Positions 1-64,000 of a stretch of DNA of 64,000 nucleotides are shown piece after piece. Origin of the DNA: Paraspadella gotoi (taxonomy: Eukaryota; Animalia; Chaetognatha); NCBI GenBank assembly GCA_051294375.1, contig CM119270.1, positions 8,667,213 to 8,731,212 of the forward strand, given 5' to 3'. The notes below the pieces were generated by a model. The model had not been told where the DNA came from and made no database searches. It saw nothing but the letters and a program-made list of their open reading frames with translations. The stretch's first letter is position 1, and each line of letters starts with the position of its first letter. The translations under genes were made by a program, and so were the position numbers.

Positions 1-581
1 CTTTTTCGTGTTCCGCTTCTCGCTGAGGGAGTGTGATGGGGGGGGGTGACGAAAGACGAATAGGAGAAGGAGGGGTTTTAGATTCACAACCAATGAAGAG
101 TGTAGGAGTCGTCGATCGAATAGAGAGCCCTCAACATTTTTAAATCATGCCTTCTCTGAAAAGATGAGACCAATGGACAACCAATCGAGGAAAGAAAAAA
201 CATTTGTTTCATAAGATTTGACCAATCAGTGATGAATAAGCGATATATACGAGTTGAAAAAAGAAAACCCATCAGAATATATATCGTTCCTCTAATTAAA
301 CAGAAAATATCCACTCCATCGCGGAGGTAAATTTCGTCTACCTTTTAGTTTTAAACATCATTACCTCCTCCATCAAAAACACAAAACAAGGTTCGAATCT
401 CGAGATATAGACCAATCGAAGCCAGAAAAAATCCGCGAGATTTTTTCATAATCTCGATTTCGCCAGTCGGGAGATTGTGAAAACTTAATGAGAAAACTTT
501 GAGCAACGAGTAGGATAGAGAGCGAGACCATCTGGGAGAAGACGAGAGAGAGAGAGAGAAGGAGAGAGAGAGAGAGAAGAA

Positions 582-618
<37 letters not shown>

Positions 619-619
619 C

Positions 620-658
<39 letters not shown>

Positions 659-2435
659 TGGCAGAGGGTCACTCAGCCACGCGTTCCTTTCACAAAGGCG
701 GTTTGTGATGTTTTTAAAAAGGCGTGACAGAAGGCTCTCAAAGAAAGAGAGGAGGCAGGAAAGAAGGAGGAGGAGGAGAGAGGGGGTGGGGACGAAGGCG
801 CCACGGACCTCAGAGTTTGTGGCTTGAAAATGGTTGAATGATTAATGATTCCACGCCATCCTTTTAAAATACGACATTCGTTTACGTTTTCGAAACCATC
901 TTTTTGTTAATATACTGTTTATTTTTTTTTCTTCTCTTTCCAATTTGGTAATGGTAAAATTCTGCCTTTAAAAAGGAATATTGAAGAATAAAAATAGAAG
1001 GGAGCTTGTAACATTTTATCTTTCTATCTCTCTCTCTCTCTCTCTCTCCTCTCTCTCTTCTCTCTCTCTCTCGTCTCTTCTCTCTTCTCGTCTCTCTCTC
1101 TCTCTCTCTCGAGATTTTCAAGCATTCGTCGAGGCAAAAGAAAATCTACTTCGTCGAAGTTAAAAGTTAAAAATCTAAAAAACGCGAATGAAAATCGAAT
1201 CCAATGAATCACATCAATTTTTTTTAAATTCATATCAGTTCAAAGGTAAAAATCCGGCGAATAAAACTCCAAAGGCTCGGGGTCGAAGCTCTCGACTTTA
1301 ATTCAATTCCGACTTTATTTTCAGTCGTTTCGCATTGAATGTCATGTCCTAAAATCTTCTTAGATGGTCGCATCAAACTTGTCTTTTGTCGCATCATTCA
1401 ATTAATTTCCATGAAATACGAGACTGGATTGAGTAACTCTTTTCGTCTAAAGTCGCTTTGGTCATGGTCCAGTCAGTTCATATAACTCAAAACTTTGAGC
1501 AACGATTTTCGATGGAAACCTGCGATTATGTGATGGAGTCCTTCGATATGTGATGGAGTCTGCGATTTATGTGATGGAAACAAGCCAAAAGTCGGATTTT
1601 ACTTGAAGGTTTTCTCGCATCCCCTCACATTTTGAAATCAAAAAAACAAATCGGAGTTTATAGCAAAAGGGTTGGAATCATTGCAGTCCCGAACCATATA
1701 ACACATAAACGAATCGTATTTAAAGTTGCAATAAAGTCGGTGTTTGTTGCTAGACTCATAAATAAATCAAAAAAACACTGGTAATTAAGATAATTAGCTA
1801 ATGTAAACTCGAGGTCATAGCTTTTAAAGTGAAATCGTTAAAATTGAAATAAATTCATTGTAAGATGTGAATAAAAAAAGCTAAAACCACTTATATAAAT
1901 AAGAATATCTAAAAGCTAAATAGTATCTTAAAATGAAGGAAATGAAATAAAGGAAGCCGAAACCTCCGCGAAAAAGGATTTGATTTTTTTTTCTCTTCTC
2001 GTCGTTAGACGTGATGTAAACAAAAAGTGAAATTTAGAAATAAAAGACGACGAATGACTGACGACGATGACGACGACGATGACACGACGATGACGACGAC
2101 GATGACTAAGGGATGACGTCGAAAAAGGGTTAAGTACTGTTTTATATGAGTATAGCGAGTGAAATTTCAGACATATTAATCGCGAACTCTAAATGTTAAG
2201 ACGTTCTCTGTATCAAATCCGATGCCTCGCATAGTTTCATTCTTGTCCCGCGCCTAAACACATTTACTTTACGTAGTTTGCATTGATATAAAAAATTCAA
2301 TTCATTTCCTCTCTTTTTTCTTCTTTCTTCTTTCTCCATAAATAAAAATACCCCCGCTGATGCTCTTCGATATTCCGAATTGATTCCCTAACATCTCATC
2401 TCTCTCTCTCTCATCTCTCTCTCTGCTCTCTTCTC

Positions 2436-2483
<48 letters not shown>

Positions 2484-2545
2484 CTCTACATCATTTTTGG
2501 CCAACCCTGAGGGGTTTTCCGAATTTTCTCGCTTTCGTTCTGCTT

Positions 2546-2570
2546 NNNNNNNNNNNNNNNNNNNNNNNNN
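2546..2570. other. assembly gap (25 N)
   Basis: Run of 25 N. Other 25-N gaps are at 9093-9117 and 29668-29692; 10-N gaps are at 8277-8286 and 9317-9326. Confidence 0.99.
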
Positions 2571-2849
2571 TTTTTTTTTAAATAATTTTTTTTTATCTAA
2601 TTGGACCAATTAAATCTGAAGAAGACTGTAAAATTATTTATGTTTTAACAACGTTAATGTTTCCGGTGGTAAATTCTGGATGCCAGTTTAAGGTTATTTT
2701 TTTCTTAAATGATTATTTTTTTTTACTTTTCTTTTTAGTTTGTTTTATACGGAGCAAGGGCGACTAAGCCTTAGTCTAAGTCAACAGAACGCATTGAGAT
2801 AGTTTTTTTAAATAACTATGAATTTTCAGACAAAGAGGAATGATTTTAT

Positions 2850-2917
2850 GACAAAGATTGAACAGATGACAGAGATTGAACAGATGACAGAGATTGAACA
2901 GAAGGCCACGATTGAAA
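2850..2917. repeat. 18-bp minisatellite (GACAGAGATTGAACAGAT)
   Basis: About 3.5 tandem copies visible; explains the MTEIEQ repeats in ORF 2818..3024. Confidence 0.85.
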
Positions 2918-4190
2918 CCGATTCACGATTAAGATCACCATCCGTCGACGATGTTGACGACGACGAAGACGACGACGACGATAACGACGAAGTTCTCATC
3001 TTGTTTTTCCTTTTTTTTGTTTAGGTTTTTTGTTTTGCGATACAAGAGAAAAATGTGTAAAATACGGACCAAAAGAACAAGCGACAATTGCTCAATGACC
3101 GTTAAAAAATAGTAAATTTTCTTTTTTTTATTTTATTTTTCTTATTCGTATGTACATCTACAAATATTTTTTTTGTAATATCAATAAGTATTCAACAATT
3201 ATCCATTGACGTCATAATGATACCCGCCATCGGTTCGGTCGACCGAGGGGTAAGGCGCGGTCGAAATTTTCGGACAAGCTTGAAAAAAGGTGAGGTCGTT
3301 GACTCGACAGTCAGGGTAAGTCGTTCGGATCGAAAGGGGGAGGAACTGGGCAATAGTGGGAGGGGAAACAGCCCGTGGCTGCACGACAAAGATGACGACG
3401 AAAATGATGACGAATTAGATGGCGACGAAGACGACGACGACGACGACGACGACGAGAGCCAAACGATGGAATTGAAGGAAGAAAACGACGACGACAACGA
3501 CGACGACAATGGATAAATAAGACTGGGAACTGGGAAGGGAACAACACTCCTTTTTGTCAAAGACGTCAGAAGAGATAATTAGTCTTCGTTCGGAAGGCGA
3601 AACATTTGTAGAAAGTGAAGGAGGACTTGACAATGTCAAGTTGACATGGAGCGGTGATGGAATCAAAGTCACTAACGTCCTCACGTGAGACATTTAACAT
3701 GAGGAGAGAAATCACGATGACGTGAGTTCGGAAAGAGAGACGAGGAAACTATTTCCTCGCCTGAGGATAAAAAAACGCGGCCGCTTCGCTGCAATTATTT
3801 TCGACTATAAACGAAAAATGTGCCCACTTGGCATTTGTTTTTAAGTTGACCATCTTTGGTAAGGCAAGTAAAAATACTCGAGCTCGTACTAAAATTTTTT
3901 TCTTTTACACTAACAATGACAATGACGCAATACAAGTCCTGAGAATTAACAATAAATACTGATGATTGGCCAACTTTACAAACGGTTTTAGGGATGAGGC
4001 AGATGATGATGATGATGACGACGATGATGACGACGACGATTCCTCTTCGGCGGTTTGAGTGGAGGCGGGCAAAAGTTTCACGAAAGGAATAATTATAATG
4101 TGAAGAAATCGACGGGTGATTTTCCTTCTGACGCCGACAATCACGTGATTGAAGTTTTTGTTCGAACGTAAAAACAAAATGTTTACTTGA

Positions 4191-5155
4191 TATGAAATTG
4201 GTACAACCAATATAAAAATTATCCATTCATTTAATAAATTAAGCTATTCTGTCCCCTGACTTTGGACAGGCTTTGGTGGGTTTAAGGCCTTCCATCACTC
4301 TTACAAGTAAATTACATTAGCACGGTCCCTGCAAGCTTTCAATCAGAACTCTCTCACAGTCCCGCGTTTATACTAGTAAAATATAAAGAAAGATACCTGG
4401 CCTTCCTATTCAAATTGAAGCTGGAAAATATTTCAAAAGAATGTTTGCATTGTATGAAAAGACCACTCCTTAAGTATTTAGTACTACTCGCACTAGCACA
4501 TAAATACAAGGACGCTGATTTTATGAAATTGGTACAACCAATATTAAAAATTATCCATTCATTTTAATAAATAAGCTATCTTGCCCCTGACTTTGGACAG
4601 GCTTTGGTGGTTTTAAGGCCTCCATCACTCTTACAAGATAATTACATAGCAGGTCCCTGCAAGCTTTCAATCAAGACTCTCTCACAGTCCCGTTTATTTA
4701 CTCCCAAGTACCTGGCTTCCCTATCAATGAAGTGGAAAATATTTTCAAAGAATGTTTCAATTGTATGAAAAAGACACTCCCTTAAGTATTTAGATCGGGG
4801 AGTACTTATTGTACTCCGCACTAGCATCAAAATACAAGAAGCTGAATTTTATGAAATGTGTACAACCAATATAAAAATTATCCATTCATTTAAAAATAAG
4901 CTATCTTGCCCCTGACTTTGGACAGGCTTTGGTGGTTTAAGGCCTCCATCACTCTTACAAGATAATTTACAGCAGAATTAGAGAATCAAAGGTTTTAAAC
5001 AACAATACATATACAACTCTGGGGCATCTAAGAACTTTAATTATGAAATTGGTACAACCAATATAAAAATTATCCATTCATTTAATAAATAAGCTATCTT
5101 GCCCCTGACTTTGGACAGGCTTTGGGTGGTTTATAGGCCTCCATCATCTACAAGA
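4191..5155. repeat. tandem array of a ~330-bp dispersed repeat family (unit starts ATGAAATTGGTACAACCAATATAAAAATTATCC)
   Basis: Units start near 4191, 4522, 4850 and 5042; the last two are truncated. The same family recurs at 21581-22334 and 31050-31800. Confidence 0.9.
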
Positions 5156-6056
5156 ATATATTATTTTTGAGTTTTTTGAAAGTTTTTAGATCTGAAGCCT
5201 ATAATTTAAATTTAATAGATGGATTTCGACACATTAATGCGAAAAATAAGAAAAATATCATAAATTTTATGTTGGGAAAACAGTGAGCGGGAAAATAGAG
5301 AACAGGATGAGTGTGTGAGAAAAAGAGAAAGAAAAAAAGGAAAAAAGAGAAAGAAACGAAAGAAACAAAAAAACGAATGAGAGGTAAAGAAAATAAAAGG
5401 AGAAAAAATTAGAGAAATGAAAGGAAAGAAAGAAAAAGCAAGAAAGCAAAAAAGTCTATAAGAACAACGAAAAATAATAACTAGAACAACAACAACGACA
5501 ATACCTTCAGTCGATCGCTCTCTCTCTCTCCCCCTTCTTCTTCAGATAACATATCCTAAACTATTCGACGAAGGTCATTGTGTGAAACTAATTGACGCCG
5601 ATGACGCCGAGTGACGGTCGTTGACGCGACTCGTGACGGCGACAGTGACACAAACGAAGACGAAGAGTCTAATAAAATTGGAGTCTGTGTCACGATCTCC
5701 GGCGACGCCTCGATTTACTAAACAAACTGGATGCCGAATTTTTCGACGAAAAAAGCCTTAGTTATTCCCGAATTTATTGTGAGAAAAAAAAAGATTTTAA
5801 ACGAGAGCGAAAATGGTATAAAAAATGAGATAAAACGATGAGAAATACAATAAATATTTGTGTGAAGTTTAGTGCTCGATTCGTGAAAAAAAATAAGAAC
5901 TATACTAAGTAGACGGAATCAGTAAATGGTAAGTAAATGGTTACGTGGGTGAATGGTGAATAGTAAGGTCACTTCATAAATTGCCACTCGTGAAAGTCTT
6001 TCTATCTTTAATCCTCACTTCTTATACTAGTTGTTTTGTTTAGTTAATTTCTTCTT

Positions 6057-6428
6057 CTATGTCTTCCTCTCTCCTTCTAATCCCTTCTCCTCTGTTCCCC
6101 TCCTCCCTTCTCTCCCTCCATCCTCTCCTCCTTCCTCCCACGCCCTCTTCCCCACCGACCGCATCGCCTCCCCGAAATATTCCATCGCCTCGACGAGACT
6201 GATGACGGACACGCCCATCCACAGGCCCAGGTGGCCGCCCACCGTGCCCACCAACTGGAGGAGGGACATGACGTAGATTTGCTCCGAGGTTTTGTGGATG
6301 AGGGATTCGTAGACGAGTTGGAGACCGTTGAAGTCGGCGCTCTGGGGCGGAAGGGAGAAACTGTTGTCAGGTGGTATCTCCTGGATGGAACTGGCCGAAG
6401 TGAAAAAAGTGAGAAAACGCATTCTGCC
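6057..6428 (-). CDS. DEG/ENaC last exon (TM2 and selectivity filter GxS)
   Basis: LQLVGTVGGHLGLWMGVSVISLVEAMEY; acceptor TTTAG ending at 6429; stop at 6057. Confidence 0.92.
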   Translation of the reverse strand, partial: GRMRFLTFFTSASSIQEIPPDNSFSLPPQSADFNGLQLVYESLIHKTSEQIYVMSLLQLVGTVGGHLGLWMGVSVISLVEAMEYFGEAMRSVGKRAWEEGGEDGGREGRRGTEEKGLEGERKT

Positions 6429-9160
6429 CTAAAGGTCTTGGGTTCTAAGCGTGACAGTCCGGTTAATTAACTAATTAGTAAACCTATCATCCGATGCGAA
6501 GATAACTATCACGCACTCATTGGGCGCACCTCCAAATCCAAATGGGACACATGAAAATTCAAAACATTATTTCTCTTTTAGCTTTAGTTTTTTAAAATAC
6601 TATGCGAATGTTGCGGACTCAGATTTTGTTAAAAGAATCAAGTTTCAAGATTTGTTTTCGGTTGTTGTTGTTGTTGATGTTATTTGGTTCAGTTCAAATG
6701 TTTATTGTCGTTGATTGAACCTCATATGAGGAGTGTCCCTCCGGGTAGGAAGCGTGACAAGCGGTCGGGCAGTTGATTTGAAATTCGTGAAGAAAATTAA
6801 ACCTGTTGAAGGTTTGAGGTTTGTTGAAAACAAGGTTGTAAATAATAAGCCTCAACAGCAACAGCAACAGCTCTGCGAGACCTGGTACAAACGTAAGCTG
6901 AGTACTTTCCCATGGCCTCCCAGTTCGGAAATCCCTTCGGCCAGGAATCCGTACAGTTGTCGAGGTAAGTATTCGACGAGTAATGATGAAGAAGGACGAT
7001 GAGGCCGTGATTGGTTTTTGTTCTTCGAAAAAGGTGAGGTCTCTCGCTTGCTGTATGCAGAGCGTACCTGACAATTAGTATTGAAGTAGAATTGGTGAGA
7101 AAAAATTTAAAATAAAGCTAATGATAATATGCTATTTATATTTTGTGATTTGCGTTTAATTATGCATATAGGAAAGAGTTGATGCTCCTAAGATGCAATT
7201 CTCACGTGCAATTCTCATTGCCAACCAAAAAATTTTAAGTCTCTAGAACGTTAAATAGTGGACAAGTCAGTTTATTCTTCTTTACCACAGATGATCGCAT
7301 TCTTCTCGGGAACAACACATTTATCCACGAAAGACTTGACAACACCTCGCCCATCGACGATACACACGGGGAACCGGCCCCCGTTGCCCCCGCCACAGAC
7401 CTCTCACCCATGATCCCGTCTCGCGCTCATGAAAAAGGTCAGGCCGCCAGTTTCGTTCTCCTCAGAGAAAGGCTCTGCGCCTGAGCGGGAAAGTCAAAAT
7501 TCTTGACTGTAATTTTCAAAATAATAACTTTGATATAATATCAAATAACTTATAAACATTTTAATATTTCAATCAAATAGCGCACCGAGTAAAAACGACT
7601 CATCCTGAAAGCGAAACCGTTCGTCCACTTCGAAGCAAAGCCTTTTCACGTCGACGTCTTCGAACCCAAGAGATCGAAAATGGGAAATCATTTCGTTCAC
7701 GAGATCGAAAAGGTCAGAGGGTGAGGCTGCCGATTCGGGCGCCAAGATGGGCGACAAGTTGCCGAAGCCAAAGGACCGGCCTCAATTTTGTGAAGACACA
7801 AAATAATTTTTGGTAACATTCACATGTAAAAATTCACTTTAACTTAATCTGACTTTGATATGGCACCGAGCTGATTATTTCTTTCCTAACCTCTCTCCGA
7901 AGCAGTTCCGTTCCGGATTCGCCATCCTTTCCACATCTCGTCTATCTTCTTCCGATATTTCAGGCACACCCTTCTCGCGGCCGGCGGCTTCAATTCATCG
8001 CATCGTCTCAACAACCTCGTCAGGGCCTCTCGTCGGTGCGACCGGGGATTCCGCACCGTGAGAGCAGGCGCGGGAAGAGGCTCCACTCGTTCCGTGACAA
8101 CGGTAGCGACGGAGAAGAGGAGGTACTGGAAGAGAGTGAATGAATGAATGAATGAATGAATGAATGAATGAATGAATGAATAGAATTGCCTCAACTAATT
8201 GATTTCATTTCATTTTTTTCCTTTTATTTTCAAATAAATTGACTGATTTTTATATGAAATTGGTACAACCAATGTANNNNNNNNNNAATGAATGAATAGA
8301 ATTGACTCAACTAATTGAATTCATTTCATTTTTTCCCTTTTATTTTCAAATAAAATGTAACCAATGTAACTTGAATGGATTTATATTGATTTTCTAATTA
8401 ACATGATATTGATCTGAAGGATTTATTGAATGATTTGTATGATGCATGATGTATGATTTGAATGATGTACCTGCTGGACAGTAGCGGTGATCTGATAGGT
8501 CATAATGCAGAAGGACGCCGCACTGATTATGAACCAGAAGAGGCGACGCCCGATGGAAGAAGAGAGAGGATCGGGAAGGTGAGGACTCCACTCGTTCCGT
8601 GACAACGTAGCGACGGAGAAGAGGAGGTTACGGGAAGAGAGTGAATGAATGAATGAATGAATGAATGAATGTGAATGAATGAATTGAATGAATAGAATTG
8701 CCTCACTAATTGATTTCATTTCATTTTTTTCCTTTTATTTTGCAAATAAATTTGGACTGATTTTAATATGAATTGGTACAACCAATGTAACCAAGTGATG
8801 ATCTTGAGTGGATTCTTATAGTTGTTTTCTATTAATCATGATTTATTGATGCGTGTGGATTTAGATTAGAAGTGTGTATGGATGCTGTATATGTAATGAT
8901 GTGTTAATTGATTGTTACGACGGACAGTGCGTGTATCTAGATTCTTATGGTCACTAATGCAGAAAGGACTGTATGTTGTTGGCTCTGATTTTTGCTTAAC
9001 TCAGTTATATGATGTGTGTACTTGCTCTCGATGGTCTTCGTCGTCGGTCTCTGTGCTGCGTCCGCGGCTTCGTCGACTGCTTCGTCGGAATCNNNNNNNN
9101 NNNNNNNNNNNNNNNNNGGATCGAGGTCACGCTGAAGAACGACTTCACCATGGCCGAAGC
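6057..9160 (-). CDS. DEG/ENaC (ASIC/degenerin-like) sodium channel subunit, multi-exon; 5' part disrupted by gaps and errors
   Basis: Pre-TM1 SFFSVTSI runs into an N-gap where the HG motif is expected (~9118-9150). TM1 RRLFWFIISAASFCIMTYQ (exon ending 8471). YLLFSVATVVTERVEPLPAPALTV resembles the FPAVTIC motif (exon 7891-8125). Phase-consistent exons 6882-7067 (NC..Y..C), 6721-6802 (CPTAC) and 6057-6428 with TM2 GGHLGLWMGVSVISLVE. Confidence 0.88.
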
Positions 9161-9660
9161 CGATAAATGGAGAGGTGGTCGATGGAAAAATGAATGGGAT
9201 AGTTGATGGAAAAATAAAGTGGTTGATGGAAAAATGAATGGGATAGTTGATGGAAAAATAAAGTGGGAGTTGACAGAAAAATTTGGGATGTTGTTGACCC
9301 CAATAAAAAAAAGATGNNNNNNNNNNAAATTACTGAAAATAAAATTAATCCCGCCGTGTTGAAAAAATATATCAAATAAAATCGAAACGTTTTTAGTTGA
9401 GAAAACGACGAAATTAAAATGAGACGGAAGCCAATTGCAGATTTGCGGATTCAAACAGATCAGATTTCTGAGAAAATCGATTTTCTCCACGAAAATAGAA
9501 ATAGAAATGGGTCAGGTTGTCATTCGGTTTGGCAAAACGCTAAATAGTGTAAATATATATTAATCTGTTTGCTAATTCATGTATTCTTCGGACATTTAAT
9601 TAAGGGAAATAACTAAAAACTAAAAACTGTTCATCGAATTGGCTAAAAAAATAATCAATT

Positions 9661-9699
<39 letters not shown>

Positions 9700-10514
9700 T
9701 TCATTAGTTGCATCTTTATTTCCATCTTTTCGTCGCAACAAAACTCAATAAATCGCGAAAACGATTTCCGCCTCTCATTTCTCCTCAACGCGCATGCGTC
9801 GCGAGAGAGGGCGTGACTCTTTCGCGACGCTTTTGAGTAACTTTGCCCGACGTTACTCGGTCACGAAACGTGGCATTTGTCCAAACGGCAAAAATTTTTT
9901 GGGTGGGAGACCGTGACTAATCTTTGGGTGGCTTTTCTCCAAAGATTCTTGTTTGCAAAATTTGGCGAGAATCGAATTTGGAGATGAAGTGGTTTCTCCC
10001 TTTCACCATCAGAGAAATCGGATGTTCGTCTAATTTAGTAGATTTGGTGTTTTACAAGATGCGCCTTACAAACCGAACATAATACGTTTAATCAATAATA
10101 AATTAATACATAAACTTACGGTAGTACATTATTAAATACAATTACTACGAAACCACTCTCTCTCTCTCTCTCTCTTTCTCTTTCTCTCTCTCTCTCTCAC
10201 ACTCACTCAACTTTAAAAAAAAATTAAGGTCATAAATCACTGCATCTAAATTCCGAAAGTTAACTCCTCGTTATTTTTCTCTTTTTGTTCGCCGCTTAGT
10301 ATATTAGTTCGTCTGTCCATCTGTTTTCAAAAATCATCCACTTTTGTAAAAATTTAATTTGAGGTTATTTTGGGGTCTTCCAGGGATAACTCTTAACGAA
10401 GTTGTACTGAAATATAGATAGAAACATAGGAATATGTAATACATTTATCCAAAGAAGCGATGAACTAACAATATTAAGAATATTAAGAAGAACTGACCAA
10501 TTCGGATATACGGA

Positions 10515-10554
<40 letters not shown>

Positions 10555-11391
10555 GGAGAGAGGAGAGGAGAGAGAGAGAGAGAGCCCAAAAAACTGGTTC
10601 AATTAAGATAAAACGTCTCCGAATCGTCTCGCGCTGTTTCGTTTATCCCGAGTCGAATATTAGCGATGGAGACTCGATTTTCATTATGAGATGGATCGTG
10701 TCGGCGGCGGATGCTGCTGCTGCTGCGGCGGCGGCGGCGGCGGCGGCCTCGGCCGTGGGGGGCGGAGGGGGAGAAGGCTCGGGACTCGGTCATGCGAGAG
10801 AAGGCGGGAAGCGAGGAGAGCGAAAGGAAAAACTGGACAAGTTTTTGGATCAAAGTAAAGTTTTGTTTAGTTTTCAATTTTTACAATTTTGTTTAATTTG
10901 CATTTGTCACCTCTTTTTGTTTAGGGGTTTTAGTATTATGTTTTCCCTTTTTTCACTTTTAAATTTACCAATTGTTTTTGGGTCATGTTTGCTTGCTTCA
11001 GTAATTGAATTTTCCGAAACGTTTTCGAATATTCTCTCTTTCCAGCTCAACCCAACAACATTACATCCTGACGAACAAAGCATATGAAAATATAAATACA
11101 AAAACGTATATATCTTTACAAATTCGAAACAAATCAAAGGCCATAAGGACATCACTTCGTCCGAAATGTGTTTTAAAATGGTTTTCATCGATTTTCTACT
11201 AAAAAAAATAAGCCAGAGGCTCAGAGGCTTCACTGCCAACATTTAGGACGAAAAAGATTCAGAAGATTTTGGCGAGTTCCTTCAGGCAAATCACTAAACG
11301 AAGAGGAATCCAGCATGTCTCTCTCTCTCTCTCTCTCTCTCCTCTCCCGTCCTCTTTTAACCCTCATCTCTCTTGCTCTTCTCATCTCTCT

Positions 11392-11426
<35 letters not shown>

Positions 11427-11920
11427 TCTCCTCTCTCTCTCTCTCTCTCTCTCATCCCGAAAAAAATGTTTCTGAAAGGATTCTCGTGTTTTCTCCTTTT
11501 GGGCCTCAACTTTTTTTTTTGAAAAAGGATGATAATCTTCCACACGGCTATTTAGTTTGAAGACATTGCGAACGAGATAGGGGGATAGAAAAGGTGAGGG
11601 GAGAAAAAGATAGATAGATAGATAGGTACGTATATAGATGGTCAGAATGACTAGATAGATAGATGAATAGTAGATAGATAAATATAAAAATATCTGTAAG
11701 TTAAATAATATTAAAAGATTAGTAATATAGAAGTATAAATTGATAATTTGATAATACAATGAAAGAGTAGCAAAAAGTAGCACTAAAGTTTTCGGATAGA
11801 ATCGATCCCGTTGAATCAATATTTTCAAGAGAAATGTTTAGATTTACAACGATTTCTATATCATCTTTTCTCTGACCTTAATCACACCTTAGACTTAGTG
11901 AACGGATGCTTGAAACAAAC

Positions 11921-12388
11921 TCACCAAGTACATAGTATTATACAAGCCTCTTCAACAGAAAAAGACCACAGAGAAACATAAAAAAAGAAAAAAACATAAA
12001 AAAACATAAAAAAACAAAAAAAACATAAAAAAAAACATAAAAAAGCAGTGTCTAATCGTTGGCAAACGAAGAAAAAGCGTCGAACGTAATCGTCGCACTC
12101 GACTTTTTGGGTCAGAGCGAAATCGTAAACTCGGGAGGGCAAAGTTTAAGATAAGCCACTCGAAAGAAGTTGACGCGAGAGAGAGAGTGAGAGAGAGAGG
12201 GAGAGGAGGAGAGTTAGAGAGCGAGAGAGAGAGAGAGAGAGAGAAATGGAGATTGAGAGAGAGAGATTGAAATGGAATTTTATTTCTTGATTCTCTGAAT
12301 CAGTAAACCGTAAAAGGAAAGAGACGGCGAGGAATAAAAAAAAACACACCTGAGGATTAAAAATTTTAATAAAATGTATGAACAAAAT

Positions 12389-12433
<45 letters not shown>

Positions 12434-12508
12434 ATTAAAGAATTAAAGAAATAAAGAATTAAAGAAAGAAAGAAAGAAAGAAAGAAAGAAAAAAGAATGA
12501 AATAAATA

Positions 12509-12568
<60 letters not shown>

Positions 12569-13437
12569 AGGAAGTAAAACATTTGAACTGAAATGTAAGA
12601 CCCTCTCCTTATCTTTCTCAAACAGATCCCTTTTCTCCTCAGTAAAGGCCTCACATCTCAACCAGATCCCTCAAGACCCCATCGCTTCGACCTCCGCCCT
12701 CCGCCTAACAACCTCTGCTCCGTGCCCTCTCCCCCGGCCGCTTCCTGACTAACCAATGGGCCATAGAACGGAAGAGGCCTCTCTCCCGAAAGGCGGCTTC
12801 TTCCGTCAAGTATCACTTACCCTCGATTCTCATTTGGAGTGAAACCCTTACCCTTTGAGGTCGTCAGGGGGTCATTCGGACATCCGCTCTTGCCCATCGT
12901 TCCCCCTCCTTCATGTCTCCCTCTAGTGTAGTGTCTCGATCTCTGTCTTCGTTTTGCTAGTTGACTAAGGAATATTTACGCCGGTAGATTTTCCCTACTT
13001 TTCGTATCGTAGTCGTCGTTGTCAAGTTACATCCTCGTCTGTCCTGATCGTCCAAATTTGACCGCCAATCTCCGCTGTTTTTCCCCGTCAAATATTCGGC
13101 ATTTATTCGTCGTCCTGATTAGATCGATCGACGTCGTCATCGTCGCCGTCATCGTCGCCGTCATCGTCGTTGTCAGCGTCGACAGATGATTCAAAAGTCC
13201 GAGGGTCAAGTGGGTGAAGAAGTGGATCGGTAAGTCTGAGGGTGAGTGAGGCGAAAAGAGCCGGACGAGGAAAGGGCGCTTATTAAAGAGTGAAGTGTCG
13301 TAAAGGAAGATGAGTTACGAGAACTTTCCGTTTGTACGAAAGTTAAATCTTAACTTGACGTAAAACTATTGGACAAGTGAGAGTGTGTGAGTGTGTGTGA
13401 GAGAGAATAGAGGAAGAGAGAGAGAAGGAAGAGAGAG

Positions 13438-13501
<64 letters not shown>

Positions 13502-14754
13502 TCTCAGAAATCCTGAACTTTGAACCAAATTCGAAGGCAAAAATCATCTGAACTTCGTCTTCGCTTTCAACGAATCGTTCCAAACGAGATTTTCCCTTTG
13601 ATTTTTTAGGCGAGATTTAGATTCTTTTGTTTTATTGACATTTTCATGAGCACATCATTTTCTTGTCACACCTACACATACACCTTTAATATGTACAAGA
13701 AATCAAGTTTTCTACTCGGTACTCACCGTAATTATTTTTTCTATATCACATATTTTATCATCTAAATCATTTTTCACTACAGCGACTAGGGCCCTGTTAT
13801 CTTAACGCGAATTACTCACGATGAATCGAGTCTGCCTTTAAACCCCCTAACTCCTCCCCCTCCTCCTCCTCCTCATCTCTTCACTTTGCCCGCCGCAATT
13901 CCTCCCTCTACATCTTCTCCACAAACATATTTTGAACCCAAACCCACACAACTCCTTCAACCCACAAAACCCCGCACCTTAACCACAACCTACTCTCAAA
14001 CCCACAAAACCCCTCGCACCTCCTTTATACCCACAAAACCCCTCGCACCTCCTTTATACCCACAAAACCCCTCGCAACTCCTTTATACCCACAAAACCCT
14101 CGCAACCTTTATACCCACAAAACCCCTCGCAACTCCTTTATACCCACAAAACCCCACACAACTCCTTAAACCCACAAAACCCACACAACCCTTCAAACCC
14201 ACAATCCAACCCCGTAAACATCTCGGAGCAGATGTGAGGAGAGAAGGAGAAATCTCTTCGTAAAGTCTTTCACTCAGGAGATGCTTCCCTCCATCCAATT
14301 TTCCGCCGCGAACTACGAAGGCCGACCATCCCCCCCCCCATTAACTCCCCCCTTCTTCTCAATCGCCTTCGCGTCGGATCGCGGGCGGAATGCCGCGCGA
14401 ATATCTTGGGAATGCAATGGTTGTCGACATTCGCTTCGCATCGATGTGATATAATAGAGACTATCAAAAATTATTGGATGTAAAGGATAATGAGTGATTT
14501 AATAGCTGTAGATGTGCACTGTGCGGATGTTGTTTCGGTTGGGCACGTAGAATGTCAAATAAAGAAATAAGGAGATGATGCTATGGTCCAGTTCGCGTCG
14601 GAAATTGAAGGTCAGCGCAAAGTCGCCGTTTTGCGACTTCGTTCCGGTGTAGGCGACTCATGCTGTAAGAACGGCCCACCTGCTGCTTTGGTGTCAATCT
14701 TGAACCATCCATTCGCCGTCTTCATCAGAAACATAATTTCCATGATTTACACTC
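11921..14754 (-). CDS. probable Cys-loop ligand-gated ion channel, 3' half (frameshifted in this assembly, or a pseudogene)
   Basis: Exon starting at 14754 reads NYVSDEDGEWMVQD (..GEW motif), then DFALTFNFRR and ISLFLYLTFYVPNRNNIR (TM1 to M1-M2 loop-like). The terminal ORF 11921..12142 reads FFFVCQRLDTAFLCFF, resembling the TM4 'lDr.fl..F' pattern. Intermediate GC-richer blocks (12600-13320) may encode the intracellular loop. Confidence 0.5.
12389..12570. repeat. (GAAA)n microsatellite
   Basis: Directly visible; (CTTT)n counterparts occur at ~29420, ~39425 and ~40940. Confidence 0.95.
13936..14215. repeat. ~29-bp minisatellite (CCCACAAAACCCTCGCACCTCCTTTATA)
   Basis: About 9-10 degenerate tandem copies. 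Confidence 0.9.
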
Positions 14755-14969
14755 CTAAAGCTACCGCGTTTAACACAATGGTAATCTCGTTAATATTCTT
14801 TTTTTGTTTACTATGTGAGCAGCCGAATTAATTTTACATTTTATGTCACATACTGATAAGAATTGCTAATCTTCGCCGATAAATAGTTCTACTCTTTAAT
14901 ACTTTCTTAATATTAAAAAGTACTTTAAAACATTTATTTACCAAACAAACTTTCTTTAAATCTCGCACC

Positions 14970-15853
14970 ATGGGTTTTTTAAATTTAATTACCTTGTTAG
15001 CTTTAATATCCTCCTGTTCTTGTCTAAATATCGAGTGCAGAAACAACGGAGATTGTCAAACGAGACAGGATGGTAGCAACTTCTGTTGCTTGGCCGTTAC
15101 CGAAGCAGGTAAATTTTAACAAAGATCATGCAGTAAAGAATTTTCGATGAACTTCGTCGAATTTCAGATGAACAGAATACTGTTTTATAACAAATTAATC
15201 AATCTTCAAATTGATTTCGTTCAAAAGGCAAAGGAAGTACCTGCGTGGATCGATGTACTGAATGCAATTACGAGTTATTGAAGAATCGGTTCCGGATGGA
15301 GAGAGGGAACACCATCTGCATGGGGGACAGATATTATTGCCAAAGTAGCGCCGACTGTCAAACCCTACCGCATCTAGTATTGGACAAATTCGGGGAGCCC
15401 GATCATTTCGAGGCCTGTTGTGAACTTACTTTTCGAAATGGTAATTGATAAAATAATATGTAATGTATTAATAACAACGGTTTTGATTTAGGGAAATAAA
15501 TACCTCATTAAAAAATTCACATCTGTCAAGCTTCTCATTTGAATATTATTTAATATTTTTGGACTAAAAACACCAAAATGCTATTGACTTCCATCCTTCT
15601 TCTCCAAGGCGGCAAAGGAGGAGTCTGCACGTCCAAATGCGCTTCCGATTGCGACGCGCAGAAGATCAACATCCAAAATGTGGCGAAAGCAGAATGCATG
15701 GAGCCCGCACCTAATTCCCGGTCGCTGGAATATTGCGGTCCAAGTCAAGACGGGGAATCTTATCCGGGTCGGAACGCGGCTCGGAACAACGCCCAGCGCT
15801 TTGTCGCCGTCGTCGTCGGCGTCGTGATTGCGCTCTTCTTTGGGCTGCAGTGA
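14970..15853 (+). CDS. secreted, probably GPI-anchored cysteine-rich protein A (2 x 8-Cys module); exons 14970-15108, 15228-15440, 15609-15853
   Basis: Signal peptide MGFLNLITLLALISSCSC; GT-AG phase-1 introns keep the frame open; two C-x5-C..CC..C-x3-C-x2/3-C..CM repeats; RNAA followed by hydrophobic tail FVAVVVGVVIALFFGLQ. Confidence 0.85.
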
Positions 15854-16274
15854 ATCCAACCCAGTGGACACAAAATAAAGAAAAATAGAACAACAACTAA
15901 TAGCAACTAGAAAAAATTAAACTACTCTGGCGTGAGGTTATGTTTTCATGATTTTCGTCCTTTAAATTACAATCTCTAAAGTTGGAGCAATCAAGTAATT
16001 TCTTTGTTTGAACTTTAGCAATAGGATGTAGATTCATGGGTTGAATCAAAATGTCATTTTACTAGAACAAAAGATAACAATTTTAAGTCGGCAGGCTAGT
16101 GTACTATATGTAATATGAGAACTATATAATACAAAAAATCACATGATTAACCACGATGTTTCAATTATGAGCGATTGGAAGTTTCGCCGAACTAGATCGC
16201 TACTCAAAATCTTACGTACGTTGAGACCTTTCGAATCCGATTTACAGTAAGTAACGCACCATACTTCATCCGCG

Positions 16275-17308
16275 ATGTTCCTTCATTTGTTTAAATTGTT
16301 ATTCCTGACGGGCCTGAGTTTTGGCGAAAGGTACGAATGTAAAAGCAACGCGGAATGTGTAGAGAATTCGGGGAATTTGACCAAGTGTTGCTACGGAGAA
16401 AACGTAAAAGGTAGGGTTTGTTTAGATGAAGATAAATTACTAAGAAAGACTGTGACCCACAGAGAGAGAAAGAGAGATAGAGAGAAAGAAAGAGAGAGAG
16501 AGAGAGAGAATTCATAAAAAACGTTCTCTTAACGTCTCTTTCTAGAACGAAAAACCGTCTGCGTGGCCGATTGCGACTCTTGCATGAAGAGCACTTTCAA
16601 CTTCCCGGTCGATACTCCTGTCTGTATGGGCGACTCGTACAACTGTCTCACTAACGAGGACTGCACGTCTAGCATGAAAGCACTGGACAGTACAGGCCAA
16701 CCGGCCAAATTCATGGCTTGCTGTCAGATCATATTTATCAACGGTAGCGTCGCGTGATTGAAAAAAAAATGATTTCTTTTTATTTACGCTTTTAAACCTG
16801 GATTGGTCGGTGTTTAGTTTCAATATTTAAGATTTATTCCTATCCGTCATAAATCCGTTCATCAGACAATCTCACAAAAAGTGCTTCAGTCCATCAGATC
16901 AGTGAATAAATCTGTCTATTCGTTCAAACTCTAAACCAAGTAACTATCTATTCATCTATACATTCATTTCCTTATCCCTTCATCCATCCATTCACAGGAG
17001 GAAAGGCCGGCATCTGCACGAGCAATTGCGACTGGTGCTCCGCTCGCGAAGTGCGTGTTCGCGGAGCGCGTCTCGCGCAATGCATGAATGCGGAAGGCGG
17101 ATACGGAAACGGATCCTATCCCGGATGCATTCCGCGTTCCAGATCAGGAGAAGGATCTTCCGGCCCGGGCGGCGACTGGAATCCGGATCGACGCCGTGGA
17201 CCCCGCAGGAACGCCGCCGATCGCGGGACGCCGCGTCATTTTTTGGCGACGGCGTCATCGATCGGAAGTTTTCTATGGGTCCGGTTTCGCACGAATGTTG
17301 TCGGTTAA
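16275..17308 (+). CDS. secreted, probably GPI-anchored cysteine-rich protein B (paralogue of A); exons 16275-16410, 16546-16743, 16998-17308
   Basis: Signal peptide MFLHLFKLLFLTGLSFG; same intron positions and phases and same Cys pattern as A (CMGD, CC..F.NGGK.G.CTS.C); RNAA near the C-terminus. Confidence 0.85.
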
Positions 17309-17569
17309 AGCAGCTTTTGGGAAAGGATTTTTTTATTATCAATTTTTTAATCTAATTTTTTATTTATTTATTATTTATTTATGTTTTTTTCAATAGTAAG
17401 TAACGTCATCTAGTTTTTATTAGTACGTCGGTTTTACCTATTTGACTGAGAATGATTTAGGCTTGGACTCAATTGTTAGGGGGAACGATTTTTTGATTTT
17501 TCGTTTTTTTGTTGATCATCATTGAACAATTTTAAATAAAGTAACAAAACGGCGAAAAGTTTAATAGTG

Positions 17570-17675
<106 letters not shown>

Positions 17676-18103
17676 ACTCTCCCACTCTTTATCACCTTTT
17701 ATCACTCTTTATCTCGCACTCCGTCACTCTTCCTCGCTCTCTCTCCATTTTATCTCGTATATGATAGGGTATTCCGTTATTGGGCGGTTTCCACGAGCCT
17801 GCTAGTTATCAGTTCAGACAGTTTCGATGCCTTCAGCTATTGTCAATAATCCTTCTCAAGCAGACGTTTCCAAACAAACCAGTACAAACAAAGGCGTACA
17901 AACAAGACGTAAAAACACTCTCCGTACGCAAACAAAAGCGAGCGACGCAAAACGTAAAAAAAAAAATATTAATGACTCACGAAAAATCCAACGATAACGA
18001 AGTTCAACTCAAACTTATCAAATTGGTACAACCAATATAATAACATTAATTTCAGAACGAGACAAACAATTTTATCAGCGAGAGCAAAAGAATAGACACC
18101 TAC

Positions 18104-19297
18104 CTTTGCTTGCTTGCACCTCGTCCCCAACGCGTGAACTTCGTGACCGTAATGCCGTCCCTCTTGCAGACATGCGTAGCAGGCTGGCGTCTTGCAGAGG
18201 GCGCAATACATGGAGACGCGTTCGTCTCGGTGGTCGGCGCAACGAGATTGTTTGGACGACGACGATCCTCGGGTCAACGACGTCGCAGCTGCAGCGTTAT
18301 CAGATCCTGCCTCGGCGTCCTCTTCCACCGCAGCCGACGCGACAGCCTCGGCGTAAACAGCAGCGTCGATTAACGAGTGCCTGGCCAGCGGCCCTCGCGC
18401 CGGATGACAGCCACGACGGCACGGGCCGCAGTACAGAACGGCGCACTGTTCGCAGTATACCGAAGCCGGAACTGCGCAAGAAGGGTCCGGACAGAGTTCG
18501 CAGAGCGGCGCCAAACGACGCGGTTGAGGTGGCGGCGCCGGCGGAGAACCGAGAGCGACGTCGGAGCCTCCTCCGCCGGCGACGCTTTTCCTCTTGCCCT
18601 CGACGACGCGTTCCAGGATGCGCGCCAAAGCCCGATTCTTCGGCAGCGAGTGGACGCCGTTCTCGTCGAGGAGTGTCGTGCGACCGCAGGCGGGACATTC
18701 GAGGCTGCAGGAGACGCCGCCGTTGAGAGGGTGGGCAACTAAGTAGTTTGAGGATGGGGCTGGGTCTTGGAGGCGGAGCTGCGGTTGCTGTTGTTGTCCG
18801 ACGGCGGCGCCGCCTGGCGTCGACGGGCAGGATGACGAACCGTTGGAAGAGGATGAGGATCCGACGTAACTCGACGGACGGGAATTGACGCCGCCGCCGC
18901 CGGAGACGCCCGAAACTCCAGAGTCCGTCTCGGAAACCAGGGAAACTTCGTCGTCGGCGTCAACCGGCAGAAGGATTTCTGGCGGAATTTCCGGCGGATA
19001 TAGGAGGCGGTCTTCGTAAGCCGAGTCGTTGGAGGAACCCGAGGCCAGGGATCCGGTCTCGACGGAGGGAAGATCGGCCGAGTGCCGTCGGGGCGACTGC
19101 GGCGGTTGCGGCGGCTGCTGATGTCCAGTCGAATGCTGCAGCGAGAGTCTGGCCAGCTGCGGCAGCGGCACGGAAGGATCGGCGATGTCCTTGAGGAGAG
19201 TCGCCGCGCAGGAAAGGCAGAAGGAATCGTGACAGGGGAGGAGGACGGGGTTCTTGAAGAGGTTGCGGCAGAGCGGGCAACGGAGTTCGGTCTCCAT
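18104..19297 (-). CDS. TRIM9: TRIM9/TRIM67-type E3 ubiquitin ligase, first coding exon (split RING, B-box1, B-box2)
   Basis: METELRCPLCRNLFKNPVLLPCHDSFCLSCA ... DEVSLVSETDSGV ... CPACGRTTLLDENGVHSLPKNRAL; B-box1 CEQCAVLYCGPCRRGCHPARGPLARHSL; B-box2 CADH..MYCALCKTPACYACLQEGRH; phase-0 donor AAG|GTAGG after CKQAK. Confidence 0.92.
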
Positions 19298-19732
19298 CCT
19301 GGGGCGAGAAAAAGACGGGGGCGAAGTTTTCAAAAAAAAAACAACCGATTTTAGTTTTTTTTTCGCGAGAAAATTTGTATGATTTTAGTATTTTTGGAGT
19401 TTCGAGTATTTATTTCCGCGTGCCAAATGACCGAGAATTAAATCGTAGACGAAGATGAGGAAAACATTGACGAGATGATGATGATGATGATCGTTTGAGT
19501 CTCATATTTCTATGAAGAAAAGACTGTTTAAGTAAATTCGTCGCCGGTTGGATAAGCGAGTGAAAATTGACAGAAAGATTAAGCATTGGTGAGCTGCGGA
19601 TAATCAGATGGAAGACGAACTTGAAAGATCTGAAACTACAAATTGCTGTGGCTCATAACAATTTCTATACATTTAAAAAAAGATCAAAAACAAATGAAAT
19701 ACAAAATAAATAAATGTTGGTTTTAATATTTT

Positions 19733-19782
<50 letters not shown>

Positions 19783-20534
19783 GAGGTTTTTTCTATTCAA
19801 GGCGGGGATGAATAAATTTCTTTCATTCCGTTTTATTTAATCATGAAAATTTTTGGTGGACCATCTTTACTTTTTAAGTGTTTGCGAAATCTTCAAATCA
19901 TACTGAGAAAAAAATTGAATGTATAAAAATAATGTCAATTTATGATCAATTTAATTTCTAAATTCATGTCAAAATCACCATCTTTACCTGTAAAAAATCC
20001 TTTCCCACATAACCAATGTAATTGTTACCACTTATTTAAATAAAAGTTAAATAATTGTTAAAAGTTTTATAAAAAAGTATTTTTTTCAAATCTGCCCAAA
20101 ATATTTCAAAAATAAAAAGTTAAACTAGGAGAAAAAAAATAATATTTATGTTTTCAATTTTATTTCTTACGACCAAAGAGCGAAGAAAGAACAACTTCGA
20201 AAACAGAAGAGAGAGAAAAGAGGAAGAGAGAGAAAAGAGAGAGAGAGAGAGAGACTAGAATGAAGAGTTAGAGAAAGAAAGAGAGAAATAAAGAAAATGA
20301 TTGTAGAAGAAAAACAATATTAATGCCAGTCAAATTTATTTATTTCTTGATTTTAGTCAAAATATATCGGTTTTACTAGTTTCCATGTTTTTCTTCGTTT
20401 TGTTTTGTTTTATTTCTGTTTGAAACTGAATCTCCATTTTTATTTTTCTTGTTTAGTTTTTTTTTTTTTTTTTTTCCTGAATGTTGTTCGGGAACAAAAC
20501 TTCCTCGAGTCTCATTTTCCTTCATCCTCCTCCT

Positions 20535-20619
<85 letters not shown>

Positions 20620-20895
20620 CTATTTCCAGGATCTTTCGACCGACGAGGAGAGAAAGGTTTACTTAGGGAGAAGGAAGAGGAAGAGGAGAAAATTATTGGA
20701 ACGAGAAATATTCTAAAAAGTAAAGGGTAAACGAGGAAAACGACGACGATAACAACTCTGACGATATTAACGACGACAATCAATACCAACACCGACGAAG
20801 ACGACGACGACGACGATGACAACGACGAAGACACAGCCAACCGTTTCCTCGTTTTGATCGTCCACGAAAAATCGCACGAAAGTTCTTTCTTTCTT

Positions 20896-20953
<58 letters not shown>

Positions 20954-22033
20954 CCTCTCGCGCAAAGAAAACAATAACTTTCTTTTCCGGTAAATCAGTT
21001 CCGATTTCCATGTGGCATCGCGCCATGTGGCACTCACTATCACCCTAATTGTTTCAGTTAATAGTGTATGATATTTATTTATTACCTCTTTGCTCTATGG
21101 CTTTAGTTTTCTGTTTTGCTGCTTATTTTTACACTGGTAAACATTATGATTATCCTTACTGCGACTACAATTTTTTTTTAAATATGATTTTTTTATTAAC
21201 ATTATTTTCTGGGAAAAGAAACTTTTTATATATTTAAATTAATTCATTGGATTGCAAATGTGGAACCGGAGAATTGAAATCCAATACCATGAAAAATGAA
21301 CATATATTATAATGACATGATTACATTTTCTGATACCATCTCTTCAAGATCATAGGTGTGTTCTGTAAGTGTAACCCAAATTCAGTCAAACCAGAATCGT
21401 GAGTGTTCATTTGTTTAAACTCCCAGTTTTACACTAAAGTTTCCAGATAGAGCTTACCTTAAAGGGATAAAGAAACAAATGCTAATTTTTTTTTATAGAA
21501 AACAGTAATCGTTCGAATAACAGCACAACTTTTTCATAAAGCAAATGTAATATATGTAGTATGAAACTATGTCTATGGCTTATAAAATTGGTACAACCAA
21601 TATAAAAATTATCCATTCATTTAATAAATAAGCTATAAATAAGCTTTCAATCAAGACTCTCCCACAGTCTCGTTTATTCACTCCCAGAGTACCCGGCTTC
21701 CTTATCAAAGAAGTAGCATAAAATCTCACAGAATGTTTCAATCGTATTTACTTACATGCTAGAGCGGAGTACAATATAGTATTCCCCGATCTAATACTTA
21801 AAGGGAGTGGTCTTTTCATACAATTGAAACATTCTTTGAAACAATACACTACTTCATTGATAGGGAAGCCAGGGTACTCTGGGAGTGAAATAAACGAGAC
21901 TGTGAGAAAGTCTTAATTGAAAGCTTGCAGGGAACTGCTATGTCATTATCTTGTAAGAGTGATGGAGGCCTTAAACCACCAAAGTCAGGGGCAAGATAGC
22001 TTGTTTATTAAATTGATAATTTTTATATTGGTT

Positions 22034-22316
22034 TGTAGTCGGGCATAGCAAAGTTCACCCCGCCTCTAAGCATTAAATCCTTCAGTTGTAACCCGGTGGC
22101 TCATTGAGTAAAGCCATCAGCTCATGACCACTAGGTACGGGTTCAATCCCAACCCGGTACCTACTCTGCGGGAAGTGTGAGGACGGCCGTAAGCCGCCTT
22201 GGGGGCGTGGAAAACTCTCAAGCCTGGTTCCAAGCCCAGGACCCGTTCCATAGCTGCTAGAGGGGTTAAAGAAGTTATGGATAGTCATCTTCAGCCCACT
22301 TAGCGCCTTATCCACA
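22034..22316 (+). mobile_element. solo-LTR-like element family 1 (tRNA-like segment plus twister fold), duplicate copy
   Basis: TGTAG...CCACA ends; flanks GGTT / CGTT (one mismatch in the noisier copy). Confidence 0.75.
22168..22246 (+). ncRNA. twister ribozyme, P5-type (duplicate copy)
   Basis: Identical to 31636-31714; predicted cut between T22190 and A22191. Confidence 0.72.
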
Positions 22317-22379
22317 CGTTGTACCAATTTTATACATATATTCAATTATTCATGTTTATACCAAAACATTGATTTACAA

Positions 22380-24159
22380 CTAATGAGAAAGATTTTTTGC
22401 TCCTGGAAATTCTCATTCGACAAATGTGACACGTCTCGATCTGATTCATGCAGGTCTCACAACCCGTGTGACCACAAGACAAGACGATATCCATAGGATT
22501 TTCCAAACATATTTTACATTGTTCGCCTTCCGCCTCGCTCGGGCGACTTTCTAGCTCCGCCTTTTCTCGTTGAAGAGTGTCTATCGTCTTGGCTTGGTTG
22601 CTGATTTCGAGTTCATTGAGTTCTATCTTCTCTTTCAGGTAATCGATGGTGTCGTTGATGTGACGAGCTTCTTGTCCTTCTTCTTCCGTCCTTTCTTCAT
22701 TGTCAAAATCCTCTGATGAAGACTTAACATTTCTTCCTCCATTTCTTCCTTTGATTCATCAATATCTCCAGCTCTCTTTTCAATTTATCCGTTTCTTCTT
22801 TTTGCATGGAAATATCTCGGCTCATCTTTTCATTGTCCCTTCTAACAAACGTTTTTCTCCAGTTAAAACGATATTTTTCGATTTAATATTTTCGAAAGTT
22901 TATCTTGAAATTTTCTTCATTCTCTTTAGCTCGTCTTGATTCCTGGTGCATGTTTTTGTTTTCATTAAACAGGAAGTTATTTTCTTTTCCAAGTTCTCGA
23001 TTACTCTTCGTACTCTTTTTCTTTATCAAGATATTTAGAACGATTATCCTCTAATTGTTTTTTCAAATTATCATTCATTACTTGAACTTTCCCGATTCTC
23101 TTTATGTGAATGGCGAGCTCTTGGCTGCATCGCACCGCATTTGCAGAGTTAATATTTCACTAACCATTCTCTCACGTTCCTCTTGCAAAACTTCTAATTC
23201 GTGTTCAGGTTGAATTTCCTTCTCGTGTTTCTTCTTCAACTCTTGCAGTTCGAGAGTCTTTGTTTCCATTTCTTGCTGATGTTTAGCCGCCAAAGATGTT
23301 TTTTCTGACTGCAAAGATCGAAACTCTCTTTCAAATTTTTCTTGCTGCGTCGCTTTTCGTCTTTAAGACGTTCCGTTTCTCTCAACAATGTCTCCACTTT
23401 GACCCAGCCTCCTCCTTTAATTTTCCTTTCTTGTTTTAAGACTTTGATCTTTTCGTCTTCCTTGCGCACCAATGTACTGATGATCTTTTTTCGATATCCT
23501 TCGCTTTCTCTTTCCAACTCTTTCACTTTTTTGTTGAGCTCTTCGTTTCTCGATCGATCTCCGTTTTTTCGTCCTCAAAATTTCAATTTCTTCTTGAAAT
23601 TTTAGATATTTTTGGCTCGATTCCTCTGATATTTCTCGATCTTTTCGTTCATCCCACCTGAATGTCCATCTTTTCCTCGTTATCTATCGATTTGTTCGCA
23701 GTGTTTTCATCTTTTCTGCGTCCATCAGTAGTTTTCGCATTGAATCTAAGTTTGTTTTCGAAAGACGAATCTCCTGTTTGAAAATAGCACAAATTGACAA
23801 AGATTAAAAATCCTCTTGCAGGCGTGAATATAAAATATCAATTTTAATCAATTAAAAATTTACTTATAGTTAATATAGAATTTTAAATAAAAAGAATTAA
23901 CAACGCACCAGTAGGGGACCTAGGGGTATTTGTAAAGGATGGGGACAATTCCAGGCTTTCAACCGTCGGAGAAACATATTGAAAAACTTGGAAGCTCGAA
24001 TGACGGACGTCTTCTCCGGCGGCGTCCTTGCCGACGGTGTCTTTTCGGCAGCGTCTTCTCCGGCGGCGTCGAGAAGCCCCCAATCTGACACTTTCGGTCG
24101 CCGTCCGCGTCCTCGACCGACGCTTCGAGCCACAGCTCACCTCCGATCTCCATGGCCAT
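22380..24159 (-). pseudogene. frameshifted duplicate of the coiled-coil RING gene (probably sequencing errors)
   Basis: Collinear with 31846-33651 but broken into short ORFs by homopolymer indels. Confidence 0.75.
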
Positions 24160-24902
24160 CGTTCTGATTTTGCGCTGACAACTGGTAAAAGGTTCATTAA
24201 CAAGTTTTTTAAATAAATTGTATGATCAATAACTACATATTTCTTCCTTTTATTTAGCGGATTGTAGTACTAGTACATACATGAGAGGTAGAAAGAAATA
24301 ATATTGGAGCAGTAGTCAGAAAGAAAAGATATCAAAATAAATGCCGTAAATACTAATTTAACGAATATGGCACACACTGCGCTCATCAGGCGTTTATTCC
24401 GTTTGATTTTTTTTCAATGAATGAAAACATTAGGTGAAAAAAAATCAACTTTTTTGTTCGGAAAGTAACATTCTCTAGTCGAAAGGGAAAAAGCAGTTTT
24501 AGGAAGTAACATTGTCAGAAATGAATTTGCTTTTTAGCACAACTTGTCCCTGTTCGAGCAGCTGGAAAAAGTTGTCGAGGCAAGTCGTGTTCTGCCCTCA
24601 TGCCACATTTCTTTTTTTTGCTAATTATTTTTAATGATTTAGGCAAAATGTTGTGAATGGTAGTTGTTTGCGTAATAGCGTCGGCTACAACAGCGGCTTT
24701 TAGTGGTGAGCAATGTTTCAACTTCCTGGTTCTAAAGTTATCCCTCGCATTTGCTACTTTTATCTTAATGTAAATAAAAAGATTGGTTAAGGCCCCAGGG
24801 CCAGGGACCTCATTTTAGTTCGGCAATATGCATTTTAAAAAATATTTTTAGTAAATCCTTGTGAAAAATTATTGTTGACTAGAAAAGAAGTAATTTCTTC
24901 GT

Positions 24903-27900
24903 CAGCGGTTCTTTTTAACATCGATTTAATACGGCATCGAGTGCACAACGAATGAGATGTCCGGGATATGTTTTCCGGACCTTTGGGCTACACAAAAAAA
25001 GAAGGGTAAACAAAATTTTTCCTAATGTACGCAGTTTTTTTATAAATTAATATTAAAATTAGCTATATAAAATCAACAAAGTAGAATAAAAAAAATTAAA
25101 CAATGGTTTAAGAATTTTTTAAAATAAAAATATCCTGCATCATCCATAATCTATGAACAATTTCCTTTCGTTTGCAGTCCATAACCATTATTCTAATCTT
25201 TAAATGTTTATTAGTATTATTTTTCTTTATTAAAAATATTTATTTTTAATTTTTTTTAAATAATTTAAATTAAAAAAAATGTATAACTATGCAAATGATT
25301 GAAAAAAAATTTTATATTATAAGGGACTTACCTACCTAATATAGGCCTTCAAATACATATATAGTAAGTTTATTATGATTATGTTTTGATATAGAAAATA
25401 AATAATTTAAATAATTAAATATATGAAAATATTTTATACTTGAATTTTTTTTAGCATAATAAAACATAATTTTTAATTAAATGTTCATGATGCTTTTATT
25501 AGCTACTGTCAGGTTGTATCCTTGTCAATTATATATAATTTTATAACTTTCTTTTTATTTTTTAGTAATATTGACCGCTATATTCTTATTTGACAAAATC
25601 TAAAAAATTACTGATATTAAAAATTTGTATGAACACCGAACAAAACTTTTTTTTTAAATCACATGCTATTTAATTTGTGGAGTGATATAATAATTTCCTT
25701 GGACAAAATTTAAGGTTTAAACAATCCTAACTAAGACATTTTTAAGGCGCAAAAGTAAGGTTGTTTAAAAAAAACCTGCAAGATGCAAAAGTAATAAAAA
25801 AAGTTATTCCTTGAATATCTTTATGAAAAAAAGAGGGAGCAAGGTGGGTGTGGTATCAAATTAAAGCCTAATCATGGGAACAACATTTTTCTAGAACAGT
25901 TTTGTTTAAATTTTATCCAAATATTTACACAGCTTTTTATATTTAAATACAAAGTTAAAAGTATAAACAGTTTTTTTGCATTACAAAATTTCAATGAAGG
26001 CTATATAAATTTTTTTTGTTTTTTCTTTTGTAAATTTGAAAAGACGGAAAGTCTGAATTACATTTTAAATTACAATTAAATTTCTCTATACTGTATAAAA
26101 TTTGCTTGTATTTTTTAGTTAACAGTAAAAAAACAAGCAAAAAATTTTTTTAGTAGCTTGATAAAATGTTTTATTAAATATAAAAAATTGATAAATAAAA
26201 AATGTTTTCAGCTTTAATATAACAGTTTGACGTCTACCTTCTTGTCTGTTGAAAAAAAATATCATTTTTCATTATCTTTCAACTGCTAAAAAAGCTTGAT
26301 ATACAGGCTTGTTTATCATAATTAAAAATTTTAAAAAATTACTTAACTGCTGACATGATTTGACAAAGCAGCAGAATCATTGTGTTGAATTGTATGTGCT
26401 AATTTTCTTTAAATATAAGCAACGCTTTATAAAGGGAATTTAATTCTATTTTTATCATCCATTTGTTAATTAAGAAAAAAAAATTCGCGAAAGGGGTTCA
26501 TTGACTGACTTATATGATTGCATTTTTTAGGTTTCCTTTACTGCCCCATTACGAAGGACATAAAAGGTCATTATTATGCAATGTCACTATGACAGATTAT
26601 GCTTCTACCCTTTATGCCACCTGCATTCTGAATTTTTCTTTTTTTGCCTTTCCATGGTATTAAGATAAAAAAAATTATTTTGAGAGATCGATCAGCATGG
26701 GGAATTATCGTTGGTAAGCTTAGTTAACCCACTCCGATCAAATTTTTAAAAGCAGGTTTTTTTTTCATCTATTCTAGACATTCACTCTATATTGGTAGCT
26801 ATTTATTTTTAATTTTTTATATTCTCTTTCGCGTAATCAAAGAAACATTTTTCGTGTCAATTATAGAAAAAAGTAAAACGTTTTCAAAAATTAAAAAATG
26901 CTAATAGAGAATGCACTATACTTAACAAATATACTGGATGTTTAATATGTATTAGAACTTTGATGCCCACTCAAATAAAAAAAACTGTAATATACCTGCT
27001 TTTCTGTCATAATAAAAGAGGCTACTGCATTAAGTTAAAACGCTACTAACCTACTAAGCTAGTACATTTGACAACCTTAAAATGTCTAGTTGGATTGTTT
27101 AAAGTTTTTTAATTTTGTCCAGAATAATATTATATCAGTTTTAAAAAATTAAATAGCATGTGATTTAAAAAAAAGTTTTTGTCTGTTTCAATAAAATAAT
27201 TTTTAAATATCAGTAATTTTTGGATTTTGTCAAAAGTAATGTAAATATAGCAGTCAGATTACTAAAAATAAAAGAAGTTATATAAAATTTTATAATTGAC
27301 AGGAATACAACTGACCAGCAAATATTAAGCTCATGAACAATTAATTAAAAATTATGTTTATTATGCTAAAAAAATATTCAAAAGTTTATAAATTTTTTCC
27401 TTATTTTTAATTGAAATTTAAATTTTTAATTTTCTTATCAAAACATAATCATATAAACTTACTATATATGTATTTGAAGGCCTATTATTAGTATGGTAAG
27501 TGCCCTTATAATATAAAATTTTTTCAATCATTTGGCATAGTTATAATTTTTTTAATTTAAATTATTTGAAAAAAAATTAAAATAATATTTTATAAGAAAT
27601 AAATTAATTACAATAAACTTTAAAGATAGAATAATGATTATGGACTCAAAACGAAAGAAAATTGGTTCATAGATTATGGATGATGCATGAATTTTTGATT
27701 TTAAAAAAATTTAAACCATTTTTTAAATTTTTTTTATTCTACTTTGTTGATTTTATATAGCTAATTTTAATATTAATTTATAAAAAACTGTCATTAGTAA
27801 AAAATTTGTTTACCCTCTTTTTGTGTAAAGCCCAAAGGTCCGAAAGCATTATCCCGGGACATCTCATTTCTTGTGCACTCGATTGCCGATTAATCGATGT

Positions 27901-27915
27901 AAAAAGGAACCGGTG
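24903..27915. mobile_element. non-autonomous foldback DNA transposon (duplicate copy)
   Basis: Same long TIRs as 34384-37338. Confidence 0.85.
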
Positions 27916-29994
27916 ATCGTATTAAGTCAGAGAAATTGAAGTTAAACTTTCTGAAGGTATAAAAGTTAAGCTTTAAAAAATTGAAAAAAAAGGTTATGTT
28001 CCATGGTTAATTTATATTTTACCCCTTATTATTTAATTACTTTTACTGTTAATTATTGTAACCTTATTTTTTTTCAAATTAAAAAAAAAACCTGATTTTA
28101 AAACCATTTGTTTTTCTCGCAATCATCGTCCCTTCTGGCGTTAATTTTCGCTAAACAATTTAAACAAAAATAAGTACGTATTAACAAACATGTATTCTTT
28201 TTGTACGGAAGTTAAGCTTTAAAGTTGCAAAATAAATTTATAGTTTTGTAAATTCATATTTCGCAGGTTCAGTTTAACATTCTTCGAGAAATTTCAACAA
28301 TGAAATTCTACTTTTCTCAGTAAGTGCGTAGCAACGATGTGAAAACTTAGGCACTAACAATCAGGTCCTCTCCAATGACTTAAAATATACTCATATAAAT
28401 GTATTTCGTCCAATATTACTAAATTAATAAAAAGCCCTGCAGCTTTTTTACTCTCCAAAACTCCGTTTCATGTGCACTCCCAGCTTTCGTCTTTCCTCCA
28501 AACGACGATTTTTTAGTTTCTTTTTCGTTTCTGTAACCATTGTGTGACGGTAATGTAAATCTCTTCCTCTCTCGTCCCTTCGCTCTTCCTCCTCCTATCA
28601 AAAACTAGGGTGAACGATCTTTCCTCTTCCTCCATCTTCGCCGACATGGTTTACTGGGGCCGGCGCATGAACCGAAGTACAACATCCGGCCTGATATCCG
28701 TGCGTAATCTTCCTCCGCCTCAAGTAAGGATCCGAGTGTAAAGTAGTTCGATATTTTTTTTTTATTTATAAAATTTGTAAGAGAAATGCGTTGCGACTTC
28801 TGCGAGAAATCCAACTTAGAAAATAAACATTTTTAGCATTAAAAATATGGGTCGATCCTTATTTGCTTGTCCATCGTTTTTGTTGAAAAAACAATTACGG
28901 AATAAAGAGAGAAAAAAAAAGTTCTCTCTGCTCCCTCTCTCTTTTTCATTTGCAGGTTTTTTGACCTGGATACGACCCGGGCAGAGCTAGAGGGAGAAAC
29001 TAGTCGAATTGGCTCCGCGCTAATCGATTCCGACCTCTCTCTCTCTTTCTCTCTCTCTCTGCTGCTCTCTCTTCTCTCGTCTCCTCTTCCTCTCTCTCTC
29101 TCTCTCTTCTCTCTTCCCTCTTCCCTTTCTTCCTTTTTTCTCCTAAATTCTTTTTCTCTCTCTCGAGTCCACTTGCTGCTAGCTCGAAGGCCCTTGCTCT
29201 CTCTGTTTTCTATTCTCTCTCTATTTTCTTCCTTGTTGCTTGTAATGGAGAACACAATACGTACAAAATGGACCATTCAACGATAGCGCGATTTTGGCTT
29301 TGTACTGGGAAAATGTCAACAAACAGCGCACATTTACAAAATAGCGTTCATGCGTCACAAATTATATTCGGCTCTTAATTAAATCTTATTATGCAAATTT
29401 GATGTGTTTTACGGCAATTTTTTCTTTCTTTCTTTCTTTCTTTCTCTCTTTCTTTCTTTCTTCCTTTCTTTCTTTCTTTCTTTTCTTTTTTCTTTCTTTC
29501 TTCTTTCTTTTCTTTCTTTTGTGTTTACGCTCCTTGATTTAACTTTTTACGCGCTTTTCGTATGTCTCACCCTCTTATTCTTTTTTTTAACTCCTCTCCA
29601 CCAAATCAAATCAAATTAAATTGGCTACATTTTATTTCCGATATCGCCAGCTTCTTGAACGTAAACANNNNNNNNNNNNNNNNNNNNNNNNNGAGAGAGA
29701 GAGAGAGAGAGAGAGAGACTAGAATGAAGAGTTAGAGAAAGAAAGAGAGAAATAAAGAAAATGATTGTAGAAGAAAAACAATATTAATGCCAGTCAAATT
29801 TATTTATTTCTTGATTTTAGTCAAAATATATCGGTTTTACTAGTTTCCATGTTTTTTCTTCGTTTTGTTTTGTTTTATTTCTGTTGAAACTGAATCTCCA
29901 TTTTTATTTTTCTTGTTTAGTTTTTTTTTTTTTTTTTTCCTGAATGTTGTTCGGGAACAAAACTTCCTCGAGTCTCATTTCCTTCATCCTCCTC

Positions 29995-30081
<87 letters not shown>

Positions 30082-30370
30082 CTATTTCCAGGATCTTTCG
30101 ACCGACGAGAGGAGAAAGGTTTACTTAGGGAGAAGGAAGAGGAAGAGGAGAAAATTATTGGAACGAGAAATATTCTAAAAAGTAAAGGGTAAACGAGGAA
30201 AACGACGACGATAACAACTCTGACGATATTAACGACGACAATCAATACCAACACCGACGAAGACGACGACGACGAGGACGACGACGATGACAACGACGAA
30301 GACACAGCCAACCGTTTCCTCGTTTTGATCGTCCACGAAAAATCGCACGAAAGTTCTTTCTTTCTTTCTT

Positions 30371-30426
<56 letters not shown>

Positions 30427-31557
30427 CCTCTCGCAAAGAAAACAATAACTTTCTTTTCCGGTAAATCAGTTCCGATTTCCATGTGGCATCGCGCCATGTG
30501 GCACTCACTATCACCCTAATTGTTCAGTTAATAGTGTATGATATTTATTTATTACCTCTTTGCTCTATGGCTTTAGTTTTCTGTTTTGCTGCTTATTTTT
30601 ACACTGGTAAACATTATGATTATCCTTACTGCGACTACAATTTTTTTTTAAATATGATTTTTTTATTAACATTATTTTCTGGGAAAAGAAACTTTTTATA
30701 TATTTAAATTAATTCATTGGATTGCAAATGTGGAACCGGAGAATTGAAATCCAATACCATGAAAAATGAACATATATTATAATGACATGATTACATTTTC
30801 TGATACCATCTCTTCAAGATCATAGGTTGTTTCTGTAAGTGTAACCCAAATTCAGTCAAACCAGAATCGTGAGTGTTCATTTGTTTAAACTCCCAGTTTT
30901 ACACTAAAGTTTCCAGATAGAGCTAACCTTAAAGGGATAAAGAAACAAATGCTAATTTTTTTTATAGAAAACAGTAATCGTTCGAATAACAGCACAACTT
31001 TTTCATAAAGCAAATGTAATATATGTAGTATGAAACTATGTCTATGGCTTATAAAATTGGTACAACCAATATAAAAATTATCCATTCATTTAATAAATAA
31101 GCTATAAATAAGCTTTCAATCAAGACTCTCCACAGTCTCGTTTATTCACTCCCAGAGTACCCGGCTTCCTTATCAAAGAAGTAGCATAAAATCTCACAGA
31201 ATGTTTCAATCGTATTTACTTACATGCTAGAGCGGAGTACAATATAGTATTCCCCGATCTAATACTTAAGGGAGTGGTCTTTTCATACAATTGAAACATT
31301 CTTTGAAACAATACACTACTTCATTGATAGGGAAGCCAGGGTACTCTGGGAGTGAAATAAACGAGACTGTGAGAAAGTCTTAATTGAAAGCTTGCAGGGA
31401 ACTGCTATGTCATTATCTTGTAAGAGTGATGGAGGCCTTAAACCACCAAAGTCAGGGGCAAGATAGCTTGTTTATTAAATTGATAATTTTTATATTGGTT
31501 TGTAGTCGGGCATAGCAAAGTTCACCCCGCCTCTAAGCATTAAATCCTTCAGTTGTA

Positions 31558-31627
31558 ACCCGGTGGCTCATTGAGTAAAGCCATCAGCTCATGACCACTA
31601 GGTACCGGGTTCAATCCCAACCCGGTA
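31558..31627 (+). promoter_or_regulatory. tRNA-derived internal Pol III promoter (A box TGGCTCATTGAG, B box GGTTCAATCCC)
   Basis: Resembles tRNA-Lys/Met scaffolds (CCCGG..GCTCA..GTAAAGC..CATCAG CTCATGA..GGGTTCAATCCC). Acceptor and anticodon stems do not pair, so it is not a functional tRNA. Second copy at 22091-22159. Confidence 0.7.
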
Positions 31628-31635
31628 CCTACTCT

Positions 31636-31714
31636 GCGGGAAGTGTGAGGACGGCCGTAAGCCGCCTTGGGGGCGTGGAAAACTCTCAAGCCTGGTTCCA
31701 AGCCCAGGACCCGT
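31636..31714 (+). ncRNA. twister ribozyme, P5-type circular permutation
   Basis: P5 GCGGG/CCCGT; GA-GGA; short P1 CGGCCG; U^AA; GC (T2); P3 CTTGGGGG/CTCTCAAG; P4 CCTGG/CCAGG with loop TTCCAAGC; T1 UCC:GGA. P2 is imperfect. Predicted cut between 31658 and 31659. Confidence 0.75.
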
Positions 31715-31845
31715 TCCATAGCTGCTAGAGGGGTAAAGAAGTATGGATAGTCATCTTCAGCCCACTTAGCGCCTTATCCACAGGTTGTACCAATTTTATA
31801 CATATATTCAATTATTCATGTTATACCAAAACATTTGATTTACAA

Positions 31846-33651
31846 CTAATTGAGAAAGATTTTTTGCCTCCTGGAAATTCTCATTCGACAAATGTGACAC
31901 GTCTCGATCTGATTCATGCAGGTCTCACAACCCGTGTGACCACAAGACAAGACGATATCCATAGGATTTTCCAAACATATTTTACATTGTTCGCCTTCCG
32001 CCTCGCTCGGGCGACTTTCTAGCTCCGCCTTTTCTCGTTGAAGAGTGTCTATCGTCTTGGCTTGGTTGCTGATTTCGAGTTCATTGAGTTCTATCTTCTC
32101 TTTCAGGTAATCGATGGTGTCGTTGATGTGACGAGCTTCTTGTCCTTCTTCTTCCGTCCTTTCTTCATTGTCAAAAATCCTCTGATGAAGACTTAACATT
32201 TCTTCCTCCATTTCTTCCTTTTGATTCATCAATATCTCCAGCTCTCTTTTCAATTTATCCGTTTCTTCTTTTTGCATGGAAATATCTCGGCTCATCTTTT
32301 CATTGTCCCTTTCTAACAAACGTTTTTCTCCAGTTAAAACGATATTTTTCGATTTAATATTTTCGAAGTTTATCTTGAAATTTTCTTCATTCTCTTTAGC
32401 TCGTCTTGATTCCTGGTGCATGTTTTTGTTTTCATTAAACAGAGAAGTTATTTTCTTTTCCAAGTTCTCGATTACCTCTTCGTACTCTTTTTCTTTATCA
32501 AGATATTTAGAACGATTATCCTCTAATTGTTTTTTCAAATTATCATTCATTACTTGAACTTTTCCCGATTCCTCTTTATGTTGAATGGCGAGCTCTTGGC
32601 TGCATCGCACCGCATTGTGCAGAGTTAATATTTCACTAACCATTCTCTCACGTTCCTCTTGCAAAACTTCTAATTCGTGTTTCAGGTTCGAATTTTCCTT
32701 CTCGTGTTTCTTCTTCAACTCTTGCAGTTCGAGAGACTTTGTTTCCATTTCTTGCTGATGTTTAGCCGCCAAAGAGTTTTTTTCTGACTGCAAAGATCGA
32801 AACTCTCTTTCAAATTTTTCTTGCTGCGTCGCTTTTTCGTCTTTAAGACGTTCCGTTTCTCTCAACAATGTCTCCACTTTGACCCCAGCCTCCTCCTTTA
32901 ATTTTCCGTTTTCTTGTTTAAGACCTTTGATCTTTTCGTCTTTCTTGCGCACAATGTACTGATGATCTTTTTCGATATCCTTCGCTTTCTCTTCCAACTC
33001 TTTCACTTTTTTGTTGAGCTCTTCGTTTTCTCGATCGATCTCCCGTTTTTTCGTCCTCAAAATTTCAATTTCTTCTTGAAATTTTAGATATTTTTGGCTC
33101 GATTCCTCTTGATATTTATCGATCTTTTCGTTCATTCCCACCTGAATGTCCATATTTTCCTTTGTTAATCTATCGATTTGTTCGCGTAGTTTTTCAATCT
33201 TTTCTGCGTGCATCAGTAGTTTTCGCATTGAATCTAAGTTGTTTTCGAAAGACGAATCTCCTGTTTTGAAAATAGCACAAATTGACAAAGATTAAAAATC
33301 CTCTTGCAGGCGTGAAAAATAAAATATCAATGCTAATCAAATTAAATATATATTTATAGTTAATATAGAATTTTAAATAAAAAGAATTAACAACGCACCA
33401 GTAGGGGACCTAGGGGTATTTGTAAAGGATTGGTGCGACAATTCCAGGCTTTCAACCGTCGGAGAAACATATTGAAACTTGGAAGCCTCGAATGACGGCG
33501 TCTTCTCCGGCGGCGTCCTTGCCGACGGTGTCTTTTCCGGCAGCGTCTTCTCCGGCGGCGTCGAGAAGCCCCAATCTGACACTTTCGGTCGCCGTCCGCG
33601 TCCTCGACCGACGCTTCGAGCCACAGCATCACCTCCGATCTCCATGGCCAT
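31846..33651 (-). CDS. coiled-coil protein with C-terminal C3HC4 RING (IAP/Neuralized/MIB-like E3 ligase); exons ~33399-33651(+) and 31846-33260
   Basis: About 420 aa of E/K-rich heptads, then CKICLENPMDIVLSCGHTGCETCMNQIETCHICRMRISRRQKIFLN*. The phase-1 intron 33261-33398 (GTGCGT..AACAG) joins the two ORFs in frame. Further 5' exons are possible. Confidence 0.85.
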
Positions 33652-34383
33652 CGTTCTGATTTTGCGCTGACAACTGGTAAAAGGTTCATTAACAAGTTTT
33701 TTAAATAAATTGTATGATCAATAACTACATTATTTCTTCCTTTTATTTAGCGGATTGTAGTACTAGTACATACATGAGAGGTAGAAAGAAATAATATTGA
33801 GCAGTAGTCAGAAAGAAAAGATATCAAAATAAATGCCGTAATACTAATTTAAAACGATATGGCACACAAACTGCGCTCATCAGGCGTATTCCGTTGATTT
33901 TTTTTCAATGAATGAAAACAGTTAGGGTGAAAAAAAATCACTTTTTTGTTCGCGAAAGTCAACATTCTCTAGTCGAAAGGGAAAAGCAGTTTAGGAAGTA
34001 ACATTGTCAGAAATGAATTGCTTTTTACACAACTTGTCCTGTTCGAGCAGCTGGAAAAAGTTGTCGAGCAAGTCGTGTTCTGCCTCATGCGCTCATTTCT
34101 TTTTTTCTTAATTATTTTTAATGATTTAGGCAAAATGTTGTGAATGGTAGTTGGTTGCGTATAGCGTCGGCTACAACAGCGGCTTTAGTGGTGGAGCAAT
34201 GTTTCACTTCCTGGTTCTAAGTTATCCCTCGCATTTGCTACTTTATCTTAATGTAAATAAAAATTGGTTAAGGCCCCAGGGCCAGGGACCTCATTTTAGT
34301 TCGGCAATATGCATTTTAAAACAATATTTTAGTAAATCCTTGTGAAAAATTAATTGTTGAACTAAAAAGAAGTATTTCTTCGT

Positions 34384-37338
34384 CACGGTTCCTTTTTACA
34401 TCGATTTAATCGGCATCGAGTGCACAAGAATGAGATGTCCCGGGATATGTTTCCGGACCTTTGGGCTACACAAAAAGAGGGTAAACAAATTTTTCCTAAT
34501 GACAGTTTTTTTATAAATTAATATTAAAATTAGCTATATAAAATCAACAAAGTAGAATAAAAAAAATTAAAAAATGGTTTAAATTTTTTTAAAATAAAAA
34601 TATCCTGCATCATCCATAATCTATGAACAATTTCCTTTCGTTTGAGTCCATAACCATTATTCTATCTTTAATTGTTTATTAGTAATTAATTTTTCTTTAT
34701 TAAAATATTATTTTAATTTTTTTTTCAAAATAATTTAAATTAAAAAAAATTATAACTATGCAAATGATTGAAAAAAAATTTTATATTATAAGGGACTTAC
34801 CTACCTAATAAGGCCTTCAAATACATATATAGTAAGTTTATTATGATTATGTTTTGATATAGAAAATAAATAATTTAAATAATTAAATATATGAAAAAAA
34901 TTATAATTTGAATTTTTTTTAGCATAATAAACATAATTTTTAATTAATTGTTCATGATGCTTTTATTAGCTACTGGTCAGTTGTATCCTTGTCAATTATA
35001 ATAATTTTATAACTTCTTTTATTTTTAGTAATATTGACCGCTATATTTACTTACTTTTGACAAATCTAAAAATTACTGATATTAAAAATTATGTATGAAA
35101 CAGACAAAAAACTTTTTTTTTAAATCACATGCTATTTAATTTTGTGGAGTGATATAATATTATCCTTGGACAAATTTAAAAGGTTTTAAACAATCCCAAC
35201 TAGACATTTTTAAGGCAAAAGTAAGGTTGTTTAAAAAAAACTGCAAGATGCAAAAAGTAATAAAAAAAGTTATTTTCTTGAATATCTTTTGAAAAAAAAG
35301 AGGGAGCAAGGTGGGTGTGGTATCAAATTAAAGCCCTAATCATGGGACACATTTCTAGAACAGTTTTGTTAAATTTTATCCATAAATATTTATACAGCTT
35401 TTTATTTAAATACAAGTTAAAAGTATAACAGTTTTTGTGCATTACAAATTTCAATGAAGGCATATAAATTTTTTTGTTTTTCTTTTGTAAATTGAAAGAG
35501 GAAAGTCTGAATTACATTTTAATTACCATTAAATTTTCTCTACTGTATAAATTTGCTTGTATTTTTTAGTTAAAGTAAAAAACAAGCAAAAATTTTGTAG
35601 TAGCTTGATAAATGTTTTTTTTTAAATATAAAAATTGATAAATAAAAAAATGTTTTCAGCTTTATATAAACAGTCTGGACGTCTACCTTCTTGTCTGTGA
35701 AAAAATAATCATTTTTTCATTATCTTCAACTGCTAAGAAAAAGCTTGATATACAGCTTGTTTATCATAATAAAATTTTAAAAATTATTTAACTGCTGACA
35801 TATTTGACAAAGCAAGACATCATTGTGTTGAATTGTATTGCTAATTTTCTTTTAAATATAACAACCTTTTATAAGGGAATTTAATTCTATTATTTATCAT
35901 CCATTTAATTAAGAAAAAAAATTCGCGGAAAGGGTTCATTGACTGACTTAATGATTGCATTTTTTAGGTTTCTTTACTGCCCCATTACGAAGGACATAAA
36001 AGGTCATTATTATCATGTCACTATGTACAGATTATCTCTACCCTTTATGCCACCTGCATTCTGAATTTTCTTTTTTTCCCTTTCAATGGTATTAAATAAA
36101 AAAAATTATTTGAGAGATCGATCAGCATGGAGGATATCGTTGGTAGCCTTAGTTAACCCACTTCCCGATCAAAATTTTTCAAGGTTTTTTTTTCATCTAT
36201 TCTAGACATTACTCTAACTATTGGTACTATTTATTTTTAATTTTTTATCATTCTCTTTCGCGTAATCAAAGAAACATTTTTCGTGTCAAAAAAATTATAG
36301 AAAAAAGAGTAAAACGTTTTCAAAAATTAAAAAATCTATAGAGGAATCTACTATACTAAACAAATATACTGATGTTAATATGTATTAGAACTTTGATGCC
36401 ACTCCAAATAAAAAAAACTGTAAATATACTGCTTTTTCTGTCATAATAAAAGAGGCTACTGCATTAAGTTAAAACCTACTAACCTACTAAGCAGTACATT
36501 TGACAACCTTAAAATGTCTAGTTGGGATTGTTTAAAAACTTTTTAAATTTTTGTCCAAGATAATATTATATCAGTTCAAAAAATTAAATAGCATGTGATT
36601 TAAAAAAAAGTTTTTTCTGTTTCATAAATAATTTTTTAATATCAGTAATTTTTGGATTTTGTCAAAAGTAAGTAAATATAGCAGTCAGAATTACTAAAAA
36701 TAAAAGAAGTTATAAAATTATTATAATTGACAAGGATACAACTGACCAGCAGCTATTAAAAGCATCATGAACAATTAATTAAAAATTATGTTTATTATGC
36801 TAAAAAAAAATTCAAAGTTATAAATTTTTTCATATATTTAATTATTTAAATTATTTATTTTCTATATCAAAACATAATCATAATAAACTTACTATATATG
36901 TATTTGAAGGCCTATATTAGGTAGGTAAGTCCCTTATAATATAAAAATTTTTTTAAATCATTTGGCATAGTTATAATTTTTTTTAATTTAAATTATTTGA
37001 AAAAAAATTAAAATAATATTTTAATAAAGAAAAATTAATTACAAATAAACTATTAAAGATAGAATAATGATTATGGACTCAAACGAAAGAAAATTGTTCA
37101 TAGATTATGGATGATGCATGATATTTTTATTTTAAAAAAAATTTAAACCATTTTTAATTTTTTTTATTCTACTTTGTTGATTTTATATAGCTAATTTTAA
37201 TATTAATTTATAAAAAAACTGTCATTATAAAAATTTGTTTACCTCTTTTTGTGTAGCCCAAAGGTCCGGAAACATATCCCGGGACATCTCATTCTTGTGC
37301 ACTCGATGCCGATTAAATCGATGTAAAAAGGAACCGTG
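34384..37338. mobile_element. non-autonomous foldback DNA transposon, ~830-bp TIRs, CACGG...CCGTG ends (Transib/Chapaev-like)
   Basis: 34384-~35215 is the reverse complement of ~36506-37338. Flanks TTCGT / ATCGT resemble a 5-bp TSD with one mismatch. The ~1.3 kb AT-rich core has no long ORF. Confidence 0.85.
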
Positions 37339-39102
37339 ATCGTATTAAGTTCAGAGAAAGAAGTTAAACTTTCTGAAGGTAGGTACGACAAATCAAATTT
37401 TAAAAAAATTGAAAGGTATTGCACATGTAAGTATATTTATACCTATTATTTATATTACTTACTTGTATTATTGATAACCTTATTTTTTTGCAAAAAATGT
37501 TCCAAACGCATGAGTAATTCGCTAATTAATATATTATATTGCTATATAATTGTTAAAAATTTTTTTTAGATATTTTAGGTTTTTTTAATTGATTCTGATA
37601 GAGCTTAAAAAGTAAAGCAAAAAATAATAATTACAACTTTTTAAAATTTTGATGTTTATTACTAAAAATTAATAAAAATGCCTAAAATCAATCGGGATGA
37701 TGATGATGATGAATGATTTTTTCAGTTTTTCTAATTTAAACCCACTTATCATCAAAATATAGAAAAAAAAGAATTATACTTTGTGTAGAATAACTTTTTA
37801 TAAGCTATTTGAATCTGCTTTTAAAACTAAAAATTCCAAAAAAAAATTTTTGACATTTCGCTATCTATAATAAATATTAAAAAATTAATTACAATGCTTC
37901 TTGTCATTTTAGAAAATTTTGGCCATTGAAAGTTTCTCAGAATGTATGAAGTTTCATTTGGAAAGGTTCCCAAATCAAACTTCTGACCCACCCCATTGAC
38001 GAAGTTTGGCTCTACTGAAAGGTATAAAAAGTTAAGCTTTAAAAAATTGAAAAAAAGGTATGTCCATGGTTAATTTATATTTTACCCCTTATTATTTATA
38101 TTACTTTTACTGTTAATTATTGTAACCTTATTTTTTTCAAATTAAAAAAAAACCTGATTTTAAAACCATTTGTTTTCTCGCAATCAATTTCCGTCCCCTC
38201 TGGCGTTAATTTTCCTAAACAATTTAAACAAAAAATAAGTAACGTATTAACAAAATGTATTCCTTTTGTACGGAAAAGTTAAGCTTTAAAGTTCAAATAA
38301 ATTTATAGTTTTGTAAATTCATATTTCGCAGGTCAGTTAACATTCTTCGAGAAATTTCAACAATGAAATTCTACTTTTCTCAGTAAGTGCGTACAACGAT
38401 GTGAAAACTTAGGCACTAACAATCAGGTCCCTCATCCAATGCACTTAAAATATACTCAATATAAATGTATTTCGTCCAATATTCTAAATTAATAAAAGCC
38501 CTCAGCTTTTTTACTCTCAAAACTCCGTTTCATGTCACTCCAGCTTTCGTCTTTCCTCCAAACGACGATATTTTTAGTTTCTTTTTCGTTTCTTAACCAT
38601 TCGTGTGACGGTATGTAAATCTCTTCCTCTTCTCGTCCTTCGCTCTTCCTCCTCCTATCAAAAACTAGGGTGAACGATCTTCCTCTTCCTCCATCTTCGC
38701 CGAGCAATGTTTACGGGGGCCGGCGCATGAACCGAAGTACAACCATCGGCCTAGATATCCGTGCGTATCTTCCTCCGCCTCAAGAAGGATCCGAGGTAAA
38801 GTAGTTCCGAATATTTTTTTTTATTTATAAAATTTGTAAGAGAATTCGTTCGACTTCTGCCGAGAAATCCAACTTAGAAAATAAACATTTATTAGCATTA
38901 AAAAATGGGTCGATCCTTATTTCTGTCATCGTTTGTTGAAAAAAAAATTACGGATAAAGAGAGAAAAAAAAAGTTCTCTCTCTCCCTCTCTCTTTTTCAT
39001 TCGCAGGTTTTTTTGACCTGGATACGACCCGGGCAGAGCAGAGAGAAACTAGGTCGAATTGCTCCGCGCTATCTCTCTCTCTCTCTCTCTCTCTCTCCTC
39101 TC

Positions 39103-39159
<57 letters not shown>

Positions 39160-39426
39160 CTAATCTTCTCTCTCTCGAGGTCACTTGCTCTAGCTCGAAG
39201 CGCCTTGCTCTCTCTGTTTCTATCTCTCTCTCTATTTCTTCCCTTGTTGCTTGTAAACTGAGAACACATACGTACAAAATGGACCATTCAACGAAGCGCG
39301 ATTTTGGCTTTGTACTGGAAAATGTCAACAAACGCGCAACCAATTTTACAAATACGTTCAATCGTCAACAATTATATTCGGCTCTTAATTAAATCTTATT
39401 ATACAATTTGATGTGTTACTGCAATT

Positions 39427-39482
<56 letters not shown>

Positions 39483-40934
39483 TTGTGTTTTACCTCCTTG
39501 ATTTACTTTTTACCCTTTTTGTCTTTCTCACCCTCTTATTCTATTTTCTCTTAACCTCCTCTTCCCACCAAATCAAATCAAATTAAATTGGCTACATTTT
39601 ATTTCGATATCGCCAGCTTTCTGAACGTAAAACAAATTTCGTATAACATCGCCGAGGATAATGACGAGTACGTCAGATACTCCCCTCCTTTTCTCGGATG
39701 AAGCGTCAAATAAAAAAAGAAAAATTAATCTCAAACATTTTTGTGGCCTTAATTTTTGTTTAAGGGGACCGGATAGGTTTTTTTTTTATCTGCTTAAGTT
39801 TTTGCCCCACATTTTTTTTTCTCTGGCATCGGGATCGAGAAAAAAAAAGGAGAGACAGACCGAGAGAGAGGCAGCCTGTTGCTGCAACTGCGGTCACAGC
39901 ATCGGGTTGAGTTGAAAGTGGCAGAATCATCGTCGTCGTCGTCGTCCGCGTCGAGAACGAATCCAAATCTAGATCTTAGCCATTTTTTTGCGGTCATTTC
40001 TATCGTCGTCGTCGTCGTTGTCGCTATCATCTTCGCCATCGTTATCGTTATCGTCCGCGAGGCTTTATTTTGGAAAACATCGAGTTTGCGTTCCTCTGGA
40101 TGTTTTTGTGGTTGTAACTAAAAAATACATATTTTGTAAACTCTATTTTAGTACTCAGTATAAACATTTTTGTGGTGAGTTTTTTTATAATTTTATACAT
40201 AAAAGTTTATTCTTTTATTTATGTATAATTCATAGAGTTATTGATTAAATACTTTATTTTTATTGTTATTTTGTATTGTTATTTTGTTTTTATTTTATTA
40301 TTATTTAAATATATATTTATTTGAGGTAATATATGAATTCTTTGTTTACATACAACGACTTTTTATTATGAAACATAAATTTCGGACATGCTTCGGCTTT
40401 AACGTAAGCCTTCATCAACGTAAATTGATTTGCGAAAAAAAAAACATTTTCTACCTCAAATAATGCAACGAAAAGAAAGGAAAACAAACACAGATATATA
40501 TGTATTTATTTATTTATCTATTAAAAAAATTATTCCCTTTATTTGATGAAGCTCCGATGAAGGAGTTTTTCCTCCTCCTCATGATTTCCCTTTTCCTTTT
40601 TACCCACAAAATCTTTCCTTCCGAACCACAAACCTTTTTTTTTCCATTTAACCTCCTTTCCACTTCTTTTGAGATTTAACCTTAATTCTCCTTCTCTTTT
40701 TTTTTTCTTGTTCGATTTTCACGGGATTTTTCCTCGTTTACTTTTCGGAGGTGAGTAAATCTCTTTTTTGACAGATATGGTTTCCTTTTTTTTGATTGCG
40801 ACGGTTGTGAAGTTGGCGCGACTTTGTCCTTTTATCTCTGGGTTGCCTCTTTTTTGTAGCACGAAAATGTATATAGCTCTAAAATACATGAAGATTTTAA
40901 AATGTTCTTGTTATGATGAATTTCGTTTTCTCTC

Positions 40935-41036
<102 letters not shown>

Positions 41037-42740
41037 ACCAGTTTCCCTCTTTCAACATCCGTCTCTCTTTCACCCTCTCCTCTCTCTCTCTCTCTATCTG
41101 TCATTCTCTTATTTAAAACTCGAATCATTAACCTTTTTCTATTTAATTCAGAGCAGAAAAACATTTCAGTTTCGTTTATCCAATGAAAAGTAGGGCTTGT
41201 TCGCGCCCAGGAATGATACTGGATGTCTAGTCGAGTTTAGTACTTAAAAAATGTGGAGCCATGTGGAGTATAAAACTAAGGATAGATGAAAGAAAGAAAG
41301 GAGAGGAAATGGAGAGAGAAAGAGAGGAGAGAGAGAGAGGGAGAGAAAGAGAAGAGAGAGAAGAGGACGAGAGAGAGAGGAGAGCGAGAGACCACCACTT
41401 GATGAGAGGTTCGACCTTCATGCGGAGGCAAAGATGGGGCACCCTGACATAATAGAGAATGGGGAGCTTGAAACTCCAAAGTTGATAATTCTTCGAGTGA
41501 ACTTATTTAAGTGCTTTGTGACGATTTTTAAATAGAAATACAGTAAAATGAAAATAGATCAAGTCGCTTGTTTTTATTTTATTTTTTCTTTCTATCTTTT
41601 TCATTTCTTCTGTTTTTTCTTTCTTTCTTTCTCTCTCGTATTTACTTTTGTCTGTTTTTTAATCCTTAACCGACCTTAACATGTCGGACATTAACCATGA
41701 TCTCGCAGCGCCCAAGTCTCAATCACAACTCAAATCTAAAATGGGAGGTTTAATCTTCTGAATCGGAATTTTAAAAAAATCATCTTAAGTCTAAATTTTT
41801 TTTTTAGTTGAAATTTTTGCGAATATTCTTTCTTTTCGTCGTGTTTGGGTATTATTGAGATTTAAAACTTTAAAAATTAACAATTTAAAAATCAATCGTT
41901 GATGTAAAAAGAGCTCTTGATAGAAAAAGAGAAAGAGATAACTGAAAAAACCTAAATTCTCGTATTTTCAACGCTTCAAATATGAGTAAAAAAATGGGGC
42001 TTTTTTCCTTTCCCTTTCCTTTTTGACGTCCTAAACTTTCTTTTTTCCGCTTTAGAGGGACATCCAACTTCCTCTTTATACCTACTTTCCTTTCTTGATT
42101 AATTATATTTTTTCATATTCTTTCTCGTTGTGCCACTCCACCTGAGCACATGCGTATGTCATATCGATTCTAAAGAGAATTAATAAATGACGCCGCAATA
42201 ACGTTTACAAGATCATATTCCGAGTAAATTCAACAACTGTTCATCTCAAATTAACCTTAACTCTTATTCTACATTCAGACAAAAAATTTGTAAAATTCAT
42301 CAGCCATATTGAAAACAAAAACTTTGTCAATTCTCTAAGTAAAATTCATCTAATCCTAAAAAAATCTCTTCAAATATAAATTATTTCCGTTTTTATTTAA
42401 ATAGATTAACTCTTTTACAAGGATTATTTTTACGAGCAGCTTTTCCGTCAGCATTGTATCTGCGTACCAAAATATAAAGTAAATAATTATTTTCTGGCAT
42501 GTTGGTTTCGTAGATAACAAAAATATGTAACAAAAATGCTAGCAGCTAACAAATATATTTACATTTACATTGCTTGTAAATTGCAAAAAGAAGTGGCTTG
42601 TCCGGAAAAAAGGCTTTCGCTAATTTCTACTCTTCCTTCCTTCTTTGTGTCTGCGTCAAGGAATTGCCTTACTTTCAGCCCTTCAGAATATGCAAAGAAG
42701 AAAGAGAGAGAAGAGAGAGAGAGAAGAAGAGAGAGGGAGA

Positions 42741-42796
<56 letters not shown>

Positions 42797-42982
42797 GGGA
42801 GAGAGAATATCGCGAAAGATGAAGCCTGTCAACTTATTTCCACTTCATTCTTCGCGCGAAAAACTAACTAACTGGGTCAAACGTTGGGAACCAACGCGTT
42901 GGTGAATAAACGTTTTTTCTACCTTGCTGCAAAAATGTTTTATTTTTCAAGAAAGGAGTTCATTTTCTCTCTTCCTCTCTCT

Positions 42983-43023
<41 letters not shown>

Positions 43024-43619
43024 CTCTCTCTCCTCTTCTCTCTCTCTCTCTCTTTCTCTCCCTTTCCCCTTTTCCATTCACCTCACCTCACCTTTTTTCT
43101 TTTCGGCTTCTTGTTTCGTGTCACTGATTATGGATGGGATCACGTGCTTTCCTTTGTGATGTGGTCTCTTGTGATTTCTAATTTCATCAACACGTTTCAC
43201 TATTTAACACAATATTAATATTATTATCAACTATCAAGTATTATTCACTCAGACAATCTCTACAAACCAGGAGTGGAAAAAAGTTAGGAAAAGAAGTTAG
43301 GATAGAAGAAAAATAAATTGTGAAGAGAAAAGGATAATTAAAAAATGTAAAAAGAGATTTAGAGATTGCTGAAGTCATTTAACGTCTCTTCACTTTCCCC
43401 CTTTCCTGCTTATTGAATTGAGTCCCAGGTTCGATCACCGGGCTTTTAGGTTTTAGAAGTTTTGTTCAATAATGAAACTGAGGAACAAGACAGATTATGA
43501 TCATTAAATTGATTTTTAAGTTTTTTTTTCGTTATATTAATTGTAAACGTTTCAGTAGGATTTGGTTTTTGCGATCCAAATAAAAAAAAAAATCTTAAAA
43601 GCAATCGTGATCGAGCCTT

Positions 43620-43850
43620 GATGAAACAAATTGATGCGATGATAAACAATATGATGCGATGAAAAAATATTGATGCGATGATAACCGAAGATATGCGAAT
43701 GATAACCAAATGATGGATGCGAATGATAATCATTCATTGATGCGATGATAATCATTCATTGATGCGATGATAGTCCTTCATTTGATCGGATGATAAACCA
43801 TTCATTGATACGATGATAGTCATTCATTGATGCGATTCTAGTCATTTATT
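43620..43850. repeat. ~21-bp minisatellite (GATGCGATGATAATCATTCATT)
   Basis: About 10 degenerate tandem units. Confidence 0.85.
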
Positions 43851-45122
43851 ACGTGATGAGTTAATTAGAGAGAGAGAGAAAGAGAGAGAAAGAGAGAGGA
43901 GAGAAGAGAGGAGAGAGAGAAGATGAGAGAGGAGAAGGAGAGAGAGAGAGAGAGAGAGAGAGGAGTGAATTGAGAGAAATATAGAGAGAATAATAAAAAT
44001 AATAATAAAAGTTTTTTAGAAGGAAAAAAATAAAATCCACGAAAATCTCGGAAATAAATTTGGGATTTTGTATTAAAAAAAGTGGGCGTGATAATAAATA
44101 AAATTGTTTTTAAAAGTGTGATTGTTCAAACAAAAAATACTTAAATCAAATGTAATAAGAAAATTATACAACGCTATTTCAAGATGAGAAGCCATATCTA
44201 ATTTTTAACTTACTATGATCGCACACTTGTAAAACTTTATCATTATTCATAATATTTTTATTTAAAAAAAAACGGTAAGACCAGCCAAACCTATAAAAGC
44301 GTAGTAGTTTTTATATAGAAACAGCGTGACGCCGCCGACGACGACGACGACGACGACGTCACAAAGAAGCTCACCCGAATCAATATCGAGCCTGTAGGCT
44401 CGATAATTAACTTCCCAATATTAGTTTCGTTTGTCAGTTGTTTATTATCGTAACTTATCACCGTAAAAAACCACTGGTAAAAAATACTGTATTTCCCTCC
44501 GAATTGAATCCGTTCGTTTCGCCCTTTGATTCGTCTGTTTTGTTTCGCCCTTTGATTCGTCCGTTTTGTTTCGCCCCACTCTCCGGTTCTTAACCTCTCT
44601 CTCCGTTTCCTCTCTCCCTCCTTCCTGTTAACCCTTTCAGCTTCAGACTTTGTCCTACTTCTCTCTCTCTCTTTTTCTCTCTCTCTCCCTCTCTCGCTCT
44701 CTCTTTTTCCCGACACAACATGTCGGCCGAACAATGGGCCAAATTCCTAGTTTGCCAACTCAGATATTTTTCCCCCGTTGGTTTGATATTGATATTTAAA
44801 AAAATGAACGACTAAAAAAACCTACAACTCATGAAGAAAAATTCCGTTAGAGACGAAATTAACTTTAATGGCAAACAAAATGTCGATTCGTTTACGTACA
44901 ATCGTTCAACTTGAACTCTCTCTCTCTGTCTCTAAGTCTTAAAAATAATTTATTTTCTCTTCTCAGTTCTCTCTCCCTTTTCCGTTTCTGCTCTTCCTCT
45001 TTTTTCCCCCTCCTCTTCCTCTTTTTCCCCCTCCTCTTCCTCTTCTTCCTTCCTTTCCTTCGTCCATTCCGGCCTCTTTTTCCAACGAATGAAAGAAATA
45101 GAAAAATAAAGACGGAAAATCT

Positions 45123-45211
<89 letters not shown>

Positions 45212-45906
45212 ACTATTCCACGCTTTTCCATCGTTTAAAATTTAAATGTAATCATTGCACCATTCGGTGCTACTCGCCCTTCCCTCTGTTGCTCTTTCGG
45301 ACAATATATTTTTGTTCTTCGTCTTTGTGAAAAACATCACAAAATTATTACAAAAGGTTAAAACGTCTATTAGTTGTTTTTTTCAGCGTTCTTGACATCA
45401 AGGTAATCAAGTACGTAATTGTCATATTGAACTAATATTCATTTTTTTATTATATGTTTACCAAAGATTTAATTTAAGACTATTTTACAAAACTATTTTA
45501 ATGTTCAATTTGTTCATGTTTTTTATTGTTGCCATGAAACCAGATTAAAAATTAAGTTACAACAAATGTTCATAATTTTATTTTGTCTTAAATTATTTAT
45601 TTGTCGATTTATAATTAGATTTAGAATTTTTGAACATTTTTGTTTCACTCTCCCATTTGATATCCATATTTCTTCTTCAGTACTTCTTGGGTTATTGTTA
45701 TTGATAAAATAACACTCTAACCCAATTCATACTATTTTTCTGTTATACGATTGAAGATTCAATGTTAAAAATTTCTTAGTCATATACGTCTTACAGCTTC
45801 AATATATTAGGGTTTGTTTTTATATATATTGATTTGTCTTATTAACCCGCCACCCATTGACCTTCTCATGGCATCTTAACCTGTCCTCGGTTCCAATTGC
45901 TTTGGT

Positions 45907-46024
<118 letters not shown>

Positions 46025-46417
46025 GGTCAGACAAAGAGAGTTTTAGTCTAGATTCGACAATCGACTCGAGCAAGGGTTAAGGGTCGATCGAACTTCGACG
46101 AAAAGATCTAGAGCAGGTTGCTCTCTCCTCTTTCGTGGTCATCGCCATCGTCGTCGTTGCCAGCGTCGTCTTTGTCGTCGTTACCATCGTCGTCTTCGTC
46201 GTCGTTGCCATCGTCGTCTTCGTCGTCGACCTCGTTATCATTTCCTCGTTGAAATCAATTACGTTTTATTATTATTATAACGCAGAATTTCGTCAAGAAT
46301 AATAATTACAAACAAAAATAATAAATAAAAGATATAAAAAGCATACTACTTTATTAATTAATTTATCATCTCGCTTTTTTAAGCATGTACTGCATATGAA
46401 ATAACATACCAGATTTA

Positions 46418-46548
<131 letters not shown>

Positions 46549-47066
46549 TCTGTCTGGGAGACGTTTTATGTGGCTTGGAGAGAAAAAGGTCAAAATGACG
46601 TCACCATCTTGGATTTATGAAAAAAAAAATTTTAAGCTTCATTACGTCTTAATGTATCCCAAATTATCCCCAACTCAAGTGACACGTGTTTAACATAAAA
46701 ATATACGGAATAAACAAACTTCGTAAACTGTAAGCTTTTCCATTCTATCCCCAAGAATATTAAATAATGTCGGCTGCTCATCATGAAATATATATAGCTT
46801 GTCAATTTTTGCCTATTTTTAAATTTTAACTTTACCATGATTCGCGAAATCTAATCTTTTTTACTTTTTTCCTCGCGCGATATTAACTAAAAAAAGCAAA
46901 CGTGAAAATATTAAAAAAAATAACTTTTAATTCAGTTCGTAAAATATTACGCATGTGTCTCGTCGTCGCATAATTTTGCATCATGCCGCGAATATGACTC
47001 GCTCCTGCACAACGACGGGGCGCGGGGGCTCTGACTCGCGCGTGCTCTCAGTTACTCCAGTTGTTT

Positions 47067-47114
<48 letters not shown>

Positions 47115-47930
47115 AATGAGATTTTTCTCGTGTTCTCTATTGCTCTCCGATGATTTCATGTTTCCACAAATGAAAAAAGTATGATATCCATATTGTTTAC
47201 TTTCTTTTGTTTCTAATTTTTTTAAATTTCGAATTGTGCAAATGTGGAAAAATTTGTTATTTTTTTTAAATTTACATTACATAATTTTAAGTCTTATTTT
47301 TTTTATAATCATTTTTTAAATATGAAAAACTACTTTGTGGTCCTACAAAGGTTAATGCATTATTACATACCAAAAAAAACTTAATTAAAAAAAAATGTCG
47401 TTCCTATTTTTCTCTTTGACTCAGAAATTTTTTTCTCACAAAAACCACATAACAAAGAGAATTTCACTTTTTATTTAAGGTGCCAGGAATGGGTGAACCA
47501 GATCTGGATCAGACACCCCTCAACGTTATAAAAGAAGGAAATCACTAACCGTATATATTCGTGGGGAGAGATTAAAGATCGCTCAACTTTTTAGTCATGG
47601 CCGCCGGAACTGAATGGTTGATGTGTGCAAGAATGTTTTGGATAATATATGTTTGTTCGTTGTTTTGCTCAATATTTGCAGATCCTTACATGTAGGATGT
47701 ATCTAAAATATTACAATTATTATGAGTTTATTTTACCTCTACTACAACAGTGCATACTACAACCAATTAAATTAAATTCGTTTTAAAAAACCTTTTTCAT
47801 TTCTAATTTTGAAAAAGAAAAGTTAATAAGAAAATGTTTTTTATATTCGTCGCCATAATCAGGTCTACTCCATAGTAACCCGAAATGCGTTCGTCTATTT
47901 TTTTTTTTTTTTCAATTCAAATTTTATATA

Positions 47931-48026
<96 letters not shown>

Positions 48027-48148
48027 ATATTTTCTCTCTTTCTCTCGGCCACCCCCTCCTTACCCTTTCTACTCTTGGAGAAAGATATAGGTCCTTATTC
48101 CTTTCCTCCTTATTTTCCATGGTCTCTCTCTCTCTCTCTCTCTCTCTC

Positions 48149-48191
<43 letters not shown>

Positions 48192-48799
48192 CCTTTCTTT
48201 TTTTCACGTTCCTCCGCCCGGAATAATGTACTTTAGGGTGAATATAAAAAAGAACAATAAACCAAAGTCTATTTTTCCAGAACTTGGCCGACTTCCTTTC
48301 GCCCTTCTCAAGGCTCATTTCCCGACGTTCAATTTCGTAATAATGTTTAGGAAATCGAATTTATATTATATCTTAATAACTTTAAATTTTTCTTCATGAT
48401 TTTTTTATTATTTATGATGCTTCCAATATCATGGTTTCACTGCTTTTCTCCTGAGATTTTTTAAATAAGTTTTTATTTTTATTTTTTTTAGGTTTGTTCG
48501 ATTTACTACAAAATTAATTTACAAACTTAACCTTCCACTTTTTTCAATTTTTTTTTTCTAGGTTGTCATGGTTTTTGTGATCCCTTTTGATTTCGTTACT
48601 ACATTCAATCTGTTTAAGATAATGGTTTTTGACGTCTCTCCCTTTCATCCAATCTCTTTAGATCCACAATCGCTCTCAAATATTATTTTCTATTTTCCAT
48701 CAACTCAATCGCATTTTTTCCCTCTTTTTTCCTCCTCCTCTTCCTCTTCCTCTTTTTCTCCTTAAATCTCCCTTGCACCTTCTTTCCTTTTTTTTTCTT

Positions 48800-48920
48800 T
48801 CTCGACCTCACGACGTGTTGCACCATTTTTTTCGCGCGCGCGGTCGTCGCTGCAACAGTTGCGGGTGCATCGCGTACGATGCATGACGCGCGCACGCTAC
48901 GCTACGCTACGCGCAATCGT
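48800..48920. promoter_or_regulatory. CpG-rich promoter/enhancer-like island upstream of the + strand gene
   Basis: CGCG-rich block with hairpin TGCATCG-CGTA-CGATGCA in an AT-rich background. A similar block ending in an Inr-like TCAGTT lies at ~46950-47055. Confidence 0.3.
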
Positions 48921-49323
48921 TAATCGTTCTTTTATCTCTCTCCTTTTCTCGGATGAAGAAGACGTTGACTGTCTACTAATGCATTTATTTTAATTCCGCT
49001 GGTAAAACAGGTCTCCAAAAAAAAAATAATTAAATAAAATAATTAAATCGAAAATGAACAAAAATCAAAACAAAACTCAAACTCAAACTTAAACTCAAAC
49101 TTGCCGTTATGAAACAAGTTTTAAAGCTATATTTGAAAAATTTAATACTTCACCCAACGAAAAAAAATTTGTAGTAATTTTGATTTACATTATGAATTAC
49201 AACTATCACAGTGAATATAATTGTTGTCTTAACTATAAGGAGCGTATCTTTTGTGATCCTTGTCGTTTTAATAAAAAAAAAATTAAGGAATCACTGTCTT
49301 TCTCTTTTCTTTCTTTATTTCTT

Positions 49324-49357
<34 letters not shown>

Positions 49358-49399
49358 TTCTTTCTTTCTTTTTTCTTCTTTCTTTCTTTTCTGTTCTTA

Positions 49400-49435
<36 letters not shown>

Positions 49436-50684
49436 GGTTATTTCCTTCCATAATCTCACGACTTTCCATCCTCTGTAATTTTGTTTTTTTCTCAACCTCC
49501 CAGAAACTACTTCATGGCCATCTACCTCACGAAAATAAAACAAAAGATCAACGTTTGCCAAAATAAAATCCGGGTTCGCCGAAGGATTTTGGATCGAAAC
49601 AGGAGAAGGAACGAACTAACCAACTAACAAAAAAAAAAGACGTAATATAAACGTACATATGAAACAAAGAAGGTTCCAAAGAAATCTAGTAAATGATTAG
49701 GCCAGGCTTGGCGACGCAAGAAGATCAGAAGATAAAAAAAAGGAACGTAATTAAAGAGCGACGACCTTTATCGATTTAAAACAAAAAATATTGATCAACA
49801 TATTGAAATAACAGCCAAGATTTGTTTTTGTCTCTCGATCACTCAAAAAAACCCCAGCAACCTCTATCGGACGGCCGACTCGTCAAAAAAAAAAATGCTT
49901 AAAAAAAAACTTAAAAAGCTTACCTGACCCTTTTTTTCCCTCTATTCGTTATTTGTTTTTTTTACGTTTTCTCCGCCGCTTTGCAAATACGTAACTTACC
50001 TCTTTTCCTTCCGCACGTGAATTACCTCTCGCTTATTTCCTCATTCGCCTCGTCGCCGACTGGCAACAAACAATTTGAGGGGATTTTTTTGCCTCAAGTC
50101 ATCGCCGCGCTCTTCTTCATCCGCATTTCCTTTTGTTCCTCCACCATCTCCGACCTCCCCTGACCTCCCCCGACCAGCTCCGACTTCAGACATCCTTCAG
50201 TTACAACATCGTCGTCATCCTTTGTCATCATTCGTTACAAATTGGAAGAGGCTCGAAACGCATTCTTCCCAATGTCGTCGTATCCCACGCCCTTCGTTCC
50301 ACCATAATTCACTCAACTCTCTCTTTATCAAGTTCACAGGCTCTCTCTCTTCACTCTTCTATCACACTCAATCTCGTTCACTCCCCCCTCTCTTTCCCTC
50401 ATTCCCTCTCTTTCTCCCATCATGCTCATCGAACGCCTTCCTCCGCTTTTACATGAACGAACCGTTCAACGTTGGATAAAACTCACTCTCATTGTAAATA
50501 CATAATAAACAAAGTCTTTTTTCTCAAAAAACCCACGCCGCTAAAAAAAACGCTGATCAATAGGCGTCGTTTCTCTTTTTAATGGCGGGCGCTCCGTCTC
50601 TCTCCGGCCTTTTAGAGCACCGAACACGGAGTTCCGCCTGATAGCGGCGCCCTTTCGTCGGCGCGGTGGCGAGCGGCGCCCGAA

Positions 50685-53600
50685 ATGCCGCCGCCGAAGC
50701 GACCAAAAACCGGCCGGACGAGGGCGGAAGACTTCCTGTCCCCGGAAGAATTGGAGACGTCCGGCGGCGGCGAGGGAAACAGGAAGAAGAGCGAAGATGG
50801 AAGCGATGACGACGCCGGACGAGCCTCTTCGTCCGCATCGTCGTCTTCGAGAGAAGACGCCGCCTCGGGGACGTCGCGGTCGCCGCCGATGCGTTCGCGA
50901 GAGGGCGACTTTGGCGGAGGATTCGAAGAGGCGGACCGCGCCTTTTCACCCAAGTCCGCCGCCAGCACGCTTCTCGCTCTCGGCCAGCAGCCTCCTGCCC
51001 CGCCGCCGCCTCCGCCGCCGCCGCTGCCTCAGACGCAAACCAAGGAAAAACTTCCGTCTCCGCCGCAACAGCAACCTTCAGATCAGGAATATTCTACATC
51101 ATCGGCTTCGACCTCATCATCATCATCCACGGCAGGGACGATCGCTTCTCCATCCTTCCCGAAAACGTTTTCAGGTCTACAGAAGAACTCAGGGCAACAA
51201 CAAAAACAACAACAACAACGACACCATCAACGAAATTCGCAGCAACATCATCACGAAGACCAACAACGACATTCGAACCAACCGACCTCCACGATTCCTC
51301 CGCGGCCAGAGACGTCCGACCCCGTCGTCGCTATGTTGGCCGCCTCCACCGCCCTCCCAGGTCCTCCGGCCGCGCGATCCTCCCGTCGCAAAAAAACGCC
51401 GCATCCTTCGTCCTCCATCGAGTTGCGGCAGCGCGTGCTGGGTCTCGACGCCCCCGCGCGGGAATCGTCATCCACCTCCTCATCATCATCATCCTCCTCC
51501 TCCTCTTCCTCCAATCGACAACTCCCTCTAGTCGACCGTGTTGACAGCGCTTCAGCTCAACGTTACCTCAGAACTTCTTCATCCTCGTCGGTGGAGCATC
51601 AGTTTCAGCAACATCTGCTGTTGCCGACGCCCAAGCGGGTCTACGTCGCCGAGTCTCAGGGGAATCGATCGTCGAGCACCTCCCCGATTCGGGTCGCTTC
51701 AGGAAGGTAGGGATGAAAATTTACAATTATGCGTACGTGTATGAAGTTAATAAATGTATATGAATAGTATTATTAACATGAAAACAACATAACTAAAAAG
51801 AAGAGAAAGTTTACAATCCGTAATGTTATGCGAACATATTTCGAAACGATAATATGAAAAAAATGAAATTTAAAATTTGTCAAAAATCCCGTCACGCTTT
51901 TGAATATTTAGAAATATAAAAAATAAATGTACATGTATCTTTTTAATATATGAAAATTTTAAAATTACTTGTTTCTATGTTTGTTATATATTATAGAATA
52001 TTAATTTAATTTAATCTAATTTAATTTAATTTATCCAGCGACGCCGTCTTCGTAAAACCGGAAACTAACTCTCGACAAAGCATCGGTCCGTCGTCGTCGT
52101 CATCGTCGTCGTCCTCGCGGGAGCCTCCCTCTTTCGTCGTCGTCACCGCCGATCCACCATCTCGTCAGCAGCGGCATCAATCGCCGCAGCCGCCGCATCC
52201 GCATCTCTCGCTGGCGCCGCAGCTTCCGGCGAACGTGCGATCTTTGGGACCGGATGTGGTTTCTGTGGACGTGTCGGGCAGATCGAGCGGGCTGGCTGCG
52301 GCAGCCGTAGCGGCGGCGGCTGCCGCGGCGGCGAACAAACAACCTGCTGTACGAAGCAGCGTTGTCACCAGTCAACTCATGAGAGGCGTGCATCTGTCCG
52401 GACGATCCGGTTAGTTTCAAGTTTTTACTCCTTTTTCTATTTTTTGATAGCTACTGTTTTTTTTTTTTTTTGTTTTTTTTTTGGTCAGGATAAGAATTAG
52501 AGTCGACTGAGTTGGATGAGGGCGTTCTAGTCACTTCTATTTTGTCTAGGAGGTCCTAGATGAACTCGTGAAAGACTGACAGACTGACAGTCCATCATCC
52601 TTTCACCGAAACTCTGTTTCGCAACTTTTATGATTTGAACATTCATTTCTGATATATAATGAGATCAATATTTGCTGAGGCTTTGATTTGTTGTATTCAA
52701 ATTTGATTCGTTAAGGGAAAAATATTAGGACGGAAAATGGTAAAACCTGTGAATATTAGTAATTGTTAAATGTTAAGTTCATGTTTATAAACAACATTTC
52801 GTAATACGTATATTTCGTATAATCATTTGATTTATTTATTTATTTCTCTCTTTTTTCACAGACCCTCACTCCATCACGCGTCACGCCACAGCCGAAGCTC
52901 TCGTCCGATGCGCGGTCGGCGAAAGGTCGGTGATGGCGGCCTCGGAATCGGTCGCAGAGGCGTCGTCAGCGGAAGAGCGCCTCAGTCTAGATAATCCTGA
53001 CGGAAAGACTATCTCCGAAGTCGAGACGTCGTCGACGGCGGCGTCCACAGCGTCGACGATGCTCTCGATCCGCGACGCCTCCGTCTACACCTTCATCCCC
53101 GGACAACAGCAACATCACCCGCGGCAATCCGCGGCGCAGCAACATCAGCGACTGACGTGTTTCTCCGGCGACAGATCGTCGCTAATGACGCGGTTTAATA
53201 GCGGCGTCCTCGGTGGAGGCGGCGCCGCTCACGAGATCTTAGCGGGTCAATCAACGACGGCGTCGCTCCTCAAACAATCCGTCGCCGCCACTAACACCTC
53301 CTCCTCCTCCTCCTGCACTCCTCGCTCCTCCGGCGTCCGTCAACTCATTCGGACCGCGATTACCTCAACGAAAACACGGGAGCGGCCGACGGCCTCCTCG
53401 GCGGCGCAGAGATGGAGAGGCGCCACCGGTCAGGAATCGAGCGGGTCGTCGTCGTCCTCGACGGTCGAACGTCTCCTAAAGATGGACCGCCTTCCGCCGC
53501 CCCCGGCGCCATCTTCCACACCGTCCGTCGGTAACGGGGACGACGACGACGACGCGCGACCCAAGCTGCCGCGTGACTCACCCTCTCCGCCGCCGACGCA

Positions 53601-56600
53601 CGCCTCGTCGCCAACATCGTCTTCATCCTCAAGACTACCTCCTTTCCCGAGAGACGCCGACTCTGACACCGACTTACCTCAGCTTAAAACCAACGAATTC
53701 GTTCACATAAGGTGAGGAAAGTGAAAGCGGGAATGGGTTGGGGTTCTCCTTTTCGAGCGTGAAAGTTACACAGGATTTGGGATGATCTTAAATTGATGAG
53801 ACTTCTTCTATTACTTCTTTACTTTTTATATTATCGGGCTTTTTGTAAATTAAAAATATTTAAAAACAAAAATGTACGTAAATAAATATCAAAATACTGA
53901 TGTCTACCGATGACAGTTAACAGGATATAGTTTAATTTTTTATAAAAATGTGTGTCATAAGCATGACCCTCATACAGATGGGCCGAGGGACATTCTCCTC
54001 TCACACTGTGGGCCACAGTGACCCGAAATATTAATTAATATCCTTGGATTTTATTTTTTTTTTTTAAATCACGAATTAATCAGAAGCTGGTACGCATCCT
54101 TATCTTTTGTTTATCAGGTACAAAAACTAGACGACGATTTCAATAAAAAGATGGTGATATAACAATACTAATACTAGAATGATTATAGTTCAAAGATAAT
54201 TCTATTGTTTAAGACTTAATATTTAATAATTAAATAATATGTTGTTATGTGAGGACATCTAATGGAGAAAACGTAAGGCACGTTCTTTTGTTTTAATTGC
54301 AAACCTGACGTTCAGTTGTTAACTCGTGCTGCCTCGGAGCGGTTTATTTAAATATTTTCTTTCAACAAATGCTCATCCAGAAACAAAATGCGAGCGCCAG
54401 ATTTAGTACCATTATAAATTCCAGATTTAATTTTGCTTGTACCCCCCAACCAAATATTATTATCATTATACTATGTATATTAACTTGTCAACTCAAATTT
54501 CACCTATTCGCGTCCTTTAGTTGTGCCATTGTATCGTACTCTTAGCTGAACTCCATGAATTAAATAAATATACATACTTTAATAATACTATAATAAAAAA
54601 AATAAACCAAAGCTTTATTTTGAATAATAATTATTGAAATAATCTCTAGACAGTGACAGCGCCAAGAAATCCGACGTCTCCCATTTACTTTTCCAGTTGC
54701 AGCCCCGGTCGAAAAAGACTGAAATAAAGAGACTGCGAGATGGCGCGCGCTGTTTAGCATGTCATATCTGATTATTCAAGAGAATTGTCGACTGCTACAG
54801 CCATCCAGAAGAATATTTTTTCTTTGGTCCGGTCCCCGTCGTCTCAGACTTAGTGAAGCAGTTGCTCATTTGTGGGGGGGGGGGTTTGTTGGTTGGTTAG
54901 CGGATTGGTTGGTTGGATATTGGATGGTTTTCTTTCTTTTTTCCTTATTTTTTTCCTTTTTCTCTCTCTCTCTTTTTCTTAGTTTTAATTTTTTTTTAAA
55001 TTTTTCTATTTTTGTTTCTCTTTTCTCTATATTTGACTTTTTGAACTAAGAGAAAATTTTTATTTATATACTAAATAGAAATATTATTTGAATAAAAGCG
55101 ACACAATTTAGTTAAGAATATTTAACAATATGAAACCGTAGCCTAATGATTTATGAGATATATACTATTATCCTACAAAGATCCTGACCTTAATTAAACT
55201 ACTTTTTAAAATGCTACTGCTGCCTACGATGCGTTGCTGCTGCTCTGCTGCTCGGCGTGTCTAACCCGGTCGCAGCGTGCTGGAGCAGCAGCGTCAGGGG
55301 AGGCAGTTGCTGCAAAAGATTTTTTGAGTGTCGAAAGCAGTACTTTTGAACTAGGACGATTCGAAGTTAATACGGACTTCGATCTAATTTTTTTAAAGGA
55401 GGTCATGAACTCGCGCCGTGTATAATTTAAAAAAAAAAAAGGTCTTAATGATGAATAATTTTTAATGCCTCCAATTACGAAATCGATGGAGGCTCTTCAA
55501 CTATGCTATGTTGTAATGCATCATGAAATATAACATTTCTAAATTCGCGATTATCGTAGTTACGTTTAAACCACAGACGTCACTAGTTCCTCGTTTTATT
55601 CTGTCGACTGCTCTTGTATGTGTGTATACACTTCTATGTGTGTGTCTGTGTGTGCGTTCGTGTGTGCGTGCGTGTGAGAGGCTGGCCTGAATAACCTTTT
55701 TTTTTAAATCATACTGTTTTCTACACCAGAGAAAAAAAGAAAAAAAACGTCTCTACGGCTCTTCGGGATTTTTTTTCCCTTTTTGCGAGTTGGGAAAAAA
55801 ACGAGCTCAACTTTGAGAAAAAACTTCGCTTTTTCTCGTTTTAATTTTCGAGTTTTATCAGTTTTAATTTCAAACCTCGTCCCAAAATTATTCCTTCATT
55901 AGATTTTATAATTTCGTTCCTCCGTGTTCTTTTTGTTATCGAGACTGGGTAATGAAGATGGCACCGGGTGGCGAGTATCGATATTTTTTTTAAAACTTAT
56001 TTATATACTAAGGTTTTTTCTCGCTATCATTAAAATACTTTAATTACTATAACACCATAATTTCCCCCCCCCCCGAAATCTATAAACGATACCGTTGGCG
56101 ATCCAAAATTATTATTCAATTTGAGTCGCGGACCAACAGAATGAAATTTCTGTCTCGCATACCATCGACGCATCATCTCTACTCCCTCAATGAACACTTT
56201 CGACTACAACAACAACAACAACAACAAAGGCCACTGACCAAAACCAAAATCGGTTTCGCTTCCATCGAAAATAATCTTTGTCTGGACAAATTTAATTGGA
56301 ATCGGCATTTATCAAATTTATAACTTCGAACTCTCGCCAGTTAAAAGCTAAAAACAACAACAATAGCTACAATATGAAAATGGTTTCGATAGTCATATCC
56401 AATGAGAAAACGTTTTTGTCACTCTCTTTTGCTAATTGGTTAATGATTAAAACAATTTAATGAATAGATAAATAACTCGACACTCGGAAATGAAAACTAA
56501 AGTTTAAGTGGCAGCTGTTGTGGAAAGACCTCATTTATTTTTTTTCTCCAAAGCGACTGACTTATTGTCCTAATGTTTTTTTAGACGACTTTAGTATTGA

Positions 56601-58460
56601 GATACACAGATTTACGGGTTGACTTCGACGAAAAGACGACGGGGACATAGATGGAATTTGTTAATGAATTGGGTATATCAGAATTATATAAGTATATAAG
56701 TAATTTGCAAATTCTCATAAGTATATTAATGATATATATTGAAGTATATATTGAGTATAGTACTGTGGCGGTATATTCACACCGCCTCACGTCCACCATC
56801 CTACAGCCAAATCATATTTTGTTCATAAATCCATAGTATGTATAAAATTATATCTGAATTTTACGCGCTTTACAGAAATAAATTAAACCATCGTTTCTCC
56901 AAATAAAAAATTGACATTCGTCATGGGTTAGCTTGTGTTTACATTTCTTTAAAAGATTAAGTCAAACAAGAGACAAAACCGACCCGTCGCGATTCTTCAC
57001 TGCCTTTCTTCGCATTTTTTACGCCTCATTTGTAATCGTTCTCCGTCGAAAACATTAAAGAAATTAGTTTAATTTTGAAGAAAATCAACGAAACTCCAAA
57101 GAGGTGAGTGAACCGAATGTTTTATGATTTCGTCAAAATAAGAAGTTCATAATTGATTTAGTAATATCTAGTTTTACTATGAAACAAAGAATGTTGCTCG
57201 CTTAGTTCTCGTTTTCTTTTGAAGCAGCGACAATATTAAATGCAATAACTAATAATAACATCAACGACGACAACAACAACAACTTAATCTTTTTTTCATG
57301 ATTTATTTTCGGGATGAGAAATACTGTGCTACTTCAACATTTTTTCCCCATATTTTTCGGCATAAATTTCTATGCCATTCTATGTCATTAATTTTTAAAA
57401 GAATTTAAGTATTAATTTTATTATTATTAGTTTTTATTTTTTTTTTTATGTTCCGTTCAATAGTCTGGCTAGGATATAAATGCGGCCCATTGCTTCGTAA
57501 AGTATAGACCGCAGTATTTTTTTTAGACCTAGGAAGAATACATATGCGTAAAAAAGTGTAAGTATTGTCCAAGTCACGCTCACCGTTTCTTTATTACCTG
57601 AACCTAGTAATAGGAGTTACAAATTGAAGTTCTATGATTGTTTGCCAGTTAAATATTAATAAGACCATAAGATTAAGCACATGTAAATATTGTAGATATA
57701 ACTTATAAGAGATGGTTATCCCTGAATATCCCCGACTTGTCGCGCCTTCTTCAAGTACAGAACAGTCCGCTCAAGTTGTAGGGAGTTACAAGCAGCTCGA
57801 ATCGATATGACGCACGATGAAACTCTATGGTGGAAGGCACACAGGTTGAAATTAAACAGAGAACTACATCTTTGCGCCATGATAAACCCCAAATAAGGTT
57901 CTTGACTATTTTCTATTTCTTTTATTGTGACTAAAACAATTTAAAGCCTTGAGATGAGTATCATTACATACAATCCTGGATATATCTCAATTTTCTTAGA
58001 GACCATCTTTATAATTTAGAAAGACGTAAAATGAATGAAAATATACATAGCTTTCAACCGTCATTCGTTCAATTGGTTTATTTCAGGCTCAACAAATCAC
58101 TCCTACTTTCCTGCTTCGAATTAACGCGGTAAAGAGAAAGAGAAATATTTTTTTCCGACTCAATTGTCGACCATTCGTCTGGTTTACTTAGACATTCACT
58201 CGTAAGGTTGGACCGCAATTTGTTTTGACGAGTGATTTTTATTTTTCCTCCCCCCCTGTTTCTCTTTTGCAAATGATCTTTTTCCTTTCCATACTTTCAT
58301 GTTATATCTCTGGGATAATGACCCAGACATGCAAATAGGGAACTAAAACAGATAAACGGGCAATCTCGATCACTTCCAAACTTCCACTCTTACGTCTTCT
58401 AAATTTTAAAACAACGCAGTCTACAGTATCATGAATCTCTTCTTTTTTGAATAATCGTGA

Positions 58461-58528
<68 letters not shown>

Positions 58529-58618
58529 GGCTCCCGCCTAGACCGGACGAAGAGAGCCAATCAACAAAAAACTCTCTAAGAGAGGGAGGGAGAACGGAGC
58601 TTTTTCTCAGCATTAAGG

Positions 58619-58660
<42 letters not shown>

Positions 58661-61600
58661 TGGTTATAAACTCTGTCTGGCTGAAGGCAAGCTGAAGTCG
58701 GGGGTTGAAAGGTTTCAGACACTAAGGCATGGAAAACATTTTATAAAAAAAAATTCTAAAGGGCTGATTTCGTTGTTGCTGAAGGAGCGAAAGAGCGAGC
58801 AAAGATTTAACGCTCATCTTCAAGTGGCAAATATACATGAAATTGGAGAGAATTGCTTTTATTGTTTAATAAAACATTCTTTTACATTATGGACTCTTTG
58901 TTAATCTATTATGATTATATTAGATGAAGAATTTTTATATAAAATCATACGGAGGCCCTTGTTCACACGTTTCAGCGCTGAATTTTTTTTCAAACTACTC
59001 AGCGCTGCTCGGTTCTTAATGAGCACATTCCAGCACTGAATGCATGAGAAACGATGCATTCTTGCATAGCCATATGCCAACTGCAATCTTTGAATTTAAA
59101 AGCGGCGAACACTATATTCGCTGGTTTTAATTTAGCAAATAGAATACGATAAAAACGTATCATAATCATCGAAACCTGTACAGCGCTGATTTCATATATA
59201 TTATAACCAACTGGAGACTTAAGCGTCTACAGTTTTTTGGTCATCTTCTATTTTGTGAAAATTCTTAATCACGTTTAAAAAAGCTTGGAACTATTTTATT
59301 TACAACCTTTAAAAATCAGTGAAAAAGTCTACTGTGATTAAATAAAAACCTTGGATTTTGACATCTACCAATGCCTTCGCCTTGCTAACTCTGTCGCCAA
59401 TCTTCTACGTAAATAAATGATTTAATAAAATACATTGAGTCAAAAAACATCCAACTTTTTACCGCGACTCATTCTATCTTATTTCATCTTAATTGGACTT
59501 GGATTTTTTTTCTCAAATGGCATCATCACTTGGATTAATCACAAATCATCCACATGTATATATTTTTACATCATTTGAGCCTTCTAAAGATATGAAAAGA
59601 CTCCTCTAAAAGTTTCAAATGCGATACTGATACAAAACTCATTTATAAACAACATCAGATTCAACTTGATGTTCTGTTTGTCCGATATTGAGTTTGCACC
59701 ACAAGTTTGATATCCGGTTTCACCTGGTTCCTTCTGTCTCATTCTGTCTTGATTATGACAACTGCAGACAAGCGCATATATTCAGAATTTATGTTCTTTA
59801 AAATTCAATCGTGACTCGATCCTCGTCGATCGACATGAGTGAAAAAAGTCCAGGGAGCGACGGCGCGGCCGTCGGCTCCGGAATTGGCCACCATGGCGTC
59901 GTTCCTGCGAGGGGCGCCGCCAGGGGCCGTCCCAGATCTCAGTGCGCCAACCGCGAATCTTCTCGCACTCGATCTTGCTCTCAAACTCGCGGCGACGCCA
60001 CGACCCGACGTCACAGCGTGGATCCCACGCCGTCGGCCTCTTTCCTTCTCCCACCCGGTCCCCTATCTCAAACGGTGACCCGCCCCTTTTCCAGTTCCAA
60101 CTGTGATAACGGTTCCACTTTTCACGCGGCGCCGTCTCTTTCTTCTCAGTCAAGAGAATATCACGATCACCGCTGCTTGGAAAATTATCATTTTAACCAT
60201 CCGCATTTTTATGAGCAAATCCCCGAAGAGCATTTTCACCATTATCATTCTCTTCAACCGCCCGAACATTCACGCATCCCAGTCGAGGATGTTAATCAAG
60301 AGACCCAGCAGGATTCTCACAATTATAATCTCTCCCATCTTCTCAATCAGAGCCAAGAAACCCCTTATCAACACCACCAACCTAAAAACCCCAATGAACT
60401 TCGAGAAATCGTCGAATTCGACCATCAATCCTCGGACATTTCCGTATTCTCATTAGGTCCGCCCCAACATAACGAGGGCCCTCACGAACATGTCTCACTG
60501 CTTGGCAACATTGTAGACGATGAACCATCTTTCGACTTTCAAACTTTGTACACGGACTTGGGATCATTCGGATCACATCATTCTACAGCAGGGAATATCT
60601 CCTCTCCTTCAATTCAAACCCCTTCTTCCGACTTCAACGCATACAGCTTGTCACAGAACATCAATTCGACGCGTCCCTCTGCCATCGCTACGTCCTCCGG
60701 CCATCTTTCTTTCTCTGGGTCCTCCTGTTCCTTCTATTCCTCTACCGCACCACGCTCTACTTCCTTTTTGGCCCCGATGAGCTCCTCCAGTGCCGCATCT
60801 TGCAACACTTTCAACACATCGTCTTCGTTCTGTCCAACATCTAATTTGTGTTCCGTCAAGCCTTCGTCGTCCCTCGACCATGCCGCGGGAACGTCGCACG
60901 TTCCTCCCAACAATCTCACCTGTCTCGAGAGTTCCATTGTCTCGGATCCCGCGACCAACGCTCTCGGTTTCCAAACCTCCGACGGCCAATCCTCCAAAGT
61001 CTCCCGAAGCTTTTCCACGAATCCTCCGGGGATTTTCGCGGAGCCGTCGTCGAGCATTCAACCGCTCACGATCGGCGAACCTTTCTCCCGTCACTCTGAA
61101 GCTTGTATAGTCGAATCGCCGTCCCAATCACCGATCTCTTCGTCGATTCGGCACGCGAGAGAAGCTTGGACCACGGCCGCGTCCCGCAACGCAATCGCGA
61201 TGGCCGATATCGACTCTGGCGCCCTCTCGTCGAGAGGCGCCTCGGTGCGGAACGCGAGAAAATCGACGGGCGCCGAATTTATGGACGTCGGCTGTTGGAC
61301 CGGCGGCGAGGAGATGAATAAACCAATGAGCGAGGGACGGAGAAATCGACGGGCGTCGTCGTCGATGTCAAGATTTCCGGGGGAAATTGATCCTTTAAAT
61401 CATCTGCGTCATCGTCGTCGTCACTTAAGTCGAACTCAAAGGGGGTGAGAGAAAAAGGGCCGATTTTACGAGTCGGGGTCGTTACTACCAGAGTAAATCG
61501 CTAAACTAATCGAAAATGTTTTTCCTGCTTAAATTTCGTTATGTTGTTCCTCTAGTGTTTTTTCCTGTTTCTTATTTTTGATATATTTTTTTATTTCTCT

Positions 61601-64000
61601 TTTTTTTTTGATGGGGACTTGGGGAGTTAATATAAAGGTAATTTTGGTTTTCTTTTTTTTCCTATTTTTTTTTCCTTTCTTTCCCTCAATACGTAATCTT
61701 TGAAACCTCGCGCAACGAAAGCCTCGTTAAAGCTTACGCCTTTTTGAAGTAAATCCTTGTGCTATTTGGATTAGTGGGAAACTGTAAAAATCAATAGAAA
61801 TGTAAATGTTTTCGGGAGCTGACTGACATGTGAATGGAAAGCACCAATATCGAAAATCGTAAGGTAGTCATTTTCATGAAAAAAATCGATTGTGTCTACT
61901 GTCATAGATTTGTGTATTATTAATACTTATCCTAATTTTGATAATGAAACGTATTATATAATTTTATATATTACCAAAATCACCCTTATGAATGAATTAT
62001 GAGTAGGTCTGACGATAATTTACCTTATTACCTACTCTTTGCTCCTTCTGAAAGGTTTTAATAGGTTTAATTTATACTTCCAATTTACAAAGTTTAAACG
62101 CTTTTGCTTTTTCTCATTCTTAGGCTCAATGACCCGATCGTGAAGCAAGAACGCGAAGCTCCGAAAGAAACAGCAGGAGATCCAGATGAGGCTCCAAATC
62201 CTTCACTTCCGCCCGACAGAAGGAAAGGCGCTCATCTCGTTACCAAGGCAACAGGTTGGTTGAGGGACGGGTTGTATATCATGACACAAAGTTCCTTAAG
62301 CCTTAAGCCTTAAGCCTTAAGCAAGATAAGGAATATAAAAGATCTAACATTCTACTATATAGTATATTATGAGGTTTAAGTTCATAATCTAATTAAATTA
62401 ACCACAAGTTAATTTAAACTACGTATTTAATACCACTGCCAAAATTTCGAAGCATACTTTTTTTAATAAAAAAAAGTTATGTTGCGATTTTTTTTTGAAA
62501 ATAATATGAAATGATTACTATTGTAATCATACCAAATTGTTGCTATTTTTTGAAGTATGAGTTTTTTATTTTGTTTTACGGTAATTCTTTCTATTTATTG
62601 AAGTAACTCGTAATGTATTATATTTTAAATTTTTTTCTCGCTCCGCTCTCCTTCCCTTTAAGACACGTTGCCCCCGACTATGTCGTCGTCGTCGTCGTCG
62701 CCTCCAGCGTCGTCGACAACGACGACGAGTCAGATGCTCCTCCAGCAACAGCCCCATCACCTCTCCGTCGTCTCCGCTCGTCAGACTCTGCTTCAAGAAG
62801 CGGCGTCGTCGAGCGGCGGAGGCAACGGCGCCTCCCTGGCCTCGGTGGCTGCGGCCGCCGCCGCTCACCTGAACGCCGCCGTCGCGCAACAGCAGCAACA
62901 GCAGCAGCTTTCGTCGTCGCTGCAGGAACAACAATTACTTCTGGCGGCGGCGGCGGCGGCCGGGAGCGGCGCGGCTACTCCGCCGCCGACGTCCACGTTG
63001 CTTTCCTCATCGTCGTCGTCGACTCCGTCGCCATCCTCTTCTCATCTCATCCTACAGGGTAGCATCACGCAACAGCAGCTCCAGCATCCCCAGCTTCATC
63101 CTCATCATTCACAGCATCACCAGCAACAGCAAATACTCGTAGGACAATTGAACGCGGGTTCGCCGTCTTACGCGGCAGCGGCGGCAGCTGCGGCAGCGGC
63201 CGGTCTGGGTTTGCCACAGGTGGTGGTCAAGCAGCAGGCGCCGTCGCCCGGGGTTTCGTCGCAATCGTCGTCGACGCATCAATTGCAACAGCAACATCAC
63301 CGAGTCGTTTCCTCGCCCAAGTCTCTCGTCGTCGTCGACAACAACAATCATCATCTGAGGTTGTTTATTTTTAGATTGTTTCTTTAAATGAGTAATAAAA
63401 TACTATTTACAAGACAAAAGAAAGAGAGAGAAAATAAAAGGAACAAAAAATAAAGAAGTAAAATAAAGACAATAAAGAAAGAAAGAAAGAAAGAAAGAAA
63501 AAAAGAAAAAAAGAACGAATAACCGATTAGCCAGCCAAGAGACAAAGAAAGAAACAAAAATAATACCATATTATGGCAACAGCCGGGTTGCCTGTGATGC
63601 TCATTGGGATGGGGCATCTCACTGTTGGCTTTGAGGGCTTCCGACCCTCAGTGACGCCTCCAGTCACTGGCGCGGTTACCCTAGGACGGTCTCGCTTTGC
63701 CAACGCAGAGGGAAGTCATTAGGACTGTGGATGGAACACTACGCCTGGGATGGTGTGTTCCCCCTCTGAGCCAATGGATTTGGCTGAACGATGGTGGACG
63801 TGAGGCGGTGTGAATATACCGCCACAATATCATACATAGGATGTGATGATCTCTAATTTTTCTTTCCCTCTCCACTTTCCACAGAGTCTCCAGTCCCCAC
63901 GCGCTCGTTCCATCCTCCCAGCTATACGCTTCTCCGCACGGCGCCGGAACCTCGGCTTCGGCGTCCCAGTCTTCGTCGCAGCCTTCGCCAGACACGAGTT
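50685..64000 (+). CDS. large S/P/Q/A-rich low-complexity protein (probable nuclear regulator), runs off the window; exons 50685-51706, 52039-52409, 52862-53711, 62124-62254, 62663-63359, 63885->64000
   Basis: All six exons have GT-AG junctions with matching phases (2,1,2,1,2) and no stops. N-terminal PPPKRPK is NLS-like, VKQE is a SUMO-like motif, and there are polyQ/polyA tracts. No folded domain is visible within the window. Confidence 0.8.
56764..56813 (+). mobile_element. terminal fragment of solo-LTR family 2
   Basis: TGTGGCGGTATATTCACACCGCCTCACGTCCACCATC..CAGCCAAATC is the reverse complement of ~63777-63826. Confidence 0.85.
59835..61444 (+). CDS. alternative first coding exon (~536 codons) of the same gene
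   Basis: 1.6-kb open frame from ATG 59835, with an in-frame TAA upstream. It ends GG|GTGAGA in phase 2, matching the phase-2 acceptor at 62124. Confidence 0.65.
62293..62322. repeat. (CCTTAAG)4 heptamer repeat
   Basis: Directly visible in an intron. Confidence 0.85.
63572..63826 (-). mobile_element. solo-LTR-like element family 2 (255 bp) with twister fold, intronic
   Basis: Terminal inverted ends TATGGC / GCCACA (5/6 match); 4-bp TSD ATAT at 63568-63571 and 63827-63830; GC-rich and hairpin-rich within an AT-rich intron. Confidence 0.78.
63624..63704 (-). ncRNA. twister ribozyme, P5-type circular permutation
   Basis: Minus strand reads GTTGGC AAA GCGA GA-CCG TCCTAGGG T^AA CCGC GC CAGTGAC-TGGAGGC-GTCACTG AGGG TCGGAAGC CCTC AAA GCCAAC. 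P5, P2, P3, P4, T1 (CGG:CCG) and T2 (GC:GC) all form. Predicted cut between 63678 and 63677. Confidence 0.8.

What the first reader, a model, noticed from the sequence alone, without database searches (positions are those of the whole stretch)
31558..31714. tRNA-derived Pol III promoter placed ~30 nt upstream of a twister cleavage site inside an LTR
Seen: A and B boxes of a tRNA-like sequence. Its T-arm region is remodelled into a perfect 13-bp hairpin (TAGGTACCGGGTT-CAATCCC-AACCCGGTACCTA, 31599-31631), followed at once by the ribozyme. Known: Cassandra TRIMs carry 5S-derived Pol III promoters in their LTRs, and tRNA-containing TRIM LTRs have been reported. Inference: Pol III starts in the LTR and the ribozyme trims off the promoter-containing leader or defines monomer ends. 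P1 is minimal (CGGCCG) and P2 has a bulge, so activity may be attenuated.
Basis: partly seen in the sequence, partly recalled or inferred. Interest (0 to 1): 0.75.

Follow-up and report, generated by a model that had tools for sequence, protein, structure and literature searches.

The report
Twister-like ribozyme inside abundant SINE
This is a 282-base mobile element, very abundant in its genome, that carries a tRNA-gene-type promoter motif, a perfect 13-base-pair hairpin and a nearly complete self-cutting 'twister' RNA motif; it is likely a polymerase-III SINE rather than part of an LTR, and its ribozyme is predicted to be weak or to need two RNAs pairing, which would make it a new variant of the ribozyme-carrying retroposons.

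Summary
The sequence features are real. There is an exact B box (31608-31618) inside a perfect 13-bp hairpin (31599-31631). Five bases later comes a type-P5 twister-like module (31636-31714) with the UAA cut site at 31658|31659.

The LTR context is not supported. The two copies in the window belong to a 9.47-kb tandem duplication split by an N gap.

Comparison with eight uninterrupted copies of the host MITE terminus shows a discrete 282-bp insertion (31501-31782) flanked by a 4-bp duplication, GGTT. Public runs show summed contig depth about 10^4-fold above the unique flank, heterogeneous 3' flanks, and homology reaching at least 30 nt upstream of 31546. Transcripts therefore likely start near 31501-31505, not 31558.

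tRNA detectors find nothing at default settings, and the A box is ambiguous.

The twister scores only 16 bits in Rfam (threshold 37.6), yet L1, L2, L4, T1, T2, P3, P4 and P5 are all present. T1 has the same GGA/UCC covariation as four bona fide phage twisters. P1 has collapsed to a loopless palindrome, and P2 is 2-3 bp.

Variation within the family and in a second lineage falls in the P3 loop, a bulge and wobble-compatible sites.

Best reading: a SINE with a constrained but attenuated twister that may depend on RNA dimers. No RNA evidence was obtained.

The parts
31501..31782 (+). 282-bp retroposon insertion (SINE-type). Alternatively it starts at 31505, if the duplication is GGTTGTA with a 1-T indel.
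   Evidence: Empty-site comparison: 8 of 8 other MITE termini in the window read ..TTGGTTGTAC.. without interruption. One metagenome contig continues GTACCAATTT after 31500. The family's 3' end is at 31782 with heterogeneous flanks: 97 contigs, agreement 0.40.
31497..31500 (.). Target-site duplication GGTT, 5' copy
31783..31786 (.). Target-site duplication GGTT, 3' copy
31513..31523 (+). A-box-like motif TAGCAAAGTTC (2 mismatches), 13 nt from the element's 5' end. This is the geometry expected for a tRNA-type Pol III promoter. It is not confirmed in the family majority.
   Evidence: ARAGORN relaxed (-i -ps80) starts a tRNA-like fold at 31505. The loose-end consensus differs here.
31564..31574 (+).
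   Evidence: No variant >=5% is listed here in run X1.
31608..31618 (+). Exact B box GGTTCAATCCC
31599..31631 (+). Perfect 13-bp hairpin with a 7-nt loop, containing box B
31636..31714 (+). Type-P5 twister-like module. P5 31636-40/31710-14; P2 31643,45,46/31661-63 (31644 bulged); L1 GAGGA 31647-51; P1 palindrome CGGCCG 31652-57; L1 UAA 31658-60; L2 GC 31664-65; P3 31666-73/31683-90 (loop 31674-82); P4 31691-95/31704-08; L4 31696-31703. T1 pairs 31649-51 with 31697-99. T2 pairs 31664-65 with 31702-03.
   Evidence: Element map taken from Table 1 of PMC8501958. Phage twister controls.
31658..31659 (+). Predicted scissile bond (U|A of UAA)
   Evidence: Inferred from the cmscan alignment and from the cleavage position stated in PMC8501958. 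Not tested.
31794..31797 (+). First TTTT on the sense strand, 12 nt past the element. There is none inside the element. Candidate Pol III terminator.
   Evidence: About 0.65 TTTT would be expected inside by composition, so this is weak evidence.
22034..22316 (+). Twin of the same insertion, inside the duplicated 9.47-kb unit. It has a 1-nt deletion in the hairpin's 5' arm.
31050..31500 (.). Host MITE-like foldback element. Its right terminus continues at 31783-31800, with an 18-nt perfect terminal inverted repeat.

Best explanation
The stretch is one copy (present twice only because its 9.47-kb surroundings are duplicated) of a 282-bp, very high-copy interspersed element inserted with a 4-bp target duplication into a MITE terminus. 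It is likely a Pol III-transcribed SINE whose RNA would start near 31501-31505, and it carries a twister-derived type-P5 ribozyme module that is predicted to cut between U31658 and A31659, probably inefficiently as a monomer.

Shown:
- the insertion boundaries and the duplication;
- the high abundance and the heterogeneous 3' flanks;
- the exact B box in a perfect 13-bp hairpin;
- all twister loops and pseudoknot partners, plus P3, P4 and P5;
- variation in the family, and in a second lineage, that avoids the ribozyme core.

Inferred:
- TFIIIC would bind box B together with an A-box-like site. Pol III would start a few bases before 31506 and run to the T4 at 31794.
- A LINE enzyme would copy the uncleaved RNA, since genomic copies keep the head and the whole ribozyme.
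- P1 has lost its loop (CGGCCG) and P2 is 2-3 bp. A single RNA would therefore fold mostly into an inactive alternative.
- The twister fold, and so cleavage that separates the promoter head from the tail, would be favoured when two RNAs pair through the palindrome.
For: Insertion:
- 8 of 8 other MITE termini are uninterrupted where this locus has 282 extra bases flanked by GGTT. One metagenome contig shows the empty site.

Abundance and boundaries:
- In run X1, 5196 contigs were laid on 296 bases. Summed depth is 2.1e5-7.8e5 over 31550-31709, against 23.4 in the unique flank.
- At 31782, 97 contigs run on with agreement 0.40.
- At 31546, 80 contigs run on upstream with a shared sequence (agreement 0.77) that matches window 31517-31545 apart from a few changes.
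- Head depth exceeds tail depth, and there are sub-family tails.

Promoter:
- The exact B box occurs only here and in the twin.
- An A-box-like motif lies 13 nt from the 5' end, and relaxed ARAGORN starts a fold at 31505.
- There is no T4 inside the element; the first is 12 nt downstream.

Twister:
- cmscan aligns GAGGA, UAA, GC and GGUUCCAAGCCC to Twister-P5.
- Every T1, T2, P3, P4 and P5 pair is a standard pair.
- 4 of 6 IMG/VR contigs that share the P4/L4 18-mer are true Twister-P5 (49.6-53.2 bits). All four pair GAGGA with GGUUCC, as here.
- The order L2-P3-P4-L4 matches the S. mansoni twisters in Table 1 of PMC8501958.

Constraint:
- In X1 the 5 sites in 31637-31713 with a variant share >=5% are 31637 (C>U opposite G), 31644 (C/A/U, bulge) and 31675, 31679 and 31682 (P3 loop). 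Four of the 5 fall in 10 'free' positions of 77 (hypergeometric p = 7e-4).
- Contigs from two biofilm-metagenome runs carry the hairpin and the twister contiguously. They differ at 31637, 31644, 31673, 31676, 31677, 31679, 31680 and 31686, with none in L1, L2, L4, P1, P2 or P4. 31684C and 31686C turn G.U into G-C in P3.

Dimer:
- The cofold minimum-energy structure of two copies (-66.1 kcal/mol, against -59.6 for two monomers) is the domain-swapped twister architecture, with intermolecular P1, P2 and P5 and local P3 and P4.

Precedent:
- Inefficient cleavage without P1 (PMC8501958 citing its ref 79).
- Hammerheads that need to act as dimers (abstract of PMC7229834).
Against: - Rfam gives 16.0 bits, below the gathering score of 37.6 (E = 2.1 for that search).
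- The monomer's minimum-energy fold (-29.8 kcal/mol) is not the twister fold (-19.6 for the nested helices). The region folds no better than shuffles (z = -0.16).
- P1 cannot form within one molecule. P2 lacks the A-U pair next to L1 and has a mismatch or bulge.
- No tRNA is called at default thresholds.
- The A box is ambiguous. The family majority appears to differ from the window at the 31513 motif.
- Boxes A (31513) and B would be 95 nt apart, longer than usual.
- The termini are TGT..ACA with a 4-bp duplication, which is what a solo LTR would show.
- There is no A-rich or simple-repeat tail, and no partner LINE was identified.
- Every genomic copy seen keeps the uncleaved ribozyme, so cleavage is not part of the productive copying cycle.
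- The variation table is a depth-weighted summary of contigs, not an alignment of copies. Seventeen rows were not shown, the classes of sites were defined after seeing the data, and three of the five polymorphisms are CpG transitions.
Confidence: 0.58

Rival explanations
1. Same SINE, but the twister module is a catalytically dead relic. It could, for example, have been captured from the 5' end of an RTE-type LINE, where twisters trim upstream transcript. On this reading its uniformity reflects a young family or some other structural role, not cleavage.
For: - P1 has collapsed, P2 is 2-3 bp, and the score is below the Rfam threshold.
- The monomer's minimum-energy fold hides the UAA in a hairpin loop.
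- All copies retain the uncut ribozyme, and no copy starts at 31659 were listed.
- Twisters at RTE/Perere-3 5' ends are documented (PMC8501958; PMC7761336).
- The tRNA-like head is as invariant as the twister.
Against: - Every catalytic-core loop and both pseudoknots are intact. T1 carries a compensated A-U pair, as in bona fide twisters.
- Variation in the family and in the second lineage sits in the P3 loop, a bulge and wobble-compatible sites, while the 3' third of the element varies much more.
- RNA cleaved by a type-P5 twister would lose about 23 nt of the ribozyme. A simple origin as an 'RTE 5'-end relic' therefore does not explain the complete upstream half.
Confidence: 0.28
2. One reading: the 282-bp unit is a (solo) LTR of a TRIM- or retrozyme-like element. 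A Pol III promoter and a ribozyme in each LTR would let unit-length RNAs be excised between the two ribozymes.
For: - The termini are TGT...ACA and the target duplication is exactly 4 bp.
- Plant retrozymes carry hammerheads in their LTRs (PMC4918200, search listing only; PMC7229834 figure legend).
Against: - The window holds no LTR pair. The only second copy lies in a 9.47-kb duplication whose homology runs for kilobases on both sides.
- The 97 contigs that run on past 31782 share no internal sequence (agreement 0.40). Head depth exceeds tail depth, and the tails are modular.
- A tRNA-like 5' end lies within 5 nt of the element's start.
- Summed depth is about 10^4-fold over the unique flank.
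Confidence: 0.1
3. The twister resemblance is chance similarity in a GC-rich SINE body.
For: - E = 2.1 in the Rfam search.
- 2 of 6 viral contigs and one bacterial gene matched 18-20-mers of the motif by chance.
Against: Several features the covariance model does not score are present in the right order and spacing: GAGGA...UAA-GCC-GC...GGUUCCAAGCC, T1 and T2 complementarity, and closing P3 and P5 helices. GAGGACGGCC and CCGUAA are shared with true phage twisters.
Confidence: 0.04

Closest known systems
Type-P5 twister self-cleaving ribozyme (Rfam RF02684)
   Same: The order of elements is the same: P2(3')-GAGGR-P1-UAA-P2(5')-GC-[P3]-P4 with an L4 loop GUYCCAAGC. T1 and T2 partners are present, and a closing P5 is possible.
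   Different: - P1 has no loop (the palindrome CGGCCG).
- P2 is one pair shorter and has a bulge or mismatch.
- There is a 25-nt P3 insert.
- The score is below the gathering threshold.
- It sits in an animal-type repeat rather than in phage or bacterial DNA.
T-variant or truncated twisters at the 5' end of Perere-3/RTE non-LTR retrotransposons (PMC8501958; PMC7761336)
   Same: A twister carried by a retroposon. The L2-P3-P4-L4 layout matches the S. mansoni sequences in Table 1. P1 is weak or absent.
   Different: Those are type P1 and lie at the very 5' end. Copies begin at the cut site, and the target-site duplication supplies P1. Here the ribozyme is type P5 and internal (about 136-214 nt from the start), and copies keep about 157 nt upstream of the cut.
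Schistosoma Sm-alpha SINE-like elements with a Pol III promoter and a hammerhead ribozyme (as reviewed in PMC6765202)
   Same: A short non-coding retroposon that combines Pol III boxes with a self-cleaving ribozyme. The ribozyme has a minimal helix and may act in cis or in trans.
   Different: - The ribozyme class differs (twister, not hammerhead).
- Sm-alpha often occurs in tandem, whereas this family is interspersed (1 tandem joint listed).
tRNA-derived SINEs (SINE2)
   Same: About 280 bp, non-coding, very abundant, flanked by a target-site duplication, with internal boxes A and B at the 5' end and a modular body and tail.
   Different: - tRNA detectors fail at default settings.
- The head is long or composite (box B at +108).
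- There is no A-rich or repeat tail.
- The partner LINE is unknown.
Cassandra TRIMs and plant LTR retrozymes
   Same: A Pol III-type promoter or a ribozyme inside a short non-autonomous retroelement. The TG..CA termini and the 4-bp duplication would fit.
   Different: No LTR pair, primer-binding site or polypurine tract was seen. The abundance and geometry fit a SINE.

Membership tests
Twister ribozyme (type P5) | Reaches the Rfam gathering score | tested here: not met
   16.0 bits against 37.6. The P1 tip deletion and the P3 insert are penalised.
Twister ribozyme (type P5) | L1 UAA cut site, L2 GC and L4 GUYCCAAGC closed by P4 | tested here: met
   31658-60, 31664-65, and 31695-31703 within P4 31691-95/31704-08. 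Element map from PMC8501958 Table 1.
Twister ribozyme (type P5) | Pseudoknots T1 (L1-L4) and T2 (L2-L4) | tested here: met
   G-C, G-C and A-U for T1, and G-C and C-G for T2. The same GGA/UCC pairing occurs in 4 of 4 true phage Twister-P5. The pairing scheme itself is recalled.
Twister ribozyme (type P5) | P1 of at least 2 bp next to the cut site | tested here: not met
   CGGCCG has no loop, so at most one C-G pair can form within a molecule. A 6-8 bp P1 forms only between two RNAs.
Twister ribozyme (type P5) | P2 of about 4 bp | tested here: not met
   G-C and U.G, plus G-C beyond a 1-nt bulge. The family majority is the same.
Twister ribozyme (type P5) | Site-specific self-cleavage | not testable with these tools
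   Needs an in vitro or in vivo assay.
tRNA-derived SINE | Short, non-coding, interspersed, high copy number, flanked by a target-site duplication | tested here: met
tRNA-derived SINE | Internal Pol III boxes A and B near the 5' end | tested here: inconclusive
   Box B is exact. There are three A-box-like sites with 2 mismatches each, a level reached 159 times on the two strands of the window.
tRNA-derived SINE | Recognisable tRNA homology of the head | tested here: not met
   ARAGORN at default and Rfam find no tRNA. Only relaxed ARAGORN gives mutually inconsistent folds.
tRNA-derived SINE | LINE-derived, A-rich or simple-repeat tail | tested here: inconclusive
   The element ends ..TTATCCACA with no A-rich tail or repeat. 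No LINE partner is available to compare.
tRNA-derived SINE | Transcribed by Pol III | not testable with these tools
   No run on record as RNA. Contigs cannot show RNA ends.
LTR / TRIM / LTR-retrozyme | Two direct LTRs flanking an internal region with primer-binding site and polypurine tract | tested here: not met
   The only second copy lies in a 9.47-kb tandem duplication with continuous homology. The 3' flanks in the family are heterogeneous.
LTR / TRIM / LTR-retrozyme | TG..CA termini and a 4-6 bp target duplication | tested here: met
   TGTAG...CCACA flanked by GGTT.
Metazoan non-LTR retrozyme | Tandem repeats, each with a ribozyme, giving unit-length or circular RNA | tested here: not met
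   One 'goes back' joint (1 contig) among the 15 joints listed, with 60 not shown. The window copy is solitary.

The most novel reading that the evidence does not exclude
A Pol III SINE family carries a 'double twister'. The loss of the P1 loop left a palindrome, so the ribozyme is off in single RNAs and assembles only in domain-swapped RNA dimers. This would give the element concentration-dependent self-cleavage that severs its promoter head from its retrotransposition tail. It would be a twister counterpart of the double hammerheads of newt, axolotl and viroid RNAs, spread over thousands of loci.
Probability: 0.15. Interest if true: 0.8.

Novelty: new variant of a known kind. Interest (0 to 1): 0.55.

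Why it matters
Twister ribozymes are numerous in animal genomes, but a biological role has been shown only at the 5' ends of RTE-type LINEs. A complete, internally placed type-P5 twister in a very abundant SINE with Pol III-type boxes would be a second, different association between this ribozyme class and retroposons. It would parallel the hammerhead-bearing Sm-alpha elements.

It would also place thousands of potential self-cleavage sites in transcripts. Finally, it offers a natural test case for activity without P1, or with a P1 formed only in RNA dimers.

I found no paper describing this in the held library. Searches covered open-access PMC and bioRxiv only. Roth et al. 2014 and the mini-twister paper were not held.

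Tried and rejected
- No whole genome is held for this window.
- No natural copies could be fetched. The metagenome-contig scan with the B-box hairpin 21-mer gave 1 chance hit. The genome-contig scan with the twister-core 20-mer gave 1 chance hit, in a Paenibacillus coding region. The viral-contig scan with the same 20-mer gave 0. Covariation therefore could not be counted on an alignment of copies.
- No RNA holder was listed by the look-up of sequencing runs. Run X9 is only guessed to be RNA, and it covers the unique flanks at about 6-10x, as a DNA run would. I draw nothing on expression from it.
- I rejected the idea that the element's start (AGTTGTAACC, 31551) and the 3' flank (GGTTGTACC) are a terminal repeat or a target-site duplication. 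Family homology continues upstream of 31546, and the 3' flank is the MITE terminus.
- I considered register 2 for P2 (G43-C65, Y44-G64, G45-C63) and rejected it. It uses up the L2 GC needed for T2, and position 31644 is C, U or A in different copies or lineages.
- A downstream GAGGGG (31729-34) was examined as the remnant of a type-P1 arrangement. No P2 partner precedes it.
- Earlier scan notes for this genome: none.
- Searching papers for two sequence strings gave 0 papers.
- PMC3867598 and PMC4715771 are not held.

Full report
**Observation**

The letters are as described.
- The 13-bp hairpin at 31599-31631 is perfect and far beyond chance. It folds at -22.1 kcal/mol, z = -6.47, and 0 of 200 shuffles fold as well.
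- Two perfect hairpins of 13 bp or more occur in the window, against a mean of 0.04 in 50 shuffles.
- Its 5' arm and loop contain an exact B box (GGTTCAATCCC, 31608-31618; consensus GGTTCRANNCC recalled). This occurs only here and at the twin copy. Shuffles give a mean of 0.4 per window.
Matches at that level occur 66 + 93 times on the two strands of the window, and three lie within 31495-31640, at 31513, 31556 and 31564.
- An A box (<=2 mismatches) paired with an exact B box appeared in 2 of 100 shuffles.
- ARAGORN finds no tRNA in the window.
- Rfam lists no tRNA match at E<=10, whether on 1301 bases or on 146 bases.
- Only with lowered thresholds does ARAGORN draw three mutually inconsistent tRNA-like folds: 31505-31629 with a 41-nt 'intron', 31496-31571, and 31557-31629.
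- 'tRNA-like' therefore holds at the level of motifs only.

**Context: not an LTR**

- The unit 31400-31800 has one other match in the window, 21933-22334, at 99%.
- That match is part of a tandem duplication. 20226-28078 matches 29693-37494 at 94% over 7993 columns, and 27954-29665 matches 38019-39631 at 87%.
- The two copies of the duplication are separated by a 25-N gap at 29668-29692.
- The twin shares the flanks and differs in 8 of 303 columns. It is the same insertion duplicated with its surroundings, or an assembly artefact.
- Upstream (31050-31500) lies a MITE-like foldback element whose other terminus is at 31783-31800.
- Eight of eight other termini of that element in the window read ..ATATTGGTTGTACCAATTT.. 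without interruption. Here the sequence reads ..ATATTGGTT|TGTAGTCGGGC...TTATCCACA|GGTTGTACCAATTT...
- One metagenome contig also continues GTACCAATTT after 31500.
- The finding therefore lies in a discrete 282-bp insertion (31501-31782) flanked by a GGTT duplication. Alternatively the insertion is 278 bp, with a GGTTGTA duplication and one extra T.

**Family**

No genome is held, so I laid Logan contigs of public runs on the stretch.
- In DNA run X1, the unique flank has depth 23.4. Over 31550-31709 the summed depth is 2.1e5-7.8e5, from 5196 contigs laid on 296 bases. Summed depth is not an exact copy number, but the excess is about 10^4-fold.
- At 31782, 97 contigs run on into unrelated AT-rich sequence (agreement 0.40). 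This marks the 3' end of an interspersed repeat.
- At 31546, 80 contigs run on upstream with a shared sequence (agreement 0.77, median 36 letters). It matches window 31517-31545 apart from a small diverged patch. The family therefore starts near 31501-31510, not at 31558.
- Depth is higher over the head than over the tail. The region 31720-31750 is variable, with alternative sub-family sequences.
- One 'goes back' joint (1 contig) is among the 15 joints listed; 60 were not shown.
- No listed row shows copies starting at 31659.

**Twister anatomy**

cmscan aligns 31644-31707 to Twister-P5 at 16.0 bits (gathering score 37.6; E = 2.1 for 1301 bases, two strands and 4227 families). It deletes the P1 tip and inserts 22 nt where P3 lies.

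I used the element map in Table 1 of PMC8501958, permuted to type P5. The module reads:
- P5: 31636-40/31710-14.
- Linker AA.
- P2 3' strand GYGU.
- L1: GAGGA.
- P1: CGG-CCG, with no loop.
- L1: UAA (cut U31658|A31659).
- P2 5' strand GCC.
- L2: GC.
- P3: 8 bp with a 9-nt loop.
- P4: 5 bp closing L4, GUUCCAAGC.

All listed pairs are standard pairs. T1 is G-C, G-C, A-U and T2 is G-C, C-G.

An unplanned control came from scanning IMG/VR for the P4/L4 18-mer.
- The scan returned six contigs. Four are bona fide Twister-P5 (49.6-53.2 bits), and two are chance matches.
- All four pair GAGGA with GGUUCC. This is the same compensated T1 as in the window, where the Rfam consensus has GAGgG with GGUCcC.
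- The window looks like these ribozymes with the tip of P1 removed and the A-U pair of P2 lost on both strands.

The defects are real. P1 cannot form within one molecule, and P2 is G-C and U.G, plus a G-C beyond a bulged 31644.

**Constraint**

In run X1, the sites within 31637-31713 with a variant share of 5% or more are:
- 31637, C>U at 12%, opposite G in P5.
- 31644, with C 80%, A 11% and U 9% (the window has U).
- 31675, G>A at 25%.
- 31679, A>C at 59%.
- 31682, A>C at 16%. These last three are all in the P3 loop.

31633 and 31684 are private to the window copy, and the family's C at 31684 makes G-C in P3.

Four of the five sites fall in the 10 positions I class as free (the P3 loop plus 31644) out of 77, giving a hypergeometric p = 7e-4.

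Contigs of two biofilm-metagenome runs from one study carry the hairpin and the twister contiguously (for example 31601-31710 and 31573-31672). They differ from the organism's majority at 31637, 31644, 31673, 31676, 31677, 31679, 31680 and 31686, with none in L1, L2, L4, P1, P2 or P4. 31686C turns G.U into G-C.

Caveats:
- This is a depth-weighted summary of contigs, not an alignment of copies.
- Seventeen rows were not shown.
- The site classes were set after seeing the data.
- Three of the polymorphisms are CpG transitions.
- The head is equally invariant.

**Folding**

- The monomer's minimum-energy fold (-29.8 kcal/mol; z = -0.16) is not the twister. It places the UAA in the loop of a CGGC/GCCG hairpin.
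- The nested twister helices evaluate to -19.6 kcal/mol before the pseudoknots are counted.
- Two copies cofold at -66.1 kcal/mol, against -59.6 for two monomers. The cofold structure is the domain-swapped twister architecture: intermolecular P1 through the palindrome, P2 and P5 in trans, and P3 and P4 local.

**Mechanism**

All of this is inferred, apart from what is marked above as shown.
- It is a SINE-type retroposon.
- Pol III is recruited through box B and an A-box-like site. The 31513 site is 13 nt from the 5' end. ARAGORN's relaxed fold starts at 31505, one base before the 31506 at which I place the start of the tRNA-like acceptor arm.
- The RNA starts near 31501-31505 and ends at the T4 at 31794. 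There is no T4 inside the element, though only 0.65 would be expected by composition, so this is weak evidence.
- Productive copies derive from uncleaved RNA.
- The twister is attenuated as a monomer and is predicted to cut at 31658|31659 when the twister fold is reached, possibly in RNA dimers. Cutting would separate the roughly 157-nt head from the tail.

Precedents:
- Inefficient cleavage without P1 (PMC8501958, section read, citing its ref 79).
- Hammerheads that need to act as dimers (abstract of PMC7229834).
- Sm-alpha SINE-like elements with Pol III and a hammerhead (passages of PMC6765202).

**Rivals**

- A dead relic of a twister. This remains well possible, given P1, P2 and the absence of any cleavage evidence.
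- A solo LTR. TGT..ACA termini and a 4-bp duplication fit. Against it: there is no pair and no shared internal sequence, and the abundance, the modular tails and the tRNA-like 5' end argue otherwise.
- Chance resemblance. This is unlikely, given the ordered set of core motifs and pseudoknot partners.

**Comparison and novelty**

Known associations are:
- twisters at the 5' end of Perere-3/RTE elements (PMC8501958, abstract and sections 17 and 19 read; PMC7761336, passages);
- hammerheads in Sm-alpha and in retrozymes.

An internal type-P5 twister behind Pol III-type boxes in an abundant SINE is a new variant. My searches of the held library found no description. Roth et al. 2014 was not held, and its supplementary lists could bear on this.

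An earlier scan note (e1-9967494) describes a twister-headed short retroposon whose copies start at the cut site. The family here differs in just that respect.

**Limits**

- There is no alignment of individual copies.
- There is no RNA evidence.
- The A-box assignment and the exact 5' end remain unresolved.

Noticed in passing
window 20226-29665 and 29693-39631, gap 29668-29692: A tandem duplication of about 9.47 kb (94% then 87% identity) meets at a 25-N gap. It is either a recent tandem duplication or a haplotype/assembly artefact. It accounts for every 'second copy' near the finding.
   Followed up: partly
window 31050-31500 + 31783-31800; related copies at 4191-5155 (tandem, about 330-bp period), 8253-8270, 18016-18033: A MITE-like foldback element with an 18-nt perfect terminal inverted repeat and a long internal hairpin. 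The hairpin hits the MIR7533 model at 76.6 bits (gathering 230). The element is also very abundant in the public runs (depth up to 1.3e6 in X1).
   Followed up: partly
window 31846-33291 (-) and 17969-19384 (-): Long open frames. One is a 481-aa protein with a C-terminal RING finger whose stop lies 64 nt from the SINE, so the SINE sits antisense in its likely 3' UTR. The other is a 471-aa TRIM-like protein with a RING and two B-boxes.
   Followed up: partly
window 34383-35215 vs 37339-36507 (twins at 24906-25747 / 27916-27075): An inverted repeat of about 840 bp (95% identity), spaced about 1.3 kb apart, inside each duplicated unit. Its nature was not examined.
   Followed up: no
L003 563-617, L004 564-617, L006 602-656 (-), L007 602-655 (-): Four IMG/VR phage contigs carry bona fide Twister-P5 ribozymes (49.6-53.2 bits). 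All have the GAGGA / GGUUCC variant of pseudoknot T1.
   Followed up: partly
window 13964-14218: Seven tandem copies of a 29-nt C/A-rich unit (CCTTTATACCCACAAAACCCCTCGCA-like).
   Followed up: no
window-wide, e.g. 17523-17785, 20480-20672, 12330-12626, 40905-41049: Very dense (CT)n/(GA)n and (AAAG)n/(CTTT)n microsatellites throughout the window.
   Followed up: no

What the first reader, a model, noticed from the sequence alone, without database searches (positions are those of the whole stretch)
63624..63704. Near-canonical P5 twister fold antisense within an intron of the large + strand gene
Every twister element can be paired by hand: 6-bp P5, 3-bp P2, 7-bp P3, P4, loop UCGGAAGC, and both pseudoknots. 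It lies on the strand opposite the host pre-mRNA, so it would not cut the host transcript. This fits selection against sense-oriented self-cleaving inserts; the family-1 copy is likewise antisense to the RING gene next to it.
Basis: partly seen in the sequence, partly recalled or inferred. Interest (0 to 1): 0.75.

Follow-up and report, generated by a model that had tools for sequence, protein, structure and literature searches.

The report
Twister ribozyme in LTR-like animal repeat
This intron holds one copy of a very abundant 255-base mobile DNA unit that has the end motifs and 4-base target duplication of a retrotransposon long terminal repeat and carries a conserved twister self-cutting RNA fold; it likely cuts the element's own RNA as in plant 'retrozymes', which would be new for what is probably an animal, but cutting is untested and one antisense copy cannot show selection.

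Summary
The fold is real: a type-P5 twister on the minus strand (63704-63624) with all catalytic residues and both pseudoknots. A strict descriptor hit 0 of 1500 window shuffles; Rfam scores it only weakly. It lies antisense in a 525-base intron of a + strand gene. Read that way, the twister is sense within the element. Across the family, 11 of 12 common variable sites are unpaired. Best reading: a solo LTR of a retrozyme-like element whose twister likely cuts its RNA into a unit that circularises. The internal region, primer site, cleavage and circles were not seen, and this copy is predicted to misfold. The selection claim is unsupported: one copy; the family-1 copy beside the RING gene has lost 11 core bases; antisense bias is general for LTRs. 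LTR retrozymes are described only from plants, with hammerheads, in the papers searched.

The parts
63572..63826 (-). 255-base LTR-like mobile unit (solo copy); begins TGTGGCG, ends GCCATA; no AATAAA and no TTTT on either strand
   Evidence: Loose-end peaks at 63572 and 63826 in 4 of 4 runs and depth step at both ends; ends and motifs; folds better than 200 of 200 shuffles on the minus strand, z -2.63
63568..63571 (.). Left copy of 4-base target duplication, ATAT
   Evidence: Sequence; further loose-end peak at 63568 in X7 and X3
63827..63830 (.). Right copy of 4-base target duplication, ATAT
   Evidence: Sequence; further loose-end peak at 63830 in X7 and X3
63624..63704 (-). Type-P5 twister ribozyme fold (P5, P2, T1, short P1, T2, P3, P4)
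   Evidence: Pairings listed; descriptor 0 of 1500 shuffles; weak Rfam twister-P1 match
63677..63678 (-). Predicted cut between U 63678 and A 63677, after base 149 of the 255-base unit
   Evidence: Twisters cut at the U-A of the UAA loop (PMC8501958, passage); position; not tested
63706..63768 (-). Three-way junction upstream of the twister (7-, 7- and 4-pair helices); its + strand weakly resembles the 3' half of animal 5S rRNA
   Evidence: Folds, pairs, 5S comparison
63769..63823 (-). Two 6-pair hairpins near the 5' end of the unit (63823-63804, 63785-63769)
   Evidence: common variants fall in their loops and linker
63575..63618 (-). Two hairpins 3' of the twister (63618-63596, 63592-63575)
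63360..63884 (+). Host intron, 525 bases (266 without the insertion)
   Evidence: GT..AG, pyrimidine tract, frame open across the joint
62663..63359 (+). Upstream host exon (Gln/Ala/Ser-rich, no Pfam family above cut-off)
63885..64000 (+). Downstream host exon (runs off the window)
56764..56813 (+). 50-base fragment of the same element (its TGTGGCG end), opposite orientation, no twister
   Evidence: blastn 54 of 59 identical

Best explanation
The 81-base fold is a type-P5 twister that sits, in sense orientation, inside a 255-base high-copy element with LTR-type ends and a 4-base target duplication, and it likely serves that element rather than the host: the element is probably the solo long terminal repeat of a retrozyme-like Ty3/Gypsy-dependent retroelement. 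Shown: the fold, the ends, the duplication, the dispersed high copy number, and family variation that spares paired positions. [quoted passage not shown] This intronic copy is a passenger: antisense to the host gene, with two private substitutions, and probably less active than the family.
For: Twister core complete, chance low. Deviations singly tolerated in Osa-1-4: G44A (the same C-A mismatch) relative activity 0.97, C21G/G34U 0.89 (PMC5113685 supplement rows); P1, P2, P4 imperfections tolerated, pseudoknots not (PMC11662667 section 32 part 1). Element limits sharp, flanks unrelated (loose-end agreement 0.41-0.46 in DNA runs), summed depth 9,028 to 52,883 times the single-copy exon in 3 of 3 DNA runs, 2 studies (not a copy number). 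First 7 bases fit the CsRN1 integrase motif TGTGGYG 7 of 7 (PMC3601003 Table 3); TGT...ATA ends and 4-base duplications are reported for CsRn1-like elements (PMC2582038 section 6). In run X9 (RNA by guess) the 13 contigs leaving the TGT end share, at agreement 0.5, a purine-rich tract with a G-run ending 3 bases before it, where a polypurine tract would lie (table 7). 11 of 12 sites varying at 3% or more in all three DNA runs are unpaired (P 3e-4 with my helix map; 2 of 12 paired, P 0.0015, with the unedited minus-strand MFE; 5 of 12, P 0.064, plus strand); none of 60 constrained twister positions is among them. Plant retrozymes have the same layout and leave solo LTRs (PMC4918200 passages).
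Against: No internal region, primer-binding site, second LTR or pol gene was seen; the loose-end table showed only 24 of 801 rows, mostly unrelated flanks, and 67 window ORFs gave no RT or integrase family. The polypurine hint is one mixed consensus from one run whose RNA status is a guess. AATAAA, conserved in CsRN1 LTR models, is absent; the 3' end fits MSYYAMA at only 5 of 7; CsRn1 elements showed no target preference whereas ATAT is favoured here. Without pseudoknots the twister fold is 13 kcal/mol above a rival fold (-19.4 against -32.6); P1 and P4 have near-zero and P2 0.06-0.33 pairing probability. The mismatches were tolerated singly in another twister; their sum is untested. Variable sites are linked by subfamily, depth-weighted, and only 40 of 57 rows were shown, so the P values overstate independence. 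No cleavage, circle or strand-specific RNA was observed.
Confidence: 0.5

Rival explanations
1. It is an LTR with an active twister, but the RNA stays linear: transcription starts inside the 5' twister, so only the 3' LTR copy folds and cuts, and the ribozyme replaces the missing polyadenylation signal of an ordinary (possibly protein-coding) CsRn1-like element.
For: Same end motifs and duplication; no AATAAA on either strand.
Against: Needs a start site within the 27 bases before the cut; no start-site data exist here. An internal coding region was not seen.
Confidence: 0.15
2. It is an LTR-like or mobile unit whose twister-like fold no longer cuts, or cuts very slowly, because a rival fold traps it; conservation reflects recent amplification.
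For: Rival fold 13 kcal/mol lower without pseudoknots; 2-pair P1, mismatches in P2 and P4; Rfam below threshold; five or six mismatches lowered cleavage in natural twisters (PMC11662667 passage).
Against: Both pseudoknots are all G-C and all invariant residues are present; common variants avoid paired sites; the energy model omits pseudoknots and Mg2+.
Confidence: 0.13
3. It is a whole miniature DNA transposon (Ginger2-like MITE) that moves as DNA and carries the twister as a passenger.
For: TGT start, 4-base duplication, AT-rich target as for Ginger2 (PMC2836005 passages); nearly all listed flanks are unrelated at both ends.
Against: Ginger2 has 50-180-base terminal inverted repeats; here only an imperfect 8-base repeat exists. 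DNA-level movement does not explain RNA-structure-sparing variation or the purine tract in X9.
Confidence: 0.1
4. It is a 5S-derived, Pol III-driven element read on the + strand (Cassandra/Ajax or SINE3-like), with the twister on its antisense strand.
For: 63699-63758 (+) aligns to 7 fetched animal-type 5S rRNA loci with scores reached by 1 to 28 of 1000 shuffles; 5S-bearing LTRs exist (PMC10886601, parts 1-5 of 6).
Against: Rfam 5S gives no hit at E up to 10; the likeness was picked by eye among many known RNAs; a non-5S locus caught by the same pattern scored higher (57 against 38-46); box A is poorly matched; ends, purine tract and variation favour the minus strand.
Confidence: 0.07
5. First reader's reading of the orientation (not exclusive of the above): intronic copies are antisense because sense copies would cut the host pre-mRNA and are purged.
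For: This copy is antisense; the + strand fragment at 56764-56813 lacks the twister. Hammerhead retrozymes are depleted from introns in Xenopus (bioRxiv 10.64898/2026.07.22.740005 section 13; no strand data in that section).
Against: n = 1; family-1 support is a broken copy; intact family-1 copies are sense to the neighbouring ASC gene; LTRs are antisense-biased anyway; a sense ribozyme is kept in the CPEB3 intron (search listing).
Confidence: 0.25

Closest known systems
Type-P5 twister ribozyme (Rfam RF02684, clan CL00120; Roth et al. 2014, not read)
   Same: Permutation open at P5, GA and UAA core, 8-base P4 loop, both pseudoknots, U-A cut site.
   Different: T1 is CGG/CCG rather than the consensus CCC loop; P1 is 2 pairs; carries a 7-pair P3 that the RF02684 consensus lacks; not recognised at Rfam's threshold.
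Plant LTR retrozymes (Cervera et al. 2016, PMC4918200)
   Same: Self-cleaving ribozyme inside an LTR-sized unit, 4-base target duplication, Ty3/Gypsy-type ends, solo LTRs.
   Different: Twister instead of type III hammerhead; probably an animal host; ends like the CsRn1 clade; internal region, primer site and circles not shown here. A review states that animal retrozymes lack LTRs, PBS and PPT (PMC7761336, passage).
LTRs of CsRn1-clade Ty3/Gypsy retrotransposons (PMC2582038, PMC3601003)
   Same: TGTGGYG start, TGT...ATA ends, 4-base duplication, length within the 146-383 bases listed.
   Different: No AATAAA; a favoured ATAT target; a ribozyme inside; no coding region or tRNA-Trp primer site seen.
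Animal TRIMs Helenus and Ajax (Kojima 2024, PMC10886601)
   Same: Short non-autonomous LTR units with an embedded structured RNA; 4-base duplications in animal Helenus; many solo LTRs.
   Different: Their insert is a tRNA- or 5S-derived promoter, not a ribozyme; no tRNA gene is found here and the 5S likeness is weak and on the other strand.
Twister T-variants of Perere-3, Schistosoma mansoni (PMC8501958)
   Same: Twister serving a retroelement.
   Different: There the element starts at the cut and the duplication abuts it; here the cut is in the middle of a unit with fixed LTR-type ends.

Membership tests
Twister ribozyme, type P5 | Invariant core (G45, A46, U6-A7-A8, U24, A28, A29) | tested here: met
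   G 63691, A 63690, U 63678, A 63677, A 63676, U 63644, A 63640, A 63639
Twister ribozyme, type P5 | Pseudoknots T1 and T2 can pair | tested here: met
   3 of 3 and 2 of 2 G-C pairs
Twister ribozyme, type P5 | Stems P1, P2, P4 and closing P5 | tested here: met
   2, 3, 3 and 6 pairs, with one mismatch each in P2 and P4
Twister ribozyme, type P5 | Rfam gathering score | tested here: not met
   No RF02684 hit; RF03160 14.4 bits against 67.2; the model allows no long P3 insert
Twister ribozyme, type P5 | Native fold favoured over rivals | tested here: inconclusive
   Rival fold 13 kcal/mol lower in a model without pseudoknots
Twister ribozyme, type P5 | Site-specific self-cleavage | not testable with these tools
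   Needs an assay
CsRn1-clade LTR | 5' integrase motif TGTGGYG and TGT...ATA/AAA ends | tested here: met
   7 of 7; ends TGT...ATA; 3' motif MSYYAMA 5 of 7
CsRn1-clade LTR | 4-base target duplication | tested here: met
   ATAT both sides; loose-end peaks 4 bases outside both ends
CsRn1-clade LTR | AATAAA polyadenylation motif | tested here: not met
   Absent on both strands; so filed as CsRn1-type ends, not as a member
CsRn1-clade LTR | Polypurine tract before the 3' LTR | tested here: inconclusive
   Seen in one mixed loose-end row of run X9, 13 contigs, agreement 0.5; not in the three DNA runs' listed rows
CsRn1-clade LTR | tRNA-Trp primer site, CHCC Gag, pol | not testable with these tools
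   No genome held; no other copy in public collections
LTR retrozyme | Ribozyme within the LTR, in sense | tested here: met
   Twister at bases 123-203 of 255 on the TGT...ATA strand; ribozyme class differs from the defining hammerhead
LTR retrozyme | Two LTRs around a non-coding region with PBS and PPT | tested here: inconclusive
   This copy is solo; only the purine-tract hint
LTR retrozyme | Circular RNA | not testable with these tools
   Only assembled contigs were available
Ginger2 MITE | Terminal inverted repeats of 50-180 bases | tested here: not met
   None; 8-base imperfect repeat only
Twister-headed RTE/Perere-3 element | Element begins at the cut, duplication beside it | tested here: not met
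   Ends lie 149 and 106 bases from the cut; no loose-end peak at 63677 among the 24 rows shown
Tandem animal (non-LTR) retrozyme / Penelope pseudo-LTR | Head-to-tail repeats | tested here: not met
   Single unit with unrelated flanks; of 15 joints shown one goes back, by 210 bases, in one contig per run
5S- or tRNA-derived TRIM/SINE | Recognisable 5S or tRNA promoter | tested here: inconclusive
   Weak 5S likeness, no Rfam 5S hit, no tRNA

The most novel reading that the evidence does not exclude
The first animal LTR retrozyme, and the first with a twister: a non-coding element with CsRn1-type LTR ends that cuts its RNA at a twister in each LTR, circularises, and has seeded of the order of ten thousand solo-LTR ribozymes through one genome.
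Probability: 0.4. Interest if true: 0.8.

Novelty: new variant of a known kind. Interest (0 to 1): 0.62.

Why it matters
Twisters have one documented job in animals, setting the 5' end of RTE-type retrotransposons. A twister inside an LTR would be a second, and would show that the plant retrozyme plan (ribozyme in the LTR, circular intermediate, borrowed Gypsy enzymes) also arose in animals with a different ribozyme.

Tried and rejected
No whole genome was held, so no orientation count, no internal region. No listed run is on record as RNA; X9 is RNA by guess. X9 covers the downstream exon from about 63883 and not 63845-63874, but no contig joins across the intron, so this is not used as evidence. 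A dip in X9 depth near the cut appears against X5 but not against X3, and contigs cannot show ends: rejected. Exact element motifs found nothing in metagenome, genome or viral contigs; one degenerate viral hit was an unrelated hairpin. A core-motif pattern returned 88 loci; 78 of 88 could be parsed, 4 of 78 had 3 P2 pairs, none more than 3 P3 pairs, none resembled the element by blastn: chance matches. The 5S pattern found nothing in viral contigs and 8 loci in genome contigs, 7 of them 5S. Host phylum not found: two protein searches empty, Atlas unreachable; 'animal' is inferred from an ASC channel exon and a RING/B-box gene (that ASC genes are mainly animal is recalled). Rfam miRNA hits in the window are GA/CT microsatellites. 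The sigma-70 scan is irrelevant to a eukaryote. The supplement of PMC11662667 could not be read, so this twister may be listed there; Repbase and Dfam could not be searched, so the element may be catalogued without its ribozyme. Earlier findings by place and sequence were empty.

Full report
1. The observation. The minus strand of 63704-63624 carries every element of a type-P5 twister. By Osa-1-4 numbering (PMC5113685, part 1 of 2 of the text read): P5 6 pairs, P2 3 pairs plus a C-A mismatch at 9-44, G45 at 63691, A46, T1 3 G-C pairs, a 2-pair P1 closed by a 4-base loop, U6-A7-A8 at 63678-63676, T2 2 G-C pairs, P3 7 pairs, P4 3 pairs (one wobble) plus an A-C mismatch, loop UCGGAAGC. T1 is CGG with CCG, a change on both sides relative to the CCC loop in Rfam's consensus lines. 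A tight descriptor finds only this site in the window, 2 of 1500 shuffled windows at core level and 0 of 1500 with P5; a looser one gave 27 hits in 150 shuffled windows and 0 of 20,000 element shuffles. The descriptors were written knowing the sequence. As a natural control, 78 of 88 public loci that match the core letters could be parsed, and none forms the stems. Rfam does not recognise the site.

2. Would it cut? In Osa-1-4 the same C-A mismatch (G44A) leaves relative activity 0.97 and the same P4 wobble (C21G/G34U) 0.89 (supplement rows). In 2,600 natural twisters P1, P2 and P4 flaws were tolerated and pseudoknot flaws were not (PMC11662667, abstract, passages, section 32 part 1 and section 35). 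Against this, a pseudoknot-free model puts a rival fold 13 kcal/mol lower; only P5 and P3 are well populated. This copy differs from about 99% of family depth at two places, 63634 (P4) and 63601 (a downstream hairpin); the base at 63634 pairs in the rival fold, so this copy is probably weaker than the family. Cleavage is untested.

3. The host gene. Donor GT 63360, acceptor AG 63884; four exons read open for 851 codons on the + strand; no Pfam family above cut-off. The twister is therefore antisense to the pre-mRNA and would not cut it. The host is probably an animal (ASC channel exon, RING/B-box gene); the phylum was not found.

4. The carrier. Laying contigs of four runs (three studies; X3 may be the source) on 63560-64000 gave 498 to 8,857 records per run. 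Depth steps up at 63572 and down at 63826, to 9,028-52,883 times the exon depth in the DNA runs (the tool warns that this is no copy number). Loose ends peak at 63572 and 63826 and again 4 bases outside, at 63568 and 63830, and share no sequence in the DNA runs (24 of 801 rows shown). The window has ATAT on both sides. So this is a dispersed 255-base unit with a 4-base duplication. On the twister strand it begins TGTGGCG and ends GCCATA. The first 7 bases equal the CsRN1 integrase motif TGTGGYG (PMC3601003, passages and Table 3), and CsRn1-like LTRs are reported to end TGT...AAA or TGT...ATA with 4-base duplications (PMC2582038, passages and section 6). In X9 the 13 contigs leaving the TGT end share a purine-rich tract with a G-run ending 3 bases before it, the place of a polypurine tract; Helenus and Ajax internal regions end the same way (supplement passages). 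This is one mixed row from a run whose RNA status is a guess. AATAAA is absent, and no primer site, second LTR or coding region was seen.

5. Selection on structure. Of 37 variant places shown (40 of 57 rows), 12 vary at 3% or more in all three DNA runs; 11 are unpaired, and the twelfth faces a partner that also varies. In the twister only two P3-loop bases vary; none of 60 constrained positions does. P is 3e-4 with my helix map, 0.0015 with the unedited minus-strand fold and 0.064 with the plus-strand fold; linkage among sites makes these optimistic. The whole unit folds better than 200 of 200 shuffles on the minus strand and 194 of 200 on the plus strand. The source elements seem to be kept as a structured minus-strand RNA.

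6. Mechanism. The layout matches plant retrozymes: a ribozyme in each LTR cuts the transcript to a unit without terminal repeat, the unit circularises, and Ty3/Gypsy enzymes copy it into solo, full or multimeric insertions (PMC4918200, passages). I infer the same here, with the cut after base 149. Confidence: twister-class fold about 0.9; LTR-type unit about 0.75; the whole circular-RNA scheme about 0.5. Rivals: ribozyme as 3'-end former of a linear RNA; inactive fold; MITE (fails the inverted-repeat test; PMC2836005 passages); 5S-derived + strand element (weak likeness; PMC10886601 parts 1-5 of 6).

7. It is untested and weakly founded. The family-1 copy next to the RING gene lacks 11 core bases and is present twice by duplication. 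The four family-1 copies that Rfam scores are on the strand of the neighbouring ASC gene. Solo LTRs are antisense-biased in introns anyway (PMC1794541, search listing and outline), and a sense intronic ribozyme persists in CPEB3 (search listing only). In favour: the + strand fragment at 56764-56813 lacks the twister, though its place in the same gene is not shown, and Xenopus retrozymes avoid introns (bioRxiv 10.64898/2026.07.22.740005, abstract and section 13).

8. Novelty. Five searches of the paper library (listings only) showed no twister in an LTR and no animal LTR retrozyme; a review says animal retrozymes lack LTRs, PBS and PPT (PMC7761336, passages), and known twister-transposon links are at RTE 5' ends (PMC8501958, abstract and passages; PMC6765202, passages). 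Subscription papers, Roth et al. 2014, the supplement of PMC11662667 and repeat databases were not seen. Earlier scan notes report twisters in Naiad pseudo-LTRs and RTE heads, not in units with these ends (unchecked).

9. Verdict. Observation confirmed; interpretation partly supported; the interest lies in the carrier. New variant of a known kind; interest 0.62; 0.8 if the LTR-retrozyme reading (probability 0.4) holds.

Noticed in passing
window 4191-5155 (-): Family 1: tandem units of about 330 bases, each with a twister-P5-like core (Rfam 19.8-25.8 bits, below 37.6); unrelated in sequence to the element studied; tandem layout suggests a Penelope pseudo-LTR or non-LTR retrozyme.
   Followed up: partly
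window 21580-22033 and 31049-31500: Rearranged family-1 copies: two units in inverted orientation, the + strand core lacking 11 bases.
   Followed up: partly
window 20226-28078 and 29693-37494: A 7.8-kb duplication at 94% identity holding the RING gene twice; the first copy is frameshifted. Could be a real duplication or an assembly artefact.
   Followed up: no
window 24902-27916 and 34383-37339: AT-rich 3-kb element with about 850-base terminal inverted repeats, likely a DNA transposon.
   Followed up: no
window 31849-33291 (-): Intronless 481-residue coiled-coil protein with a C-terminal RING finger; no relatives found among proteins of similar length.
   Followed up: partly
window 17972-19384 (-): 471-residue frame with RING and two B-box domains (TRIM-like).
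   Followed up: no
window 6060-6428 (-): Last exon of an amiloride-sensitive (ASC, DEG/ENaC) channel gene.
   Followed up: partly
window 15215-17305 (+): Short cysteine-rich exons with hydrophobic ends, no Pfam family.
   Followed up: no
window 63699-63758 (+): Weak likeness to the 3' half of animal 5S rRNA on the strand opposite the twister; unexplained.
   Followed up: partly
L091-L097: Animal-type 5S rRNA genes inside bacterial genome assemblies, most likely host contamination.
   Followed up: no
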